Positions 1-53,686 of a stretch of 53,686 nucleotides of DNA are shown piece by piece. Each line of letters begins with the position of its first letter. Position 1 is the stretch's first letter. The position numbers were made by a program, and so were the translations under genes. The stretch lies in NCBI GenBank assembly GCA_043750095.1, contig JAYVCF010000246.1, positions 1 through 53,686 on the forward strand. Reading direction: 5' to 3'. Origin of the DNA: Deltaproteobacteria bacterium (GTDB lineage: Bacteria; Myxococcota_A; Polyangia; Polyangiales; Sandaracinaceae). The notes beneath the pieces were generated by a model. The model ran no database searches and had not been told where the DNA came from. It saw only the letters and a list, made by a program, of their open reading frames with translations.

Positions 1-699
1 GCCGACGATCTTGCCGGTCTCGTCCGCGTGCGCCGTCAGCCCTTCCAAGATGGGCGTCGTCATCACGATCTGCGCTCGCTGACCGTTTTCTTTCATGAGG
101 TCGCGGCCGACCATCAGGTTGAACAGCTGGTCGGTGCCGCCGAGCTCGACGTCGGCGACCAGGTGCACCGAGTCCTGCGCTTGCGCGAGCGGATACAGGA
201 GCTCGTGGATCGAGATCGCGTCCCCGCGCTCCCAGCGCATCTTGAAGTCTTGTCGCTCCATCATGCGCGCGAGCGTGTACTTGCCCGCGAGGCGCACGAC
301 GTCGGCGAACTTCATGGGACCGAGCCAGGTGTCGTTGTGCTCGATGCGCGTCTTGCCGCGGTCGAGGATCTTGAACGCCTGCTCCGCGTAGCTCCTCGCG
401 CCCGCGTCGATCTCTTCGCGCGAGAGCGGCGGGCGCGTCTTGCTCTTGCCGCTGGGATCGCCGATCGAGGCCGTGAAGTCGCCGACCACGAACACCACCT
501 CGTGACCGAGCTGCTGGAACTGGCGCATCTTCGCCATCAGCACGGCGTGCCCGAGGTGCAGGTCGGGCCGCGTGGGATCGAAGCCCGCTTTGATGCGGAG
601 CGGCCGACCCTCCTTCAGCCGTGCGAGCAGGTCCTCGCGCGAGACCAGATCGACGACGCCGCGCTCGAGCTGGGCGAGCTGTTCTTCAGGGGAGAGCAC
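1..699 (-). CDS. tyrS: tyrosine--tRNA ligase, N-terminal part (gene continues past window start)
   Basis: Absent from the ORF track because it runs off the window. My own minus-strand translation starts at GTG 699, which is preceded in frame by TAA. It reads MLSPEEQLAQLERGVVDLVSREDLLARLKEGRPLRIKAGFDPTRPDLHLGHAVLMAKMRQFQQLGHEVVFVVGDFTASIGDPSGKSKTRPPLS... It carries a class I HIGH-type signature (HLGH), a TyrRS-like DFTAxIGDPSGK block, and strong GC3 bias. Confidence 0.85.
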   Translation of the reverse strand, partial: MLSPEEQLAQLERGVVDLVSREDLLARLKEGRPLRIKAGFDPTRPDLHLGHAVLMAKMRQFQQLGHEVVFVVGDFTASIGDPSGKSKTRPPLSREEIDAGARSYAEQAFKILDRGKTRIEHNDTWLGPMKFADVVRLAGKYTLARMMERQDFKMRWERGDAISIHELLYPLAQAQDSVHLVADVELGGTDQLFNLMVGRDLMKENGQRAQIVMTTPILEGLTAHADETGKIVG

Positions 700-722
700 C
701 GCGGCGGCTTAGCACGCGAACG

Positions 723-1067
723 CTACGTGCTGGCTTCGCCGTTGCTCTCGTCGTCGTCGTCGTCGCCGTCGTCTTCGCTGATCGGCCCGGTCCCCGCGTT
801 GACGATCTCGCGGAGCTCTTTGCCCACCTTGAAGAACGGGAGGCGCTTCTCGGGGACCGCGACCGGCTTGCCAGTGCGGGGGTTGCGGCCGCTGTACGAC
901 TTGTACTCGCGGACCGTGAAGCTACCGAAGCCGCGAATCTCGATGCCTTCGCCCTTCTCGAGCGCCGACGTCATCGACTCGAAGATGCAATTCACGACGA
1001 GCTCCGCGCGGCTCTTGGTGATCTTCGTGCGGCGCGCGACTTCGTCGATGAGCTCGGACTTCGTCAT
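723..1067 (-). CDS. ihfB: integration host factor beta-like HU/IHF family DNA-bending protein with acidic C-terminal tail
   Basis: 114 aa. Starts MTKSELI and has the RGFGSF and GRNPRTGKPV beta-arm motifs of the HU/IHF fold. The C-terminus is ISEDDGDDDDDESNGEAST. Confidence 0.85.
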   Translation of the reverse strand: MTKSELIDEVARRTKITKSRAELVVNCIFESMTSALEKGEGIEIRGFGSFTVREYKSYSGRNPRTGKPVAVPEKRLPFFKVGKELREIVNAGTGPISEDDGDDDDDESNGEAST

Positions 1068-1147
1068 GCCGTTCCCCGTGACGGCGATAACCGTAACCGA
1101 AGCCTCGGGAGGGGGTCAACGGCGTCGTCGACAACGATTCCGGGGGG

Positions 1148-1894
1148 TTATCCAGTCTCAGCGGCCAGGACGGCGTGGACGCGGGCCAGAGCTGCCACGC
1201 TCGCAACGTCGCTCCGAAGGACGCGAGGGCCCAAAGAGGCCGCGGAAAAGCCACGATCGGCGAGGTGCTGGAGCTCGCGACCCGTGAAGCCACCCTCCGG
1301 ACCGATGGCGAGAACGACGCGACGCGACGCGACGCGCGCCACCACGCTCTCGAGCCGCGCCGTGGCCGAAGGGTCGACCACCACACGCGACGCATCGAGC
1401 GTGAGCGCGTCGAGCTCGTGGTCGAGCAAGAACGCGAAGGAGCGATGCACGCTCACGATCGGAAGGCGCGTGTCCTTCGCCTGCGCGAGCCCCTCGATCA
1501 GCAGCGGCCGCTGCGCGTCGGGAGAAAGAATGTGCGCGTCGAAGTAGAAGCGCTCGACCTTCCACGCGCCCGTGAGGATGAGGCGATGCACGCCGAGCTG
1601 CGCGATGGGCGAGAGGAGCCGCGCGAGGACCTTCGGGCGCGGGAGCGCGAGAACGAGATCGACGCGCGGCAGCCCGGGGATCGCATCGTCGAGCGTGCAA
1701 GCGATCCGCAGCGCGCCCTCGGGCGCGATCGCCGTGATCTCGGCCGTGCCGAGCGGACCCTCGATCACGCCGATGCGGAAGCGTCCGCCCACCGCCAGCG
1801 CCAGGACCCCGATCACGTGCGCCGCGCGATCGCCGTCCAGCTGCGCATGCCCGTGCGCGTCGAGCTCGTCCGCGCGCAGGAGAACCACGTTCAT
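1148..1894 (-). CDS. rsmE: 16S rRNA (uracil1498-N3)-methyltransferase RsmE-like (SPOUT family)
   Basis: 248 aa of RsmE-like length and layout, with a C-terminal LAIGPEGGFTGRE motif typical of the RsmE SPOUT knot. There is a 4-nt overlap with the upstream gene. Confidence 0.8.
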   Translation of the reverse strand: MNVVLLRADELDAHGHAQLDGDRAAHVIGVLALAVGGRFRIGVIEGPLGTAEITAIAPEGALRIACTLDDAIPGLPRVDLVLALPRPKVLARLLSPIAQLGVHRLILTGAWKVERFYFDAHILSPDAQRPLLIEGLAQAKDTRLPIVSVHRSFAFLLDHELDALTLDASRVVVDPSATARLESVVARVASRRVVLAIGPEGGFTGRELQHLADRGFSAASLGPRVLRSDVASVAALARVHAVLAAETG

Positions 1895-2880
1895 GCGAGC
1901 GTCGCGACCGCGATCTTGAGCGGTGGCTGGCCGTCCGGCGAGGGGAAGTCGGCTTCGGGCGTCAGCATCGCGAGGTGCGCGATCGTTCGCTCCTCCTTCT
2001 CGGCGCTTCGTCGCACGACGCGCTCGAGCTCGTCCTTGCTCATCGACGGAACGTGGCAGGTCGCCGCCAGTCGTCCGCCTTTCGCGACGCAGCGCATCGC
2101 CGGGCGAAGAAGGCTCGGGTAGTCGCGCTCGACGTCGATCGCGCCGAAGGGACTCTTCGCCCAGCGCGGAGGATCGAGGAGCACGAGATCGAACGCGCGC
2201 GCAGCGACGCGGGCGTATGGCCTGAGCCGACCTCGTCCCTTCACCGGAAGGTCCGCGAGCTGACGAAGGATCGGAATCGCGTTCTCTTCGAGCGTACGGA
2301 AGACGGCGTCACCGATCCCGTTTCGTTCCGCGTTGGCCCGACCGAGGGCGAGCGCAGACGCGGCGAAGTCGACGTTGAGGACCTCACGCGCGCCACCCGC
2401 CGCCGCCGCGACGCCGAGCCCGCACGTATACGCGAAGAGGTTGAGCACCGAGAGCCCACGCGCCGTGTCCTTCACCAGGCGGCGGAGCGCGCGCAGATCG
2501 AGAAAGAGCAGCGGGTCCTGACCGAGCGCGAACGGACGCACGTCGTAGAGGAGCCCCAGCTCGTGACCGACCGCGGCAACCAGGCGCGGATCGTCCCCGA
2601 CGCGCGCCCCACCCTGAGCGCGCTCGACGAAGGCGGAGGCGAGCTCGATCGCGAGCGACTCGCGCACGACCCTCGTGATCGTCGCTTGCACCTCCGCGTC
2701 GATGGGCGCTCCCCAGGACTGCGTGAGCAGCACCGAGCCGTAGCGATCGATCGCGAGCCCCGGATGACCCTCGACGGCCCCGTGGAACAGGCGAACGCAG
2801 TCGGTCCCCTCCGCCGCGAGCGCCGCGAGGAGCGGACGCCGCCGGTCGATCGCCGTCGCGATCGATGCGGCGAGCGTCAC
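1891..2880 (-). CDS. class I SAM-dependent (RlmI/RlmK-like) rRNA methyltransferase
   Basis: 329 aa with a Gly-rich SAM-binding motif (VLNLFAYTCGLGVAAAAGGA) and a DLVLLDPP motif IV. It overlaps both neighbours by 4 nt. Confidence 0.7.
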   Translation of the reverse strand: MTLAASIATAIDRRRPLLAALAAEGTDCVRLFHGAVEGHPGLAIDRYGSVLLTQSWGAPIDAEVQATITRVVRESLAIELASAFVERAQGGARVGDDPRLVAAVGHELGLLYDVRPFALGQDPLLFLDLRALRRLVKDTARGLSVLNLFAYTCGLGVAAAAGGAREVLNVDFAASALALGRANAERNGIGDAVFRTLEENAIPILRQLADLPVKGRGRLRPYARVAARAFDLVLLDPPRWAKSPFGAIDVERDYPSLLRPAMRCVAKGGRLAATCHVPSMSKDELERVVRRSAEKEERTIAHLAMLTPEADFPSPDGQPPLKIAVATLA

Positions 2881-4313
2881 GTCTTCTCCGACGGCGCCTT
2901 CGAAGTGCGCGGCTGCACGACCTCGCGGTCTTCGTGCGCGTCCGAGAGCGCGTCGGCCCAGAGGGTGCGCATCGCCTCGGCCTGCCCCTCGCCTGCGCGT
3001 CGCGCGTTCTTCTGCAGGTTCTCGCGCTCGCTCACGATCATGCGGTCGAGGTGCTGACGCACGTCGGCGCAGTGCACGAGGAAGCTCGAGAGCAGCTCTT
3101 CCGAGTGGATCTCACCCTTCTGGTAGGCGGAGAGCGCGTCGTTCTTCGTCTTTCCCAGCTGGCCGCGGAGCGAGATCATCTTGGGCAGATCGAGCGTCGG
3201 CGCCTCCTCGATCCCCAGCGCCTCACGGTCGATGCGCGCGACCTCGGCGAGGTAGCGATCGAGCCCGTGCAGGCGGCGCGCGCGCAGCCAGCGCCAGAGC
3301 AACACGCTCGCCACGATCAACGAGACCGCGAACGAGCGGAGGCTCTCGATGCCCTGCATGTCTTCGCTGGTGAGGAAGGGATCGTCGCGGTGTTGCCAGG
3401 CGATGGTGCCTGGATGCAGCGGGAACTCCGGCTGCGAGAACAACGCATCGGCAGGACGCGGGAGCTGGGCGTGCCGAAGGAATCGCTCCGACTCGAGCGC
3501 CTCGAGCAGATGCCGCACGGCCTCGCGCGGGGTGTCGCGGTTGGCGATGGCGATCATGCGCGTCGCGAGCGTGGGCACGTCGGCCCGCGGCGTAGGCGGA
3601 AGCGCGCCGTAGGCATAGATGGGAATGATGCCGGGGCTGATGAACACGTCGCGGATGGCCATCGCGGGCGCGTAGGGAATCGGCATCAGCTCATAGCCAC
3701 GATCCCGCAAGAGCTCTTCTGCGACGGGCGAGGGCATGGTCGACACGTGAAAGACCGCGTCGGGCAGTGCGATGTCCTCGGCGTCCTCGAGCTCGGCGTA
3801 GGTCATCGAGACCTCGGTGAAGTCGTGCGGCGGACGGATGCCGGCGAGCTCCAGGAGATCGAGCGCGATCTGGCGCGTGCCGCTCGCCGGCGGCGCGAGC
3901 ATCAGCCGATGACCACGCAGGTCTTCGAGATCGTAGAGATCGAGATCGCTGCGCACCATCACGTGGAGCGGCTCGAGGACCAGCGGCGCGATCTCGCGCA
4001 CGTCTTCGTTGCCCTCGAGCCCACCCTGCACCAGCGCGACGTCCACCTCGCGACGCTCGACGCGCGCGATCGAGTCCTCGGAGCCGGACGTGTCCACGAT
4101 GGTGACGTCCACGCCATGACGCGCGGCTTCGTCGGCGAGTGCGCGCGCGATCTCGGCACGGCGCCCGCGAGGATCGCCCGCCGCGAGCCGGATCTCCGTC
4201 CGCCGCTCGCGCATCGCCACGTAGAGCGAGAGCGCAGCGAACGTCGACGCGAGCACGAACAAGAGGACGAGCGCCCTCGGACTGTCGAGCCAGCGTCGAA
4301 CCGTCGCGATCAC
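2877..4313 (-). CDS. membrane-anchored TAXI-family (TRAP-type) solute-binding-like protein with C-terminal cytoplasmic coiled-coil region
   Basis: The track ORF 2877..4676 is over-extended. GTG at 4313 overlaps the upstream TGA (GTGA) and is followed by a TM helix (ALVLLFVLASTFAALSLYVAM). TAXI-like blocks are present: SGSEDSIARVERREVDVALVQGG and LRGHRLMLAPPASGTRQIALDLLELAGI. A second TM helix (FAVSLIVASVLLWRWL) is followed by a tail of about 130 aa. Confidence 0.6.
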   Translation of the reverse strand: MIATVRRWLDSPRALVLLFVLASTFAALSLYVAMRERRTEIRLAAGDPRGRRAEIARALADEAARHGVDVTIVDTSGSEDSIARVERREVDVALVQGGLEGNEDVREIAPLVLEPLHVMVRSDLDLYDLEDLRGHRLMLAPPASGTRQIALDLLELAGIRPPHDFTEVSMTYAELEDAEDIALPDAVFHVSTMPSPVAEELLRDRGYELMPIPYAPAMAIRDVFISPGIIPIYAYGALPPTPRADVPTLATRMIAIANRDTPREAVRHLLEALESERFLRHAQLPRPADALFSQPEFPLHPGTIAWQHRDDPFLTSEDMQGIESLRSFAVSLIVASVLLWRWLRARRLHGLDRYLAEVARIDREALGIEEAPTLDLPKMISLRGQLGKTKNDALSAYQKGEIHSEELLSSFLVHCADVRQHLDRMIVSERENLQKNARRAGEGQAEAMRTLWADALSDAHEDREVVQPRTSKAPSEKT

Positions 4314-5080
4314 TGCCGCGGCGGGCCGATCGCGACGTGCACGTTGTTGAAGTCGGGATCTTCGACGTCGCCTTCGTGCGTACACACCCAGCCTGCGGGA
4401 ATGCCCTTCATCTTCACGGGCTGACCATCGGGGATGACGCCGCCCATGGCCTGCATGTTCACGAAGCGCATCACCAGATCCGCGACGATGGGCTGCGTCT
4501 CGGCCGTCACGCCGCGAACGCTGAGGTCGGGGCGACCGAAGAGGCGCATGCCGCGCGTGTGGATCCAGATGCGCCCCTCGTTTTCCTCGTCCTCGCTGCC
4601 GAGGATCGACACGAGCGAGGTGAACGAGGGCTCGTCGGGCTCGAACATCTCGCTCGCCCAGGTCTCGGCCGACCACCAGTGCATCGCCTGGTCCATCACG
4701 CCGACGGCGCCCGCTTCCAGCATGGCTTGGACGATGCCGATCGTACTGCGCAGATAGAGGAGGTCCTCCGGATCGGCGACCGTGCCGACGACACGCATCA
4801 CGCTCTTGGCGCCGCGCACCTCGCGCGCGAGCTCGGGGTTCTCGTCGAGCATGCGGCCGAGCACCTCGCTCGGATCCGTGAAGCCACGAAAGGCCTCGTC
4901 GCCGTCCGGTGTGCCCCGCGTCAGACGCCGGATCTCCACGCCCTCGGGCATCCCCGTCACCCGGTGTCGGTCGGGCGAGATCGCCAGCTCCGTGCCGAGG
5001 TCACCGAAGACCCAGAACGCGACGAACGCGTCCCCGCCATCCTCTTCCCAGTGATCGCGCGCCCAGTCCTCGATCGCCAT
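4310..5080 (-). CDS. hypothetical acidic cytoplasmic protein
   Basis: 256-aa ORF with strong GC3 bias, no competing ORF, and a 4-nt overlap with the downstream gene. I recognise no family motif. Confidence 0.65.
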   Translation of the reverse strand: MAIEDWARDHWEEDGGDAFVAFWVFGDLGTELAISPDRHRVTGMPEGVEIRRLTRGTPDGDEAFRGFTDPSEVLGRMLDENPELAREVRGAKSVMRVVGTVADPEDLLYLRSTIGIVQAMLEAGAVGVMDQAMHWWSAETWASEMFEPDEPSFTSLVSILGSEDEENEGRIWIHTRGMRLFGRPDLSVRGVTAETQPIVADLVMRFVNMQAMGGVIPDGQPVKMKGIPAGWVCTHEGDVEDPDFNNVHVAIGPPRQ

Positions 5081-5184
5081 TCGTTCCCTCCGAGCTCGAG
5101 AAAAAAGAATCGGGGATGACTACGCGACTGTACGGCAGAGCCGCGGTCCCTCGCGAGGCGAACGGTAGTGAGCCGAGACGCAAC

Positions 5185-5251
5185 GAGGAGTGGGGCCCCG
5201 AGCCGGCTCCGCCGGGCGGGGCGGGGCCGCGTATCGGCCCCGAAAAAACTA
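5185..5251 (-). repeat. stop-codon-adjacent T-tract plus double-hairpin element, family B, copy 1 (3' of ychF)
   Basis: The minus strand reads TAGTTTTTTCGGGGCCGATACGCGGCCCCGCCCCGCCCGGCGGAGCCGGCTCGGGGCCCCAC. It is near-identical to 34304..34369. Confidence 0.8.
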
Positions 5252-6352
5252 AGTCGCAAAACGGAAATGCATCACATCTCCGTCGCGAACGACGTATTCC
5301 TTCCCTTCGATCCCCAGCTTGCCCGCTGCGCGCACGGCGGCTTCGCTGCCCATGTTCACGCGGTCTTCCCACCAGATGACCTCGGCCTTGATGAAGCCGC
5401 GCTCGAAGTCGGTGTGGATCTTTCCTGCCGCTTGCGGCGCGCGCGTGCCGCGCTTGATCGTCCAGGCGCGGACCTCCTGCTTGCCGGCCGTGAAGTACGT
5501 GATCAGATCGAGCAGCGCGTAGCCCGTGCGGATCACTTCGTTCAGGCCCGGCTCCGAGAGGCCCGCCGACTCGAGGAAGTCGGCGCGCTCGGCTACGGGC
5601 AGCTGCATGATCTCGGCCTCGATCTTCGCGCAGATCACCACGACGGGCGCGTTGCCGCTCTCCTTGGCGCGCGCACGGACCTTGGCCACGAGCGGGTCGT
5701 CGACCTTGCCGAGCTGATCTTCCTTCACGTTGCACACGTAGAAGAGAGGCTTGGCGGTGATGAGGCAGAGGTCGCGCACGATGATCTTGTGATCCTCGTC
5801 CTCGATGACCACGCCGGTCGCGAGCTTGCCTTGATCGAGGTGCTTCTCGAGCTTCTCGCAGATCTCGACGGCCTTCTTCTCGATCGCGCTGTTGCCCTTT
5901 GCTGCGCGGCGGCCGCGGTCGAGGCGCTTCTGCACCGTCTCGAGGTCCTTGAGGATCAGCTCGGTCTCGATGGTCTCGATGTCGGCGATCGGATCGACGC
6001 GGTTCTCGACGTGCAGGACGTTCTCGTCCACGAAGCAGCGGACCACGTGCACGATGGCGTCGCACTCGCGGATGTTGGCGAGGAACGCGTTGCCCTTGCC
6101 TTCGCCCTTGCTCGCGCCCTTGACCAGCCCCGCGATGTCCACGAAGTCGACCGTGGCGGGGACCGTCTTGTCGGGCACGACGATCTTCACGAGGGCGTCG
6201 AAGCGGGCGTCCGGCACCGGCACGACACCAACGTTGGGCTCGATCGTGCAGAAGGCGTAGTTCGCCGCCTCGGCCTGCTTGCTCGAAAGGGCATTGAACA
6301 ACGTGGACTTGCCCACGTTCGGCAGGCCAACGATTCCGACGGAAAGTGCCAT
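5249..6352 (-). CDS. ychF: redox-regulated ribosome-binding ATPase YchF
   Basis: Start trimmed to [23 protein letters not shown] (P-loop). The rest is colinear with YchF/OLA1, including the C-terminal TGS-like region ([31 protein letters not shown]). Confidence 0.95.
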
Positions 6353-6471
6353 GGGGGCGCCGTTATGGCCCCACCGCGCCCCGGCCGCAAAGACCCGCTC
6401 TGTGACAGGCTTGCGGGGCCGACACATGCGGTTCACAGAACCGACACGCAATGCCGGCAGCCTCATCCCCG

Positions 6472-7161
6472 ATGCGCGAGAGGATCCTGCTGGTCGACGA
6501 CGAGGCCGACATCGTCGAGCTGCTCGAGTACAACCTGCGGCAGGCTGGCTATACGGTGGTGACGGCCCGCGACGGCGCCTCGGCCCTGGCGGAGATTCGG
6601 CGGCAGCGGCCCGACATCATCCTCTTGGATCTCATGCTGCCGGACATCGCGGGCACCGAGATCTGTCGGCGGCTGCGGCGCGACGCGAGCACGCAGACCA
6701 TCCCGGTCATCATGATCACGGCGCGCGGCGAGGAGATCGACCGGGTGGTCGGCTTCGAGATCGGCGCCGACGACTACATCGTCAAGCCCTTCAGCCCGCG
6801 CGAGCTCGTGTTGCGGATCGGCGCCGTACTGCGGCGCACGTCGGCGCCCGAGAAGCAGACCCCGGGCGAGCGCTTCCGCATCGGGACGCTGGAAGTGGAC
6901 GTGCCGCAGCATCGGGTGACCGTCGACGAAGAAGAGGTCTCGCTCACCGCGCTCGAGTTCAAGCTGCTCTACGATCTGGTGTCGCGACCCGGACGCGTGC
7001 AGACGCGCGACTCGCTGCTCGAGCGCGTCTGGGGCTACGCGGCGGGCGTCGAAACGCGCACGGTGGACACGCACGTCAAGCGCCTGCGCGAGAAGCTGGG
7101 CTCCGCGCGCGACTACATCGAGACCGTTCGCGGCGTCGGATATCGCGTCAAGACGGACTGA
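6472..7161 (+). CDS. OmpR/PhoB-family response regulator
   Basis: Receiver domain (RILLVDDEADI, DIILLDLMLPD, KPF) plus a winged-helix output domain (LTALEFKLLYDL, TVDTHVKRLREKL, RGVGYR). ATG 6451 is an alternative start. Confidence 0.9.
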   Translation: MRERILLVDDEADIVELLEYNLRQAGYTVVTARDGASALAEIRRQRPDIILLDLMLPDIAGTEICRRLRRDASTQTIPVIMITARGEEIDRVVGFEIGADDYIVKPFSPRELVLRIGAVLRRTSAPEKQTPGERFRIGTLEVDVPQHRVTVDEEEVSLTALEFKLLYDLVSRPGRVQTRDSLLERVWGYAAGVETRTVDTHVKRLREKLGSARDYIETVRGVGYRVKTD

Positions 7162-7201
7162 TCATCGCGAAAGCGTCTACCGTGGCGCTATCATCGGACC
7201 G

Positions 7202-9124
7202 ATGGCGGAACCGATCCGGCTCGACGCGGTCGGCGCGCTCATGGTGCGCGCCGCGGAAGCTGCGGGCATCGGCGTGTTTCTGCTCGCGATCGACGAAGTA
7301 CCGCGGACCTTGTTCGTGAACGAGGTCGTGGCGCGCTGGGTGGGCGAGCCCGCCGAGGCCATCGTGCTGCGACCCACGTTCGACTGCGTCGCGCCCGAAG
7401 ATCGCGCGCGAATCGCGGCGGGCTTCGCGCGACGGGCCACGGACCCCTCGGTCCCCACCTCGCTCGAGTGCGCGCTCCTCACGGTGAGGGACGAGCGCAT
7501 CCCGGTCGCCATCGGCATCGCGCGCGGCGAGAGCGGCGGGCGGCCCGTGCAGATCGTCATGCTCACCGACATGCGCGACCGCAGGGCGGTGGCCGCGAAG
7601 CTGTCCGCCTCGGAACGGCGCTTCCGCGACCTGCTCCAGGCCGCGCCCGACGGCGTGGTGATCTCGCAGCGGCTCGCGATCAAGTTCGCCAACCGCGCGG
7701 CGGAGGTGATGCTGGGCGTGCCCGCGGGCGAGCTCGTGGGAAAGTCGCTGAGCGACTTCCTACCGCACGACGAGCTCGAGCGGATGCGAGCGCGGCTCGG
7801 GGCGATCGCCAGCGGAGAGGCTCTCCCGCCCTCGGTGTACCGCGCCACACGACCCGACGGGTCGGTGGTACTGGCGGAGATCGCGTCGATCTTCACGGAG
7901 CACGAGGGCGAGCCCGCCGTGTTGGCCATGGCGCGCGACGTCACCGATCGTGAAGCACTGCAAGCGAACCTCGAGCGCACGGAGAGGCTCGCCGCGCTCG
8001 GCCGTCTCTCGGCGGGCATGGCGCACGAGATCAACAATCCGCTGGCGTTCGTCTCGCTCAGCGCCGAGGCCCTCGAGCGACGCTTGGCGGCGATCGAGAC
8101 GGGCACGGTCGAGCGCGAGGAGATCGGCTCGCTGCTCGAGAACATCTCTCGTGGGACGGCGCGCGTGGCCGCGATCGTCCGCGACCTGAAGGCGTTCAGC
8201 CGCGACGGCGACGCCGACCGAGGGCCCGCGAACCTCGAGGACGTGCTCGCGAGCGCGATCCGCATGGTGCAGCACGAGATCGCGCCCCGCGCGACGCTGG
8301 TCCGCGAGACCTCCGAGATGCCGCTCGTGGTGGGCGCCGCGCGAAAGCTCGAGCAGGTCTTCGTGAACTTGCTCATGAACGCCGTGCAGGCGCTGCCCGA
8401 GGGGCGCACGGGCCAGGTGACGATCCGTACCGAGAGCGACGAGGCCGGCGCCATCGTGACGATCGCAGACGACGGTGTCGGCATCGCGCGCGCGCACCTC
8501 GATCGGGTGTTCGATCCGTTCTTCACGACCAAGCCCGTGGGCGTGGGCACCGGGCTCGGCCTCTCCATCTGCCATGGCATCGTCACGGGCACGGGCGGCA
8601 CCATCTCCATCGAGAGCGAAGAAGGACGCGGCACGATCGTCCGCGTGCGCTTGCCTCGCGCGCAACGTCCGAGCCTGCGTCCCGCCCAACGTGCCACGCG
8701 TGCGTCCGCGCCACCGGGTCCGCGCGCCCACGTGTTGATCGTCGAGGATCAGCTTCCGCTCGCGCGCACGCTCGCCAAGGCGCTCGCCGAGCGCTACGAG
8801 GTGACGCTGGCCGCATCCGCGACGGAAGGGCTCACGGCGCTCACCGAGCACCGCGCCAAGTTCGACGTGATCCTCTGCGACATGCTGATGCCCGACGGGA
8901 CCGGGATCGACGTGTTCGAAGGAACGACGCAGCGCGCGCCCGAGCTGGCAGAGCGCTTCGTGTTCATGACGGGCGGCGCGTTTCTGCCCAGCCTCGCCGA
9001 GTTCCTCGAGCGCGTGCCGAACCAACGCATCGAGAAGCCGTTCGCGCTTCCGGTGCTCGAAGAGCTGCTCGATCGCGTGATCGACGCCCGTCGCGCGAGC
9101 GGCGTGCCGATCGTTCACGCATAG
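7202..9124 (+). CDS. hybrid PAS sensor histidine kinase with C-terminal receiver domain
   Basis: 640 aa. PAS-like regions precede an H-box (SAGMAHEINNPL), N/G boxes (LLMNAVQA, DDGVGI, GTGLGLSI) and a receiver (HVLIVEDQ, DVILCDMLMPDGTG). Confidence 0.9.
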   Translation: MAEPIRLDAVGALMVRAAEAAGIGVFLLAIDEVPRTLFVNEVVARWVGEPAEAIVLRPTFDCVAPEDRARIAAGFARRATDPSVPTSLECALLTVRDERIPVAIGIARGESGGRPVQIVMLTDMRDRRAVAAKLSASERRFRDLLQAAPDGVVISQRLAIKFANRAAEVMLGVPAGELVGKSLSDFLPHDELERMRARLGAIASGEALPPSVYRATRPDGSVVLAEIASIFTEHEGEPAVLAMARDVTDREALQANLERTERLAALGRLSAGMAHEINNPLAFVSLSAEALERRLAAIETGTVEREEIGSLLENISRGTARVAAIVRDLKAFSRDGDADRGPANLEDVLASAIRMVQHEIAPRATLVRETSEMPLVVGAARKLEQVFVNLLMNAVQALPEGRTGQVTIRTESDEAGAIVTIADDGVGIARAHLDRVFDPFFTTKPVGVGTGLGLSICHGIVTGTGGTISIESEEGRGTIVRVRLPRAQRPSLRPAQRATRASAPPGPRAHVLIVEDQLPLARTLAKALAERYEVTLAASATEGLTALTEHRAKFDVILCDMLMPDGTGIDVFEGTTQRAPELAERFVFMTGGAFLPSLAEFLERVPNQRIEKPFALPVLEELLDRVIDARRASGVPIVHA

Positions 9125-9136
9125 GCCGCCGATGCT

Positions 9137-11950
9137 TTACGGGTGCACGTCGAGCCGGCGCTCGAAGTGCGCGATCACGTCGGGCTCGTCATAGGCCATC
9201 GCAGGCTGCTCGTTCTGGATCCAGTGCGCGGCTTCGTCGGCGTGGTGCCGGCTCGCGGGGTCGAGGGCCTGACCGCCGGGGAGCGCGTTGAACGCGTGCG
9301 GGCCCGTCGGGGTCATCTCGACGACGAGGCGCTGCGACGCGCCCGAGCCGTGCGAGAAATCGGTCGTGTTCCACAGGCCGAAGTTGCCCACGTCGACCGC
9401 GCCGTAATCGCCATGGCGCGGATAGCCATTGGGATTCGTCGCGTCGTCCGGCGTCGGGATCGAGATCGCGTCGGGCAGGCCCAGGCCGCCCGCGTCGAAG
9501 CGCACCGTGTGGAGGCGGCCCCAGCGCCACTGGTTCTCGTCGGCGCCGAGCCGCGTATCGAGGTAGTCGAGCGCCGCGAGGACGCCGCGGATCGCGATCT
9601 GGTCGCGTGTCTCGACGACCGTGGTCGTCGTCATGTCGTCCCAGAGCACGTTGCCCGTGATGAGGTGCGTCGGAGCGGCGAAGCTCCACTCGAGGAAGCG
9701 CAGCGTCTGCGCGCTGTCCACGCCGCGGCCCATCGCCGTGGCCTCGTCGCCGAGCGCGAGCGGCGCGATGCGCGAGAGCGACACGTTGAAGATCGTGGTG
9801 GCGATGCTGTCCGCGATCACGCTCGCGTCGGTCGCGTTCACTCCGTGCGGCGTCGCCAGGGACCACGCCATGAGGCGCATGCGCACGTCGTCGAGCCGCG
9901 AGAGCTCTGCCGCGGTGAGCGTCGGGATCGTCGTGTGCGCGTCGGCGAGGATCGCGACCAGCGGATCACGGATCATCTCGCCCGACGAGCTGCGCGTGGC
10001 GGCTTGCAGGGTGATCATGTCGGCGGTGGTGATCGCGCCGCGCGTCGCGAGCATCCCGAGCTGCTCGTGGATGCGGTGCACGCGCCAGCCGAGGTCCATG
10101 TCGCCGCCGAGGTAGTGCGTGTCGTTGCAGGCGTTGCCGTCGAGCGTGGTGCCCGTGTTGTCGGCGTTGGCCGTGCCGATCCAGCCGCGCGTCGGGTTCT
10201 GGTCGAAGGGGATGTAGCGGCTGTCGAGGTCGCCGGTCCACTCGTACTCGCCCGTGCCCGGGAGCGCGAAGAGCGGGGAGTAGCCCGTCGGTACGCCCGA
10301 CGCGTCGTACGCCCACGTGAGCGCGCGCGGATCACGAACCGGAATGCGCGCCTGTGTCGACCAGCGGATGTCGTGCTGATCCACGACGACGAAGTTCTGT
10401 GAGCCGACGCGGAAGTGCTGCTGCGCCGCCTGTGCGTCCGCGACGTTCGTCGCCGTGGCGAGCCCGACGAAGTAAGCCAGCTCGTTCGAGAAGTCCGAGC
10501 CGGTGTAGCGGACCGACATCGCCGTGAACTGGCCCGGCGATCCGGTGACGGGCATGCGCGTGCCCGGGATGATCACCCCGTGGTGCGGGACGATCTCGAT
10601 CGTGAAGGGCACGGGCGCGCCTGCGGAGCTCGGCAGCATCTCCACGGTCGCGACGATGGGCACTTGCGTGGTCCCGGTGCCCGGGTCGAAGGCCACCGTG
10701 TCGGGCGCGCCGCCCGTGCCCGCGGTGATGTGCTCGACGTACACGTCGGTGACGTCGTAGCCCGTCGTGGTCGCGCCCCAGGCGATGTGGCGGTTGAAGC
10801 CGAGCACGACGCCGGGAAGGCCCGCGAAGCAGACGCCCTCGACGTCCAAGTTCTCTTCGCCGTGCATCTGCGCGGTGTTGAGGTGCGCGTACCACCAGAC
10901 CGGCGGGCTGATGAGCGAGAGGTGGGGATCGTTGGCGAGGATCGGATGGCCGCTGGCCGTGAGGGAGCCGCTCACGATCCAGTTGTTCGAGCCGCGGTGC
11001 TCGTCGCCGTAGCCGAGATCGAAGAAGCGCTGGTCCATGCGGTCGAAGAACGCGCGCGCGGCGGCGAGCTGAGAGGGCGGCGGAAGCTGCATCGCGATGC
11101 CCGTGGGCTGAGTGCCGAAACCGGGCGGCAACAGCGCGCGCGCGCCGGTGTCCGTGGGCTCGTTGGGGAATCCGTCACGCACCGTGTCGGGTCGCGCCGG
11201 GTAGTCCGCGAACAGGTCGGCGAAGATGCCGCGTCGCGGATCGCTCGCGCCACCGAACGCCATGCGGACTGCCGCCAGCGTCTGCGTGCGGCTGACGTCG
11301 GAGCCCGCGTCGTAGCTGAGCGAGGCGGCTTGGAAGCGCGCCATCGCCATGATGTCTTCCGGACGCCAGTGCCCGAACGCGGGCGAGAGCAGCACGATGT
11401 TGAACGTGTTCGCCGCGTCGGGCGCGGGGTTCTCGGTCCCTGCCATCGCGTTGTCGATGTAGACGTTGATGCCGTCGACGAACGCCTGCGTGAGCAGGCG
11501 CGTGCGCACGTCCACCGGGTCGGTGCTGGTCTGGATGCGCGCCCACATCATCTCGCCCCAGCGGCGAAAGCCTTCCTGAAGCGCGTCCTGGTCCTGACGG
11601 AGCACGCTCGGCTGCGCGGCCGCGAGCACCTCGCCGAGCCGACCGATCACGTTGCGGCGGATCATCTCCATCTGCGCGAAGCGATCGCGCGACATCAGGT
11701 AGCCCTGCACCATGAACACGTCGTGCAGCGTGGTGCCGTAGATGTGCGGCATGCCGCGATCGTCGTAGACGACCTCGACGGCCGCATCGAGCCCGTGCAG
11801 CTGGAGCGAATCGCCGAGAGGCAGCTGCGTCACGCTCGTGACCGGGCCCGCGTCCATTCCGCCGTCCGCTGCGGGTGGGCTGGTTCCGCCGCATGCGGTC
11901 GCGAACGAGCCGAGAACCACGAGCGAGGAGAGAAGCTGCCGTCGATGCAT
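9137..11950 (-). CDS. penicillin acylase (S45, Ntn-hydrolase) family lipoprotein
   Basis: 937 aa. Lipoprotein signal MHRRQLLSSLVVLGSFATAC. The nucleophile region GSNNWIVSGSLTASGHPILANDPHL is typical of penicillin/AHL acylases. Confidence 0.9.
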   Translation of the reverse strand: MHRRQLLSSLVVLGSFATACGGTSPPAADGGMDAGPVTSVTQLPLGDSLQLHGLDAAVEVVYDDRGMPHIYGTTLHDVFMVQGYLMSRDRFAQMEMIRRNVIGRLGEVLAAAQPSVLRQDQDALQEGFRRWGEMMWARIQTSTDPVDVRTRLLTQAFVDGINVYIDNAMAGTENPAPDAANTFNIVLLSPAFGHWRPEDIMAMARFQAASLSYDAGSDVSRTQTLAAVRMAFGGASDPRRGIFADLFADYPARPDTVRDGFPNEPTDTGARALLPPGFGTQPTGIAMQLPPPSQLAAARAFFDRMDQRFFDLGYGDEHRGSNNWIVSGSLTASGHPILANDPHLSLISPPVWWYAHLNTAQMHGEENLDVEGVCFAGLPGVVLGFNRHIAWGATTTGYDVTDVYVEHITAGTGGAPDTVAFDPGTGTTQVPIVATVEMLPSSAGAPVPFTIEIVPHHGVIIPGTRMPVTGSPGQFTAMSVRYTGSDFSNELAYFVGLATATNVADAQAAQQHFRVGSQNFVVVDQHDIRWSTQARIPVRDPRALTWAYDASGVPTGYSPLFALPGTGEYEWTGDLDSRYIPFDQNPTRGWIGTANADNTGTTLDGNACNDTHYLGGDMDLGWRVHRIHEQLGMLATRGAITTADMITLQAATRSSSGEMIRDPLVAILADAHTTIPTLTAAELSRLDDVRMRLMAWSLATPHGVNATDASVIADSIATTIFNVSLSRIAPLALGDEATAMGRGVDSAQTLRFLEWSFAAPTHLITGNVLWDDMTTTTVVETRDQIAIRGVLAALDYLDTRLGADENQWRWGRLHTVRFDAGGLGLPDAISIPTPDDATNPNGYPRHGDYGAVDVGNFGLWNTTDFSHGSGASQRLVVEMTPTGPHAFNALPGGQALDPASRHHADEAAHWIQNEQPAMAYDEPDVIAHFERRLDVHP

Positions 11951-12133
11951 GGCTCCTTTGTAAACCCGGCCCCACCCCGCTGACTACGGCCTGCCGTGAG
12001 CGATCGGGCGGCCTAAGCTCGGGAGCCGAGCGCGCAACACGTCGCAGCGCTGGCCCGCGATCCCGATCGACGGATCAAGCTCCGCCGCATCGCGATGGAG
12101 AACCTCTCGCGCGTGCTCTGAGCTGCGTTCTCC

Positions 12134-12152
12134 GGGGCCGATTCGCGGCCCC
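12134..12152 (-). terminator. GGGGCCG-N5-CGGCCCC hairpin 3' of the DksA-like gene (same stem as family B hairpin 1)
   Basis: The plus strand reads GGGGCCGATTCGCGGCCCC, 12 nt beyond the stop codon at 12164..12166. Confidence 0.35.
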
Positions 12153-12163
12153 TCGTGTCGCTC

Positions 12164-12784
12164 TCAGCGCGCCTGCTGGGCTTTCTCTCGCTCGAGCATT
12201 TCCTTGTAGCCCACCGAGTAGCGGGTCCACGGACGCAGCTCGAGGCGCTTGTAGCCGATCGGCTCGTCGGTGCCTTCGCAGACGCCGTACTCGCCGCTGT
12301 GCATCTTCTCGAGCGCGCCCTCGATCTCGATCAAGAGCTTGCGGTCCTTGTCGGCCATGCGGAACAGCCACGCCTGATCGGTCGAGCGCTGCGCGATGTC
12401 GATCTCGTCCGCGAGGATGTCTTCTTCGGCGAGCGCGTTGTCCACGCGGTTCTCGAAATTGCCGAGCACGCGTGCCTTCTCGTCCACGAGCTTGGTGTAG
12501 AGCCCGTTCAGCTCCTGCTTGGTGAGCTTCGCCTCCGGATGCGAGCGGATGACCGAGGCGTCCGGTGTCGGCTTGAGGCCGGGATGTGGCTCCTTCTTCG
12601 CAGCGGGCGCCATCTTGGGCGGAGGCGCGAACCTCGGCAGCTCGATCTTGGCCGCGACTTTCGCGCTGGCGCTCGCCTTGGGCTTCACCGAGATGGCCCG
12701 ACCATTCTTCTTCTCGACCTTCTTGGGCGCCGCCTTCACAGGCGACTTGGAGCTCTTGGCGGACGACTTGGTGACCTTGGCCAT
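12164..12784 (-). CDS. DksA/TraR-family protein with Lys/Ala/Pro-rich N-terminal tail and degenerate zinc finger
   Basis: Start trimmed to MAKVTKSSAKSSKSPVKAAPKK. The C-terminal half has a DksA coiled coil and GEYGVCEGTDEPIGYKRLELRPW. Only one of the four canonical Cys residues is retained. Confidence 0.8.
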   Translation of the reverse strand: MAKVTKSSAKSSKSPVKAAPKKVEKKNGRAISVKPKASASAKVAAKIELPRFAPPPKMAPAAKKEPHPGLKPTPDASVIRSHPEAKLTKQELNGLYTKLVDEKARVLGNFENRVDNALAEEDILADEIDIAQRSTDQAWLFRMADKDRKLLIEIEGALEKMHSGEYGVCEGTDEPIGYKRLELRPWTRYSVGYKEMLEREKAQQAR

Positions 12785-12800
12785 GTCTACTTTCACCTGT

Positions 12801-13445
12801 TCAGGGAGCCGGCGGTGCCAGACGGGGGGGCGAGCGGAGGTTTGCGTCGTAGGGGCCGGCGCCGAGAGGGGCGCCGCGAAGGCCGGCGAGCATCCCGGAA
12901 AGCGCGGCGAGCGGCAAGCCCTCGATCGCGGTTTCGTCGCTGGTGACGACCTCGGCGAAGAGCGCACGGCCGCCACACTCGAACTTGTAGCTACCCGCAC
13001 AGGCCTCGGGCGCGTCGGCGGCCACGTAGGCGGAGATCTCTTCGGCGGAGAGGGCGCGCATCCGCATCCTGCTGACGACCGTGCGGCTCTCGCGGACGTC
13101 GGGGCCGAGGACGACGAGCGCCGTGATCAGCCGGTGCGTGCGACCCGCCAGCTGGGCGAGCTGCTCCTCGGCGCGCTCGCTCGTGCCCGGCTTTCCGAGC
13201 ATGCGCCCGTCGAGGTCGACGACCTGGTCCGAGCCGATGATCCAGGCGGTGGGCGCGAACTGGGCACGCACGCTCTCGGCCTTCGCGAACGCACGAAGGA
13301 GCGCGGTCTGGTCGGGCGTGCGCCCGTGCAGCGCGCTCTCGTCACAGCTCGGCGCGCAGACGACGAATTCGTACCCGAGACGCTCGATGAGCCGGCGTCG
13401 GGCTTCGGACGTGGAAGCAAGGACGATCGGTCCGCCGACGGACAT
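12801..13445 (-). CDS. maf: Maf-like nucleoside triphosphate pyrophosphatase
   Basis: Start trimmed to MSVGGPIVLASTSEARRRLIERLGYEFVV..DES. Maf signature blocks follow (IIGSDQVV, GKPGT, AGSYKFE). Confidence 0.85.
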   Translation of the reverse strand: MSVGGPIVLASTSEARRRLIERLGYEFVVCAPSCDESALHGRTPDQTALLRAFAKAESVRAQFAPTAWIIGSDQVVDLDGRMLGKPGTSERAEEQLAQLAGRTHRLITALVVLGPDVRESRTVVSRMRMRALSAEEISAYVAADAPEACAGSYKFECGGRALFAEVVTSDETAIEGLPLAALSGMLAGLRGAPLGAGPYDANLRSPPRLAPPAP

Positions 13446-13527
13446 GGCTCGCGACGGTCTCACGTGCCCCTCGCGATTGCAACGGCCCCGGGATCGAGCG
13501 GCCAAGCTAGATCCGAGCTGCGTCGTA

Positions 13528-13576
13528 CGGGTCCGAAGGACCCCCGCGCGCCGCGCCTGCGCGGCGCCAAAAATCA
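13528..13576 (-). repeat. stop-codon-adjacent T-tract plus double-hairpin element, family C, copy 1
   Basis: The minus strand reads TGATTTTTGGCGCCGCGCAGGCGCGGCGCGCGGGGGTCCTTCGGACCC. It starts at the stop codon of 13574..14317. Confidence 0.7.
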
Positions 13577-14317
13577 GCGGCCGGAGCCGGACGGGATGCG
13601 CACCGGCGGGGTGAACACGGGTCCCGTCGGAGCTGCGGCGCGTCGACGGCCATGTCGGCGCGGCGGCGCGGGCGGCGCTTGTTCGTCGAAGTTCTCGTCG
13701 AAGGCGAAGATCTCGTTCGCATCCGGGAACACGAACGTGAGCTGCGGATCCTGCGGTCGCAGCATGGGAGACACCGTCGCGGTCGCGAGGAGCACCTGGA
13801 AGCTCTGCCCGGGCGCCATGTTGAGCGACACGTGCGCGATGCCGCTCGAGTCGGTGCGCGCGACCTCGCGGCCCTCGATCATGACGGGGAGGCCTGCGCG
13901 TGGCGCCGTGCCGGTGCCGCCCGCGCGGATGACCACCACGCCCTGACGCGTGGACGGCAGACACGAGATGGTGACGCGAAAGCCAGGCGCAGGCGCGCCG
14001 CCGACACCGACCGTCGTGCGCAGGACGATGGGCGAGAGCGGGGGCGCGGCGCGGTAGCCTTCGGGACACGTCGCGCTCACGGGGACCGACGTTCCTTCTT
14101 CGCCGGAGAGCTCCAGACGAACGGTTCCGTCGGCGGCCGTCTGCGCGGGCGCTGCGCCTGCGACGGTCACCGTGACACCACCGAGCGGCGATCCCGGGTC
14201 GGACTCGCCGATGAACGTGATCGGAAAGATGGGTGGCGGAGGCGGCTCCTCACAAGCGAGGGCGGTCATGGCGGTGAGAGCCGCGATGAGGAGGCGTGCG
14301 ATTCGCGATCCGGTCAT
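13574..14317 (-). CDS. hypothetical lipoprotein (last gene of the Tad-type cluster)
   Basis: MTGSRIARLLIAALTAMTALAC signal/lipobox with GGAG 9 nt upstream of ATG 14317. Beta-rich body (GGVTVTVAGAAPAQTAADGTVRLEL) and a Pro/Arg-rich tail. Confidence 0.65.
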   Translation of the reverse strand: MTGSRIARLLIAALTAMTALACEEPPPPPIFPITFIGESDPGSPLGGVTVTVAGAAPAQTAADGTVRLELSGEEGTSVPVSATCPEGYRAAPPLSPIVLRTTVGVGGAPAPGFRVTISCLPSTRQGVVVIRAGGTGTAPRAGLPVMIEGREVARTDSSGIAHVSLNMAPGQSFQVLLATATVSPMLRPQDPQLTFVFPDANEIFAFDENFDEQAPPAPPRRHGRRRAAAPTGPVFTPPVRIPSGSGR

Positions 14318-14349
14318 GGCTTGCTCCATTCGCTCGTTCGCGAGGCGCG

Positions 14350-15858
14350 TCAGCGAGTCGGCGTACACTGGCGCCCGTCGGGCCCGATCCCGTTGACACA
14401 CTGAGCAGCTCGGATCCTTTGCTCCAGAATGCCGACCATCGCCGAATACTCGGGACGCTCGGGGTGCTGCATCGCGAGCTGTTGGTAGAGCGGGAGCGCG
14501 TCGCTGTAGCGCCCCGCGAGCACCTGATCGGCGGCGAGACGCTCCGGCGTGGGCGGAAGCGGCAGGCTCGGATCGACCACGGTCGTCGGAGGAGGCGCGA
14601 CGTCGGTCACGGGCGGCGCGTACACCACGCTCGGCGGGGGCTGAACGTAGACGGCGCCCGTCGTGGGCGGATAGGGCGCGATCGCCACCGTCGTCGGCGC
14701 TGCGTAGGTCGGCGGCGGGGCGTACGTGACCGGAGGCACGTAGGCCGTCGGCGGCGGTGCGGCGATCGTGGTGGGCAACGCGAGGGTCGGCGGCGGCGTG
14801 ACGATCTGGTTCGAGTCGTCGACGTAGTCCTCTTCGTCGTCGCTCAGCCCGACCACGGCGAGCACGAGGATCGCGAGCACGAGCGCGCCGACCATCCCCG
14901 CCATGCGCGGCGTGAGACCGAAGGGCAGCTTGGTCGGCTGCTTCACCATCGGAGGAGGGCCCTCGCCGAAGCCCGGCGGCGCTGCGAACCCGCCCGAGGC
15001 GCTGGACCCACCCGGCGCGCCGAACGAGGGCGGCATCCCACCGATCTGGCCCGCCTGCGGCCTCTGCATCTGCATCGGCTGCATCTGCATCGGCTGCGGC
15101 GGCTGCATGCCCATCCCAGGAGCGAGCACGATCGAGGGCGTGTCCGGCATCGCGACCATGCGCGTCGCCTCGCCCACGGCGCCCGCGAGCTCGTCCTGCA
15201 TCAACGTCTTGGCCTGCAGGGGAGCCGCGTCGTTCGGACCACCGAGGCGCGGACGGGAAGCAGCAGGCGGCGGCGGCGGCGGTCCGCCGAGCTTGGGCGC
15301 TCCGCCGATCGAGGGAAGTCCCGCTGGCCCATCGAGCGGCGAGTCCTGGATGCGCGTCGCCTCGCCCGTGAGCGAGGGAGCGTCCCAGAGCGGCCCGTCG
15401 GTCATGCGCGTCGCTTCACCGGTGAGATCGGCGATGTTGTGCTGACCACTCGGCCCTTCGGCCGGCGAGACGCGGCGTGCCGACGCAGGATCGGGAAGCG
15501 CGATCGCTTGCCCATCCGACGTCTCGATCGCTACCGCGGCCTGACCGAACACCACCTCGCCCCGACCGCGAACCTGCGTCCACTCGCCGCCGAGCGGAGC
15601 GCCGTTGAGCGAGACGCCGCCGACACGCTGGGTGTCCGCGACGAAGAGGCAGCGGCCGTCCCAGTAGAGCTCGAAGTGCATCGGTCGCACGCCCGGCCCC
15701 TGCACGGCCCAGCCGGCGCTCGGATCACTGCCGATCGCGAGCCGCGCCTGCGGATACTGCTGGTCGATCTCCCAGACGCCGCCTGTGGATTGGCCTCGTG
15801 TGAGCCGAACCTTCGCCCAGCTCTTGCCGCCTTGCACCGCTTGTCCCGGAACCGCCAT
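14350..15858 (-). CDS. FHA-domain membrane protein (FHA, Q/M/P-rich linker, TM helix, Pro-rich periplasmic region, TPR-like end)
   Basis: 502 aa. N-terminal FHA-like core (RLAIGSDPSAGWAV..VRPMHFELYWDGRCLFVADT..VSLNGAPL). TM helix MVGALVLAILVLAVVGL. C-terminal helical repeat (RYSDALPLYQQLAMQHPERPEY). Confidence 0.75.
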   Translation of the reverse strand: MAVPGQAVQGGKSWAKVRLTRGQSTGGVWEIDQQYPQARLAIGSDPSAGWAVQGPGVRPMHFELYWDGRCLFVADTQRVGGVSLNGAPLGGEWTQVRGRGEVVFGQAAVAIETSDGQAIALPDPASARRVSPAEGPSGQHNIADLTGEATRMTDGPLWDAPSLTGEATRIQDSPLDGPAGLPSIGGAPKLGGPPPPPPAASRPRLGGPNDAAPLQAKTLMQDELAGAVGEATRMVAMPDTPSIVLAPGMGMQPPQPMQMQPMQMQRPQAGQIGGMPPSFGAPGGSSASGGFAAPPGFGEGPPPMVKQPTKLPFGLTPRMAGMVGALVLAILVLAVVGLSDDEEDYVDDSNQIVTPPPTLALPTTIAAPPPTAYVPPVTYAPPPTYAAPTTVAIAPYPPTTGAVYVQPPPSVVYAPPVTDVAPPPTTVVDPSLPLPPTPERLAADQVLAGRYSDALPLYQQLAMQHPERPEYSAMVGILEQRIRAAQCVNGIGPDGRQCTPTR

Positions 15859-15923
15859 CGGACTCGTCGTTCATCCTACGTTGAAGGTCGCTGAGAGGCA
15901 CGAACCTCGGTTGTACGGGGCGT

Positions 15924-15973
15924 GGGTGCCCGAAGGGCCCCACCGCGTCGCGCCTGCGCGGCGCAGAAATCTA
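15924..15973 (-). repeat. stop-codon-adjacent T-tract plus double-hairpin element, family C, copy 2
   Basis: The minus strand reads TAGATTTCTGCGCCGCGCAGGCGCGACGCGGTGGGGCCCTTCGGGCACCC. It starts at the stop codon of the second cpaF paralogue. Confidence 0.7.
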
Positions 15974-17143
15974 GTGTCCGCCACCAGCGCCCTGATCGTC
16001 TTCGGGCTGCGCACCGTGCTGCGCGCGGTGCTGAGCCGCATGATAGATGATGTCCGGAATCTCGAGGCCGTGTCCACGGATCTCCTCGGTGACCTTCGGG
16101 ATGAAGCCGGTGGGCTCGAACGTGGAGAGCACGCGCCCCTTCTCGTCCTCCCCGTGGTAGCGCCGGATGAACACGTTCTCGAGGTGGTAACCCTTGGCCG
16201 GGTCGTAGCCTTGGACCTCGGCGATGTGCGTGACGCAGCGCGAGCCGTCGCGAAGGCGTGACGTCTGCACGATCATGTCGACGGCGCTCGCGAGCTGAGC
16301 GCGGAGGGCCACGAGCGGAAGCGCGATGTCGCTCATCAGGCACATCGTCTCGAGCCGGTTCAGCGTGTCCGTCGGGTACGTGGCGTGGACGGTGGACATG
16401 CAACCGCCGTGACCGGACGTCATGGCCTGCACGAGATCGAGCGCCTCGCCTGAGCGAATCTCACCGACGACGATGCGATCGGGACGCATGCGCAGCGTGG
16501 CCTTGAAGAGATCGCGGATCGTCACCGCGCCGCGGCCTCGAACGTCGGGAGGTCGCGCCTCGAGCTGCACGACGTGCGGCTGCTGGCACTGCACCTCTTT
16601 GCTGTCCTCGATGATCACGATGCGATCGTCGTCGGGGATGAAGCCGGTGAGCGCGTTGAGCAGCGACGTCTTTCCGGAGCCCGTGCCGCCGGCGACGATC
16701 GTGTTGTTCTTCACCAGGACGACCTGGCGAAGGAACTGCGCCGCCTCGGGCGTGAACGAGCCGAAGCCGACGAGCTTGTCGATCGTCAGCGTCTCGCGAA
16801 AGAAGCGACGGATGGCGACGTGGGGGCCTTCCGGCGCCGCGGGCGGCAGCACGGCTTCCACGCGCGAGCCGTCGGGGAGCCGCCCTTCGAGGATCGGCCG
16901 CTGCTCGTCGACGTGACGACCCACGAACTGCGCGAGGTTGCGGAGCGCGGCCAGGAGCGCCTCGCGGTTCGCGAACTTCGCGTTGGTGAGCGTGAGCTTG
17001 CCCTTACGCTCGATGTAGATCTGGCTCGGGCCGTTGATCATGATCTCGCTGACGCTCGCGTCGTCGAGGAACGGCTTGATCGGCTCGAAGAACTTGATGA
17101 GCGTCTGCTCGTAGACGTCCTTGCCGAGGGTCTTGCTGCTCAT
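15971..17143 (-). CDS. CpaF/TadA-family secretion ATPase, second paralogue (no FHA domain)
   Basis: 390 aa. Walker A GGTGSGKTSLLNAL, Asp box RIVIIEDSKE, Walker B RPDRIVVGEIRSGEA, His box SGHGGCMSTVHA. Colinear with the ATPase half of 20644..22506. Confidence 0.9.
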   Translation of the reverse strand: MSSKTLGKDVYEQTLIKFFEPIKPFLDDASVSEIMINGPSQIYIERKGKLTLTNAKFANREALLAALRNLAQFVGRHVDEQRPILEGRLPDGSRVEAVLPPAAPEGPHVAIRRFFRETLTIDKLVGFGSFTPEAAQFLRQVVLVKNNTIVAGGTGSGKTSLLNALTGFIPDDDRIVIIEDSKEVQCQQPHVVQLEARPPDVRGRGAVTIRDLFKATLRMRPDRIVVGEIRSGEALDLVQAMTSGHGGCMSTVHATYPTDTLNRLETMCLMSDIALPLVALRAQLASAVDMIVQTSRLRDGSRCVTHIAEVQGYDPAKGYHLENVFIRRYHGEDEKGRVLSTFEPTGFIPKVTEEIRGHGLEIPDIIYHAAQHRAQHGAQPEDDQGAGGGH

Positions 17144-17874
17144 GACCGGCCTTCAGGCAATTTTGCGCGTGGCGTACCAGCCTTGTGCGACACGGGGTGC
17201 GACACGGGCGCGCCCCCGGGAGGCGGAGCGGGAGGCGCAACCGGCGGCGGCACCTCGTCCGGCTGGAGGCGCACCGGGACCGGCCCCGTCGGCGTCGCGA
17301 ACAAGCCCAGCGCCTCTCGCGCCTCGCTCGCGTGCGCGCCGTCGGGCGAGAGGGCGAGGTAGCGCTCCATCTGCGCCCGCATTCCCGGTCCGTCGTGCAG
17401 CTCGTCGCGCAGGAGCACGCCGAGCATGTAGTGCGGCACCGCTTCGTCGGGCGCCTCGGTGACCACGTGCTCGAGCGAGAGGCGCGCCGCGGCGGAGTTG
17501 CCGAGGCCCATCTGGATCGTCGCCAGCAGCTGACGCAGGCGCCAGTCGTCCGGGTGCGTCTCGAGGTAGGGCTCCGCGAAGCCGAGCGCCGCCGAGTAGC
17601 GCGAGCTGTGCACGCAGACCTCCATCAAGAGGGGCAGCACCTGGTCCTCGGGGTAGCCGTGATCACGGGCCGCGGTGAAGTACTGCTCGGCGCGAATGTA
17701 GTCGCCCTGGTGCGCGATGCGGACGCCCGCGTCGAAGAGCTGCTGCGCGGTCCGGTCTTCGAGCGGATCGGCGATCGCGGCTTGAGGTGTGACCGATGCC
17801 TGCGCACCTCCGCACCCGACCACGAGCGCGCACGCGAGAGCGCATGCGGCCGCGATCGAACGATGCGGAGACAC
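17140..17874 (-). CDS. TPR-repeat lipoprotein (TadD-like position)
   Basis: Start trimmed to GTG 17874 (VSPHRSIAAACALACALVVGC lipobox). The N-terminal extension in the track (STGVPGSPGRHNCVASA) is a translation of the 73-nt repeat. TPR-like helices follow (AQQLFDAGVRIAHQGDYIRAEQYF...). Confidence 0.7.
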   Translation of the reverse strand: MSPHRSIAAACALACALVVGCGGAQASVTPQAAIADPLEDRTAQQLFDAGVRIAHQGDYIRAEQYFTAARDHGYPEDQVLPLLMEVCVHSSRYSAALGFAEPYLETHPDDWRLRQLLATIQMGLGNSAAARLSLEHVVTEAPDEAVPHYMLGVLLRDELHDGPGMRAQMERYLALSPDGAHASEAREALGLFATPTGPVPVRLQPDEVPPPVAPPAPPPGGAPVSHPVSHKAGTPRAKLPEGRS

Positions 17875-17877
17875 GAT

Positions 17878-17950
17878 CGCGGCCGGAGTCGTCCGCGGAG
17901 CGGACGCGACACAATTGTGTCGGCCCGGCGAGCCGGGCACTCCGGTCGAG
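17878..17950 (-). repeat. 73-nt four-way-junction (cloverleaf) repeat, family A, copy 1
   Basis: The reverse complement reads CTCGACCGGAGT GCCCGGCTCGCCGGGC CGACACAATTGTGTCG CGTCCGCTCCGCGGACG ACTCCGGCCGCG. It lies between the stop of 17952..18818 and the GTG start at 17874. Confidence 0.85.
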
Positions 17951-17951
17951 C

Positions 17952-18818
17952 TCAAACTTCACCCGGTGTCGCGGTGAGAAGCTGGAGCTGGCGTTCCATA
18001 CGCACGAGCCACTGGACGTAGGGGTGCTCGCCGCCGCGCTCGCGCACCATCGCCAGGAGCGCGCGATTCTCGAGCAGCGCATCGTCGTAGCGCTCGAGCT
18101 CGAGCGCGCGCGTCATGCGCAGGCGATGCGTGTCGTAGTCTTCTTGGATGCGGTGCTGCATGTAGTCGCGTTCGCGCTGCATCTCCGTGGCGGGCGCCGT
18201 CGCATGCTGCGCCGTGTAGCAAACCGCCGCGGTGTCGTAGAGCACCACGGAGTCGAGGCCGTCGGCCGGATCGAAGGGATAGCGCTCGCTCTTGGCCAGC
18301 GCCGCTTCGGCCGATTGCTCCGCGCGCGCCATCGCCTGCATCGGATCGGTGACCGGACACGCGCCGAGCGGCGCGAAGAGCGGATAGGGCTCCGGCGCGT
18401 CGGTCTCGAGGCCCGCCGTCTCCGTCCCTTGCAGCGACCAGATCACCACCACCGCGCCCAGCACGCCCGCGATGATCACGAGCGGCGAAGCCTGCCCCTT
18501 GGCCTTGCCCTGTTCCTGCGGCGGTTTGTCGGTGACGCGGAAGCGCAGGCCTCCGATCTCGACCTCGCTGCCCCACTGGACCATGCCGTGCTGAAACGGC
18601 TGGCCGCGCACCTTCGCTTGGATCTTCGCGCCCTGCGCGATCGCGACCCAGCATCCCTCGCCACGCGGGGCGATCAGCAGGTGCTCCGGCTCGAGGTCGC
18701 GCGCGTCGGGAAGCGGGATGCCGGCCGTCGGTGATCGACCGACCGTGATCTGCTCACCCTCGATGCGCGTGCGCTCGAGCGTTCCGTCTTCGCGAATGAC
18801 TTCGACGTAGGCTTCCAT
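17952..18818 (-). CDS. FHA-domain membrane protein
   Basis: 288 aa. N-terminal FHA-like core (ITVGRSPTAGIPLPDARDLEPEHLLIAPRGEGCWV), TM helix PLVIIAGVLGAVVVIW, and a helical C-terminal domain. Confidence 0.75.
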   Translation of the reverse strand: MEAYVEVIREDGTLERTRIEGEQITVGRSPTAGIPLPDARDLEPEHLLIAPRGEGCWVAIAQGAKIQAKVRGQPFQHGMVQWGSEVEIGGLRFRVTDKPPQEQGKAKGQASPLVIIAGVLGAVVVIWSLQGTETAGLETDAPEPYPLFAPLGACPVTDPMQAMARAEQSAEAALAKSERYPFDPADGLDSVVLYDTAAVCYTAQHATAPATEMQRERDYMQHRIQEDYDTHRLRMTRALELERYDDALLENRALLAMVRERGGEHPYVQWLVRMERQLQLLTATPGEV

Positions 18819-18856
18819 GGTGTTTCTCCGATAGCGACTTCGCTATGGCTCCCTGA

Positions 18857-19759
18857 CTACATCGCTCCACTCTGGCTGACCTGGACCATGAAGGGCCCGA
18901 GCAGACAGAGGATGATCGCGCCGAAGATCAGCATGAGCGGGCCCATGAGGAGAAGCGCGGCGCGCGCGGCGGCCTCCTCGGCCATGACCGAGCGGCGCAT
19001 GCGCAGCATCGTCGCTTGGATCCGAAGCACCTCGGCGAGCGGGTTGCCCTTCTCTTCCGCCTGGACGACCGCACCGACGAAGTCCCGCACGGACTCGGTG
19101 GGCACGCGATCGGCGAAGTTCTCGAGCGCCTGACGGCGCGTACGGCCGAGCTCGAGCTCCTGCAGGAGCCGCTCGAACTCCTCGACGAGCGAGTCGTTCT
19201 TGTTGCCGGCCTTGTCCACGATCTGGCGGATCGCCCCTGGAAAATCGAGACCCGCGCCCATGCAGAGCGAGGCGAGATCGATCGACTGCGGCAGCGAGCG
19301 GTTCACTTCCTTGAAGCGCCGATCGCGCTCGCCGGTGACCTGGAAGTACGGAATGAGCGCGCCGATCGCGCCGAAGATGACGCAGAAGATCGGCGGCGAC
19401 TCGCTCACCGTGAGAACGACGAGACCGATCAACGTGCCGAAGATCCCGCCGATGACCGAGAGCGAATAGAACTCGTTCGGTGTCATGCCGAGCCAGTCGC
19501 CGGCATGCTTGAGCAGCTCGTCCATCTGGCGCCGCTGATCGGTGAGCGGGAAGTATGCGATCCAGCCCGCCATCATCCGGATGAGCGGCTCGAACGAGAC
19601 GAACGTGCCGCCCGCCTCGATCGCGCGCTGGCGCTTGAGACCACGCGCACCGAGGCGCGGCGAGTCCTCGGGCTTGTTCCCGCCGAGCGTGGCCACGGCC
19701 AGGAACATCCCGGTTCCGACCATCAACATCGCAATGTAGGCGTATCCGCGTGCCGGCAT
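18857..19759 (-). CDS. tadC: type II secretion system F family platform protein (TadC-like)
   Basis: 300 aa polytopic membrane protein with a T2SSF-type cytoplasmic domain. It occupies the third position after the ATPase, as in tad loci. Confidence 0.8.
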   Translation of the reverse strand: MPARGYAYIAMLMVGTGMFLAVATLGGNKPEDSPRLGARGLKRQRAIEAGGTFVSFEPLIRMMAGWIAYFPLTDQRRQMDELLKHAGDWLGMTPNEFYSLSVIGGIFGTLIGLVVLTVSESPPIFCVIFGAIGALIPYFQVTGERDRRFKEVNRSLPQSIDLASLCMGAGLDFPGAIRQIVDKAGNKNDSLVEEFERLLQELELGRTRRQALENFADRVPTESVRDFVGAVVQAEEKGNPLAEVLRIQATMLRMRRSVMAEEAAARAALLLMGPLMLIFGAIILCLLGPFMVQVSQSGAM

Positions 19760-19768
19760 GCTCGCCCC

Positions 19769-20647
19769 CTAGATGTCCACGGAGAGAATTCGTCGCGCGA
19801 GAACGATCGCGACGAACCAGAGTACCGTGGCCACGGTGATGATGATGTAGCCGAGGTTCGTCTCGACCAGCGGCCGCAGCCAGGTGTTGTCCATGTAGTG
19901 AATCATCCCGAGCAGCGCGAACGGGATCACCGCGAGCACGACGACCTGCATCTTGCCTTCGGCCGTCTTGGTACGAACGACGCCCTCGAGGCGCGCCATC
20001 TCGCGCAGCGTCCCGGCGCTCGTCTCGAGGATGTTCGGCAGATCGCCGCCCGTCTGACGACCGACCAGGACCGTGGCGAGACAGCTCGAGATGATGCGGC
20101 TGTTCACGCGCCGCGACATGTTGAGCACGGCCTGATCGAGCGGCGTGCCGAGCTTCATCTCCTTGAGCACGAGATCGATCTCTTCCGAGAACGGCGGGCG
20201 GATCAGCTTGGCGCTGTTCGAGATCGCCTCACCGAGGGAGGGCGAGGCCTTGAGCGCGTTGGCGAGCATCAGGAGCCAGCTGTCGAGCAGCTCTTCGAGC
20301 TTGCGAATGCGCTCGTCGTGCTGGTTCGCCATGTAGAAGTAGGGCCCGACGAAGACGGGGATCTCGATCAAGAGCCAGATGGGGTCGTTGATGAGGAATG
20401 AGATGACCGGGATCGCGAGGATCACCGCGAGCTGCGTGCGCGCGATGGCCTTGCCCGTGGTCTTCCAGAGCTGGAAGCGCACTTCCTTCTCGAGCAGGTC
20501 CTCGTACTCCGCGAAGCGCACGCGCGGCCACGTGGTGGGGTCGGTGACGACGAAGAACACGAACGCCACGATGCCGCCGACGGCGAGGAACAAGCCGCCC
20601 CAGCCGAGCAGCTCGGTCGAGGCGGTGACGGTCAGAAGCGACGTCAT
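19769..20647 (-). CDS. tadB: type II secretion system F family platform protein (TadB-like)
   Basis: 292 aa polytopic membrane protein with a T2SSF-type domain (LPNILETSAGTLREMARLEG). 4-nt overlap with the upstream ATPase gene. Confidence 0.8.
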   Translation of the reverse strand: MTSLLTVTASTELLGWGGLFLAVGGIVAFVFFVVTDPTTWPRVRFAEYEDLLEKEVRFQLWKTTGKAIARTQLAVILAIPVISFLINDPIWLLIEIPVFVGPYFYMANQHDERIRKLEELLDSWLLMLANALKASPSLGEAISNSAKLIRPPFSEEIDLVLKEMKLGTPLDQAVLNMSRRVNSRIISSCLATVLVGRQTGGDLPNILETSAGTLREMARLEGVVRTKTAEGKMQVVVLAVIPFALLGMIHYMDNTWLRPLVETNLGYIIITVATVLWFVAIVLARRILSVDI

Positions 20648-22506
20648 AGGTACTCCCCGTCGGTGATGAGACCCATCGTGATGAACTCGTCGATGAACGT
20701 CGGCATGTAACCGCTCGCGCGGTGCTCGCCGAGCACCTTACCGCCAGGGCCGGTGCCGGTGCGCACGTACCCGAAGATCTCGTGGAGCTCGAGCTCGCCG
20801 TCCGGATCCATGCCGACGATCTCCGAAATGCTCGTGACCCGACGCGAGCCGTCGGAGAAGCGCGTCTGCTGGATGATCATGTCGACGCTGGTGGCGATCT
20901 GCTCGCGGATGGCCTTCGCCGGAAGATCGAGGCCGGCCATGAGGCAGAGCGTCTCGAGGCGCGCCACGGCCTCGCGCGGGCTGTTCGCGTGCGTCGTCGT
21001 CATCGAGCCCTCGTGGCCCGTGTTCATCGCTTGCAGCATGTCGAGCGCCTCGCCACCGCGGCACTCGCCGACGAGGATGCGGTCGGGGCGCATGCGGAGC
21101 GCGTTCTTCACGAGGTCTCGGATCGAGTACTCGCCCTTGCCTTCCATGTTGGCGGGGCGCGTCTCGAGCGAGACGACGTGCGGCTGGCGCAGCTGCAGCT
21201 CGGCCGCGTCCTCGATGGTCACGATGCGCTCGTCCTCGGGGATGGCGCCCGAGAGCACGTTCAAGAGCGTCGTCTTGCCCGAGCCCGTGCCGCCCGAGAT
21301 GACGATGTTCTTCCGCGCCTTGACGGTACGCGTGATGAAGCGCGCCATCTGTTCGGTGATCGCGCCGAAGCCCACGAGGTTCGTGAGCGTGAGCGGGTTC
21401 TTCGCGAACTTGCGGATCGTGATGCACGAGCCCTTGATCGCGAGCGGCTTGATGATCGCGTTGACGCGTGAGCCGTCCTTCAAGCGCGCGTCGACCAGAG
21501 GCGTGGACTCGTCGATGCGCCGGCCGAGCGGCGTGACGATGCGCTCGATGACCGATCGCACGGCCTCGTCGTCGGTGAAGCGGAGCGCGGTGAGCGAGAT
21601 CTTGCCCTTGCGCTCCACGTAGATCGTGTGCGGATCGACGACCATGATCTCGCTGACGGCTTCGTCGGCGATCAAGCGCTCGAGCGGGCCGAGGCCGAGC
21701 GCCTCGTCGGCGATCTCGTCGATGAGCGCCGCCGTGTCCGTCCCTTGCGGGAAGTCGTGGGCGAGCTCGTTCATCAAGCGGCGGAGCGCAGTGCGCACCT
21801 TGGGCCGCATGATCTTCTCGTCCATCTTGTTGCGATCGAGAGACGCGAGATCGAGGTTCTCGAGCAGCATGCGGTGGATGCGCTTGCGCATCTCGACCGG
21901 CACCATCGCGGTGCCCGACACGTCGTAGGGTCCCTGCTCGCTCTTCTTCTCGACCTTCGCGGGCGGAGGAGGAGGCGGCGGAGGCTGCGGCGCGTACGCC
22001 TGCTGCGGCGGCTGCGCGTAGCCCTGCTGTGGTTGCTGCTGCTGCTGCGGGTAGCTCGGCTGTTGCTGCTGCGGAAAGCCGCTCTGCGGCGGCTGCTGCT
22101 GTTGCGGGTAACTCGCCTGCTGCGGGTAGCCGGCCGTGGGCTGCTGCCCGTAGCCCTGCTGCGCGTAGCCCTGCTGCGGGGCACCGAACTGACCGACGCC
22201 CGGCGTGAGCGCCGCGATCGGCCTGACGATGTAGGGGCCCACGCGCATCGGCACGTTCGCGCCCACCTGCACGGTCGTCTGCCGAACGCGCTGGTTGCCG
22301 ACCATCGTGCCGTTCGCGCTCGAGTCCGTGACGAGGAACATGCCGCCCGTCGTCGCCTCCACCGCGAGGTGGCGACGCGAGACGTCGGGCGACGGAAGCA
22401 CGACGTGGCACGAGGGATCGCGCCCGATCGTGACAGGCCCCTGCACGTCGACCGAGAGCTGCTCGACCGTCCCGTCCTGCAGTTCGATCGCGAGGTTCAG
22501 CGCCAC
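20644..22506 (-). CDS. cpaF: FHA-domain-fused CpaF/TadA secretion ATPase
   Basis: 620 aa, GTG start. Canonical FHA (VTIGRDPSCHVVLPSPDVSRRHLAVEA..DSSANGTMVGNQRV), then an 80-aa Q/P/Y-rich linker, then a CpaF core (GGTGSGKTTLLNVL, RIVTIEDAAEL, RPDRILVGECRGGEA, TGHEGSMTTTHA). Confidence 0.92.
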   Translation of the reverse strand: MALNLAIELQDGTVEQLSVDVQGPVTIGRDPSCHVVLPSPDVSRRHLAVEATTGGMFLVTDSSANGTMVGNQRVRQTTVQVGANVPMRVGPYIVRPIAALTPGVGQFGAPQQGYAQQGYGQQPTAGYPQQASYPQQQQPPQSGFPQQQQPSYPQQQQQPQQGYAQPPQQAYAPQPPPPPPPPAKVEKKSEQGPYDVSGTAMVPVEMRKRIHRMLLENLDLASLDRNKMDEKIMRPKVRTALRRLMNELAHDFPQGTDTAALIDEIADEALGLGPLERLIADEAVSEIMVVDPHTIYVERKGKISLTALRFTDDEAVRSVIERIVTPLGRRIDESTPLVDARLKDGSRVNAIIKPLAIKGSCITIRKFAKNPLTLTNLVGFGAITEQMARFITRTVKARKNIVISGGTGSGKTTLLNVLSGAIPEDERIVTIEDAAELQLRQPHVVSLETRPANMEGKGEYSIRDLVKNALRMRPDRILVGECRGGEALDMLQAMNTGHEGSMTTTHANSPREAVARLETLCLMAGLDLPAKAIREQIATSVDMIIQQTRFSDGSRRVTSISEIVGMDPDGELELHEIFGYVRTGTGPGGKVLGEHRASGYMPTFIDEFITMGLITDGEYL

Positions 22507-22615
22507 GTCTGTTTCACCTGTGCAACCTCGACTGCGGGAGGTGCCCTACGTCGTACGGGGGTCGCGGGGAGGCGAAGCCCCTCGCCCCCGCGCGCTCGCG
22601 CGGGAAAACACAGCG

Positions 22616-23770
22616 TCACTCGAAGCCGGGCGGCGAAGGCTCGATGAGCTCGATGTCCCCCAGGCCGTGACCGCCGATGGTGCCGTACTCCTCGTACACG
22701 TGGAGCGCCTCGGTGATGCGATCCGCCTGCGCGCGCGGCACCGACTGCACGACCGTCGGCACGATGAAGAGGAAGTTCTCGATGCTCTCCTCGTGACGCA
22801 CGTTCGTTCCGAAGAGCACGCCCACGATGGGAATCTGGCTGAGGCCCGGCAGGCCGCCCTGCGACTCGTGCGTGCTGCGCGACACGAGGCCGCCCAGCAC
22901 GATCGACTGGCCGAGCTCCATGTTCACGAGCGTCGAGAGCTGCGTGCGGATGCGGCCCGGGATGGGTCCCGACACCGGCGGCGTGAGCTCGCTGACGTCG
23001 GCGGCGATCGAGACCTCGATGCGGCGCGTGTCCGGATCGTAGTGGGGCGTCATCTGGATCTGCGTGCCGAACTCGATGCGCTGCACGCTCTGCGTGAAGC
23101 CGGTCTGCACCAGGATGTTCACCTCGCCGCCGGTGTTGATCACCGACTGCTCGCCGTTCGCGGTGACGACCATGCCCTGACGAATCAAGCGCGCCCAGCC
23201 CGCCGACTGCGCGAGGTCGAGGCGCGGCAGCGCCTGCTGGAGCAACGACGCCGTCGCCTGCTGGAAGGGCGCCGTGTCGAGCGCGGTGAGATCGACGGTG
23301 AGGTCGAGCTGCGCGCGGCCACCGATGCTGCCCGGCCATGCGATGCCGAGCGAGTGATCGTAGGTCGAGGTGAGCTGCACGAAATAGAGGTCGAGGCGGA
23401 TGTCGTCGCGCGCGACGACCTCGCCCGTGCGAGCCGTGACCGTGTGGGTGCGGACGATGACCTGGTAGCGCGTCTGGTGACCATCGGCGTAGATCAAGAG
23501 CAGCGAGGTCTCGCCCGACTCTTGGCCGACGATGACGAACGTGCGTCCGTCGGCGGTCAGACGAACGTCGGCGATGCCCTCGGAGCCGACCGAGTAGCTC
23601 GCGACGTTCGCGGCCGACACGGTCTCCTGCTCACCGACGTCGATCTCGATGCGCTCACCACCGGCCGTGGCGCGTTGCGCGGAGGCGGTCAGAGGAGCGA
23701 GCGCGAGTGCCACGACCATCAAGGCAATCGCGGAACGGAGAAGCCCAGTCTTGGAAATTTCAGTGGACAC
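22616..23770 (-). CDS. cpaC: CpaC/RcpA-type outer-membrane secretin
   Basis: 384 aa with a signal peptide ending TASAQ. Secretin C-domain motifs are present (GQSIVLGGLV, GLPGLSQIPIVGVLFG). GTG start. Confidence 0.88.
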   Translation of the reverse strand: MSTEISKTGLLRSAIALMVVALALAPLTASAQRATAGGERIEIDVGEQETVSAANVASYSVGSEGIADVRLTADGRTFVIVGQESGETSLLLIYADGHQTRYQVIVRTHTVTARTGEVVARDDIRLDLYFVQLTSTYDHSLGIAWPGSIGGRAQLDLTVDLTALDTAPFQQATASLLQQALPRLDLAQSAGWARLIRQGMVVTANGEQSVINTGGEVNILVQTGFTQSVQRIEFGTQIQMTPHYDPDTRRIEVSIAADVSELTPPVSGPIPGRIRTQLSTLVNMELGQSIVLGGLVSRSTHESQGGLPGLSQIPIVGVLFGTNVRHEESIENFLFIVPTVVQSVPRAQADRITEALHVYEEYGTIGGHGLGDIELIEPSPPGFE

Positions 23771-24584
23771 GTTGGGGCACCACGGCTGCTGCGGTTGTGG
23801 GGGGAGGAGACCGCGGGACGGTGTGCTGACGCGTCTCGCGGCGCTCGGGCTCGATGATGTCGTCGGTGGTCGTCTCGGGCAGGCCCTCGATGACCGTGAT
23901 GTCGTCGGGATGGCGCAAGAGAAGCGTGAGACGCCCGCGCTGCTGCGAGAACGCGAGCAGCTGGGCTTGCTCGACCGTCGTCGAGAGCGTGACGTCGTTC
24001 ATCTGCGTCGGCGCGCGCGCGCTCGCCGCGCGCTGGATGGCGCCCGTGTCCTGCCCCGCGGCGAGCACGAGCAGGTTCTGGAGCAGCGCGATGGTGACGC
24101 GATCTTCGTCGAGCGAGATCGTCGGGCCCGCCGAAGGGCGCGTGAGCGTCATCAGCACGTCCACGCGATCGCCCGGGCGCACGAGGCCGCCGAACGTCGC
24201 GCTCTGATCGGCCTGGATGGTGATCGCGCGCATGCCGTTGCGGACCAGGCTCGAGAGATCGCGCGAGGTGTCGGTGGTGGTCGAGAGGTCGGTCCAGAGG
24301 ATCGACTCGCCCGCTCGGATGCCGCTGACGACGCGGACACCCATGACCCGCTCTTGATCCGCGACCGTGATGTGCCGGTCCTCGAGGTACGCGGCCGGGA
24401 GCTCGCGGGCGACGATCATCGTCTCGTCCAGTGCGACACCGAGCGGGATGTCCTGCACGGCCGTGAGAACGAGGATGGGCTCACCGCCCGACGCCTCGTC
24501 CTCGAAGCGCTGCATGTACAGCCCGAGCATCACGATGCCGAGAACGGCGGCGCCGACCGCGGCCAAGATGGCTTTGGTATTCAT
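23760..24584 (-). CDS. cpaB: Flp pilus assembly protein CpaB (SAF/RcpC domains)
   Basis: 274 aa. N-terminal TM helix, a SAF-like segment (VLTAVQDIPLGVALDETMI), and an RcpC-like C-terminal half. Confidence 0.85.
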   Translation of the reverse strand: MNTKAILAAVGAAVLGIVMLGLYMQRFEDEASGGEPILVLTAVQDIPLGVALDETMIVARELPAAYLEDRHITVADQERVMGVRVVSGIRAGESILWTDLSTTTDTSRDLSSLVRNGMRAITIQADQSATFGGLVRPGDRVDVLMTLTRPSAGPTISLDEDRVTIALLQNLLVLAAGQDTGAIQRAASARAPTQMNDVTLSTTVEQAQLLAFSQQRGRLTLLLRHPDDITVIEGLPETTTDDIIEPERRETRQHTVPRSPPPTTAAAVVPQRVH

Positions 24585-24657
24585 GCGAGCCCGCAGCCTA
24601 TCCGATCACGGCCGAGGGCTGGAAGGGGGATCTCCGCGTAGCGGAAACAACGCGTGC

Positions 24658-25689
24658 CTAGTTGCAGCTACCGTTGTCGCAGGCCTGCTCCCAGCCCGTG
24701 GAGTCGCTTCCGCCGTGATAGCGATAGTTCGCAGCCTGCAAGGGCATCGCGGCCTCGGCCGTGATGGGCACGAAGCGCGGGATCGGCCCGCCCGCCAGCT
24801 GCGAGATGCCTGCGACGAGCACGAGCACGTTCAGCGCGTTGCCGAGCTCGTTGATGCGGGGCGTCCAGCGCGTGTGCCGCGCGCTGCGTACGTTCATCGC
24901 CGCCATCGCGTCCTGGAACTGCTGGATCGTCAGGTCGCCGCGGGCGAAGGCCGACGCGAGCCCTGCGATCGCGCCTGCATCGACGCCCGTGCGCATGTAG
25001 ACGAGGTCTTCGCACATCAGGCGGTTCGCGAGCGGGATCTGGCAGTTGTAGAGGTACGTGACGCGTGCGATCAGCTGACCGGCATCGCCCACCGCATCGG
25101 GCGCCGCGAAGTCCGTGTTGTAGCTGGAGGTGCTGCCGCCCGCCTGAGGGAACGTCACGCGCATCGCCATGCTGTTGTAGACGATGCCCCACGCGACGCG
25201 CGCCTCGGGCGAGTCGAAGCCGGTCATGCCGAGACCACCGCGCACGCTCTCGTCCTGAGGCAGGCGAGCGATCGAGAGCGGCGAGGGCGAGAGCGGAAGG
25301 AGCGGCATCCCGGCGGCGAACTCGACCGCCTGCAGGCGTGCGCCGCCGGTCCACTGCGGGCCCGAGCCGCCACCGCTGCTGCCGAAGAAGCGGCCGATGA
25401 GACCACCCGCCGTCTGAACGAAGCTCGACATGCCCGTCGCGGTGGTGTTGAGCTGGCGACGCGCCTCGTCGTCGTAGTACTGCGGGTCGTCGTCCATCAC
25501 GACCATCGCCGCGCGCGCGGCGACGTTGGCCGAGTGCTGCACGACGAGGCTCGCGCCGTAGAGCAGCCCCATCTGGAGCATGCCGAGGAACATGAAGAAG
25601 AGCGGGATGAACGCGAGGAGGAACTCGACGTAGACCGCTCCTCCCGTGCTCCGAAGCAGGCCCGTGTCTCTGAGGATGCTCTTCTTCAT
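24658..25689 (-). CDS. TadE/TadG-like pseudopilin/assembly protein
   Basis: 343 aa. The N-terminus GGAVYVEFLLAFIPLFFMFLGMLQMG matches the TadE-type hydrophobic segment with the conserved E. Confidence 0.7.
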   Translation of the reverse strand: MKKSILRDTGLLRSTGGAVYVEFLLAFIPLFFMFLGMLQMGLLYGASLVVQHSANVAARAAMVVMDDDPQYYDDEARRQLNTTATGMSSFVQTAGGLIGRFFGSSGGGSGPQWTGGARLQAVEFAAGMPLLPLSPSPLSIARLPQDESVRGGLGMTGFDSPEARVAWGIVYNSMAMRVTFPQAGGSTSSYNTDFAAPDAVGDAGQLIARVTYLYNCQIPLANRLMCEDLVYMRTGVDAGAIAGLASAFARGDLTIQQFQDAMAAMNVRSARHTRWTPRINELGNALNVLVLVAGISQLAGGPIPRFVPITAEAAMPLQAANYRYHGGSDSTGWEQACDNGSCN

Positions 25690-25717
25690 CGTGTCCTCAC
25701 GCGGGTGACCGGAAAAC

Positions 25718-26266
25718 TCAGAATTGTCCGCGGACGCGGCCGAGGACGGTGATCAAGAGCCCGGCGAAGATCGCGCCGCCGAGCCGGAGAGTGTCGCGCA
25801 GTTCCGCGCTCAAGGGGCGGCGGAGGCGCTTGGGAAGGATCGGGTTCACGCCCATCATCACGACGTTGCCGAGCGTACGAAAGAGCCTGCCGTCCCACGC
25901 GAGCCTGCCGAGCGAGTAGATGCCGGCGACGACGAGCGCGAGCAGCTCGGCTTGAAGCCCGAGGTCCGGGCCCACGAGGGCCGCGATCGCTGCGAAGAGC
26001 TTCACGTCTCCGCCTGCCATCCCGTTCATGTAGAACATGATGACCGGCACGAGACCGCAGATCAGAACGCCGAGCATGACTCCGAAGAACGCCTCCCAGC
26101 CGTACGCGAGCCCGTATCCGATGGGCGCGACGACGAGAGGAGGGAGCGTCAACCAGTTCGGGATGTGACCCGTCCGGTAGTCCGTGAGCGCTCCGATCCC
26201 TGCCATCAGCAAGGCCAACCCGTACACGTACGGCATCAGCTCGGGACCGGGATCGTACGCGAACAC
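25718..26266 (-). CDS. cpaA: A24-family prepilin peptidase (CpaA/TadV-like)
   Basis: 182 aa polytopic protein with two catalytic Asp contexts (GALTDYRTGHIPN and MAGGDVKLFAA). Confidence 0.85.
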   Translation of the reverse strand: MFAYDPGPELMPYVYGLALLMAGIGALTDYRTGHIPNWLTLPPLVVAPIGYGLAYGWEAFFGVMLGVLICGLVPVIMFYMNGMAGGDVKLFAAIAALVGPDLGLQAELLALVVAGIYSLGRLAWDGRLFRTLGNVVMMGVNPILPKRLRRPLSAELRDTLRLGGAIFAGLLITVLGRVRGQF

Positions 26267-26324
26267 AAACCGCTCCTAGGAGACAGTCGCCAGCGGGGGA
26301 CAGAGCGCTCGCCGAGGACGAGCC

Positions 26325-26351
26325 GGGACGCCTGCCCGCGACAGGCGTCCC
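26325..26351 (-). terminator. 10-bp GC hairpin between flp1 and cpaA (attenuator/partial terminator candidate)
   Basis: GGGACGCCTG-CCCGCGA-CAGGCGTCCC, 14 nt downstream of the flp1 stop on the minus strand. No U-tract. Confidence 0.4.
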
Positions 26352-26364
26352 CGATCGACTCAAA

Positions 26365-26559
26365 TCACGGGGTGGACGAGGTCGGAAGACCGTTCACGAC
26401 GCTCTCTGCGCCGCGCGTCTTGGTCTTCACCGTGTTGCCGAACTTCTGCCAGATAGCGAAGCCGACGACGGCGATGAGGCAGAGGATGATGATGTACTCG
26501 ACGGTCGAGAGACCGCGGGTGTCAGCGAGGAGCGAGCGAATCCGGCGGGTCTTCATCAT
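26365..26559 (-). CDS. flp: Flp-family type IVb/c pilin
   Basis: 64 aa. Flp motif G/LSTVEY followed by a hydrophobic helix (IIILCLIAVVGFAIW). The leader is 16 aa. Confidence 0.9.
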   Translation of the reverse strand: MMKTRRIRSLLADTRGLSTVEYIIILCLIAVVGFAIWQKFGNTVKTKTRGAESVVNGLPTSSTP

Positions 26560-26624
26560 GGTGGTCTACCTTCTCTTTTTTCGTGTGGTTTGCGGGAGAA
26601 ACAGGAACGGAAACTCGGGTGAGC

Positions 26625-26885
26625 TCAAGGAATCGGCAGGCCGACGACGAGCTGCGCGACGCGATAGAGGTGAACGAGCGGCGCGCCGAGGGTCACGACC
26701 GCCGCCGATCCACCGAGGATGACGACGCAGATCAGCGTCAGATACTCGACGAACATCGCGCCGCGCGAGTCGCGCGCGAGCTCGGCTGCACCCTGGGTGG
26801 TGCGTCCGACGAGCAGGGCGCTCGGCCCTTCCGCGACGCTCGCCTTCGCAGCCTTCCCAGCCTTGCGCGTCTTGGTGTTCGTCAT
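26625..26885 (-). CDS. Flp-family pilin paralogue with long basic leader
   Basis: Start trimmed to ATG 26885, with GAAGGA 7-8 nt upstream. Flp motif RG/AMFVEY plus hydrophobic helix LTLICVVILGGSAAVV. The predicted leader is 42 aa. Confidence 0.75.
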   Translation of the reverse strand: MTNTKTRKAGKAAKASVAEGPSALLVGRTTQGAAELARDSRGAMFVEYLTLICVVILGGSAAVVTLGAPLVHLYRVAQLVVGLPIP

Positions 26886-26897
26886 GTGGGGGTCCTT

Positions 26898-26914
26898 CTG
26901 CGACGAGCGTGCCA
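26898..26914 (-). promoter_or_regulatory. sigma-54 (-24/-12) type promoter match directly upstream of the flp2 start
   Basis: The minus strand reads TTGGCACGCTCGTCGCA, against the consensus TGGCACG-N4-TTGCW. GG and GC have correct spacing, and the GC lies about 14 nt before ATG 26885. Confidence 0.45.
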
Positions 26915-27017
26915 AAACGGCCGACCTGATCGCAAGGTCGAATTCACGCCTGATCCCCTTTCGGACCCGCACCGCTCTGGTCAGCAGGCCCCACGATCGC
27001 GCGCCACGGTGGCGCGC

Positions 27018-28400
27018 TCATCGCGGTGCTGGGGTCTCCGGAGCGGCACCGCGTCGGGCGAACAGATAGAGGAGCAGGCCGACGACGATCGACAGGCTCC
27101 CCCAGATGGCGACCGTCGGGTCGTACGCGATGGCCGCCACGATCGCGCCGAGAGAGAGCAGCACGAACGCGATGGGCGTGAGCGGATAGCCCGGGGTCCG
27201 ATACGCATGCGGCGGCGCTCCTCGATGACGAACGACGAGCACGCCCGCGACGGTCAGCGCCGACGAGAGAGACAGCGTCACGCCGACCGAGCCGAGCAAG
27301 ACGTCGAAGCTCGAGGTCAGAATCATGACGGCCGCGAGCAGGACCTGCACGACGAGCGCGACACGCAGCGGCGCGATCTTGCCGAGCACCGCGTGGTCTC
27401 GACCCATCGCCGCGTACACGCGCGTGCCCGTGAGCACGAAGGCGCCGATGGTCGAGAGCAGGCCGAAGGCGATCATGCTCGAGAGGATGCGGCCGGCGGT
27501 CGCACCGAAGAGATGCGTCGCCGCGACGTGCGCGATCTCCAGCTGAGCGAGCTCGTCGCGCGGTGCGGCCGCGAGGAAGAGCGCGTTCAGCGCGAGGTAC
27601 ACGAGCGTGACCGCGAGCGTGCCGAGTCCGAGCGCGCGAGGAAGCGTGCGCGGCGCATCCTCGATCTCGCCGCCGACGTACACGGCCGCGTTCCAGCCGG
27701 TGTAAGCGAACGAGACGAGCACGATGCCGAACGCGAACGAGGGCTCGGCGATCTCGGAGACACGCATCGGCGGATCGAGCAGGCGCGCGGGCTCGAGCGA
27801 GGGCGAGAACACACCCGCGATCACGAAGAGCACGGCGAGCGCGAGCTTGCCGAGCGTGAGGAGATCCTGCGCACGCAGCGTGAAGACGTGCTCGCGGGCG
27901 TGCGCGAGGGACACGATGAGGACGATCCCGAGCGCGACGGGCAGCTCGATCGCGGCGAGCGCAGCGCCCTCGATCCCGAGCGCCCTGCCCGCGTAGCGCG
28001 CGAACGCGATCCCGCAGGCCGCGATGGGCGCCGCGAACCCGAGCACGATCGAGGCGATGCCGGCGACGAACCCCACCGATGGATGAAACACGCGAGACAG
28101 GAGCGCGTACTCGCCGCCGCTCTCGGGATAGATGCTCGCGAGCTCTGCGTACGAGAGCGCACCCGCGAGCGAGAGCAGCCCCGCGACGAGCCAGACGGAG
28201 AGGACCCCGAGCGGCGTGCGTCCTTCGGCGAGCATGAGGCCGCTCGTCGTGTAGACGCCCGTCCCGATCATGCTCGCGACGACGAGCCCGCTCGCCGAGC
28301 CGAGCCCGAGCTTCTGCGCTCGACCGGAGTGCCCGGCTCGCCGGGCCGACGCAATTGTGTCGCGTCCGCTCTGCGGACGACTCCGGTCGAGATCGCTCAC
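27018..28400 (-). CDS. APC-superfamily amino acid/polyamine permease
   Basis: About 12 TM helices. N-terminal signature KLGLGSASGLVVASMIGTGVY. The only start upstream of that signature is GTG 28400, which overlaps the P450 TGA and forces translation through the 73-nt repeat. ATG 28271 is the alternative start. Confidence 0.8.
   Translation of the reverse strand: MSDLDRSRPQSGRDTIASARRAGHSGRAQKLGLGSASGLVVASMIGTGVYTTSGLMLAEGRTPLGVLSVWLVAGLLSLAGALSYAELASIYPESGGEYALLSRVFHPSVGFVAGIASIVLGFAAPIAACGIAFARYAGRALGIEGAALAAIELPVALGIVLIVSLAHAREHVFTLRAQDLLTLGKLALAVLFVIAGVFSPSLEPARLLDPPMRVSEIAEPSFAFGIVLVSFAYTGWNAAVYVGGEIEDAPRTLPRALGLGTLAVTLVYLALNALFLAAAPRDELAQLEIAHVAATHLFGATAGRILSSMIAFGLLSTIGAFVLTGTRVYAAMGRDHAVLGKIAPLRVALVVQVLLAAVMILTSSFDVLLGSVGVTLSLSSALTVAGVLVVRHRGAPPHAYRTPGYPLTPIAFVLLSLGAIVAAIAYDPTVAIWGSLSIVVGLLLYLFARRGAAPETPAPR
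28319..28391 (+). repeat. 73-nt four-way-junction repeat, family A, copy 2
   Basis: CTCGACCGGAGT GCCCGGCTCGCCGGGC CGACGCAATTGTGTCG CGTCCGCTCTGCGGACG ACTCCGGTCGAG. It lies between the P450 stop and the conserved N-terminus of the permease. Confidence 0.85.
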
Positions 28401-29803
28401 CGCAGGTGCACGGTCATCGGCACTGCGCCCTTCGGCCGCAGCGTGATCAGCGGCTCGGGGATGATCGGATGTCCGGGCAAGAGATCCAGCCGGAAGCGGC
28501 GCGCGAGCGTCGAGAGCACGAGCTGCCCCTCGAGCATCGCGAAGCCCACGCCGATGCACATGCGCGGCCCGAGCGAGAACGGAAAGTACTGGTGGCGATG
28601 CATGAGCTTCTGCCGCTCGGGCGCGAAGCGATCGGGATCGAAGCCTTCGGGATCGTCCCAGAGCGAGGGCAGCCGATGCGTGACCCAGGGCGAGAGAAAG
28701 AGGAGCGAGCCCTTCGGGACGCTGTAGCCGTCGAACTCGACGTCTTCTTCTGGCGAGCGTCCGATGACCCAGACCGGCGGATAGAGGCGCATCGACTCGC
28801 TCAGCACGCGTCGTGAGACCTCGAGCTGCGTGGCGTCCTCGGCGGTGGCCGATCGATCGGGCCCGAGCACCGTGCTCGCTTCGGCAGCGAGCGAGCGCGC
28901 CACCTGCGGAAAGCGCGAGAGCAGAACGAACGTCCACGTGAGCGCGTTCGCCGTCGTCTCGTGCCCCGCGAGGAACATCGTCATGACCTCGTCGCGCAGC
29001 TGACGATCGGTCATCCCCTCGCCGGTCTCTTCATCCCGCGCCTCGAGGAGCATCTGCAGGAGGTCGTCCTCGCGCTTTCCTTTTCTTCGCGCGTCGATGA
29101 TGTCGAGCACGACCTTGTCGAGGGTCTTCATCGCTCGCTCGGCGCGTCGGTTCGCCGGCGTGGGCCAGGAGTCCGGAGGACGGAACGGGTTGTTGATGCG
29201 CGAGACCGACTCGTGAAGCATCAGGTCGATCGCCTCGCCGACCTCGTTCGCGCGGTCGCCGGTGTCGGCCGACAGGAGCGTGAGCGACGCGATGCGCAGC
29301 GTCAGCTTCATCATGTCGGCGTGCAGATCGATGGTGCGGCCGCTCTTGGCATCCTGCTCCCATCGCAGGCCGAGCTCTTCCGCGCAGCGCACGAACGTCT
29401 TGGCGAAGCCGGCGATGCGCTGCTTGTGGAAGGCCGGCTGCGCGATCCGCCGCTGGCGAAGCCAGAAATCACCCTCGCTGGTGACGAGGCCGTTGCCGAG
29501 GAACTGGCGCAGCTGATCGTAGCCGCGCGTCTTCTTCGAGAAGAGGCGGTGCTCCTTCACGAGCACGCGCTCGACGTGATCAGGCGACGAGAGCAGGTGC
29601 GCCGTGACGAAGGGCAGCTCGAAGCGCACCACGGGCCCGAGCTCGAGCGCGAGCTTCAGCAGAACATCCAGCCGCGCGATCCCGCTCGAGGGAAGGTGCC
29701 CGATGATCGGCAGCTGCGGCGGCGAGGGCGCGGGATTGCCGTGGACCTCGCGCAGCGCAGGGATCGCATGACGGACGCGAGACGCGAACGAGGGGGACGG
29801 CAT
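28397..29803 (-). CDS. cytochrome P450
   Basis: Heme-Cys loop FSLGPRMCIGVGFA, I-helix AGHETT, ExxR (ESMR), and an N-terminal PPQLPIIGHLP. Start ATG 29803; TTG 29842 is possible. Confidence 0.9.
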   Translation of the reverse strand: MPSPSFASRVRHAIPALREVHGNPAPSPPQLPIIGHLPSSGIARLDVLLKLALELGPVVRFELPFVTAHLLSSPDHVERVLVKEHRLFSKKTRGYDQLRQFLGNGLVTSEGDFWLRQRRIAQPAFHKQRIAGFAKTFVRCAEELGLRWEQDAKSGRTIDLHADMMKLTLRIASLTLLSADTGDRANEVGEAIDLMLHESVSRINNPFRPPDSWPTPANRRAERAMKTLDKVVLDIIDARRKGKREDDLLQMLLEARDEETGEGMTDRQLRDEVMTMFLAGHETTANALTWTFVLLSRFPQVARSLAAEASTVLGPDRSATAEDATQLEVSRRVLSESMRLYPPVWVIGRSPEEDVEFDGYSVPKGSLLFLSPWVTHRLPSLWDDPEGFDPDRFAPERQKLMHRHQYFPFSLGPRMCIGVGFAMLEGQLVLSTLARRFRLDLLPGHPIIPEPLITLRPKGAVPMTVHLR

Positions 29804-29860
29804 CGGCCGCGAGCATAGCGCCCGCGCCGCGTGGGGCGCCAAAGCGCGTTTGGCGAGGGC

Positions 29861-31294
29861 TCAGCGATCGGGATCGCCGCGACGCAGCTTCGCCCCCAGC
29901 TCGCTTCCACCTTCCGCGAGCAGTCGCCCGAGCGCACCGCCCAAGAACTGCAGGCGATCGATGAAGCGGTGATCGTGCTCGAGCGTGACGAGGTGCGCGA
30001 GCTCGTGGAGCACCACGCCCATCGTCGCCGGATCGAGCAGATCGTCCCAGCGCAGCGTGCTCCGCACGTTGAAGGAGATGAGCCGCGCCTGTCCGTCGGT
30101 GGTCGCGTCCTCGAGCAGGCCCGCGTCGCTCGGATCACGCGCGAAGAATCGGACGCGAACCACGCTGCCGGCGATCCGGCGCGCGAGCCAGCGCACTGCG
30201 TCCGCGAACGCCCGCTGCGTCTCGTCCGGCTCCACGTCCTGCCCCACGAACTCGCGCGAGCGACGTCGCACGTAGTCGTCGGCCGTCTCGAGCACACGCG
30301 CGAGCGCGAGATAGGTTCCTTGCGACATCGTCTGCGCTTGCACGACGTGGGCCCCGAGCTGCCGCGCGCGATCGTTGGCGCGCACGCTTCCGTCGAGCAC
30401 CGACCCGCGCGGAAGCACCTTGGAGCAGTAGGCATCGAGGATTGCGTCCCGCAGCGGCCAGCGCGCGAGCACCTCTTGCACCCAGTCGGCGCGCAGATCG
30501 CGAGCGCCGAGCTGGCGATGCATCATCGCTTCGAGCAGCGTGGCCTTCACGGCGAGCACGAAGCGCTCGGGCAAGAGATCACGACCTTGCGAGAGCGGCA
30601 CGCGCTGCTGCACGTCGCAGTGCCAGGGCAGGTTCCAGGGCGCGATCGGGATGCCCATCTCGTAGAGGTGCGGCGGCTCTCCGCGACGCGGCGTGTGCAC
30701 CGAGATCATCGTGCTGCGCGTGGCCGAGCGCTCGACGCCCGCGTCCACGATCACCGTCTCGAGCTCGCAGCTCGGAAGCGCGAGCACCGTGCGCGGTCGG
30801 CGCATCACCTTGCCCGCGATGCGCAGCGACACACCGCGCGGCGGGATGACGAGCCGCAGCGCCGACTCCGCCGTCTCGCGGTCCGTGTCGCTCAGCGCGC
30901 GGAACACCTCGACGCGCGTGCCGCGATCGCGCTCGCAGGTCGTGACGTGGCGACCGGCATCGTCGAACTCGACGCGCGTGCCGGCGCTCTCGACGACCGC
31001 ACGCTCGCCGCTCGCGACGAGCTCCTTCAGTCCGCGGCCCATGCGCCCGCGCCGCGTGGGATCGCTGGCCTTGTCGGTGAGGAAGAGTGTGTAGACGAGG
31101 CGCGGATCGGCGATCCCGCGCAGCGCGTCGTCCTCGACCACCACGCGATCCCTCTCGACGTCGACGGAGACGTTGGCCGCGCCGGCGTCGAAGGCGTTCT
31201 GGACCGCTTCGAGGATCAGCCGCTCGATGGGCCGCGAGGCGGCGACGCGCGCCCAGCCCTCGTCGGCGATCTCGAACCAGCGCGGCTTCGTCAT
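29861..31294 (-). CDS. GHKL-type ATPase-like N-terminal domain fused to a C-terminal HExxH (YgjP/DUF45/SprT-like) zincin domain
   Basis: 477 aa. Bergerat N-box EAVQNAFDAGA, a degenerate G1 (VEDDALRGI), and G2 GRMGRGLKE. The C-terminal VLHELAHLVTLEHDHRF resembles the HELxHL..NHs..F motif of YgjP-like metallohydrolases. Confidence 0.55.
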   Translation of the reverse strand: MTKPRWFEIADEGWARVAASRPIERLILEAVQNAFDAGAANVSVDVERDRVVVEDDALRGIADPRLVYTLFLTDKASDPTRRGRMGRGLKELVASGERAVVESAGTRVEFDDAGRHVTTCERDRGTRVEVFRALSDTDRETAESALRLVIPPRGVSLRIAGKVMRRPRTVLALPSCELETVIVDAGVERSATRSTMISVHTPRRGEPPHLYEMGIPIAPWNLPWHCDVQQRVPLSQGRDLLPERFVLAVKATLLEAMMHRQLGARDLRADWVQEVLARWPLRDAILDAYCSKVLPRGSVLDGSVRANDRARQLGAHVVQAQTMSQGTYLALARVLETADDYVRRRSREFVGQDVEPDETQRAFADAVRWLARRIAGSVVRVRFFARDPSDAGLLEDATTDGQARLISFNVRSTLRWDDLLDPATMGVVLHELAHLVTLEHDHRFIDRLQFLGGALGRLLAEGGSELGAKLRRGDPDR

Positions 31295-31513
31295 CGAGGG
31301 CCTGAGTTTCGCACGATCCTAGCTTCGACCACGTAGTTCGAGGGGCCTTGGACCCTCAATTGGGGCCTCGTGGCCACGGCTCGCGCACCACGAGCGATGC
31401 ACGATGATTCACTACGAGCGCCCACACATTTGGGGTTTCGAGCCAAGATGTCGTTGATCGATTGCTCAGACGCAGGGCACCATGCGGAGAGCAATGACGC
31501 ACTCGAGGTTCGA

Positions 31514-34303
<2,790 letters not shown>

Positions 34304-34306
<3 letters not shown>

Positions 34307-34369
34307 TTTCTACGGGGCCGATACGCGGCCCCGCCCCGCCCGGCAGAGCCGGCTCGGGGGCCCCACCCC
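34304..34369 (+). repeat. stop-codon-adjacent T-tract plus double-hairpin element, family B, copy 2 (3' of the kinase gene)
   Basis: TAGTTTCTACGGGGCCGATACGCGGCCCCGCCCCGCCCGGCAGAGCCGGCTCGGGGGCCCCAC. The hairpins are GGGGCCG-ATACG-CGGCCCC and CCCCGCCCGGC-AGA-GCCGGCTCGGGG. Confidence 0.8.
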
Positions 34370-34457
34370 GTCGTTCCGGTCGTCGCTCGCTCCTCCCGCT
34401 GCGCGCGGGGCCCCAGCGCCCGCTTGCGCGTCGCGTCAGCGTCGTCTCCCGCGCCGG

Positions 34458-35936
34458 TCACCAAGGGATCGCGACGTAGTCCTTCAAGAACAATCCGAAC
34501 TGGTGCTTGCCGGTTCGGAATCCATCGATGATCGGATCGACGATGCGCGCGGCGCCATCGACGACGTCGAGCGGCGGCGAGAAGCCGTGCTCTTCGACCT
34601 TGCGGGTCGAGATCTCGATGGGGTCTTCGTCGGTGATCCAGCCGGTGTCGACGCTGTTCATGTGGATGCCGTCGCGCACGTAGTCGGCCGCGGACGTGCG
34701 CGTCATCATGTTGAGCGCGGCCTTGGCCATGTTCGTGTGCGGATGCTTGTCGGTCTTGAACGCGCGATAGAACTGACCCTCCATCGCCGAGACGTTCACG
34801 ATGTGCTTGTCGTTCGTGGGCACGCGGTTCATCAGCGCGCGCAGGCGTCCGTTGAGCACGTAGGGGGCGATCGCGTTCACCAGCTGCACCTCGTGCAGCT
34901 CGACCGTCGAGACCTCGTGCAAGAGAAGTCGCCAGCTGTTGCGACCGCGCAGATCGACCTGCTGCATGTCCGCGTCGAGCTTGCCTGCCGGAAAGAGCGT
35001 GAGGTCTTCGCGGAGCTCCTCGGGTAGGAGCGCCACCTGCGAGAGCGCCACCGGATCGGCGATCCCCGGCGTCGACGCGCGCCGCGCGAGCGCGCTCGAG
35101 GCGTGCAGCTGATCGTTGAGCGCGAGGAGCGACCGCAGCTCGGTCGGCGGCGGCGCGAGCTCGGCGTCCACGAGGTGGCGATAGAACCCCGGCGGTCGAC
35201 GCACGGTCTGACATGCGTTGTTCACGATGAAGTCGAGGCGATCGAGCGTGCGGTCGAGCTCCGCACAGAACGCCTCGACGCTGGGCGTGTGGCGCAGATC
35301 GAGCCCGACGATCGTCAGCCGATCCCTCCACTCGGCGAAGTCCGGCTCGCGCGCATAGCGAGCCGCCGAGTCGCGAGGAAACCGCGTGGTCGCGATCACC
35401 CGCGCGCCCGCGCGCAGCAGCTTGATGACCGCGTGGTACCCGATCTTCACGCGCGAGCCCGTCACCACGGCGACGCGCCCGCGGAGATCAGCCGTCGCGT
35501 TGCGCTTGTCCCAGTTCAGCGCGCCGCACTTGCCGCACATCTGATCGTAGAAGTGGTGCACCTCGCGGAACGCGCGCTTGCACACGTAGCACTTGCGCTC
35601 TTCGAACAGCACGCCGATGGGCGGCGGCTCGTTCGCGCGCGACGCGTCACCATCGCTGAGCTGCGGCGGCGTGACGAAGAACGGCACCTTGCGCGCCTGG
35701 CGGATGCCCGTCCTCTCGAGCAGCACCTCGGCGGCCACCCGCTCGTTCTTGTTCTCCTTCTTCCGGATGGCCTTGCGCAGCTTGCGCAGCTCGCCGCGCT
35801 CGGGCCGCGAGAGCCTGCCCGCCGCGATCAAGAGCTGACGCCGCACCTCCCGCGGCATGTCCGCGAGCTTGGTGCGGTCGTCCACCATCGCTTCGAGCAG
35901 CGCGATGGTGCGGAGGATCTCGTCGTCGTCGGACAT
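34458..35936 (-). CDS. SDR-family oxidoreductase with N-terminal helical plus CxxC..CxxC zinc-ribbon extension
   Basis: Start trimmed to MSDDDEILRT. Zinc ribbon CYVCKRAFREVHHFYDQMCGKCG. SDR Rossmann motif VAVVTGSRVKIGY, NNA motif, and a catalytic-region Y/K context (HTNMAKAAL). Confidence 0.8.
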   Translation of the reverse strand: MSDDDEILRTIALLEAMVDDRTKLADMPREVRRQLLIAAGRLSRPERGELRKLRKAIRKKENKNERVAAEVLLERTGIRQARKVPFFVTPPQLSDGDASRANEPPPIGVLFEERKCYVCKRAFREVHHFYDQMCGKCGALNWDKRNATADLRGRVAVVTGSRVKIGYHAVIKLLRAGARVIATTRFPRDSAARYAREPDFAEWRDRLTIVGLDLRHTPSVEAFCAELDRTLDRLDFIVNNACQTVRRPPGFYRHLVDAELAPPPTELRSLLALNDQLHASSALARRASTPGIADPVALSQVALLPEELREDLTLFPAGKLDADMQQVDLRGRNSWRLLLHEVSTVELHEVQLVNAIAPYVLNGRLRALMNRVPTNDKHIVNVSAMEGQFYRAFKTDKHPHTNMAKAALNMMTRTSAADYVRDGIHMNSVDTGWITDEDPIEISTRKVEEHGFSPPLDVVDGAARIVDPIIDGFRTGKHQFGLFLKDYVAIPW

Positions 35937-35999
35937 CGGCAGGCCGAGCGTTTTGGTGCGGCCGCGTCGGCCGAGCAACCAGGGTGATAGCCTCGAGGT

Positions 36000-36797
36000 G
36001 TGCGGCACCCTGGGCTCGTGCGCGTGTGTCTCATGGTCTGCGTCGGCTGCGCGCCCCCGGCTCCTTGCGACCAGCCGCCTCGGTTCCGGCTCTGCCCCGA
36101 AGGAACAGGCTGCTCGCAACACGCGGACTGTGCGAGTAGCTCTTGCGTGCATGGCGCGTGCGCGTCTGCATGCACGAGCGCGCGCGAGTGCGGCGCCGGG
36201 AGCGCATGCCTGAGAACGTCGGGCGTCGCTCCCGACGGGTGCGGGACGCTCTGCCCGGCAGGCTTTGCGTACGAGGGAGACCACCAAGGCCTGACCTGCG
36301 TCGATGGCGTGATCGTCTCGTGCGCGAGTGCCGCCGACCCCGACGCGCGCTGTGATGCCTGCGGATGCCGCGACGCTGCGCACCACTGCTTTCGGGCCGG
36401 CGGGTTCGGATGCGACCTCGCGGGCGGATCATGCACGTGCGCGGCCCCGCGCGAGGTCGGCGCGGGCTGCGACGAGAGTGACGACTGCGCCTCGTCGAAC
36501 TGCAGCGCCGTGGGGTTCGGCGACGGCAGGTGTCTCGTCGCAGCGGGGAGCGCATGCGGATCGACCGCGGCGCCTTGCGTCTACTGCGACCTTCCGAGCG
36601 CGGGCGGTTCACCCGTGTGTCGCGAGTCGTGCCGCACGGACGCCGATTGCACGAGCGCCATCTGCGTCGCCCACGCGTCGGCTCGCTTGGCCTGCCACGT
36701 GGAGTGCACTCACGACGCTTTGCGCTGCACGGCGCTCGAGCACTGTCTCGCACTGGTCGACGACGCGGCCCGCCGCAGCGCGTGCGTCCCGAACTGA
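36000..36797 (+). CDS. secreted Cys-rich protein (possible lipoprotein)
   Basis: 265 aa with more than 35 Cys in repeated DCxSxxC/CxxxxxC spacing. Short signal-like N-terminus LVRVCLMVCVGC. GC3 bias supports coding. Confidence 0.55.
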   Translation: MRHPGLVRVCLMVCVGCAPPAPCDQPPRFRLCPEGTGCSQHADCASSSCVHGACASACTSARECGAGSACLRTSGVAPDGCGTLCPAGFAYEGDHQGLTCVDGVIVSCASAADPDARCDACGCRDAAHHCFRAGGFGCDLAGGSCTCAAPREVGAGCDESDDCASSNCSAVGFGDGRCLVAAGSACGSTAAPCVYCDLPSAGGSPVCRESCRTDADCTSAICVAHASARLACHVECTHDALRCTALEHCLALVDDAARRSACVPN

Positions 36798-36816
36798 CCG
36801 ATCGGAGGCCGGCCGG

Positions 36817-36819
<3 letters not shown>
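36793..36819. terminator. hairpin between convergent genes whose stem contains both stop codons
   Basis: CTGACCG-ATCGGAGGCCGGC-CGGTCAG. The TGA of 36000..36797 lies in the left arm and the TCA (TGA of the fumarase gene) in the right arm. Confidence 0.35.
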
Positions 36820-38493
<1,674 letters not shown>

Positions 38494-38591
38494 GGCGCGC
38501 GAGCGTAGTACGAGCGTGCTGCCGATTCACACGCCGTTGCGCCCGGTTGGGCCACGCACGAAAATCACCTCGGATTCGCGGTTCGTTCGGA

Positions 38592-38607
38592 TGGCACGAC
38601 GTCTGCT
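38592..38607 (+). promoter_or_regulatory. sigma-54 (-24/-12) type promoter match upstream of lipoprotein gene 38649..39437
   Basis: TGGCACGACGTCTGCT with correct GG/GC spacing. The predicted TSS is about 30 nt upstream of the ATG. Confidence 0.45.
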
Positions 38608-38648
38608 GTACGGGAGCGAGCTTGGCTCAATCCACTTCGGAGGCTCGT

Positions 38649-39437
38649 ATGCGCTCACGTCTCGCGGTTCTCGCCGTCCTCGGCTGTCTCACTGGTCTCC
38701 CCGGATGTCTCGGTGGGGGGAGCTCGCTCACCGGTCCGACCACCCTCGGCGACCAAGGCCACACGGTCTGGCAGATCAGCGACGGACTCTGCGGGCAGGG
38801 GGTGTTCGGCGGGGAGTGCGACCTCAATCAGCACATCGCCGTGGGCGCCTCGCCCATGGTGCAGATCCGGCAGCACAACAGCGCCGCCACCCTGCTCGAC
38901 CACGCGACGTTGATGGGCGGAGCCACGAGCGTGACGATCAGCGGCGTGAGCACGACGACCGACGACCACGGCACACTGATCCAGGCGCACGTCGGCAGTG
39001 ACGTCGCGGGCGTGGCGGACGTCATCGTGCTCGACGCGAGCGGGCACGAGATCGATCGCGCGCACATCACGTTCGTGGCGGCGGCGACCCTGCTCTGCGG
39101 CGAGCTGCGCACGGCCGTGACGCGCGACCTGAACTTCCCCGGCCTGACGAGCGGCCCGATCACGGTGACCATGGCCGCGATGACGACGAGCACCGCGACG
39201 AACCTCGCGTGCCGCGCGAACGATGCCTCGGGCAACGCGCTGCTCACGGTCAACGCGATCCGCTGGAGCATCGCGACGGGCTCGGTCGGAACGATCAGCG
39301 TCACCAGCGACGACCTCTTCGCGAGCAGCCCCGCGGTCGGCGCGACGGCGAGGCTCGTCACGGCGGGAACGGGCAGCGGTACGATCCACGCCCTGCTCGG
39401 CACCGCGAGCACGGACATCGCCGTCAGCTTCCACTGA
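38649..39437 (+). CDS. hypothetical lipoprotein with Ig-like (BIG2-like) C-terminal region
   Basis: Start trimmed to MRSRLAVLAVLGCLTGLPGC, with GGAGG 8 nt upstream. Beta-rich body (LTVNAIRWSIATGSVGTISVTSD). Confidence 0.65.
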   Translation: MRSRLAVLAVLGCLTGLPGCLGGGSSLTGPTTLGDQGHTVWQISDGLCGQGVFGGECDLNQHIAVGASPMVQIRQHNSAATLLDHATLMGGATSVTISGVSTTTDDHGTLIQAHVGSDVAGVADVIVLDASGHEIDRAHITFVAAATLLCGELRTAVTRDLNFPGLTSGPITVTMAAMTTSTATNLACRANDASGNALLTVNAIRWSIATGSVGTISVTSDDLFASSPAVGATARLVTAGTGSGTIHALLGTASTDIAVSFH

Positions 39438-39438
39438 T

Positions 39439-39511
39439 CTCGACCGGAGTGCCCGGCTCGCCGGGCCGACACAATTGTGTCGCGTCCGCTTCGCGGACGA
39501 CTCCGGCCGAG
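39439..39511 (+). repeat. 73-nt four-way-junction repeat, family A, copy 3
   Basis: CTCGACCGGAGT GCCCGGCTCGCCGGGC CGACACAATTGTGTCG CGTCCGCTTCGCGGACG ACTCCGGCCGAG. It starts 2 nt after the TGA of 38649..39437 and sits between convergent genes. Confidence 0.85.
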
Positions 39512-39526
39512 ACCGATCGCGCGCGG

Positions 39527-40216
39527 CTACTTCTTCGGCTTCGGCGAGGACTCACGCACGAGCGCCTCGAGCGTCGGGAGCAACATCTTCCGACGCAGAA
39601 GTACGACGAGCCTCTCGCTCAGCTCGGTCGCGGCGAGCGTGAGCTCAGGTAGGTTCGCGCCCGCGCGCGGCAACACTCCCGCACGAAAGAGCTGGAGCTC
39701 CGCGCGAACGAGCGCGCCGAGCGCGTTACCGTACTCGCCGAGCACCTCGAGGGGCAGCATCTCGGGGTCGAGTCCTGCCTTGCGCGCTGCGCCGAGCAGA
39801 CGGAGCAGCTCGAGATCGTCGCCTTCGAAGACCTCGCTCTTGCCGTCCTTTTTAGGACGCACCAGGCCCGTGCTCACGAGCCAGTCGAGCTGCGCTCGCG
39901 GAAGGCCCGAGCGCTGCAGATCGGCCCGCGTGCGGCGCTCGCCCTTCCGATCGTGAGCCAGAACGCGCGCGATCGTCGCGGCCACCGTCTCGTCGGGATC
40001 TTCGCGCTCGGACTCGTCCAGCACCTCGCGAATGACCTTGAGGGGCAAGAAGCGCGTGCGCTGGAGCTCTTTGATGCGCAGCACGCGATCGACGATGCTG
40101 ACGTCGTAGTACGCCATGTTCCGACCGGTGCGCGTCGGCTCGGGCAAGAGGCCTGCGAGGACGTAGTGCTTGATGGTCGCCGCGGGCACCCCGCTCATGC
40201 GAGCCAGCACCGACAT
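39527..40216 (-). CDS. MerR-family transcriptional regulator
   Basis: N-terminal HTH MSVLARMSGVPAATIKHYVLAGLLPEP..GRNMAYYD and a long helical C-terminal domain. The track ORF 39527..41173 is an over-extension through the upstream gene. Confidence 0.85.
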   Translation of the reverse strand: MSVLARMSGVPAATIKHYVLAGLLPEPTRTGRNMAYYDVSIVDRVLRIKELQRTRFLPLKVIREVLDESEREDPDETVAATIARVLAHDRKGERRTRADLQRSGLPRAQLDWLVSTGLVRPKKDGKSEVFEGDDLELLRLLGAARKAGLDPEMLPLEVLGEYGNALGALVRAELQLFRAGVLPRAGANLPELTLAATELSERLVVLLRRKMLLPTLEALVRESSPKPKK

Positions 40217-40287
40217 CTTCACGCGCGGATGCGGCGCGGGCTGGGCCGCGGGCTTCTTCGGCGATGCGCTGCGCGCGACTCTCGCCG

Positions 40288-41373
40288 TCAAGGACCGACC
40301 CGCGTGATGCCCGTCGGGACCGACGCGCCGGTGAGCCAGGCTGCCATGTCCGTCTCGCCACGGAGATGATAGCGCGCGAACGCGACCGACATCGTGCGGA
40401 TGTCGTCGCGGAGCGTCGCGACGTTCGTCGGCTCCATCGCGCAGAAACTTCCGAACGTCCCGCCGCCGTCGTCCGTGAACGTCATGTGAACCGCGTCGGC
40501 GAAGGTCCACTGCACCGCCCACGACGAGGCGTGGATGGCCGCGTAGATCGTCGCGTAGTTCTGCGCCGTGGGCGCGCAGGGCATGAAGCCGCCCGACCCA
40601 TCGTTGGTCTCGCCCATCACGCCGACCGGGATGGTGAGCGCGCCGGCCTCGGTCGCGCTCGCCGCGTCCGGACACGTCGCGCTGAAGCCCATCCCCGGGC
40701 CGCAGCCGTTCACCGGATCGAGCAAGAGCGCCGCAGTGATGCGCGTGTCGGCAGCCGCGGCGAGGACGGCATCCTTGCCCCCACGGCTGTGTCCCATCAC
40801 CAGGATGTGCGTCGCGTCCACGCTGGCGGCGAAGGGCGCCGCACCGAGCGCCCAGTCGATCGTGTGAAGGATCGCATCGCGCTCGTCGATGTTCGTCGGC
40901 CCGCCGATGAAGCTGCTCGACGTGTTCACGCCGATCACGACGAAGCCGTGGGAGGCGATGCGCTGGAGCAGCATCGCGTAGTTCGTCGTCGAGAGCTGGT
41001 AGCCGTGCTTGAAGACCACGAGCGGCGCGCGCTCGCCCGCGGCCAGCGTCGGCACGAACGCGACGGCGGTGGCGCCCGTCAGCATCGTGGACGACATCGT
41101 GACGGTGTGGGGACCGACGGCGTCGGGGCGCGAACCGGTCGTGGTTCCGGAATCGGTGCCCGGCGCCACCCACGCGTCCGTAGCGGGCGCGCTCGCGTCG
41201 TGGGTCGGTGTGCCCGCGTCGGTCGTCGGCGACGCAGCGTCGTCACCCCCGTGCATGCCGCCGTCGGTGCGCGTGGGCCCGGCGTCGCCGGTCTCGGGCA
41301 CGCCGGCTCCACCACACCCGAAGGCGAACGAGAGCGCGAGGGCGATCGAGAGCACGATGCGAAACGGCGTCAT
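40288..41373 (-). CDS. alpha/beta-hydrolase lipoprotein (chlorophyllase/PAF-acetylhydrolase-like)
   Basis: Lipobox SFAFGC. Nucleophile elbow VMGHSRGG. Preceding strand PLVVFKHGY. Confidence 0.75.
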   Translation of the reverse strand: MTPFRIVLSIALALSFAFGCGGAGVPETGDAGPTRTDGGMHGGDDAASPTTDAGTPTHDASAPATDAWVAPGTDSGTTTGSRPDAVGPHTVTMSSTMLTGATAVAFVPTLAAGERAPLVVFKHGYQLSTTNYAMLLQRIASHGFVVIGVNTSSSFIGGPTNIDERDAILHTIDWALGAAPFAASVDATHILVMGHSRGGKDAVLAAAADTRITAALLLDPVNGCGPGMGFSATCPDAASATEAGALTIPVGVMGETNDGSGGFMPCAPTAQNYATIYAAIHASSWAVQWTFADAVHMTFTDDGGGTFGSFCAMEPTNVATLRDDIRTMSVAFARYHLRGETDMAAWLTGASVPTGITRVGP

Positions 41374-41397
41374 GGGCGGCCTCTTCGTCTTGTCAGT

Positions 41398-41426
41398 AGT
41401 GAGAAGTCGTACTTCTCACTTTGCAA
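41398..41426 (-). promoter_or_regulatory. operator-like perfect palindrome abutting a TTGCAA -35-like hexamer, upstream of the hydrolase-merR operon
   Basis: AGTGAGAAGT-CGT-ACTTCTCACT (10-bp arms, 41398..41420) lies immediately downstream, on the minus strand, of TTGCAA (41421..41426). The ATG at 41373 is 47 nt further on. Confidence 0.5.
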
Positions 41427-41468
41427 CGGAGCCGTCAACGCCTGCCGCGGTGAAAACGCACACGCGCC

Positions 41469-42461
41469 TCAGCGCTTGCCGTCGATGCCGATCGCGCCGC
41501 GGACGCGATCGATCGTGCGGCGTGCGATCACGCGGGCCTTCGCCGCGCCCTCTTCGAGCGTGGCGTCGAGCCTCGCTTCGTCGGCACGGAGCGCACGGTA
41601 GGTCTCGCGCTTGTCGCCGAGCTCTCGCTCGATCGCTTCGTAGAGATCCTGCTTCGCGTGGCCCCAGCCGTAGGCGCCGCCTGCGCCGAGCTTGCTGCGC
41701 ATCGCCTCGACCTCCGTGTCGGACGCGACGAGCTTGTAGAGATCGAACACGGTCGTTCCCTCGCTCGGCTTGGGCGCTTCGAGCGGCTCGCTGCCGGTGA
41801 CGAACTTCATCACGAGCTTGCGCAGCGACTTGGCGTCCTCGAAGAGCGGCACCGAGTTACCGAGGCTCTTGCTCATCTTCTTTCCGTCGAGCCCCGGCAC
41901 GAGCGGCGCATCCGACAAGAACACCTCCGGCACGACCAGCGTGCCCGCGCCCCAGAGGTGGTTCACGCGCGCGGCCATGTCGCGCGCGAGCTCGACATGT
42001 TGCCTCTGGTCCGCGCCGACCGGCACCACGTCGCAGTCGTAGAGCACGATGTCGGCGGCCATCAGCACCGGGTAATAGAAGGTCCCCGCGTTGGGTGCCT
42101 CCCCAGCGTCCACCGCGGCCTTGTACGCATGACCGCGCTCGAGCTGTCCGGTCGCGACGACACACGACAGGATCCAGGCGAGCTCGAAGACCTCGGGGAT
42201 CGCCGACTGCCGGTAGAGCAGCGTGCGGCTCGGATCGAGTCCACACGCGAGCCAGGTCGCGGTCACGTCGTAGATCGAAGCGCGCAGCGCCGCCGGATCG
42301 CGCATCGAGGTGAGCGCGTGGTAGTCGGCGATGAAGTACATCCCGTCGAACTGCTCGGCCATGCGCAGCGCGGGGCGAATCGCGCCGAGGTAGTTGCCGA
42401 GATGCGGCGCCGAGTGCGTCGGCTTCACGCCGGTCAGCGAGACCTTCTTCTTCGTGCTCAT
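41469..42461 (-). CDS. trpS: tryptophan--tRNA ligase
   Basis: Start trimmed to MSTKKKVSLTGVKPT. HIGH-type HLGNYLG and KMSKS are both present. Confidence 0.95.
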   Translation of the reverse strand: MSTKKKVSLTGVKPTHSAPHLGNYLGAIRPALRMAEQFDGMYFIADYHALTSMRDPAALRASIYDVTATWLACGLDPSRTLLYRQSAIPEVFELAWILSCVVATGQLERGHAYKAAVDAGEAPNAGTFYYPVLMAADIVLYDCDVVPVGADQRQHVELARDMAARVNHLWGAGTLVVPEVFLSDAPLVPGLDGKKMSKSLGNSVPLFEDAKSLRKLVMKFVTGSEPLEAPKPSEGTTVFDLYKLVASDTEVEAMRSKLGAGGAYGWGHAKQDLYEAIERELGDKRETYRALRADEARLDATLEEGAAKARVIARRTIDRVRGAIGIDGKR

Positions 42462-42545
42462 GAGCGAAGAGCGGTGTCGCACGCCGCGCGCACCGTGCAA
42501 ACGTTCCCTTGGAACGCTCGGAGGGCAAGCAAGAGCGCCCTCGTG

Positions 42546-43679
42546 TCAGGGTAGCGCGCGGAAGAAGTCCCACATCGCTTCGGCCGCGTTCGGCCAGATC
42601 GCGTGGCCCATGCCCGGGATCGGGCACCACGCGACGCCGTGGGTGCAGCCGTCGTAGGTGACGCAAGGTGCGATGGGGCCGCTCATGGTGGTCGCGGCGC
42701 AGCTCGCGGTGGCGAGGTAGTTGTCGCGCACGCCCTGGCCTTCGGTGAACGAGACGCCGCTCGTCATGTCGCTCGCGCCCCAGACGAAGATCGCGTCGGG
42801 CAGCGCACAGCTCACGCCGCCGCTCCCCGTGTACGTGAACTCGGGGCCCGTCGGACCGTCTGTCGAGTAGAGCGTGCCCGAGTGAAGCGCGAGGCCTCGG
42901 ATCACGGTAGGCCCGAGGCGACAGCCGAGCGCGTTGGCCATCGTGGCACCGCCGCTGAAGCCCGTGATGAACACGTGGCCCGTGTCGATCGCGAGCTCGG
43001 TATGGAGCGCGGCGATCACGTCGGTGACGAACTGCGTCTCGCGCGTGCGGCCGGCGTACGTCCAGTACTCGAAGCTGCCCCCGGGTGCGTCGGGATAGAC
43101 GTAGACCGCGCCGGTCGCGGGCCCATGTGCCTCGAGCGGAAGTGCGGTGCGCATGCCTGCGCCGCTTCCGCCGTCGCCGTGCAAGGAGAACACGAGCGGC
43201 AGCGCGCCGCGCGATGCGATGTCGCTGGGCATCGCGAGGACGAAGGTGCGCGCGACGGCGCTCGAGGTGATCATGCGCGTCTCGCTCGTGTACGAAGCGG
43301 GCGCCACGAACGCGTCGAGGCTGGCGTCCGAGCCCGCATCGACGGCGGCCGCGCCGGCATCCGTCATCGTGACGCAGGCGCTGAGGAACGGCGCGGGATC
43401 GCAGGCGGTCGACGTGTACGTGCCCGTGGCGGTGCCGTCACGCGTGCACTGACACGTCGAGCCCGTGCACGAGGCGGTGATCGAATGACTCGCACAGGTC
43501 GTCGTGCACTCGCAGCTCGAAGTAGCCGATCGCGTGCAGACGGCGACGCAGTCGAGCGCGGCGTCGATCGGCCCCACGTCGGCGCGGGAGCCGCCGTCGA
43601 TGATCGGTGCGGACGGTGCGCAGCCGAGGGCCACCGCCACGAGGCCGAGCCCGAGCACCGAGGCGCGAGCCGCGCTCAC
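42546..43679 (-). CDS. PHB-depolymerase-family esterase (LpqC-like) lipoprotein with Cys-rich N-terminal module
   Basis: GTG 43679 overlaps the thiolase TGA (GTGA). Lipobox VAVALGC. Esterase motif ITGFSGGATMA. LHGDGGSG oxyanion region. Confidence 0.75.
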   Translation of the reverse strand: MSAARASVLGLGLVAVALGCAPSAPIIDGGSRADVGPIDAALDCVAVCTRSATSSCECTTTCASHSITASCTGSTCQCTRDGTATGTYTSTACDPAPFLSACVTMTDAGAAAVDAGSDASLDAFVAPASYTSETRMITSSAVARTFVLAMPSDIASRGALPLVFSLHGDGGSGAGMRTALPLEAHGPATGAVYVYPDAPGGSFEYWTYAGRTRETQFVTDVIAALHTELAIDTGHVFITGFSGGATMANALGCRLGPTVIRGLALHSGTLYSTDGPTGPEFTYTGSGGVSCALPDAIFVWGASDMTSGVSFTEGQGVRDNYLATASCAATTMSGPIAPCVTYDGCTHGVAWCPIPGMGHAIWPNAAEAMWDFFRALP

Positions 43680-44845
43680 TTGGCGAGCTCGAAGAGTCCA
43701 GCCGCGCCCTGTCCGCCGCCGATGCACATCGTGACGATGCCATAGCGACCCCCGCGACGCTTCAGCTCGTGGAGCAGCGTGGCGGTGAGCTTGGCACCCG
43801 TGCAGCCGAGCGGATGACCGAGCGCGATGGCGCCGCCGTTCACGTTCAGCTTCTCGTCGGGGATGCCGAGCTCGCGCGCGCAGTACACCGACTGGCTGGC
43901 GAAGGCCTCGTTCATCTCGATGAGATCGATGTCCTTGATCGTGAGGCCCGTCTTGGCGAGGAGCTTCTTCACGGCGGGAAGCGGACCGATCCCCATGATT
44001 GACGGATCGACGCCGACCGTGACGAAGTGCCGGAAGTACCCGAGCGGCGCGAGCCCGAGCGCAAACACCCTCGCCTCGCTCATCACGATCGCGGCGGCTG
44101 CGCCGTCCGAGAGCGGCGAGGCATTGCCGGCGGTGACGGAGCCCTTGGCGCTGAACGCAGGCTTGAGCGCCGCGAGACCTTCGGCGGTCGTGTCGGGACG
44201 CGGCAGCTCGTCTCGCGTGAACGCGAACATCTGGCGCTCGCCGCTCGCGGAGAACTTGATGCCGTGTACCTCGACGATCTCGGCCTCGAACTTCTTCGTC
44301 TCGATCGCCTGTGCCGCCTTCTTCTGGCTGGCGAGCGCGAACGCGTCCTGCTGCTCGCGCGTGATGCCGAACTTCGCAGCGACGTTCTCCGCCGTGATGC
44401 CCATCGGCGTGTAGACGCTCGCGTACTTCTCCATCACCTCGGGCGAGGCGCTGAGCTTGTAGCCCGTCATCGGCACCATCGTCATGGACTCGACGCCGCC
44501 CGCGATCACGGTGTCCGCGCTGCCGACGAGGATCTCACCCGCCGCCATGGCGATCGCTTGCAGGCCGCTCGAGCAGAAGCGGTTGATGGTGACCGCGCCG
44601 CACTCCTCGGGAAGGCCACCGAGCAAGCCGACCGGCCGCGCGACGTTGAGGCCCTGCTCGCCCTCGGGCATCGCGCAGCCGAGCACGAGATCTTCGACGT
44701 CCGATGCGCTCACCTTCGGATTGCGCGCGAGGAGCGCTCGAATCACCTCGCCCGCGAGCTCGTCGGGGCGACGGAGAGCGAGCGAGCCCTTGGTGGCGCG
44801 ACCGACCGCGGAGCGAACTGCATCGACGATGACGACGGTGGACAT
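43676..44845 (-). CDS. fadA: acetyl-CoA C-acyltransferase (thiolase)
   Basis: 389 aa. Active-site Cys context NRFCSSGLQA. C-terminal NVNGGAIALGHPLGCTGA and CIGGGQG. Confidence 0.95.
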   Translation of the reverse strand: MSTVVIVDAVRSAVGRATKGSLALRRPDELAGEVIRALLARNPKVSASDVEDLVLGCAMPEGEQGLNVARPVGLLGGLPEECGAVTINRFCSSGLQAIAMAAGEILVGSADTVIAGGVESMTMVPMTGYKLSASPEVMEKYASVYTPMGITAENVAAKFGITREQQDAFALASQKKAAQAIETKKFEAEIVEVHGIKFSASGERQMFAFTRDELPRPDTTAEGLAALKPAFSAKGSVTAGNASPLSDGAAAAIVMSEARVFALGLAPLGYFRHFVTVGVDPSIMGIGPLPAVKKLLAKTGLTIKDIDLIEMNEAFASQSVYCARELGIPDEKLNVNGGAIALGHPLGCTGAKLTATLLHELKRRGGRYGIVTMCIGGGQGAAGLFELAK

Positions 44846-44869
44846 GCGTACCTCCTAATTGCGTACGGG

Positions 44870-47269
44870 CTAATTGCGTAGTGGGCGGTTGTTCATGAGC
44901 ATGTGCTGCATGCGCTCTTGGCTCTTCGGCTCGCCGCAGAGGCTGATGAACGCCTCGCACTCGAGGTCGAGCACTTCTTGCTCGGTGACCTCGTGCGTGT
45001 GGCCCGACGGGCCACCGTTGAGGACGACGGCGAGCTTGCGCGCGATGAGCGCGTCGTGCGCGCTCGCGTAACCACCGGCGACGAGCGTGTCGATCATCAT
45101 CCCGAGCGTCGCGATGCCGTTCTCGCCAGGAAGGACGTAGGCGCGCGGGATCGGCGGATGGTAGCCGCTCGCGGCGAGACCGATCGCACGCGCCTTCGCT
45201 TCATGCAGCTGACGCGCACGATCGAAGCTCACGCCATCGCTCTTCCTGAAGTAGCCGAAGTGCTGCGCTTCGACGGCGGACGTCGCGACGTTGGCGAGCG
45301 CGATGTTCTTGAACACCTGCGTCACGATCGCGTACGTGTCGAGGGTCGCGCCCTGCACGTTCGCGTCGAGCGCGCGCCAGAGCATGTTCATCGTGCCCGC
45401 GCCGCCGGGGATCAGGCCCACACCGACCTCGACGAGGCCTGCGTACGTCTCGGCCGCGGCCTGCACCGCGTCGCTTCCGAAGCAGAGCTCGAGGCCACCG
45501 CCGAGCGTCATCCCGTAGGGCGCAGCGACCACCGGAACGCGCGCGTACTTCAGGCGCTGCGTCGCCGACTGATAGCCCTTCACCAGCGTGCGCAGCTGGT
45601 CCCACTGCTGCTGGCCCGCCGCCATCACCACGCCGAAGAGGTTCGCACCCACGCTGAAGTGCTCGCCCTCGTTCGCGATCACGATCGCGCGGAAGTCGCT
45701 CTCCGCTCTCTCGGCCGCGTCGTGCAGCATGGCGATCACGTCGGGATCGATGCTGTTCGCCTTCGTCTTGAAGGTGATGCCGAGCACGCCCTCGCCGAGG
45801 TCCCACGCGTCCGCGCCCGCGTTCGTGAGCACCGGTGCCTCTCCACGACGCACCTTCGCCAGCGGTAGCTCGCGCGGATCCGCGGGCCGCAGCACGTGCT
45901 TGCCCTCGGCGAAGCTCCAGACGGCGAGGCCCTTCTTCGTCTGCTTGTAGAAGCTGCGCGCGCCCTTGGCCGACATCTCCTTGATGCGCTCGGGGATGGC
46001 GATGCCGTCCTTCTCCATGCGCGCGAGAGTCTTGCCAAAGCCGAGCGCATCCCAGGTCTCGAAGGGGCCGAGCTCCCAGTTGTATCCCCACTTCATCGCG
46101 TCATCGATCGCCACCACGTCGTCGGTGATCTCGCCGATGCGGCGCGCCGCGTAGGCCATCGCGCGAGAGAGAACCTTCCACGAGAACGTGCCGACCTTGC
46201 CGCGCGTCTTGACGAGCGCATTCACGCGCTCCACCGGCGACTCGATCTTCGAGATCGCCTTCGTCGCCGTGGCGATGCCCGCATCGCCGCCCTTCGGCCG
46301 ATACGCGAGCGTGGCCGGATCGAGCGTGAGCGTGTCGGCCTTGTCGCGCTTGTAGAAGCCGCCCCGGGTCTTGTCGCCGAGGATGTTCTTCTCGACCATC
46401 GCGCGGATGAATGCGGGCACCTCGAAGACGGCGCGCTCTTCGTCGTCCGGCAGAGCCTTCCAGCAGTTGTCGGCGACGTGCACGAACGTGTCCAGGCCGA
46501 CGATGTCCGCCGTGCGGAACGAGGCGCTCTTCGGGTGCCCCATCGGCACACCCGTGATGTTGTCGACGTCCTCGGGCGTCAGGCCCATCTCGAGCATGAG
46601 ATGAATCGTCGTCATCATCGAGTGAATGCCGATGCGGTTGCCGATGAAGTTCGGCGTGTCCTTGCCGACGACGATGCCCTTGCCGAGGTCTTCCTTGCCG
46701 AGCTTCGCGATCGTCGCGACGGTGGCCGGATCCGTCTCCGGACCCGCGACGAGCTCGAGCAGCTTCATGTAACGCACGGGATTGAAGAAGTGCATCACGA
46801 GGAAGCGCTTCTTGAATCCGTCGCCGCGTCCCTCGACCATGTCGTGGATGCGCAGGCCCGAGGTGTTCGACGCCACGATCGTGTGCGGCTGAACGACCTT
46901 CTCGAGCTTCTCGAAGAGGCCGCGCTTGATGTCGAGCCGCTCGACGATCGCCTCGATGATCAGATCGCAGGCGCCCGCCTCCGGGAGGTCGTCGTCGAGG
47001 TTGCCGACGCTCACGAGCTTGGCGTTCGAGCCATGAAAGAACGCCGCGGGCTTCGCTTTCGCCAGCCCCGCGAGGGCCGCGGCCGCGACCCCGTTGCGCG
47101 GCGCCTTCGGATCCTTCGGCTCGCCAGAGTGCCCGGCGGAGCCGGGCCGATCCTTCGGTGCGATGTCGAGCAAGAGCACGGAGAAGCCCGCGTTCGCCAG
47201 GTGCGCCGCGATGCCGCTGCCCATCACGCCCGAACCGAGAACCGCCACGCGTCGGATCGCCTTACCCAT
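44870..47269 (-). CDS. 3-hydroxyacyl-CoA dehydrogenase/enoyl-CoA hydratase, FadN-type order (dehydrogenase N-terminal, crotonase C-terminal)
   Basis: Start trimmed to MGKAIRRVAVLGSGVMGSGIA (Rossmann fold). C-terminal crotonase block VIANEGEHFSVGANL. 799 aa. Confidence 0.9.
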   Translation of the reverse strand: MGKAIRRVAVLGSGVMGSGIAAHLANAGFSVLLLDIAPKDRPGSAGHSGEPKDPKAPRNGVAAAALAGLAKAKPAAFFHGSNAKLVSVGNLDDDLPEAGACDLIIEAIVERLDIKRGLFEKLEKVVQPHTIVASNTSGLRIHDMVEGRGDGFKKRFLVMHFFNPVRYMKLLELVAGPETDPATVATIAKLGKEDLGKGIVVGKDTPNFIGNRIGIHSMMTTIHLMLEMGLTPEDVDNITGVPMGHPKSASFRTADIVGLDTFVHVADNCWKALPDDEERAVFEVPAFIRAMVEKNILGDKTRGGFYKRDKADTLTLDPATLAYRPKGGDAGIATATKAISKIESPVERVNALVKTRGKVGTFSWKVLSRAMAYAARRIGEITDDVVAIDDAMKWGYNWELGPFETWDALGFGKTLARMEKDGIAIPERIKEMSAKGARSFYKQTKKGLAVWSFAEGKHVLRPADPRELPLAKVRRGEAPVLTNAGADAWDLGEGVLGITFKTKANSIDPDVIAMLHDAAERAESDFRAIVIANEGEHFSVGANLFGVVMAAGQQQWDQLRTLVKGYQSATQRLKYARVPVVAAPYGMTLGGGLELCFGSDAVQAAAETYAGLVEVGVGLIPGGAGTMNMLWRALDANVQGATLDTYAIVTQVFKNIALANVATSAVEAQHFGYFRKSDGVSFDRARQLHEAKARAIGLAASGYHPPIPRAYVLPGENGIATLGMMIDTLVAGGYASAHDALIARKLAVVLNGGPSGHTHEVTEQEVLDLECEAFISLCGEPKSQERMQHMLMNNRPLRN

Positions 47270-47353
47270 TCGAGAGCCTCCTCGTGCGCGACGTGCGAGC
47301 GGTCTCCCAACGTCGGCGCCGCTACCGTCCTCGCTGAGAAGCCCTCGCGCAAG

Positions 47354-47409
47354 CGATTCGTGAGCGAGCCGGCCGCTTCGCGACGACACGTTTCTTTTCT
47401 CACGAATCG
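47354..47409 (-). promoter_or_regulatory. 11-bp inverted repeat pair upstream of the beta-oxidation operon
   Basis: CGATTCGTGAG (47354..47364) and CTCACGAATCG (47399..47409). The second contains the local palindrome CACGAATCGTG. The region is AT-richer than its surroundings. Confidence 0.35.
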
Positions 47410-47424
47410 TGTCACGCGAGCGCG

Positions 47425-48807
47425 TCAGTTCCGGACGCCGGTCGAGCCCCTGACCTCGAGCACGTCCCAGTCGTTCGCGTCGCGCAGGCCGAGCCACGGA
47501 TCGCTCGCGGGCGTGAGGAAGAGCTCGGTGTAGATGCGCGCGTTGAGCGACACGAAGTCGTTCGCGACGTCGGCCGACGCGAGCCACGCGTGAAGACGAC
47601 GGTCGAGGGTGAAGCGGTTGCGCACTGCGTCCTCGCAGGTGCGCTCGTACGTCCCGGCGAGAAGCGCGGCATCGACGGGGTTGCCCGTCTTGAGTCGGCC
47701 GAGCGCGCGCGCCTCGTCGGTGATCGTCTCGACGTACGAAGCGGGCGACGCCGACGCCATGCGCGCGACCGCGTCCCACGCGACGAGGGAGGGCGCCAGA
47801 AACGCGGGCCGGGGATCCATGAGTCGCAGCATGGGCATCTCGATGCTCATCTTGCCGACGGTGATCGGCATCGCCATCGCGGCGTCGGGCGCGGCGACGG
47901 TCGGAGCATCCGCAGCGACGAGCGCGTCCCACGTCGGCACACGATCACCGAGCGCGCTCCACGCCGCTCGCGTCTCGTCGAGGAGGCGCTGGTGCTGCGT
48001 CGCCAGACAATCGCGATCGGCATACCGAGTCCCACACCGCTCGGCGATCGCGCGTGCGCTGCGGAGGCGCTCGGCAAAGTCGGTCGGCGTGTGAAGCCCC
48101 GCGATCGCATCGATGACGCGGCCCGACGCGTCGAGCACGTAGTGGATGCTGTTTCCCGTGATCGTCCGCTCGATCGTCCGACCGTCGCCCATGTCGATGG
48201 TGATGTGGGGCGCTGGGCGCTCGCTCGACCAATGGAGCACGTAGCCCGCGAGCACTTCGCGGACGGCCGGGCTCGGATAGAGAAGCCAGCGGAAGAAGCG
48301 GCTGTTCGCGCACGACGCTTCTTCATCGAGGCGACCGAGCAAGCGAAGCGAGAGGATCGGGCGCCCGCTGCGTGCCGCTTCCACGCGTGCGGTGTCGAGA
48401 TCCGTGTACCAGTAGAGCCCGCTCGCGAAGGCGTCGCGCTGCGCCGCCACGCGATCGATGGCCGCACGAAGTCGCACGAGCGTGGGATCTTCGCGGAGCC
48501 CGTCGATCGCGTCGCGATCACCCGAGAGCGGAGCGGTTCGAAGCCGCGCCACGGCGTCGGCATGCGCGTCGAGCAGCGCAGCGAGGCCCGCCGGACCGGC
48601 CGCTCGAAGCGCTTCGATCGCTGGGCTCGCGATCGCTTCGTCGGGATCGAGCGCCGACGCTGCGAGCCCGACGAGCGCGAGCGTCTCGCCTCCGTCGCTC
48701 GTGCCCGCCTCGCGCGTCGCGTCGCCGGAGAGATCGCTCGCCGACCCGCATGCGGCGAGCAGCGCGAGAGTCGCGGGGACCAGGGACTTCCATCGTGCGT
48801 CGATCAT
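47425..48807 (-). CDS. hypothetical lipoprotein
   Basis: Start trimmed to MIDARWKSLVPATLALLAAC. The central region is weakly thioredoxin-fold-like (GRPILSLRLLGRLDEEASCANSRFF). I recognise no firm family. Confidence 0.6.
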   Translation of the reverse strand: MIDARWKSLVPATLALLAACGSASDLSGDATREAGTSDGGETLALVGLAASALDPDEAIASPAIEALRAAGPAGLAALLDAHADAVARLRTAPLSGDRDAIDGLREDPTLVRLRAAIDRVAAQRDAFASGLYWYTDLDTARVEAARSGRPILSLRLLGRLDEEASCANSRFFRWLLYPSPAVREVLAGYVLHWSSERPAPHITIDMGDGRTIERTITGNSIHYVLDASGRVIDAIAGLHTPTDFAERLRSARAIAERCGTRYADRDCLATQHQRLLDETRAAWSALGDRVPTWDALVAADAPTVAAPDAAMAMPITVGKMSIEMPMLRLMDPRPAFLAPSLVAWDAVARMASASPASYVETITDEARALGRLKTGNPVDAALLAGTYERTCEDAVRNRFTLDRRLHAWLASADVANDFVSLNARIYTELFLTPASDPWLGLRDANDWDVLEVRGSTGVRN

Positions 48808-48973
48808 CGTGAGCCTCCATGCGACCCAGCCTGACGGCGCGACCACGCGGTGCTCGTAAGAGCTTCGTCAAACGCGTCTTTACCGAAGTCTTACGAGCGC
48901 GGGCGCGGCGTCCGGACCACGACGAGCCCATGCCGTTCCGATGCGATCCCCGGGCGGCACGAGTCGGGTGACG

Positions 48974-49708
48974 ATGGCACCCTTGCGCGAGTCGATGTCT
49001 GCCTCCTCGCTCGAACCGCTTCCGCGCGTGCTCCTCGTCGAGGACGAGCCGGCGATCCTCGATGGGCTCGAGAGCCTCTTCGCGATGAGTGGCTTCGTGC
49101 CCGCGCGCGCCGCCGACGGTGGGCTCGCCGATGCGTGGCTCGCGCGCGAGCGCTTCGACCTGGTCGTGCTCGATCTGATGCTGCCGACGTTACCCGGCCT
49201 CGAAGTCCTGCGGAGGCTGCGCGCGCGCGGCGACGACACGCCGGTGCTCGTGCTGACCGCCAAGGGCGCGGAAGAAGACGTGGTGCTCGGCCTCGAGTCG
49301 GGCGCAGACGACTACGTCACCAAGCCCTTCGCGATCCGCGAGCTGGTCGCGCGCAGCAGGGGCTTGTTGAGGCGCCCGCGCGCTCCGGGCTCGCAGAAGC
49401 GCGTGGCGATCGGCGCGGCGCTGCTCGATCTCGATCGGCACGAGCTCAGCCTCGGCTCGATCACGCTGCGCCTCACGCTCCGCGAGACGATGTTCCTCGC
49501 CTACCTCGCGGAGCGCGCGCCCAGCACCGCCAGCCGCGAGGAGCTCCTCGTCGACGTCTGGGGCTATCGCGACGGGACCATCCGCACGCGCACGATCGAC
49601 GTCCACGTCCAGCAGCTGCGCGCGAAGCTGCGCGCGATCCCCGACGGGCAGGCCTCGATCGCCACGGTGCGCGGCCTCGGGTACCGGCTCGAGCCGAGCG
49701 CGCGATGA
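48974..49708 (+). CDS. OmpR-family response regulator
   Basis: Receiver domain RVLLVEDEPAI, DLVVLDLMLP, KPF. Winged helix TMFLAYLAER, TIDVHVQQLRAKL, RGLGYR. The start is uncertain (ATG 48941, 48974 or 48995). Confidence 0.85.
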   Translation: MAPLRESMSASSLEPLPRVLLVEDEPAILDGLESLFAMSGFVPARAADGGLADAWLARERFDLVVLDLMLPTLPGLEVLRRLRARGDDTPVLVLTAKGAEEDVVLGLESGADDYVTKPFAIRELVARSRGLLRRPRAPGSQKRVAIGAALLDLDRHELSLGSITLRLTLRETMFLAYLAERAPSTASREELLVDVWGYRDGTIRTRTIDVHVQQLRAKLRAIPDGQASIATVRGLGYRLEPSAR

Positions 49709-51612
49709 GATCGTCGCGCGCGGCGATCGCGTCCGTGCTCGCGCTGGCGCTGCCGGTGCTCCTGCTCGCAGGGGGCTGGCTCTGGAGCTCGCTGCGCGAG
49801 CGCGATGCACGCCTCGCCGAAGAACGCGCACGACTCGTGTCGGGTCTCGATCGCGCACGCAGCGCCGTCGATGCGGGCCTGCGTGAGCTCGCGGCGCGCG
49901 AGGACGAGCGTCCTTTCTACGTCTACAGCCACTACTACTCGCCGCCCGACGTGCTCGCGCTGAACGATCCGGTGGCCATCTCGCCGCTCGCCGCGGAGAC
50001 GGGCGACCCGCGCATCGTGGGGCACTTCGAGCTCGATCCCGACGGAACCTTTCGCACTCCCTACTCCGTCGATCCCGGACCCGTGACCGAGCGCGCGGCC
50101 CGTGTGCTCGGCTCGCTCGACGACGACGCGCGCGCGGCCCTGCTTCGCGAGCTCGGCGGAGCGAGCGCGGGTGCGTTGATCACGAGCGCACCCGAGGTCG
50201 TCCAGCCCCTCACGCCGCGTCCGGTCCGCCGCGATGCGGGCGCGCCCGACGCAGGCGCGGTCATCGACAACCCGCTCGCGCAGGTCGGAAACTTCATCGC
50301 GACGGACATCACCCAGGCGCAGTCGGGGGACGTCGAAGCGTACGAGCGCGTTCAGTCTCGCGGCCGCGTGATCCCCCGCGTCGCGCGTCGTGACGTGTCG
50401 CTCGACACGATCGCCCCGCAGATCGCCCCGCAAGAGTCGGCGGCACTGCGCCCGTCACCTCGTCCCGTCGCGCCGCCCGCACCCGCGTTGCCTCCGCTCG
50501 TTCAGGGCGAGATCGAGGTCGACTACACGCCCATGGCGCTGCGTGTCTTCGGCGCAACGTGGGTCCTCGCGCGTGTCGTCTCGCACCAAGAGGAGCGCGT
50601 GCTCGATGGCGTGGTGCTCGATCGCGCGCGGATCACCGAGGGCTGGGTCCCCGAGACGATCGCACGCGCCGTCCAAGAGGACGCGCCGAGCGTGGTCTCG
50701 TCCGACGCGATGGCGAGCGAGTGCGCTGCGCGCGCGCCTGCGAGCGACCTCTTGCCCGACGTCGTGCTCTGCGCGCCGATCGCGCCGCTGACGCGCGCTC
50801 AGCACGCCCTCGACAGGGCCCTCTGGCTCGAGATCGCGATGCTCGTCGGGCTGCTCGCGCTCACCGCGCTCGCCGCCGCGCTGATGCTTCGCGCAGGGCA
50901 GCGGGCCGCCGAGCTCGCGCGTCAGCAGAGCGCGTTCGTCTCCGCGGTCAGCCACGAGCTGCGCACGCCGCTGACCACGCTGCGCATGCACGCCGAGATG
51001 CTCGACGAGGGGCTGGTGTCGGACGAGCGACGCGCAAAGGTCCACGCGGAGCTCGTGAGCGAGAGCGTGCGCCTCGCGCGCCTCGTCGAGAACGTGCTGG
51101 AGATCTCGCGCCTGGAAGAAGGGCGCCGACCGCTCCGCGCGAGCCGCGGCGATCTACGCACGCAGGTCGCGGCGGTGGTCGAGGCGCAGCGCTCGCATGC
51201 GCGCGGCAAAGGCTTCGAGCTCGAGGTGCGCTCGCCCGACGCGCCCGTGGAGCTCGTCTTCGACGCGGCGGCTGTGGAGCAGATCGTCACCAACGCGATC
51301 GACAACGCGCTCAAGTACGCTGCGAGCGCGACGGATCGCCGCATCGAGATCGCCCTCGTTCGCGCCGCACGCCGAGGCCGCCCCGGCGTCGAGCTACGCG
51401 TTCGCGATCACGGGCCCGGCATCGAGCTCGCCGAGCGCGAGCGCGTGTTCGAGCGCTTCCATCGCGTGGAACGACCCGAGACGGCGCATCAGCCGGGAAC
51501 GGGCCTCGGTCTCGCGTTGGTTCGTGAGCTCGCGCGCGCACACCATGGTGACGCGATCGTGCTCGCCGCCGATCCGGGTGCGCTGCTCGTCGTGTGGCTA
51601 CCGCTCGGTTGA
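49705..51612 (+). CDS. sensor histidine kinase with large periplasmic domain
   Basis: ATGA overlap with the regulator gene. Two TM helices flank a region of about 330 aa. H-box SHELRTPLTTL, N-box ALKYA, G-boxes DHGPGI and GTGLGLAL. Confidence 0.9.
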   Translation: MRSSRAAIASVLALALPVLLLAGGWLWSSLRERDARLAEERARLVSGLDRARSAVDAGLRELAAREDERPFYVYSHYYSPPDVLALNDPVAISPLAAETGDPRIVGHFELDPDGTFRTPYSVDPGPVTERAARVLGSLDDDARAALLRELGGASAGALITSAPEVVQPLTPRPVRRDAGAPDAGAVIDNPLAQVGNFIATDITQAQSGDVEAYERVQSRGRVIPRVARRDVSLDTIAPQIAPQESAALRPSPRPVAPPAPALPPLVQGEIEVDYTPMALRVFGATWVLARVVSHQEERVLDGVVLDRARITEGWVPETIARAVQEDAPSVVSSDAMASECAARAPASDLLPDVVLCAPIAPLTRAQHALDRALWLEIAMLVGLLALTALAAALMLRAGQRAAELARQQSAFVSAVSHELRTPLTTLRMHAEMLDEGLVSDERRAKVHAELVSESVRLARLVENVLEISRLEEGRRPLRASRGDLRTQVAAVVEAQRSHARGKGFELEVRSPDAPVELVFDAAAVEQIVTNAIDNALKYAASATDRRIEIALVRAARRGRPGVELRVRDHGPGIELAERERVFERFHRVERPETAHQPGTGLGLALVRELARAHHGDAIVLAADPGALLVVWLPLG

Positions 51613-51624
51613 CGAGCGCGGAGA

Positions 51625-53388
51625 TCAGGGGAGCTGGCCCGACGCGATCCAGGCCGAGAGCGTGGTCTGCTCGGCGGCCGTGAGGCAGTTCGCGTTGCCG
51701 GCGTCGTTGCTGGGGATGCCCGTGCAGCCGCCGCCCGAGGGCATCGAGCCGTTCAGGACACGCACGAGCGTGCAGTAGCCGATGGTGTGACCCGCGCAGG
51801 CACCCGAGGCGAGCTGGGACGCGGCGTAGCTCGACGCGAAGTTGGTCCCTCCGCTTCCGAACGTAGTGTGGCAAGGCGCGCAGTGCGCAGCGAAGATCGG
51901 CTGGACGTCGGCCGCGTAGTGCACGGTGGTGCAGCCCTCGTTCGTCATCGCGTCGCAGTCGTCGTCGCCGGCTGTCGTGCAGTCCTCGGCGCGCGGAATG
52001 ACGTCGCCGATGCAGGCGCCGTAGCCGGTGCCGAGCGAGTTGCACGTCTGTGTCCCGCTGCGGCAGAGGCCGACGCCGTTCGTGCCGACCGGCCCCGAGT
52101 AGCAGGACGCCGTGGACCCGGGCGCGCAGACGCAGCCGGTGCCGCTCTCGTTCGTCAGGCCATCGCAGTCGTCGTCGATCGGCGTCGTGCACGTCTCGGC
52201 AACGGGTGTGACCTCGCCCATGCACACGCCGAGCATCGTGCCGTCGGCGCTGCATGTCGCGCTCCCCGCATGGCACGCGCCGACGCCGTTCGTGCCCGCG
52301 GGGCCGTCGTAGCAGCTCTGCGTGCTGCGCGGCGTGCACACGCAGCCGGTGCCGCTCTCGTTCGTCATGCCGTCGCAGTCGTCGTCGATCGGCGTCGTGC
52401 ACGTCTCGGCCACCGGCGTGACTTCGCCGATGCACGCACCGAGCATCGTGCCGTCGGCGCTGCACGTCGCGCTGCCTCGGTGACACGCGCCGACACCCAC
52501 GGTGCCGACGGGGCCGTCGTAGCAGCTCTGCGTGGTGCTCGGCGCGCACACGCAGCCGACACCGCTCTCGTTCGTCATGCCGTCGCAGTCGTCGTCGATC
52601 GGTGTCGTGCACGTCTCGGCCACCGGCGTGACCTCGCCCATGCACGCGCCGAACGAGAGGCCGTCGGCCGCGCACGTATGCGTACCCATCTGACAAGGAC
52701 CGACGCCGACGGTGCCGGCCGGACCCGAGTAGCACGACGCCGACGCACCAGGCGCGCACGCGCAGCCTTCGTCGACGATGCCGTCGCAGTCGTCATCGGT
52801 GCTCGTCGCGCAGTTCTCGGCGAGCGGCGTGATCGCGCCGGTGCACGCTGCGAAGCTCACGCCATCGGCTGCGCAGAGATGCGTTCCCGGCGCGCACGCA
52901 CCGACGCCCGACGTGCCGGTGGGCCCCTCGTAGCAGGACGCGCCCGCGCCGGGGATGCAGAGACACCCCGCGTCCGTCTCGTTGACGGTTCCATCACAGT
53001 CGTCGTCCGCCGTGGTCGCGCAGTCCTCGGCGATCGGCGCGACGCTGCCGATGCAGGCGCCGAACGCGCTGCCGTCGGCCACACACGTCGCGATGCCCGG
53101 CATGCACGCGCCGATGCCGGACGTACCGCTCGGTCCGCCGTAGCAGCTCTGCGTCGCGCCGGGCGTGCAGACGCGCGCGTCGGCCCCTACGTCGGGCGCT
53201 GCGTCATCCGAGCTCGCGGCATCGACCGGGGCATCGACGCTCGTGTCCGCGTGTCCCCTGGCATCGATGCGACTCGCGTCGATGCTCGGCGCGGCATCGG
53301 TGATCGTGGCCGCGTCCGGACCGGCCATCGGAGCCCCGCAACCCGTGAGCGCCCCGAGCAGGAGAACCGCGATCCGGCGGACGTACAT
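51625..53388 (-). CDS. lipoprotein with six about 70-aa Cys-rich repeats (MopE/EGF-like DDDCDG motif) and a C-terminal CxxCH cytochrome-c-like (PSCyt1-like) domain
   Basis: Lipobox LGALTGC. Repeats have the form C.PG...SCY.GP.GT.GVG.C..G...C.ADG...G.C.G.V.P.AE.C.T..DDDCDG. The C-terminus is VQPIFAAHCAPCHTT...NGSMP...LTAAEQTTLSAWIASGQ. Confidence 0.8.
   Translation of the reverse strand: MYVRRIAVLLLGALTGCGAPMAGPDAATITDAAPSIDASRIDARGHADTSVDAPVDAASSDDAAPDVGADARVCTPGATQSCYGGPSGTSGIGACMPGIATCVADGSAFGACIGSVAPIAEDCATTADDDCDGTVNETDAGCLCIPGAGASCYEGPTGTSGVGACAPGTHLCAADGVSFAACTGAITPLAENCATSTDDDCDGIVDEGCACAPGASASCYSGPAGTVGVGPCQMGTHTCAADGLSFGACMGEVTPVAETCTTPIDDDCDGMTNESGVGCVCAPSTTQSCYDGPVGTVGVGACHRGSATCSADGTMLGACIGEVTPVAETCTTPIDDDCDGMTNESGTGCVCTPRSTQSCYDGPAGTNGVGACHAGSATCSADGTMLGVCMGEVTPVAETCTTPIDDDCDGLTNESGTGCVCAPGSTASCYSGPVGTNGVGLCRSGTQTCNSLGTGYGACIGDVIPRAEDCTTAGDDDCDAMTNEGCTTVHYAADVQPIFAAHCAPCHTTFGSGGTNFASSYAASQLASGACAGHTIGYCTLVRVLNGSMPSGGGCTGIPSNDAGNANCLTAAEQTTLSAWIASGQLP
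51931..53169 (-). repeat. about 210-nt coding tandem repeats (six Cys-rich modules); the central three are highly similar at DNA level
   Basis: The block GCCGCTCTCGTTCGTCA(G/T)GCC(A/G)TCGCAGTCGTCGTCGATCGG(C/T)GTCGTGCACGTCTCGGC recurs near 52141, 52351 and 52561. Confidence 0.8.
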
Positions 53389-53429
53389 GCGTCAGGTGTG
53401 ACCGCATTTCGGCTACAGTGCTCTGGCGA

Positions 53430-53686
53430 ATGGATCGCGACCTCACGGGCCGCTGCGGCACTTGCTCCTTCTTCATCGTCTTGCGCGAGCGCGAAGCTGT
53501 GGACGGCGTGGCCGGGGCGGAAGAGGGCGAGTGCATGCTCAAGTGCTGGCCGCCGCCGCTGAAAGACACGGCGACCTGCACGCACCACAAGCCGCGTGGT
53601 GCTTCGTTCGAGGACGCGCTCAAGCGCAAGGCCGTCGCGGGCATGCCACGTCGCATGCGCGAAGATCACGGCGACGACGACGATGT
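53430..53686 (+). CDS. hypothetical protein, N-terminal part (runs off window end)
   Basis: Not in the ORF track. My translation from ATG 53430 gives MDRDLTGRCGTCSFFIVLREREAVDGVAGAEEGECMLKCWPPPLKDTATCTHHKPRGASFEDALKRKAV... It has good GC3 bias and is open to the window end. Confidence 0.45.
   Translation, partial: MDRDLTGRCGTCSFFIVLREREAVDGVAGAEEGECMLKCWPPPLKDTATCTHHKPRGASFEDALKRKAVAGMPRRMREDHGDDDD

Follow-up and report, generated by a model that had tools for sequence, protein, structure and literature searches.

The 14-gene locus at positions 13574–26972 of the window (the whole 53.7-kb stretch of DNA that was analysed) is a real and complete type IVc (Tad/Flp) pilus gene set joined by a conserved accessory module, which consists of g10 and g13 (each an FHA fold with a TM segment), the TPR lipoprotein g11, the ATPase CpaF2 and the lipoprotein g14. 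Together with the mechanism proposed below, the locus can with good confidence be regarded as an FHA-CpaF, Kil-like type IVc pilus machine of Sandaracinaceae (Polyangiales). The feature which departs most from published systems is the second CpaF, mentioned only in passing in an earlier note on this DNA. CpaF2 is an undescribed feature of the locus, a shortened second motor ATPase conserved with it across Polyangiales.

Gene set and conservation

All 14 genes lie co-directionally on the minus strand, and their GC content varies with codon position in the way expected of coding DNA. Gene junctions are translationally coupled, with 4-base overlaps where the accessory module meets neighbouring genes in the window. 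The full Tad set in fourteen co-directional genes described in the earlier note is borne out by this GC pattern and by Pfam matches to FHA, T2SSE, T2SSF, Secretin, Peptidase_A24 and the TadE motif, while Flp_Fap stayed below its cut-off. S. amylolyticus shares this layout, as do over 50 genomes of Polyangiales and two genomes obtained independently via FHA-CpaF, and the order CpaB–secretin–FHA-CpaF–TadB–TadC–g10–g11–CpaF2–g13–g14 is kept in 52 of the 65 loci with enough upstream DNA.

Two Flp prepilins are predicted. The first (g01; 26625..26888, ORF extendable to a GTG at 26972) is KilK-like and has a long leader, a predicted cleavage site ...DSRG/AMFVEY (the slash marks cleavage) and the C-terminus ...GLPIP; it has no Pfam match, and its Flp motif G/xxxxEY was read directly. 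Orthologues occur in loci L002–L005, L015 and L044, the S. amylolyticus counterpart reads RG/VVFVEY...SLPIP, and M. xanthus KilK (G(Q)/AMLEY...NLPFP) is similar to g01 at both ends. The second prepilin (26365..26559; 64 aa, RG/LSTVEYIIIL...) is 96–100% identical across L002–L005; its motif G/LSTVEY was likewise read directly, and its weak Pfam scores for Flp_Fap (17.7 bits) and DUF4244 (20.3 bits) fall short of the cut-offs. A prepilin peptidase of the A24 (CpaA/TadV/KilA) type is encoded at 25718..26266 (182 aa; Peptidase_A24, 50.2 bits). The ORF 25686–26363 was rejected as the peptidase gene, being Arg-rich and in the wrong frame; GC3 frame analysis selects 25718–26266.

The large TadE-like minor pilin (24658..25689; 343 aa) has the TadE N-terminal motif (27.3 bits) and is remotely KilM-like, with a faint blastp match to the Myxococcus KilM-type protein (22% identity over the full length, E=5e-5). 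The CpaB/RcpC protein (23760..24584; SAF and RcpC domains) is a KilB homologue, 31% identical to Myxococcus KilB (E=1e-31). A short secretin of the CpaC/RcpA/KilC type (22616..23770; 384 aa) carries T2SS-T3SS_pil_N (38.6 bits) and Secretin (91.9 bits) and no further domain in Pfam. The T2SSF platform proteins TadB (19769..20647) and TadC (18857..19759) are homologues of KilG and KilH, each 32% identical to its Myxococcus counterpart (E=1.6e-38 and E=4.8e-33, respectively), and the start of tadB lies in a 4-base overlap with the stop of the ATPase gene.

The FHA-fused motor and TadZ

The main motor (20644..22506) is a KilF-like CpaF/TadA fused to an FHA domain (FHA 55.3 bits, T2SSE 220 bits). 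Its domains follow in the order canonical FHA (residues 1–95), Q/P-rich linker (~100–185), NTD1, NTD2 and CTD, in agreement with the canonical FHA and Q/P-rich linker that had been read from the sequence. Its best matches are in Sandaracinaceae and S. amylolyticus, its core is 60% identical to that of Myxococcaceae-type KilF, and the phosphothreonine (pThr)-binding residues GR...SxxH...SxNGT are invariant in all 48 aligned sequences (46 orthologues and two Myxococcus FHA references). As to the localisation ATPase CpaE/TadZ, its reported absence from the cluster is confirmed: no ParA/MinD-type match was obtained among the 14 products or the ~35 other ORFs of the window, the motif KGGxGK[ST] occurs in no frame of the window, and the only three P-loops in the window belong to CpaF, CpaF2 and a YchF GTPase.

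The Tad/Cpa systems of C. crescentus and A. actinomycetemcomitans share with the locus the Flp pilins, A24 peptidase, TadE-like pilin, CpaB/RcpC, secretin, CpaF/TadA and TadB/TadC, at 33–37% identity over concatenated core columns, and their TadD may correspond to g11. In contrast to the locus, these canonical systems have TadZ/CpaE, a disordered NTD0 in the place of the FHA domain, and one bifunctional motor instead of two CpaF-family ATPases; the extra FHA-fold membrane proteins are a feature of the locus. The Kil system of M. xanthus, encoded by MXAN_3102–3108 and MXAN_4648–4661 (Seef et al., 2021, PMC8460266; Herrou et al., 2025), has an FHA-fused KilF, a short secretin KilC without N0 and many FHA proteins, lacks TadG, RcpB and TadD, and lists no ParA-like gene in its clusters (PMC8460266). 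Kil is a fitting analogue, as the earlier note had proposed. The departures from the canonical layout that it listed are real features, but the FHA-ATPase and the absence of TadZ are not peculiar to this locus, as both occur in Kil.

The distribution of the FHA-fused motor bears on what the pilus does. FHA-fused CpaFs are annotated also from Gammaproteobacteria, where the fusion occurs in Tad loci, from Ramlibacter and from Ca. Thiodiazotropha, whose locus has a TadG-like gene and then CpaB, a short secretin and FHA-CpaF in the order seen here, and in trees beta- and gammaproteobacterial systems share one super-clade with the Kil-like systems. FHA-CpaF might on these grounds mark a broad Tad subtype and not killing, the locus encoding an adhesion or surface-sensing pilus without a role in predation. 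The window and the nearest relatives also lack the large TadG/KilN-type gene, which sits between TadE and CpaB in those relatives that have one; in M. xanthus, the tip that touches the prey is made up of KilN-type proteins (PMC12075869). On the other hand, the nearest characterised relatives occur in three lineages, all of them predators (Myxococcales, Bradymonadales and Bdellovibrionales; PMC8460266), and the tip genes may sit elsewhere in the genome, as in M. xanthus. The pilus may serve prey killing, as in M. xanthus, or adhesion; a purely adhesive or surface-sensing function is an appreciable possibility, though somewhat less likely than not.

Membrane FHA proteins and phosphothreonine signalling

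The bitopic protein g10 (17952..18818) has a degenerate, YscD/PrgH-like FHA fold, one TM segment and a helical periplasmic domain of ~150 aa with two invariant Cys, and its 69 orthologues measure 285–298 aa with one exception of 335 aa. Yop-YscD_cpl is matched in 27 of 37 orthologues and FHA in six, and the family profile matches the FHA structure of M. tuberculosis FhaA (3po8, E=1.4e-7). The second bitopic protein, g13 (14350..15858), consists of a degenerate FHA fold (Pfam FHA 21.2 bits, cut-off 20.7; profile match to 3po8, E=6.6e-10), a disordered linker bearing the conserved threonine motif EAT(R/V), a TM segment, a Pro-rich region and a TPR-like hairpin at the C-terminus that contains a Cys pair. 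At position +3 from the motif threonine stands V, R or A, which is atypical of the FHA preference, and a similar (E/D)ATRPIR repeat is present in the Myxococcus MXAN_4649-type protein. In both g10 and g13, a single hydrophobic segment follows the FHA fold.

Family-level profiles thus support the two bitopic FHA proteins of the earlier note as to fold, but the canonical phosphopeptide-binding residues are absent from both. In the pocket of g10, only 16 of 37 orthologues retain the Arg, A or E stands in place of the Ser, and the alignment has no conserved Asn at the SxNG position; in g13, the Arg is replaced by Ser and both Ser and Asn are absent. Both FHA folds appear to be structural, of the type III secretion (T3SS) YscD/PrgH kind. 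Each can be aligned by hhalign to the FHA domains of Myxococcus MXAN_4649/4648-type proteins, which, unlike g10 and g13, keep the pThr-binding residues. Since no similarity to MXAN_4649/4648 was detected outside the FHA fold, equating the pairs is architectural only.

The earlier note had argued that FHA domains bind pThr and that signalling replaces TadZ, a view weakened by the finding that only the ATPase FHA of the three keeps GR...SxxH...SxNGT. Three pThr-binding domains would have placed assembly or positioning under Ser/Thr-kinase control, standing in for TadZ, much as Seef et al., drawing a parallel with the T6SS, propose for Kil (PMC8460266). The canonical FHA of the motor, the threonine motif of g13 and a Ser/Thr kinase gene at 31337–34306 are consistent with such control, whereas the phosphate-binding Arg, Ser and Asn are missing from two of the three FHA folds and the conserved cluster is without kinase or phosphatase in every locus examined; as formulated, the idea is rather unlikely. 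The nearest kinase gene lies 4.4 kb off the cluster, beyond the synteny examined. Myxobacteria encode very many kinases, so a kinase ~4 kb away carries little weight.

CpaF2, its module and the relation to Kil

CpaF2 (15971..17143; T2SSE 196 bits) consists of NTD2 and CTD only, lacking NTD0, NTD1 and FHA, and aligns to residues 147–490 of C. crescentus CpaF (domain names from PMC11300603). Its scores of 325 bits to C. crescentus CpaF and 47 bits to the PilT family model identify it by sequence as a CpaF-family protein and not a PilT orthologue. Orthologues from 80 loci are 63–96% identical to it, compared with 44–47% for any CpaF and 47% for the FHA-CpaF core of the same locus, and in trees CpaF2 forms a lineage of its own, apart from all CpaFs, with 100% support. 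Among the best 150 representatives from a library of 1.84 billion proteins, ~5 exceed 55% identity to CpaF2. Its catalytic motifs are 100% conserved over 67 sequences. With these kept and the N-terminal regulatory domains lost, CpaF2 relates to FHA-CpaF as PilT relates to PilB in type IVa pili, where a full-length assembly ATPase with N-terminal regulatory domains is likewise paired with a shorter, N2-like/catalytic paralogue; CpaF2 differs in belonging to the CpaF family, and the division of labour here is hypothetical. In C. crescentus, CpaF alone performs both motor jobs (PMC11300603, PMC6920026).

The TPR lipoprotein g11 (17140..17955; TPR_19/TPR_9/TPR_14) has an invariant GC(GG) lipobox, including the lipobox Cys, matches only generic TPR structures in the PDB and is a candidate TadD-like pilotin. 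g14 (13574..14317) has two Ig/CarboxypepD_reg-like beta-sandwich regions with conserved Cys residues, weak family matches to Big_1, MG4 and CarboxypepD_reg and an invariant lipobox Cys; tblastn detects it in 42 of the 63 loci whose downstream DNA is long enough.

In the mechanism proposed for the Kil-like machine, the A24 peptidase would process both Flp prepilins as well as the TadE-like pilin, and FHA-CpaF would dock on TadB/TadC and drive polymerisation through CpaB and the secretin. Because TadZ is absent, we propose that the canonical FHA of the motor binds phosphothreonine on a partner and so sets the place and time of motor engagement; the best candidate partner would be g13, through the EAT(R/V) motif of its cytoplasmic linker, a link suggested by motif conservation only. 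In g10 and g13, the degenerate FHA folds may act as phospho-independent scaffolds under the inner membrane, comparable to the cytoplasmic domains of T3SS YscD/PrgH, and the periplasmic domains of g10 and g13 could, with the two lipoproteins, connect the platform to the secretin. CpaF2 would alternate with FHA-CpaF on one platform, most likely as a dedicated second motor, and by analogy the leading guess for its role is retraction.

It is improbable that g11–g14, with or without g10, instead form an independent envelope machine or a regulator which only happens to lie beside the tad genes and takes no part in the pilus motor cycle. The module brings its own membrane proteins and lipoproteins, and in 13 of 65 loci it lies away from the tad core, sometimes together with g10, beside unrelated divergent genes. 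Against this, in the other 52 it comes straight after tadC on the same strand, with 4-base-overlap junctions in the window, and has no T2SSF platform protein, secretin or pilin of its own, which a CpaF-type hexamer requires. The CpaF2 family is also narrow, all 80 loci retrieved via CpaF2 being Polyangiales or otherwise labelled as myxobacteria, and most of them also carry FHA-CpaF core genes.

Tad(kil) homologues have already been reported in Sandaracinus (PMC10196010), and the locus shares with Kil the Tad-type core, the canonical N-terminal FHA on the ATPase, the short secretin, the lack of TadZ/CpaE, FHA-TM proteins encoded straight after the platform genes, a KilK-like Flp pilin and a large TadE-like pilin. 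A simple Sandaracinaceae orthologue of the M. xanthus killing apparatus, with the same parts and function gathered in one place, is nevertheless very improbable, as Kil has a single ATPase (PMC8460266), CpaF2, g11 and g14 have no counterpart in Myxococcus cluster 2 or beside Myxococcaceae-type KilF (the two Myxococcus-type kil loci examined), homologues of KilD and of KilL/KilN-type tip proteins are not detectable in the window, the KilM match is faint, and the membrane FHA proteins are shorter than those of Kil and share with them only the fold. Kil is moreover split into two clusters, and identities to its core proteins reach only 29–35% for KilB/G/H and 60% for the KilF core. One-to-one orthology was therefore rejected, and the gene-by-gene and synteny comparison suggested in the earlier note identifies the locus, on sequence grounds, as a distinct variant of the Kil-like class.

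The phylogeny agrees with this placement. In a neighbour-joining tree of concatenated CpaF, TadC and TadB (480 columns), the Polyangiales clade (83.5% support) is sister to the Bradymonadales Kil-like system (83.5%) and not to Myxococcus; both lie away from alphaproteobacterial Cpa and Desulfovibrio-type systems, and the relation to the Myxococcus Kil clade has only 40% support. The Kil-like Tad locus of Bradymonas sediminis and other Bradymonadales (DN745_00680–00700; Seef et al., 2021, Supplementary file 2; PMC8460266) is likewise a single locus with the order CpaB–secretin–ATPase–TadB–TadC, and differs from the one described here in sequence, with ~46–47% identity across the 480 concatenated columns.

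Tad gene content of the cluster

Fourteen open reading frames occupy positions 13574-26972 on the minus strand of the window (G+C about 69%) and show the third-position GC bias typical of genuine genes. Neighboring genes overlap by 4 bases at the junctions 20644/20647, 17952/17955 and 17140/17143 and by 11 bases at 23760/23770, and these overlapping junctions indicate, on the basis of gene arrangement, a single translationally coupled transcription unit. A promoter and terminator scan of 12900-27400 returned nothing beyond shuffled expectation.

The features by which Tad/Flp loci are recognized are present: prepilins with a G↓xxxxEY motif and a dedicated A24 peptidase, a CpaF-type ATPase beside tadB and tadC, and CpaB together with a secretin. 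One Flp prepilin (26365-26559, minus strand like all genes of the cluster) carries the cleavage motif RG↓LSTVEY and matches Pfam Flp_Fap weakly, below the cut-off, while a second prepilin with a long leader (26625-26888) carries RG↓AMFVEY and has no Pfam match. The prepilin peptidase (25718-26266, 182 aa) consists of a sole Peptidase_A24 domain (Pfam, 50.2 bits) with no methyltransferase domain; a reading frame at 25686-26363 was rejected as the peptidase gene since it is Arg-rich and in the wrong frame, which assigns the gene to 25718-26266. The set further includes a TadE-like pilin (24658-25689; Pfam TadE, 27 bits), CpaB/RcpC (23760-24584; RcpC, 86.6 bits) and a secretin of 384 aa (22616-23770), in which Pfam detects T2SS-T3SS_pil_N and Secretin (91.9 bits) and nothing else. 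The main ATPase (20644-22506) is a CpaF fused to an FHA domain (T2SSE, 220 bits; FHA, 55.3 bits), and the genes directly 3′ of it encode the T2SSF proteins TadB (19769-20647) and TadC (18857-19759). A TPR lipoprotein identified by Pfam (g11, 17140-17955) precedes a second T2SSE ATPase (CpaF2, 15971-17143; 196 bits), and CpaF is the top PDB match. These Pfam domains, along with Flp motifs in both pilin ORFs, bear out the full Tad set claimed in the earlier note. NCBIfam holds no family for the pilins, the TadE-like protein, the FHA-fold membrane proteins g10 (17952-18818) and g13 (14350-15858) or the Ig-like lipoprotein g14 (13574-14317). Searched against PDB sequences, g11 gave generic TPR matches alone and no specific TadD match; it may be a candidate TadD-like pilotin.

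The long-leader pilins share a conserved LP(I/F)P tail at the C-terminus that was missed by BLAST and Pfam. The protein of the window ends in GLPIP, its counterpart in Sandaracinus amylolyticus in SLPIP, and KilK of Myxococcus xanthus (L081:7122-7349) in NLPFP.

The same note had seen no CpaE/TadZ localization ATPase in the cluster, and this holds within the 53.7-kb window that was searched; a copy could lie elsewhere in the genome. Family scans identified no ParA/MinD-type family among the 14 products and approximately 35 other ORFs of the window, and no KGGxGK[ST] or deviant Walker A motif occurs in any of its frames; P-loops are confined to CpaF, CpaF2 and a YchF GTPase. The Walker A motif of TadZ is atypical (PMC6668835), so the family scans outweigh the motif search as evidence.

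Relation to the Kil apparatus and distribution

The Kil contact-killing apparatus of M. xanthus has a Tad-like core distributed over two clusters, an FHA-fused ATPase termed KilF and many FHA proteins; its secretin is short and lacks N0, it uses a single ATPase, and TadG, RcpB and TadD are absent (PMC8460266). The window shares with Kil a central ATPase with an N-terminal FHA domain, an unusually short secretin in which a domain scan found no N0, and several FHA proteins, of which g10 and g13 show no detectable orthology to MXAN_4649/4648 apart from the fold itself. An FHA-ATPase with FHA partner proteins and no TadZ, the combination singled out in the earlier note, is thus present, yet it has already been described for Kil. 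What is undescribed is the conserved CpaF2 module, the degenerate membrane FHA folds and a shared threonine motif. In contrast to the single ATPase of Kil, the window has a second CpaF-family ATPase, which is conserved across Polyangiales. In a Myxococcus locus corresponding to kil cluster 2 (L081), the genes run KilB-KilG-KilH-FHA (484 aa)-FHA+TPR (582 aa) and then xseA, and no second ATPase was found either there or in a partial Myxococcaceae-type contig carrying KilF and KilD (L082).

The core of the FHA-CpaF is 60% identical to a Myxococcaceae-type KilF, compared with 29-35% for TadB, TadC and CpaB against KilG, KilH and KilB, and 22% for the TadE-like pilin against KilM. The proteins g10, g11, g13 and g14 have no BLAST match among Myxococcus-type Kil proteins, and neither KilD nor other tip proteins of the KilL and KilN type have a match in the window. 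Assignment of g14 to the type of the Myxococcus lipoprotein MXAN_4653 was rejected, as there is no similarity past the signal peptide.

To place the locus, the window and eleven related loci were added to blocks of the published KilF/KilH/KilG/KilB supermatrix that cover CpaF, TadB and a portion of TadC, giving a neighbor-joining tree of 480 columns that supersedes a CpaF-only tree of 184 columns, whose deep nodes had just 23-48% support. The Polyangiales systems form a clade (83.5% support) that is sister to Bradymonadales Kil-like systems (83.5%) and apart from alphaproteobacterial Cpa and Desulfovibrio-type systems. This clade falls within a larger group with Myxococcus Kil, Bdellovibrionales and beta/gammaproteobacterial systems. 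Support is only 40% at the node uniting the Polyangiales clade with Myxococcus Kil, under which the beta- and gammaproteobacterial systems fall as well.

Tad(kil) homologs have already been listed for Sandaracinus, Labilithrix, Chondromyces and Minicystis in a comparative study (PMC10196010). The FHA-ATPase finds its best matches in S. amylolyticus and in metagenome-assembled genomes of Sandaracinaceae, the latter at up to 96% identity. A scan for CpaF2 with one genome per species recovered 80 loci (CpaF2 identity 63-96%), all labeled as Polyangiales, other myxobacteria or deltaproteobacteria. Among the 65 with sufficient upstream DNA, 52 have the order of the window, CpaB-secretin-FHA-CpaF-TadB-TadC-g10-g11-CpaF2-g13-g14, which is also found in the complete genome of S. 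amylolyticus DSM 53668 (CP070225, at about 8.03-8.05 Mb) and in two genomes retrieved separately by way of FHA-CpaF. All three carry three further genes (436-744 aa, ~180 aa and ~330 aa) separating the TadE-like gene from cpaB (L083:3919-7763, L084:3166-6906, L085:4083-6899). The window (24584-24658) and its closest relatives (L001-L009) lack them and show a gap of just 74 bases at this place. By position, the extra genes match the tip genes of M. xanthus.

Sequence does not distinguish killing from adhesion. Annotations of CpaF fused to FHA also exist in Gammaproteobacteria, Ramlibacter and Ca. Thiodiazotropha; on a contig of the last (L086:3254-10227), the genes for a TadG-like protein, CpaB, a secretin of 386 aa and FHA-CpaF follow the order seen in the window. 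FHA-CpaF and the short secretin therefore occur outside predatory lineages and are not markers of predation; their presence in non-predatory gammaproteobacteria cautions against reading such features in that way.

The second CpaF-family ATPase

CpaF2 shares 47% identity with the core of the neighboring FHA-CpaF and approximately 44% with every reference CpaF, while its orthologs are 63-96% identical and form their own branch with 100% support. It aligns with residues 147-490 of Caulobacter crescentus CpaF, corresponding to NTD2 and the CTD in the domain nomenclature of that protein (NTD0, NTD1, NTD2, CTD; PMC11300603); by this alignment, CpaF2 has neither the disordered NTD0 nor NTD1 with its three helices. 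In 67 aligned sequences, the Walker A motif, the acidic residues of the Asp box, the Walker B Glu, the His of the His box and the arginines are 100% conserved, and 112 of 390 alignment columns are invariant. Judged by its motifs, CpaF2 is catalytically intact, and FHA-CpaF is likewise intact. The family is narrow: of the 150 best matches among 1.84 billion representatives (50% identity clusters), no more than about five exceed 55% identity. The top-scoring representatives in that library are 831-1605 aa long and show between two and four regions resembling CpaF, which could reflect ATPases fused in tandem or adjacent genes called as one.

Tad pili have been treated as single-ATPase machines (PMC11300603, PMC6920026, PMC12019362), with both extension and retraction ascribed to one bifunctional enzyme, and literature searches found no description of a Tad or Kil locus with two ATPases, which is not proof of absence. 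CpaF2 might act as a second motor on the same platform; the analogy with PilT makes retraction the favored guess. The full proposal, considered rather unlikely as it stands, casts CpaF2 as a dedicated second motor and most plausibly as the retraction ATPase of a Tad-type pilus. It would have originated separately from PilT, through the loss of its N-terminal regulatory domains, and would take turns with an FHA-gated assembly motor at a single TadB/TadC platform. The CpaF2 module could also have a role independent of the pilus motor: in the remaining 13 of the 65 loci, the module g11-g14, sometimes with g10, is detached from the other Tad genes and lies beside unrelated genes. A recent duplicate or a pseudogene was rejected in view of the ~44% identity to every CpaF, including the neighbor, and the intact motifs.

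Should the second-motor reading be correct, Polyangiales would hold the first machine of the Tad/Kil class with a division of labor like that of PilB and PilT, contradicting the view that Tad pili run on one bifunctional ATPase. An intact CpaF paralog without regulatory N-terminal domains, fixed across a whole myxobacterial order, furthermore offers a natural way to test what determines directionality in motors of this family, and the test is feasible because the locus is also present in S. amylolyticus, a cultured and sequenced strain.

FHA folds, proposed phosphothreonine recognition and the surrounding window

Three phosphothreonine-binding FHA domains had been proposed for the cluster, in the main ATPase, g10 and g13. 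For the two membrane proteins, the calls stand as fold assignments on profile evidence. On its own, g10 scores under the Pfam cut-off, and among 37 orthologs Yop-YscD_cpl is matched by 27 and FHA by six; its family profile matches the FHA domain of Mycobacterium tuberculosis FhaA (3po8, E=1.4e-7). The g13 protein reaches 21.2 bits for Pfam FHA (cut-off 20.7) and its profile matches the same structure (E=6.6e-10). With hhalign, the N-termini of g10 and g13 align with the canonical FHA domains of Myxococcus MXAN_4649/4648-type proteins and with no other part of those proteins. A single hydrophobic segment follows the FHA fold in each protein.

Phosphothreonine binding is a separate matter, and here the proposal is retained for the ATPase only. 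The FHA domain of the motor keeps Gly-Arg, Ser-x-x-His and Asn-Gly, with GR...SxxH...SxNGT invariant across all 48 aligned sequences (46 orthologs and two Myxococcus FHA references). In g10, the Arg is found in 16/37 orthologs, Ala or Glu stands in for the Ser, and the SxNG position has no conserved Asn aligned with it; g13 has GS in place of GR and is missing both Ser and Asn. Judged by these residues, the pockets of both membrane FHA folds are degenerate, and the FHA domain of the motor alone is a plausible phosphothreonine reader. It may read a phosphothreonine that gates or positions the assembly motor, whereas g10 and g13 would serve as phospho-independent scaffolds, similar to the cytoplasmic domains of YscD/PrgH in T3SS.

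The most concrete candidate for the phosphothreonine would be a conserved EAT(R/V)(M/I) motif in the cytoplasmic linker of g13, present in three copies in the protein of the window. The disordered linker (residues ~145-240) contains conserved GEATRM, GEATRI and GEATRMVAMPD stretches, with EATVIR in more distant orthologs. In the equivalent place between FHA domain and transmembrane segment, the Myxococcus MXAN_4649-type protein (L081:11754-13208) has EEATRPIR and PDATRPIR. One reader domain and a shared threonine motif would narrow the unspecified "FHA signaling cascade" that has been put forward for Kil to a single defined interaction open to testing.

A Ser/Thr protein kinase with PEGA domains (31337-34306, plus strand, 989 aa) is encoded 4.4 kb upstream of the cluster, separated from it by genes for an amino-acid permease, a P450 and a HATPase-like protein. 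Since it lies beyond the synteny examined, it bears little weight on phosphothreonine signaling. At 29861-31294 (minus strand), a 477-aa protein shows the unusual pairing of a weak N-terminal match to HATPase_c with a C-terminal WLM/YgjP-like zinc-metallopeptidase motif.

Elsewhere in the window, two genes for class I aminoacyl-tRNA synthetases of the Trp/Tyr type (PF00579) lie at most 42 kb apart on the minus strand (1-708 and 41469-42545). A 588-aa ORF at 51625-53391 (minus strand) contains MopE-like Cys-rich metal-binding motifs, and the series of small ORFs with high GC3 opposite it, at 52103-53143 on the plus strand, suggests a repetitive region.

Follow-up and report, generated by a model that had tools for sequence, protein, structure and literature searches.

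A cloverleaf-forming 71-nt repeat of uncultured Sandaracinaceae, very probably a MITE-like mobile element

A 73-nt repeat with the capacity to fold into a cloverleaf is present three times in the stretch of DNA investigated here (the window, 53,686 nucleotides in length, comprising one entire contig). We conclude that this repeat very probably belongs to an uncatalogued, MITE-like family of non-autonomous miniature transposable elements of the Sandaracinaceae, and that a tRNA-like RNA gene can be excluded. The decisive evidence for insertion is provided by a pair of filled and empty sites in a GST gene, at which the filled site carries the element between two GATC tetranucleotides and the empty site retains a single GATC. 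Further support comes from the terminal inverted repeats of the element, from its dispersal over 24 distinct copies, and from its absence at orthologous sites in related genomes.

The three copies in the window lie at 39439-39511 (+; copy 3), 28319-28391 (+; copy 2) and 17878-17950 (-; copy 1), where an earlier note on this DNA had placed them, and are ~95% identical to each other. A 39-nt core pattern allowing at most one mismatch matches exactly these three copies, with 0 matches expected from shuffles. The sequence differences listed in the earlier note were recovered as described, namely an arm-3 loop reading TTC, TCT or TCC, an A-to-G change in arm 2 and a T/C difference in the outer stem. 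The proposed length of the unit has to be revised, although its positions stand: the real unit is a 71-nt element with GATC or a decayed GATC on either side (Table 1). A covariance model search detected no further copies in the window. Two weak model matches were rejected as chance, one at 47114-47233 within the NAD-binding Rossmann motif of a FadB-like 3-hydroxyacyl-CoA dehydrogenase gene, and one at 24611-24699 (E = 0.72). The recurring peptides STGVPGSPGRHNCVASA and ARRAGHSGR, which had been attributed to the repeat from the outset, are genuine translations of it, and the six-frame translations of the element consist of pseudo-peptides of 24-29 aa only.

Table 1. Coordinates of the element copies in the window, with the domains and flanks of copy 3
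Feature	Position	Strand	Details
Copy 3, element proper	39440-39510	+	71 nt; covariance model match 96.9 bits
Copy 3, outer 5' arm / terminal inverted repeat	39440-39450	+	
Copy 3, arm 1	39451-39466	+	
Copy 3, arm 2	39467-39482	+	16-bp palindrome CGACACAATTGTGTCG
Copy 3, arm 3	39483-39499	+	
Copy 3, outer 3' arm	39500-39510	+	
Copy 3, 5' flanking GATC (target-site copy)	39436-39439	+	overlaps the upstream gene's TGA stop (39435-39437)
Copy 3, 3' flank	39511-39518	+	GACC followed by GATC
Copy 2, element proper	28320-28390	+	71 nt; flanks GCGC (28316-28319, decayed) and GATC (28391-28394)
Copy 1, element proper	17879-17949	-	71 nt; flanks GAGC (17953-17950) and GATC (17878-17875)

Analysis of GC content by codon position, open reading frames and Pfam matches placed all three window copies in intergenic DNA, 0-8 nt from a stop codon. 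Copy 3 is situated between the convergent genes 38547-39437 (+) and 39527-41173 (-; MerR-like). The TGA stop upstream of it also terminates orthologues that do not carry the element, and is ancestral. The GACC at its 3' flank is probably a decayed GATC duplicate, and the second GATC may be ancestral flank, since the related locus L025 has a GATCG at the matching distance from its MerR stop (L and P numbers denote fetched loci and proteins, respectively). Copy 2 shows the subfamily-specific G in arm 2 (forming G.T) and T in the outer stem. It lies between, and antisense to, two co-directional minus-strand genes encoding a cytochrome P450 (28397-29842) and an amino-acid permease (27018-28274). 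Copy 1 lies in sense orientation between the co-directional minus-strand genes 17952-18818 and 17140-~17871, the latter encoding a TPR protein, and its GAGC flank overlaps the stop codon TGA at 17954-17952. The claim that all copies sit exactly at gene boundaries thus holds for the window, but not for the family, in which copies are also found in frame within the genes for a GST, YacG and a 607-aa protein.

The GST copy defines the insertion event most precisely. The GST protein P0017 has 230 aa, whereas at least 20 orthologues with 68-77% identity have 205 aa, and the alignment contains a single exact insert of 25 residues (MRLHHHPLSPYSRKVVIAIQHRHDA-[ISAGVVRGADATQLCRPGEPGTPVE]-IELTQLTLGGG..., insert in brackets). 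At the DNA level, the filled site in L021 reads ...GACGC GATC [TCGGCCGG...CCGGTCGA] GATC GAGCTC..., and the orthologous empty site in L031, from another species (82% protein identity) rather than a sister strain, reads ...GACGC GATC GAGCTC... with a single GATC and is exactly 75 nt shorter. The net insertion of 75 nt corresponds to the 71-nt element plus 4 nt of GATC, and hence to 25 codons. A second case is found in the yacG gene of L026, where the motif CKRIDL / ATWLGEGYRI is split by 25 aa (DRSARLAGPTQLCRVRSADDSGRDL) encoded between GATCs. Computational removal of the 25 aa improves the Pfam matches of both proteins: the YacG match extends over 2-49 of 52 at 53 bits, versus 2-32 of 52 at 39.5 bits, and the GST_N_3 match over 1-70 of 75 at 56.6 bits, versus 32-70 of 75 at 48.3 bits. 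An AlphaFold2 model of P0017, obtained from a shallow alignment and with a mean pLDDT of 71, retains the GST fold and places the insert, with low confidence, in a loop that connects helix 1 to strand 2. A third in-frame copy was detected by HMMER, in a search of 1.84 billion representative proteins, at residues 237-264 of the 607-aa protein P0092. The E1 dehydrogenase fragment P0091 was considered as a further clean in-frame insertion, but excising 25 aa worsens its Pfam match and it was not counted. Presence/absence polymorphism extends to intergenic DNA: the spacer orthologous to that of copy 3, in the gene order fumarase-hyp-MerR, is devoid of the element in L014, L017 and L025 (54-78% protein identity).

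Of 22 copies, 16 retain an intact GATC in the 3' flank and 10 in the 5' flank, where the variants are GAGC, GCGC, GCTC, GGCC and GGTC. This asymmetry between the ends is statistically insecure (p about 0.06-0.1) and would not follow from a simple target-duplication model. A T preceding the 5' GATC often completes the TGA stop of the upstream gene, as it does in window copies 3 and 1 and in the copy L021b. Because GATC is a palindrome, duplications of 4 bp, 2 bp or none at all cannot be distinguished from one another, and insertion of a GATC-ended element immediately 3' of a GATC gives the same result as a duplication.

The repeat is not restricted to the window: 24 distinct copies, located with a covariance model built from 12 copies, are now available from ~220 kb comprising the window and related metagenome and MAG contigs. 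A search of 185,579 species-representative genomes with a 29-nt core pattern, which was too strict, retrieved a single copy (L001, from a Sandaracinaceae MAG). A looser pattern based on arm 2 recovered 10 true members in metagenome contigs, in addition to two chance palindrome matches with flanks unrelated to the element (L006 and L012), and had no matches in viral contigs; plasmid and phage collections also contained no matches to the element. At the protein level, a database search with the six element frames joined end to end identified eight called proteins that run through copies, whose contigs supplied additional sequence, and single-frame searches of the 1.84-billion representative set with HMMER gave three true matches. 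The hosts are uncultured relatives of Sandaracinus (Sandaracinaceae, Myxococcota, Polyangiales). The element is specific to a narrow clade of uncultured Sandaracinaceae and globally rare.

Several copies can occur on one contig, with three in the 7-kb L009 and second copies in L005, L021 and L023. Diagnostic variants are common to copies at unrelated loci, including an arm-2 G combined with an outer-stem T (window copy 2, denoted w28319, L021b and L023a) and A at outer-stem column 12 (L021b, L023b and L027), which indicates replicative spread within genomes as subfamilies. The Ga0302321 population has a subfamily of its own, with C opposite T at the junction and arm-1 loops of the AGA type. 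Two independent assemblies orthologous to window positions 39437-39490 both stop inside copy 3 (L029 ends at 10839, model position 55; L030 ends at 1190, position 30), suggesting that many near-identical copies exist in that genome. Two direct copies surround one gene in L005 and in L009; a mobile cassette was considered and rejected, as the enclosed genes are unrelated (encoding an AI-2E transporter and a YitT membrane protein). A 'solo' hairpin made up of the element termini only, GATCTCGGCCGGAG-CGC-CTCCGGCAGACATC, without the three inner arms, is located between convergent genes at L007:1672-1709. Either it arose by internal deletion or it is a minimal version of the element.

Each window copy adopts the cloverleaf on either strand, with RNA as well as DNA parameters: three hairpins with stems of 6, 6 and 7 bp abut one another and are enclosed by an outer stem. 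The RNA energies of the window copies, -45 to -54 kcal/mol, correspond to z-scores between -4.3 and -8.4, and none of 200 shuffled sequences is as stable. The fold was originally described as a perfect four-way junction with no unpaired junction bases. Its topology is confirmed on both strands, but its perfection is not, as an A.C mismatch interrupts the outer stem in copies 3 and 1, and additional mismatches occur at the termini of copy 1. Fully paired junctions are a property of the window subfamily, whereas in the other subfamily 7 of 21 copies have a T.C mismatch in place of the closing T-A pair. The terminal inverted repeats are 11 nt long (TCGRCCGGAGT...ACTCCGGYCGA) and are kept in 22 copies, with 82.6% of outer-stem cells paired. 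Aligned copies lengthen the outer stem to (T)GATCTCG...CGAGATC(A), so that the inverted repeats and the flanking GATCs together give a stem of up to 15 bp. The interior of the element occupies 49 of the 71 nt and has a G+C content of ~70%.

The proposal that the stems are under constraint, for which a covariance model had been suggested as a check, is supported by compensatory changes. Across the 24 copies, standard pairs occupy 91.4% of cells, compared with 29-44% for slid partners. Eight pairs are changed on both sides, a number reached by 13 of 500 shuffles; the 19 double-change cells and the covariation score of 0.086 (versus 0.053) are each reached by none of 500. Compensated arms include arm 1 of L013 (GCCCCGC/GCGGGGC) and arm 3 of L005b, L009b and L009c (GGTCCGC/GCGGACC). 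Arm 1 is also symmetrically shorter by 2 bp in L009b and L009c, and several pair swaps are present in the outer stems of L011, L013 and the TGCC/GGCA subfamily. Comparison of the aligned copies thus indicates that compensation in arm 1, arm 3 and the outer stem keeps the fold intact between subfamilies. Arm 2, by contrast, is nearly invariant in sequence, partly as an artefact of the metagenome search, whose pattern required arm 2.

Hairpins with the stem of arm 2 are also found elsewhere. One, CCGACAC-GAGA-TGTGTCGG, lies at L014:10784-10876 in a Sandaracinus sp. MAG, at the site orthologous to that of copy 3, with different loop and flanks; another, CGACAC-TTCG-GTGTCG, lies inside a weak model match at L003:1296-1381 and has the same stem with another loop and other flanks. 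These CGACAC...GTGTCG hairpins may be distant relatives of arm 2 or a coincidence.

The conservation of the fold between subfamilies is accompanied by uncorrected mismatches in single copies within a genome. In co-directional contexts, a manual count of mismatches on the transcribed strand gave five A.C and two G.U. This pattern agrees with selection on propagating 'master' sequences, that is on transposability, and agrees poorly with an RNA role of each individual copy. We infer that the structure is conserved because it is needed for mobilisation.

The combined properties of the element correspond to those of MITEs. At 71 nt it is small (below ~400 bp), carries no ORF for a transposase and is bounded by terminal inverted repeats. 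The direct repeat that flanks it in the GST and yacG genes is present once at the empty site, with a duplication of possibly 0, 2 or 4 bp. The element is also multi-copy, mostly intergenic, stably folding and at times fused to ORFs, with three empty orthologous sites known for copy 3. The MITE option, which had been raised before, has thus gained the support of both the inverted repeats and the GATC duplication seen on comparing filled with empty sites. Solo termini were not seen in the window and the fetched loci, and neither a transposase nor a full-length insertion sequence with these termini was present in the window or in ~220 kb of loci. The element also differs from typical MITEs in several respects. 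Its length is at the very short end of their size range, its G+C content of ~70% contrasts with their typical AT-richness, its palindromic GATC target and the lack of a parent insertion sequence in ~220 kb set it apart, and three compensatorily kept hairpins in a four-way junction replace a simple long hairpin. Classical DDE-type MITEs have an unconstrained and usually AT-rich interior (PMC10969869), unlike the constrained, GC-rich interior of the element.

The element inserts at GATC sites, and a filled site thereby gains 75 nt. In the mechanism that we propose, it would be mobilised in trans by a transposase encoded elsewhere. The fold would be retained for propagation, through an enzyme that recognises the folded or paired ends plus the invariant arm-2 palindrome, and not for a service of each copy to neighbouring genes; any effects on the stability or termination of neighbouring mRNAs would be a by-product. 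The majority of surviving copies are found in short spacers directly after stop codons, often at TGATC, and the net length of 25 codons allows members of the window subfamily to survive in frame inside genes as 25-residue inserts.

An alternative route of mobility would involve single-stranded DNA. The element could be of the REPIN/REP type or a derivative of IS200/IS605 elements (PATE-like), moved as folded ssDNA by a HUH/Y1 tyrosine transposase; a 75-nt element ending in GATC would then insert 3' of a GATC-like target without true duplication, and the cloverleaf would be the substrate. Such a route accords equally well with the filled and empty sites. Moreover, both strands of the element fold, and hairpins kept by compensation while single copies tolerate mismatches are what selection on folded-strand transposability would produce. 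The better preservation of the 3' GATC could also reflect the difference between an element end and a target, but the asymmetry is, as noted, statistically insecure. Elements of the IS200/IS605 type are without terminal inverted repeats or duplications and carry one hairpin at each end. The element, with its clear terminal inverted repeats of 11-15 bp and its closed cloverleaf, departs from this organisation, even though its conserved hairpins, its fixed adjacent tetranucleotide and its possible end asymmetry resemble IS608 and ISDra2. PATEs derived from IS200/IS605 insert strand-specifically 3' of a particular tetranucleotide; the GATC specificity and the end asymmetry agree with such an origin, and the strong inverted repeats disagree with it. 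No Y1 transposase is listed among the genes of the fetched loci, which cover only ~220 kb. Similarities to the REP/REPIN-RAYT system are apparent in the short, GC-rich, extragenic palindrome with conserved hairpins, in the occurrence of a distinct subfamily in each genome and in vertical persistence in a clade (PMC3116915, PMC2817692). However, a REP is an imperfect palindrome of 20-40 nt with a GTAG-type head that forms inverted doublets; the unit described here is a closed three-hairpin cloverleaf with terminal inverted repeats and GATC duplication, and has neither such a head nor a doublet. On balance, we regard mobility as folded ssDNA as unlikely.

It is also conceivable that the repeat is primarily a host-serving signal, such as a stabiliser of mRNA 3' ends, a terminator without a U-tract, an RNase site or, through CGACACAATTGTGTCG, a protein-binding site, with mobility accounting merely for its distribution. 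The fold is very stable on either strand, arm 2 is as nearly invariant as a protein site would be, and copies occur preferentially behind stop codons and between genes that converge (about 6-7 convergent contexts, 7 tandem and 1 apparently divergent, the latter being the intragenic GST copy). Secondary roles of this kind are known for the REP/BIME elements of Escherichia coli (PMC3184786). The copies nevertheless carry no T-run or terminator consensus: terminator-like sites number 0 at all three window copies, and no T-run flanks any aligned copy. Their orientation relative to transcription is random (four sense and three antisense in co-directional gene pairs), and the excess of A.C over G.U mismatches on the transcribed strand gives no sign of purifying selection at the RNA level in single copies. 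Copies inside coding sequences, orthologous spacers of relatives without the element, and the derivative at L007:1672-1709 that consists of the outer stem only also argue against a host signal. We consider this explanation distinctly unlikely, and do not regard the element as a terminator.

An even less probable reading holds that the cloverleaf itself, rather than the inverted repeats, is the transposition substrate, and that the element represents an undescribed class of structured mobile DNA. In this case a Holliday-like four-way junction would be mimicked by the folded strand or by a double cloverleaf in extruded form, and a junction- or hairpin-specific enzyme that cuts at GATC would recognise the structure through the invariant CGACACAATTGTGTCG arm. 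If true, this would account for the retention of a 49-nt interior through compensatory changes in different species, and for the existence of an outer-stem-only deletion derivative.

Finally, the idea of an independently transcribed 73-nt cloverleaf RNA, from a tRNA-like or small-RNA gene family, draws on length and four-way topology and is effectively refuted already: ARAGORN found no tRNA or tmRNA in the whole window, Rfam 15 gave 0 cmscan matches to the whole window at gathering thresholds (in line with the earlier impression of an uncatalogued repeat) and chance-level permissive matches near the element (E >= 3.9), the loops have just 3-4 nt, no sigma-70-like promoter consensus is present at the three window copies, both orientations occur, A.C mismatches are no rarer than G.U, and in-frame coding copies exist.

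All 10 copies of the window subfamily are free of stop codons in all six frames, compared with 3 of 11 other copies; the other subfamilies, with a net length of 76-77 nt, contain stop codons. An adaptation towards being open in all six frames was considered and rejected, since the same freedom from stops is seen in 12% of the window's 79-mers and in 16% of dinucleotide shuffles. Frame-neutrality is a fortunate property of one subfamily and not an adaptation of the family. Public gene calls can also start upstream of or within a copy, as in P0015 (L023:10001-10594), P0019 (L027:10001-10624) and P0020. The N-termini of these three proteins are element-encoded pseudo-peptides and hence annotation artefacts.

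In-frame residence within conserved genes has been described before in other bacteria. In the accounts relayed by later papers, Rickettsia palindromic elements (RPE) are palindromic repeats found in frame inside conserved protein genes (Ogata et al. 2000, via PMC3184786 and PMC10969869). The element resembles RPE and the betaproteobacterial BRE in being in frame inside conserved genes, here those for GST, YacG and the 607-aa protein, and, like RPE, its insert is a hydrophilic peptide predicted to form a surface loop. The likeness is one of behaviour only. There is no sequence relationship with RPE as presented in these accounts, and the hosts are Sandaracinaceae, which belong to another phylum than Rickettsia; the insert has 25 aa compared with about 35-50 aa, frame-neutrality is confined to the window subfamily, and the element has a clear target-site signature.

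The window contains other repeats and unusual genes. A second, unrelated repeat of 60 nt (GGGGCCCCGAGCCGGCTCCGCCGGGCGGGGCGGGGCCGCGTATCGGCCCCG...) is present in two inverted, 93% identical copies at 5192-5251 (+) and 34304-34363 (-), both intergenic. It holds the hairpin GGGGCCG-CGTAT-CGGCCCC, a motif also present, as a single occurrence, in locus L014 (2464-2482) of a Sandaracinus sp. MAG. The 60-nt repeat probably constitutes a further small family of repeats in this lineage. Six tandem units of ~210 nt, 63-76% identical, lie in long overlapping ORFs at the contig end (51928-53178) and probably represent a repeated protein domain. Tandem repeats of 36 nt (at least six units, 33770-34021) in the Ser/Thr kinase-PEGA gene 31370-34306 (+) encode a Pro/Thr/Ala-rich linker. 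The ORF 34458-36386 (-) has a short-chain dehydrogenase domain match in two pieces (residues 304-394 and 490-586) with ~95 residues between them, pointing to a large insertion in its Rossmann fold. No match of the cloverleaf model falls in this ORF.

Searches of the literature for myxobacterial REP or MITE sequences, cloverleaf repeats or GATC-duplicating MITEs found nothing relevant, and together with the Rfam searches this indicates that the element is apparently the first structured miniature transposon described for the Sandaracinaceae and Polyangiales. The finding changes no general principle. It does account for the false peptides that recur among gene calls from these high-GC metagenomes and for proteins with extended N-termini (P0015, P0019 and P0020), as well as for contig breaks in short-read assemblies (L029 and L030). 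The GST and YacG proteins provide clean cases of in-frame repeat survival outside Rickettsia, and are useful for understanding how proteins tolerate inserts of selfish DNA. For this lineage, the strict GATC target and the constrained three-hairpin core together offer a good handle for finding the transposase responsible.
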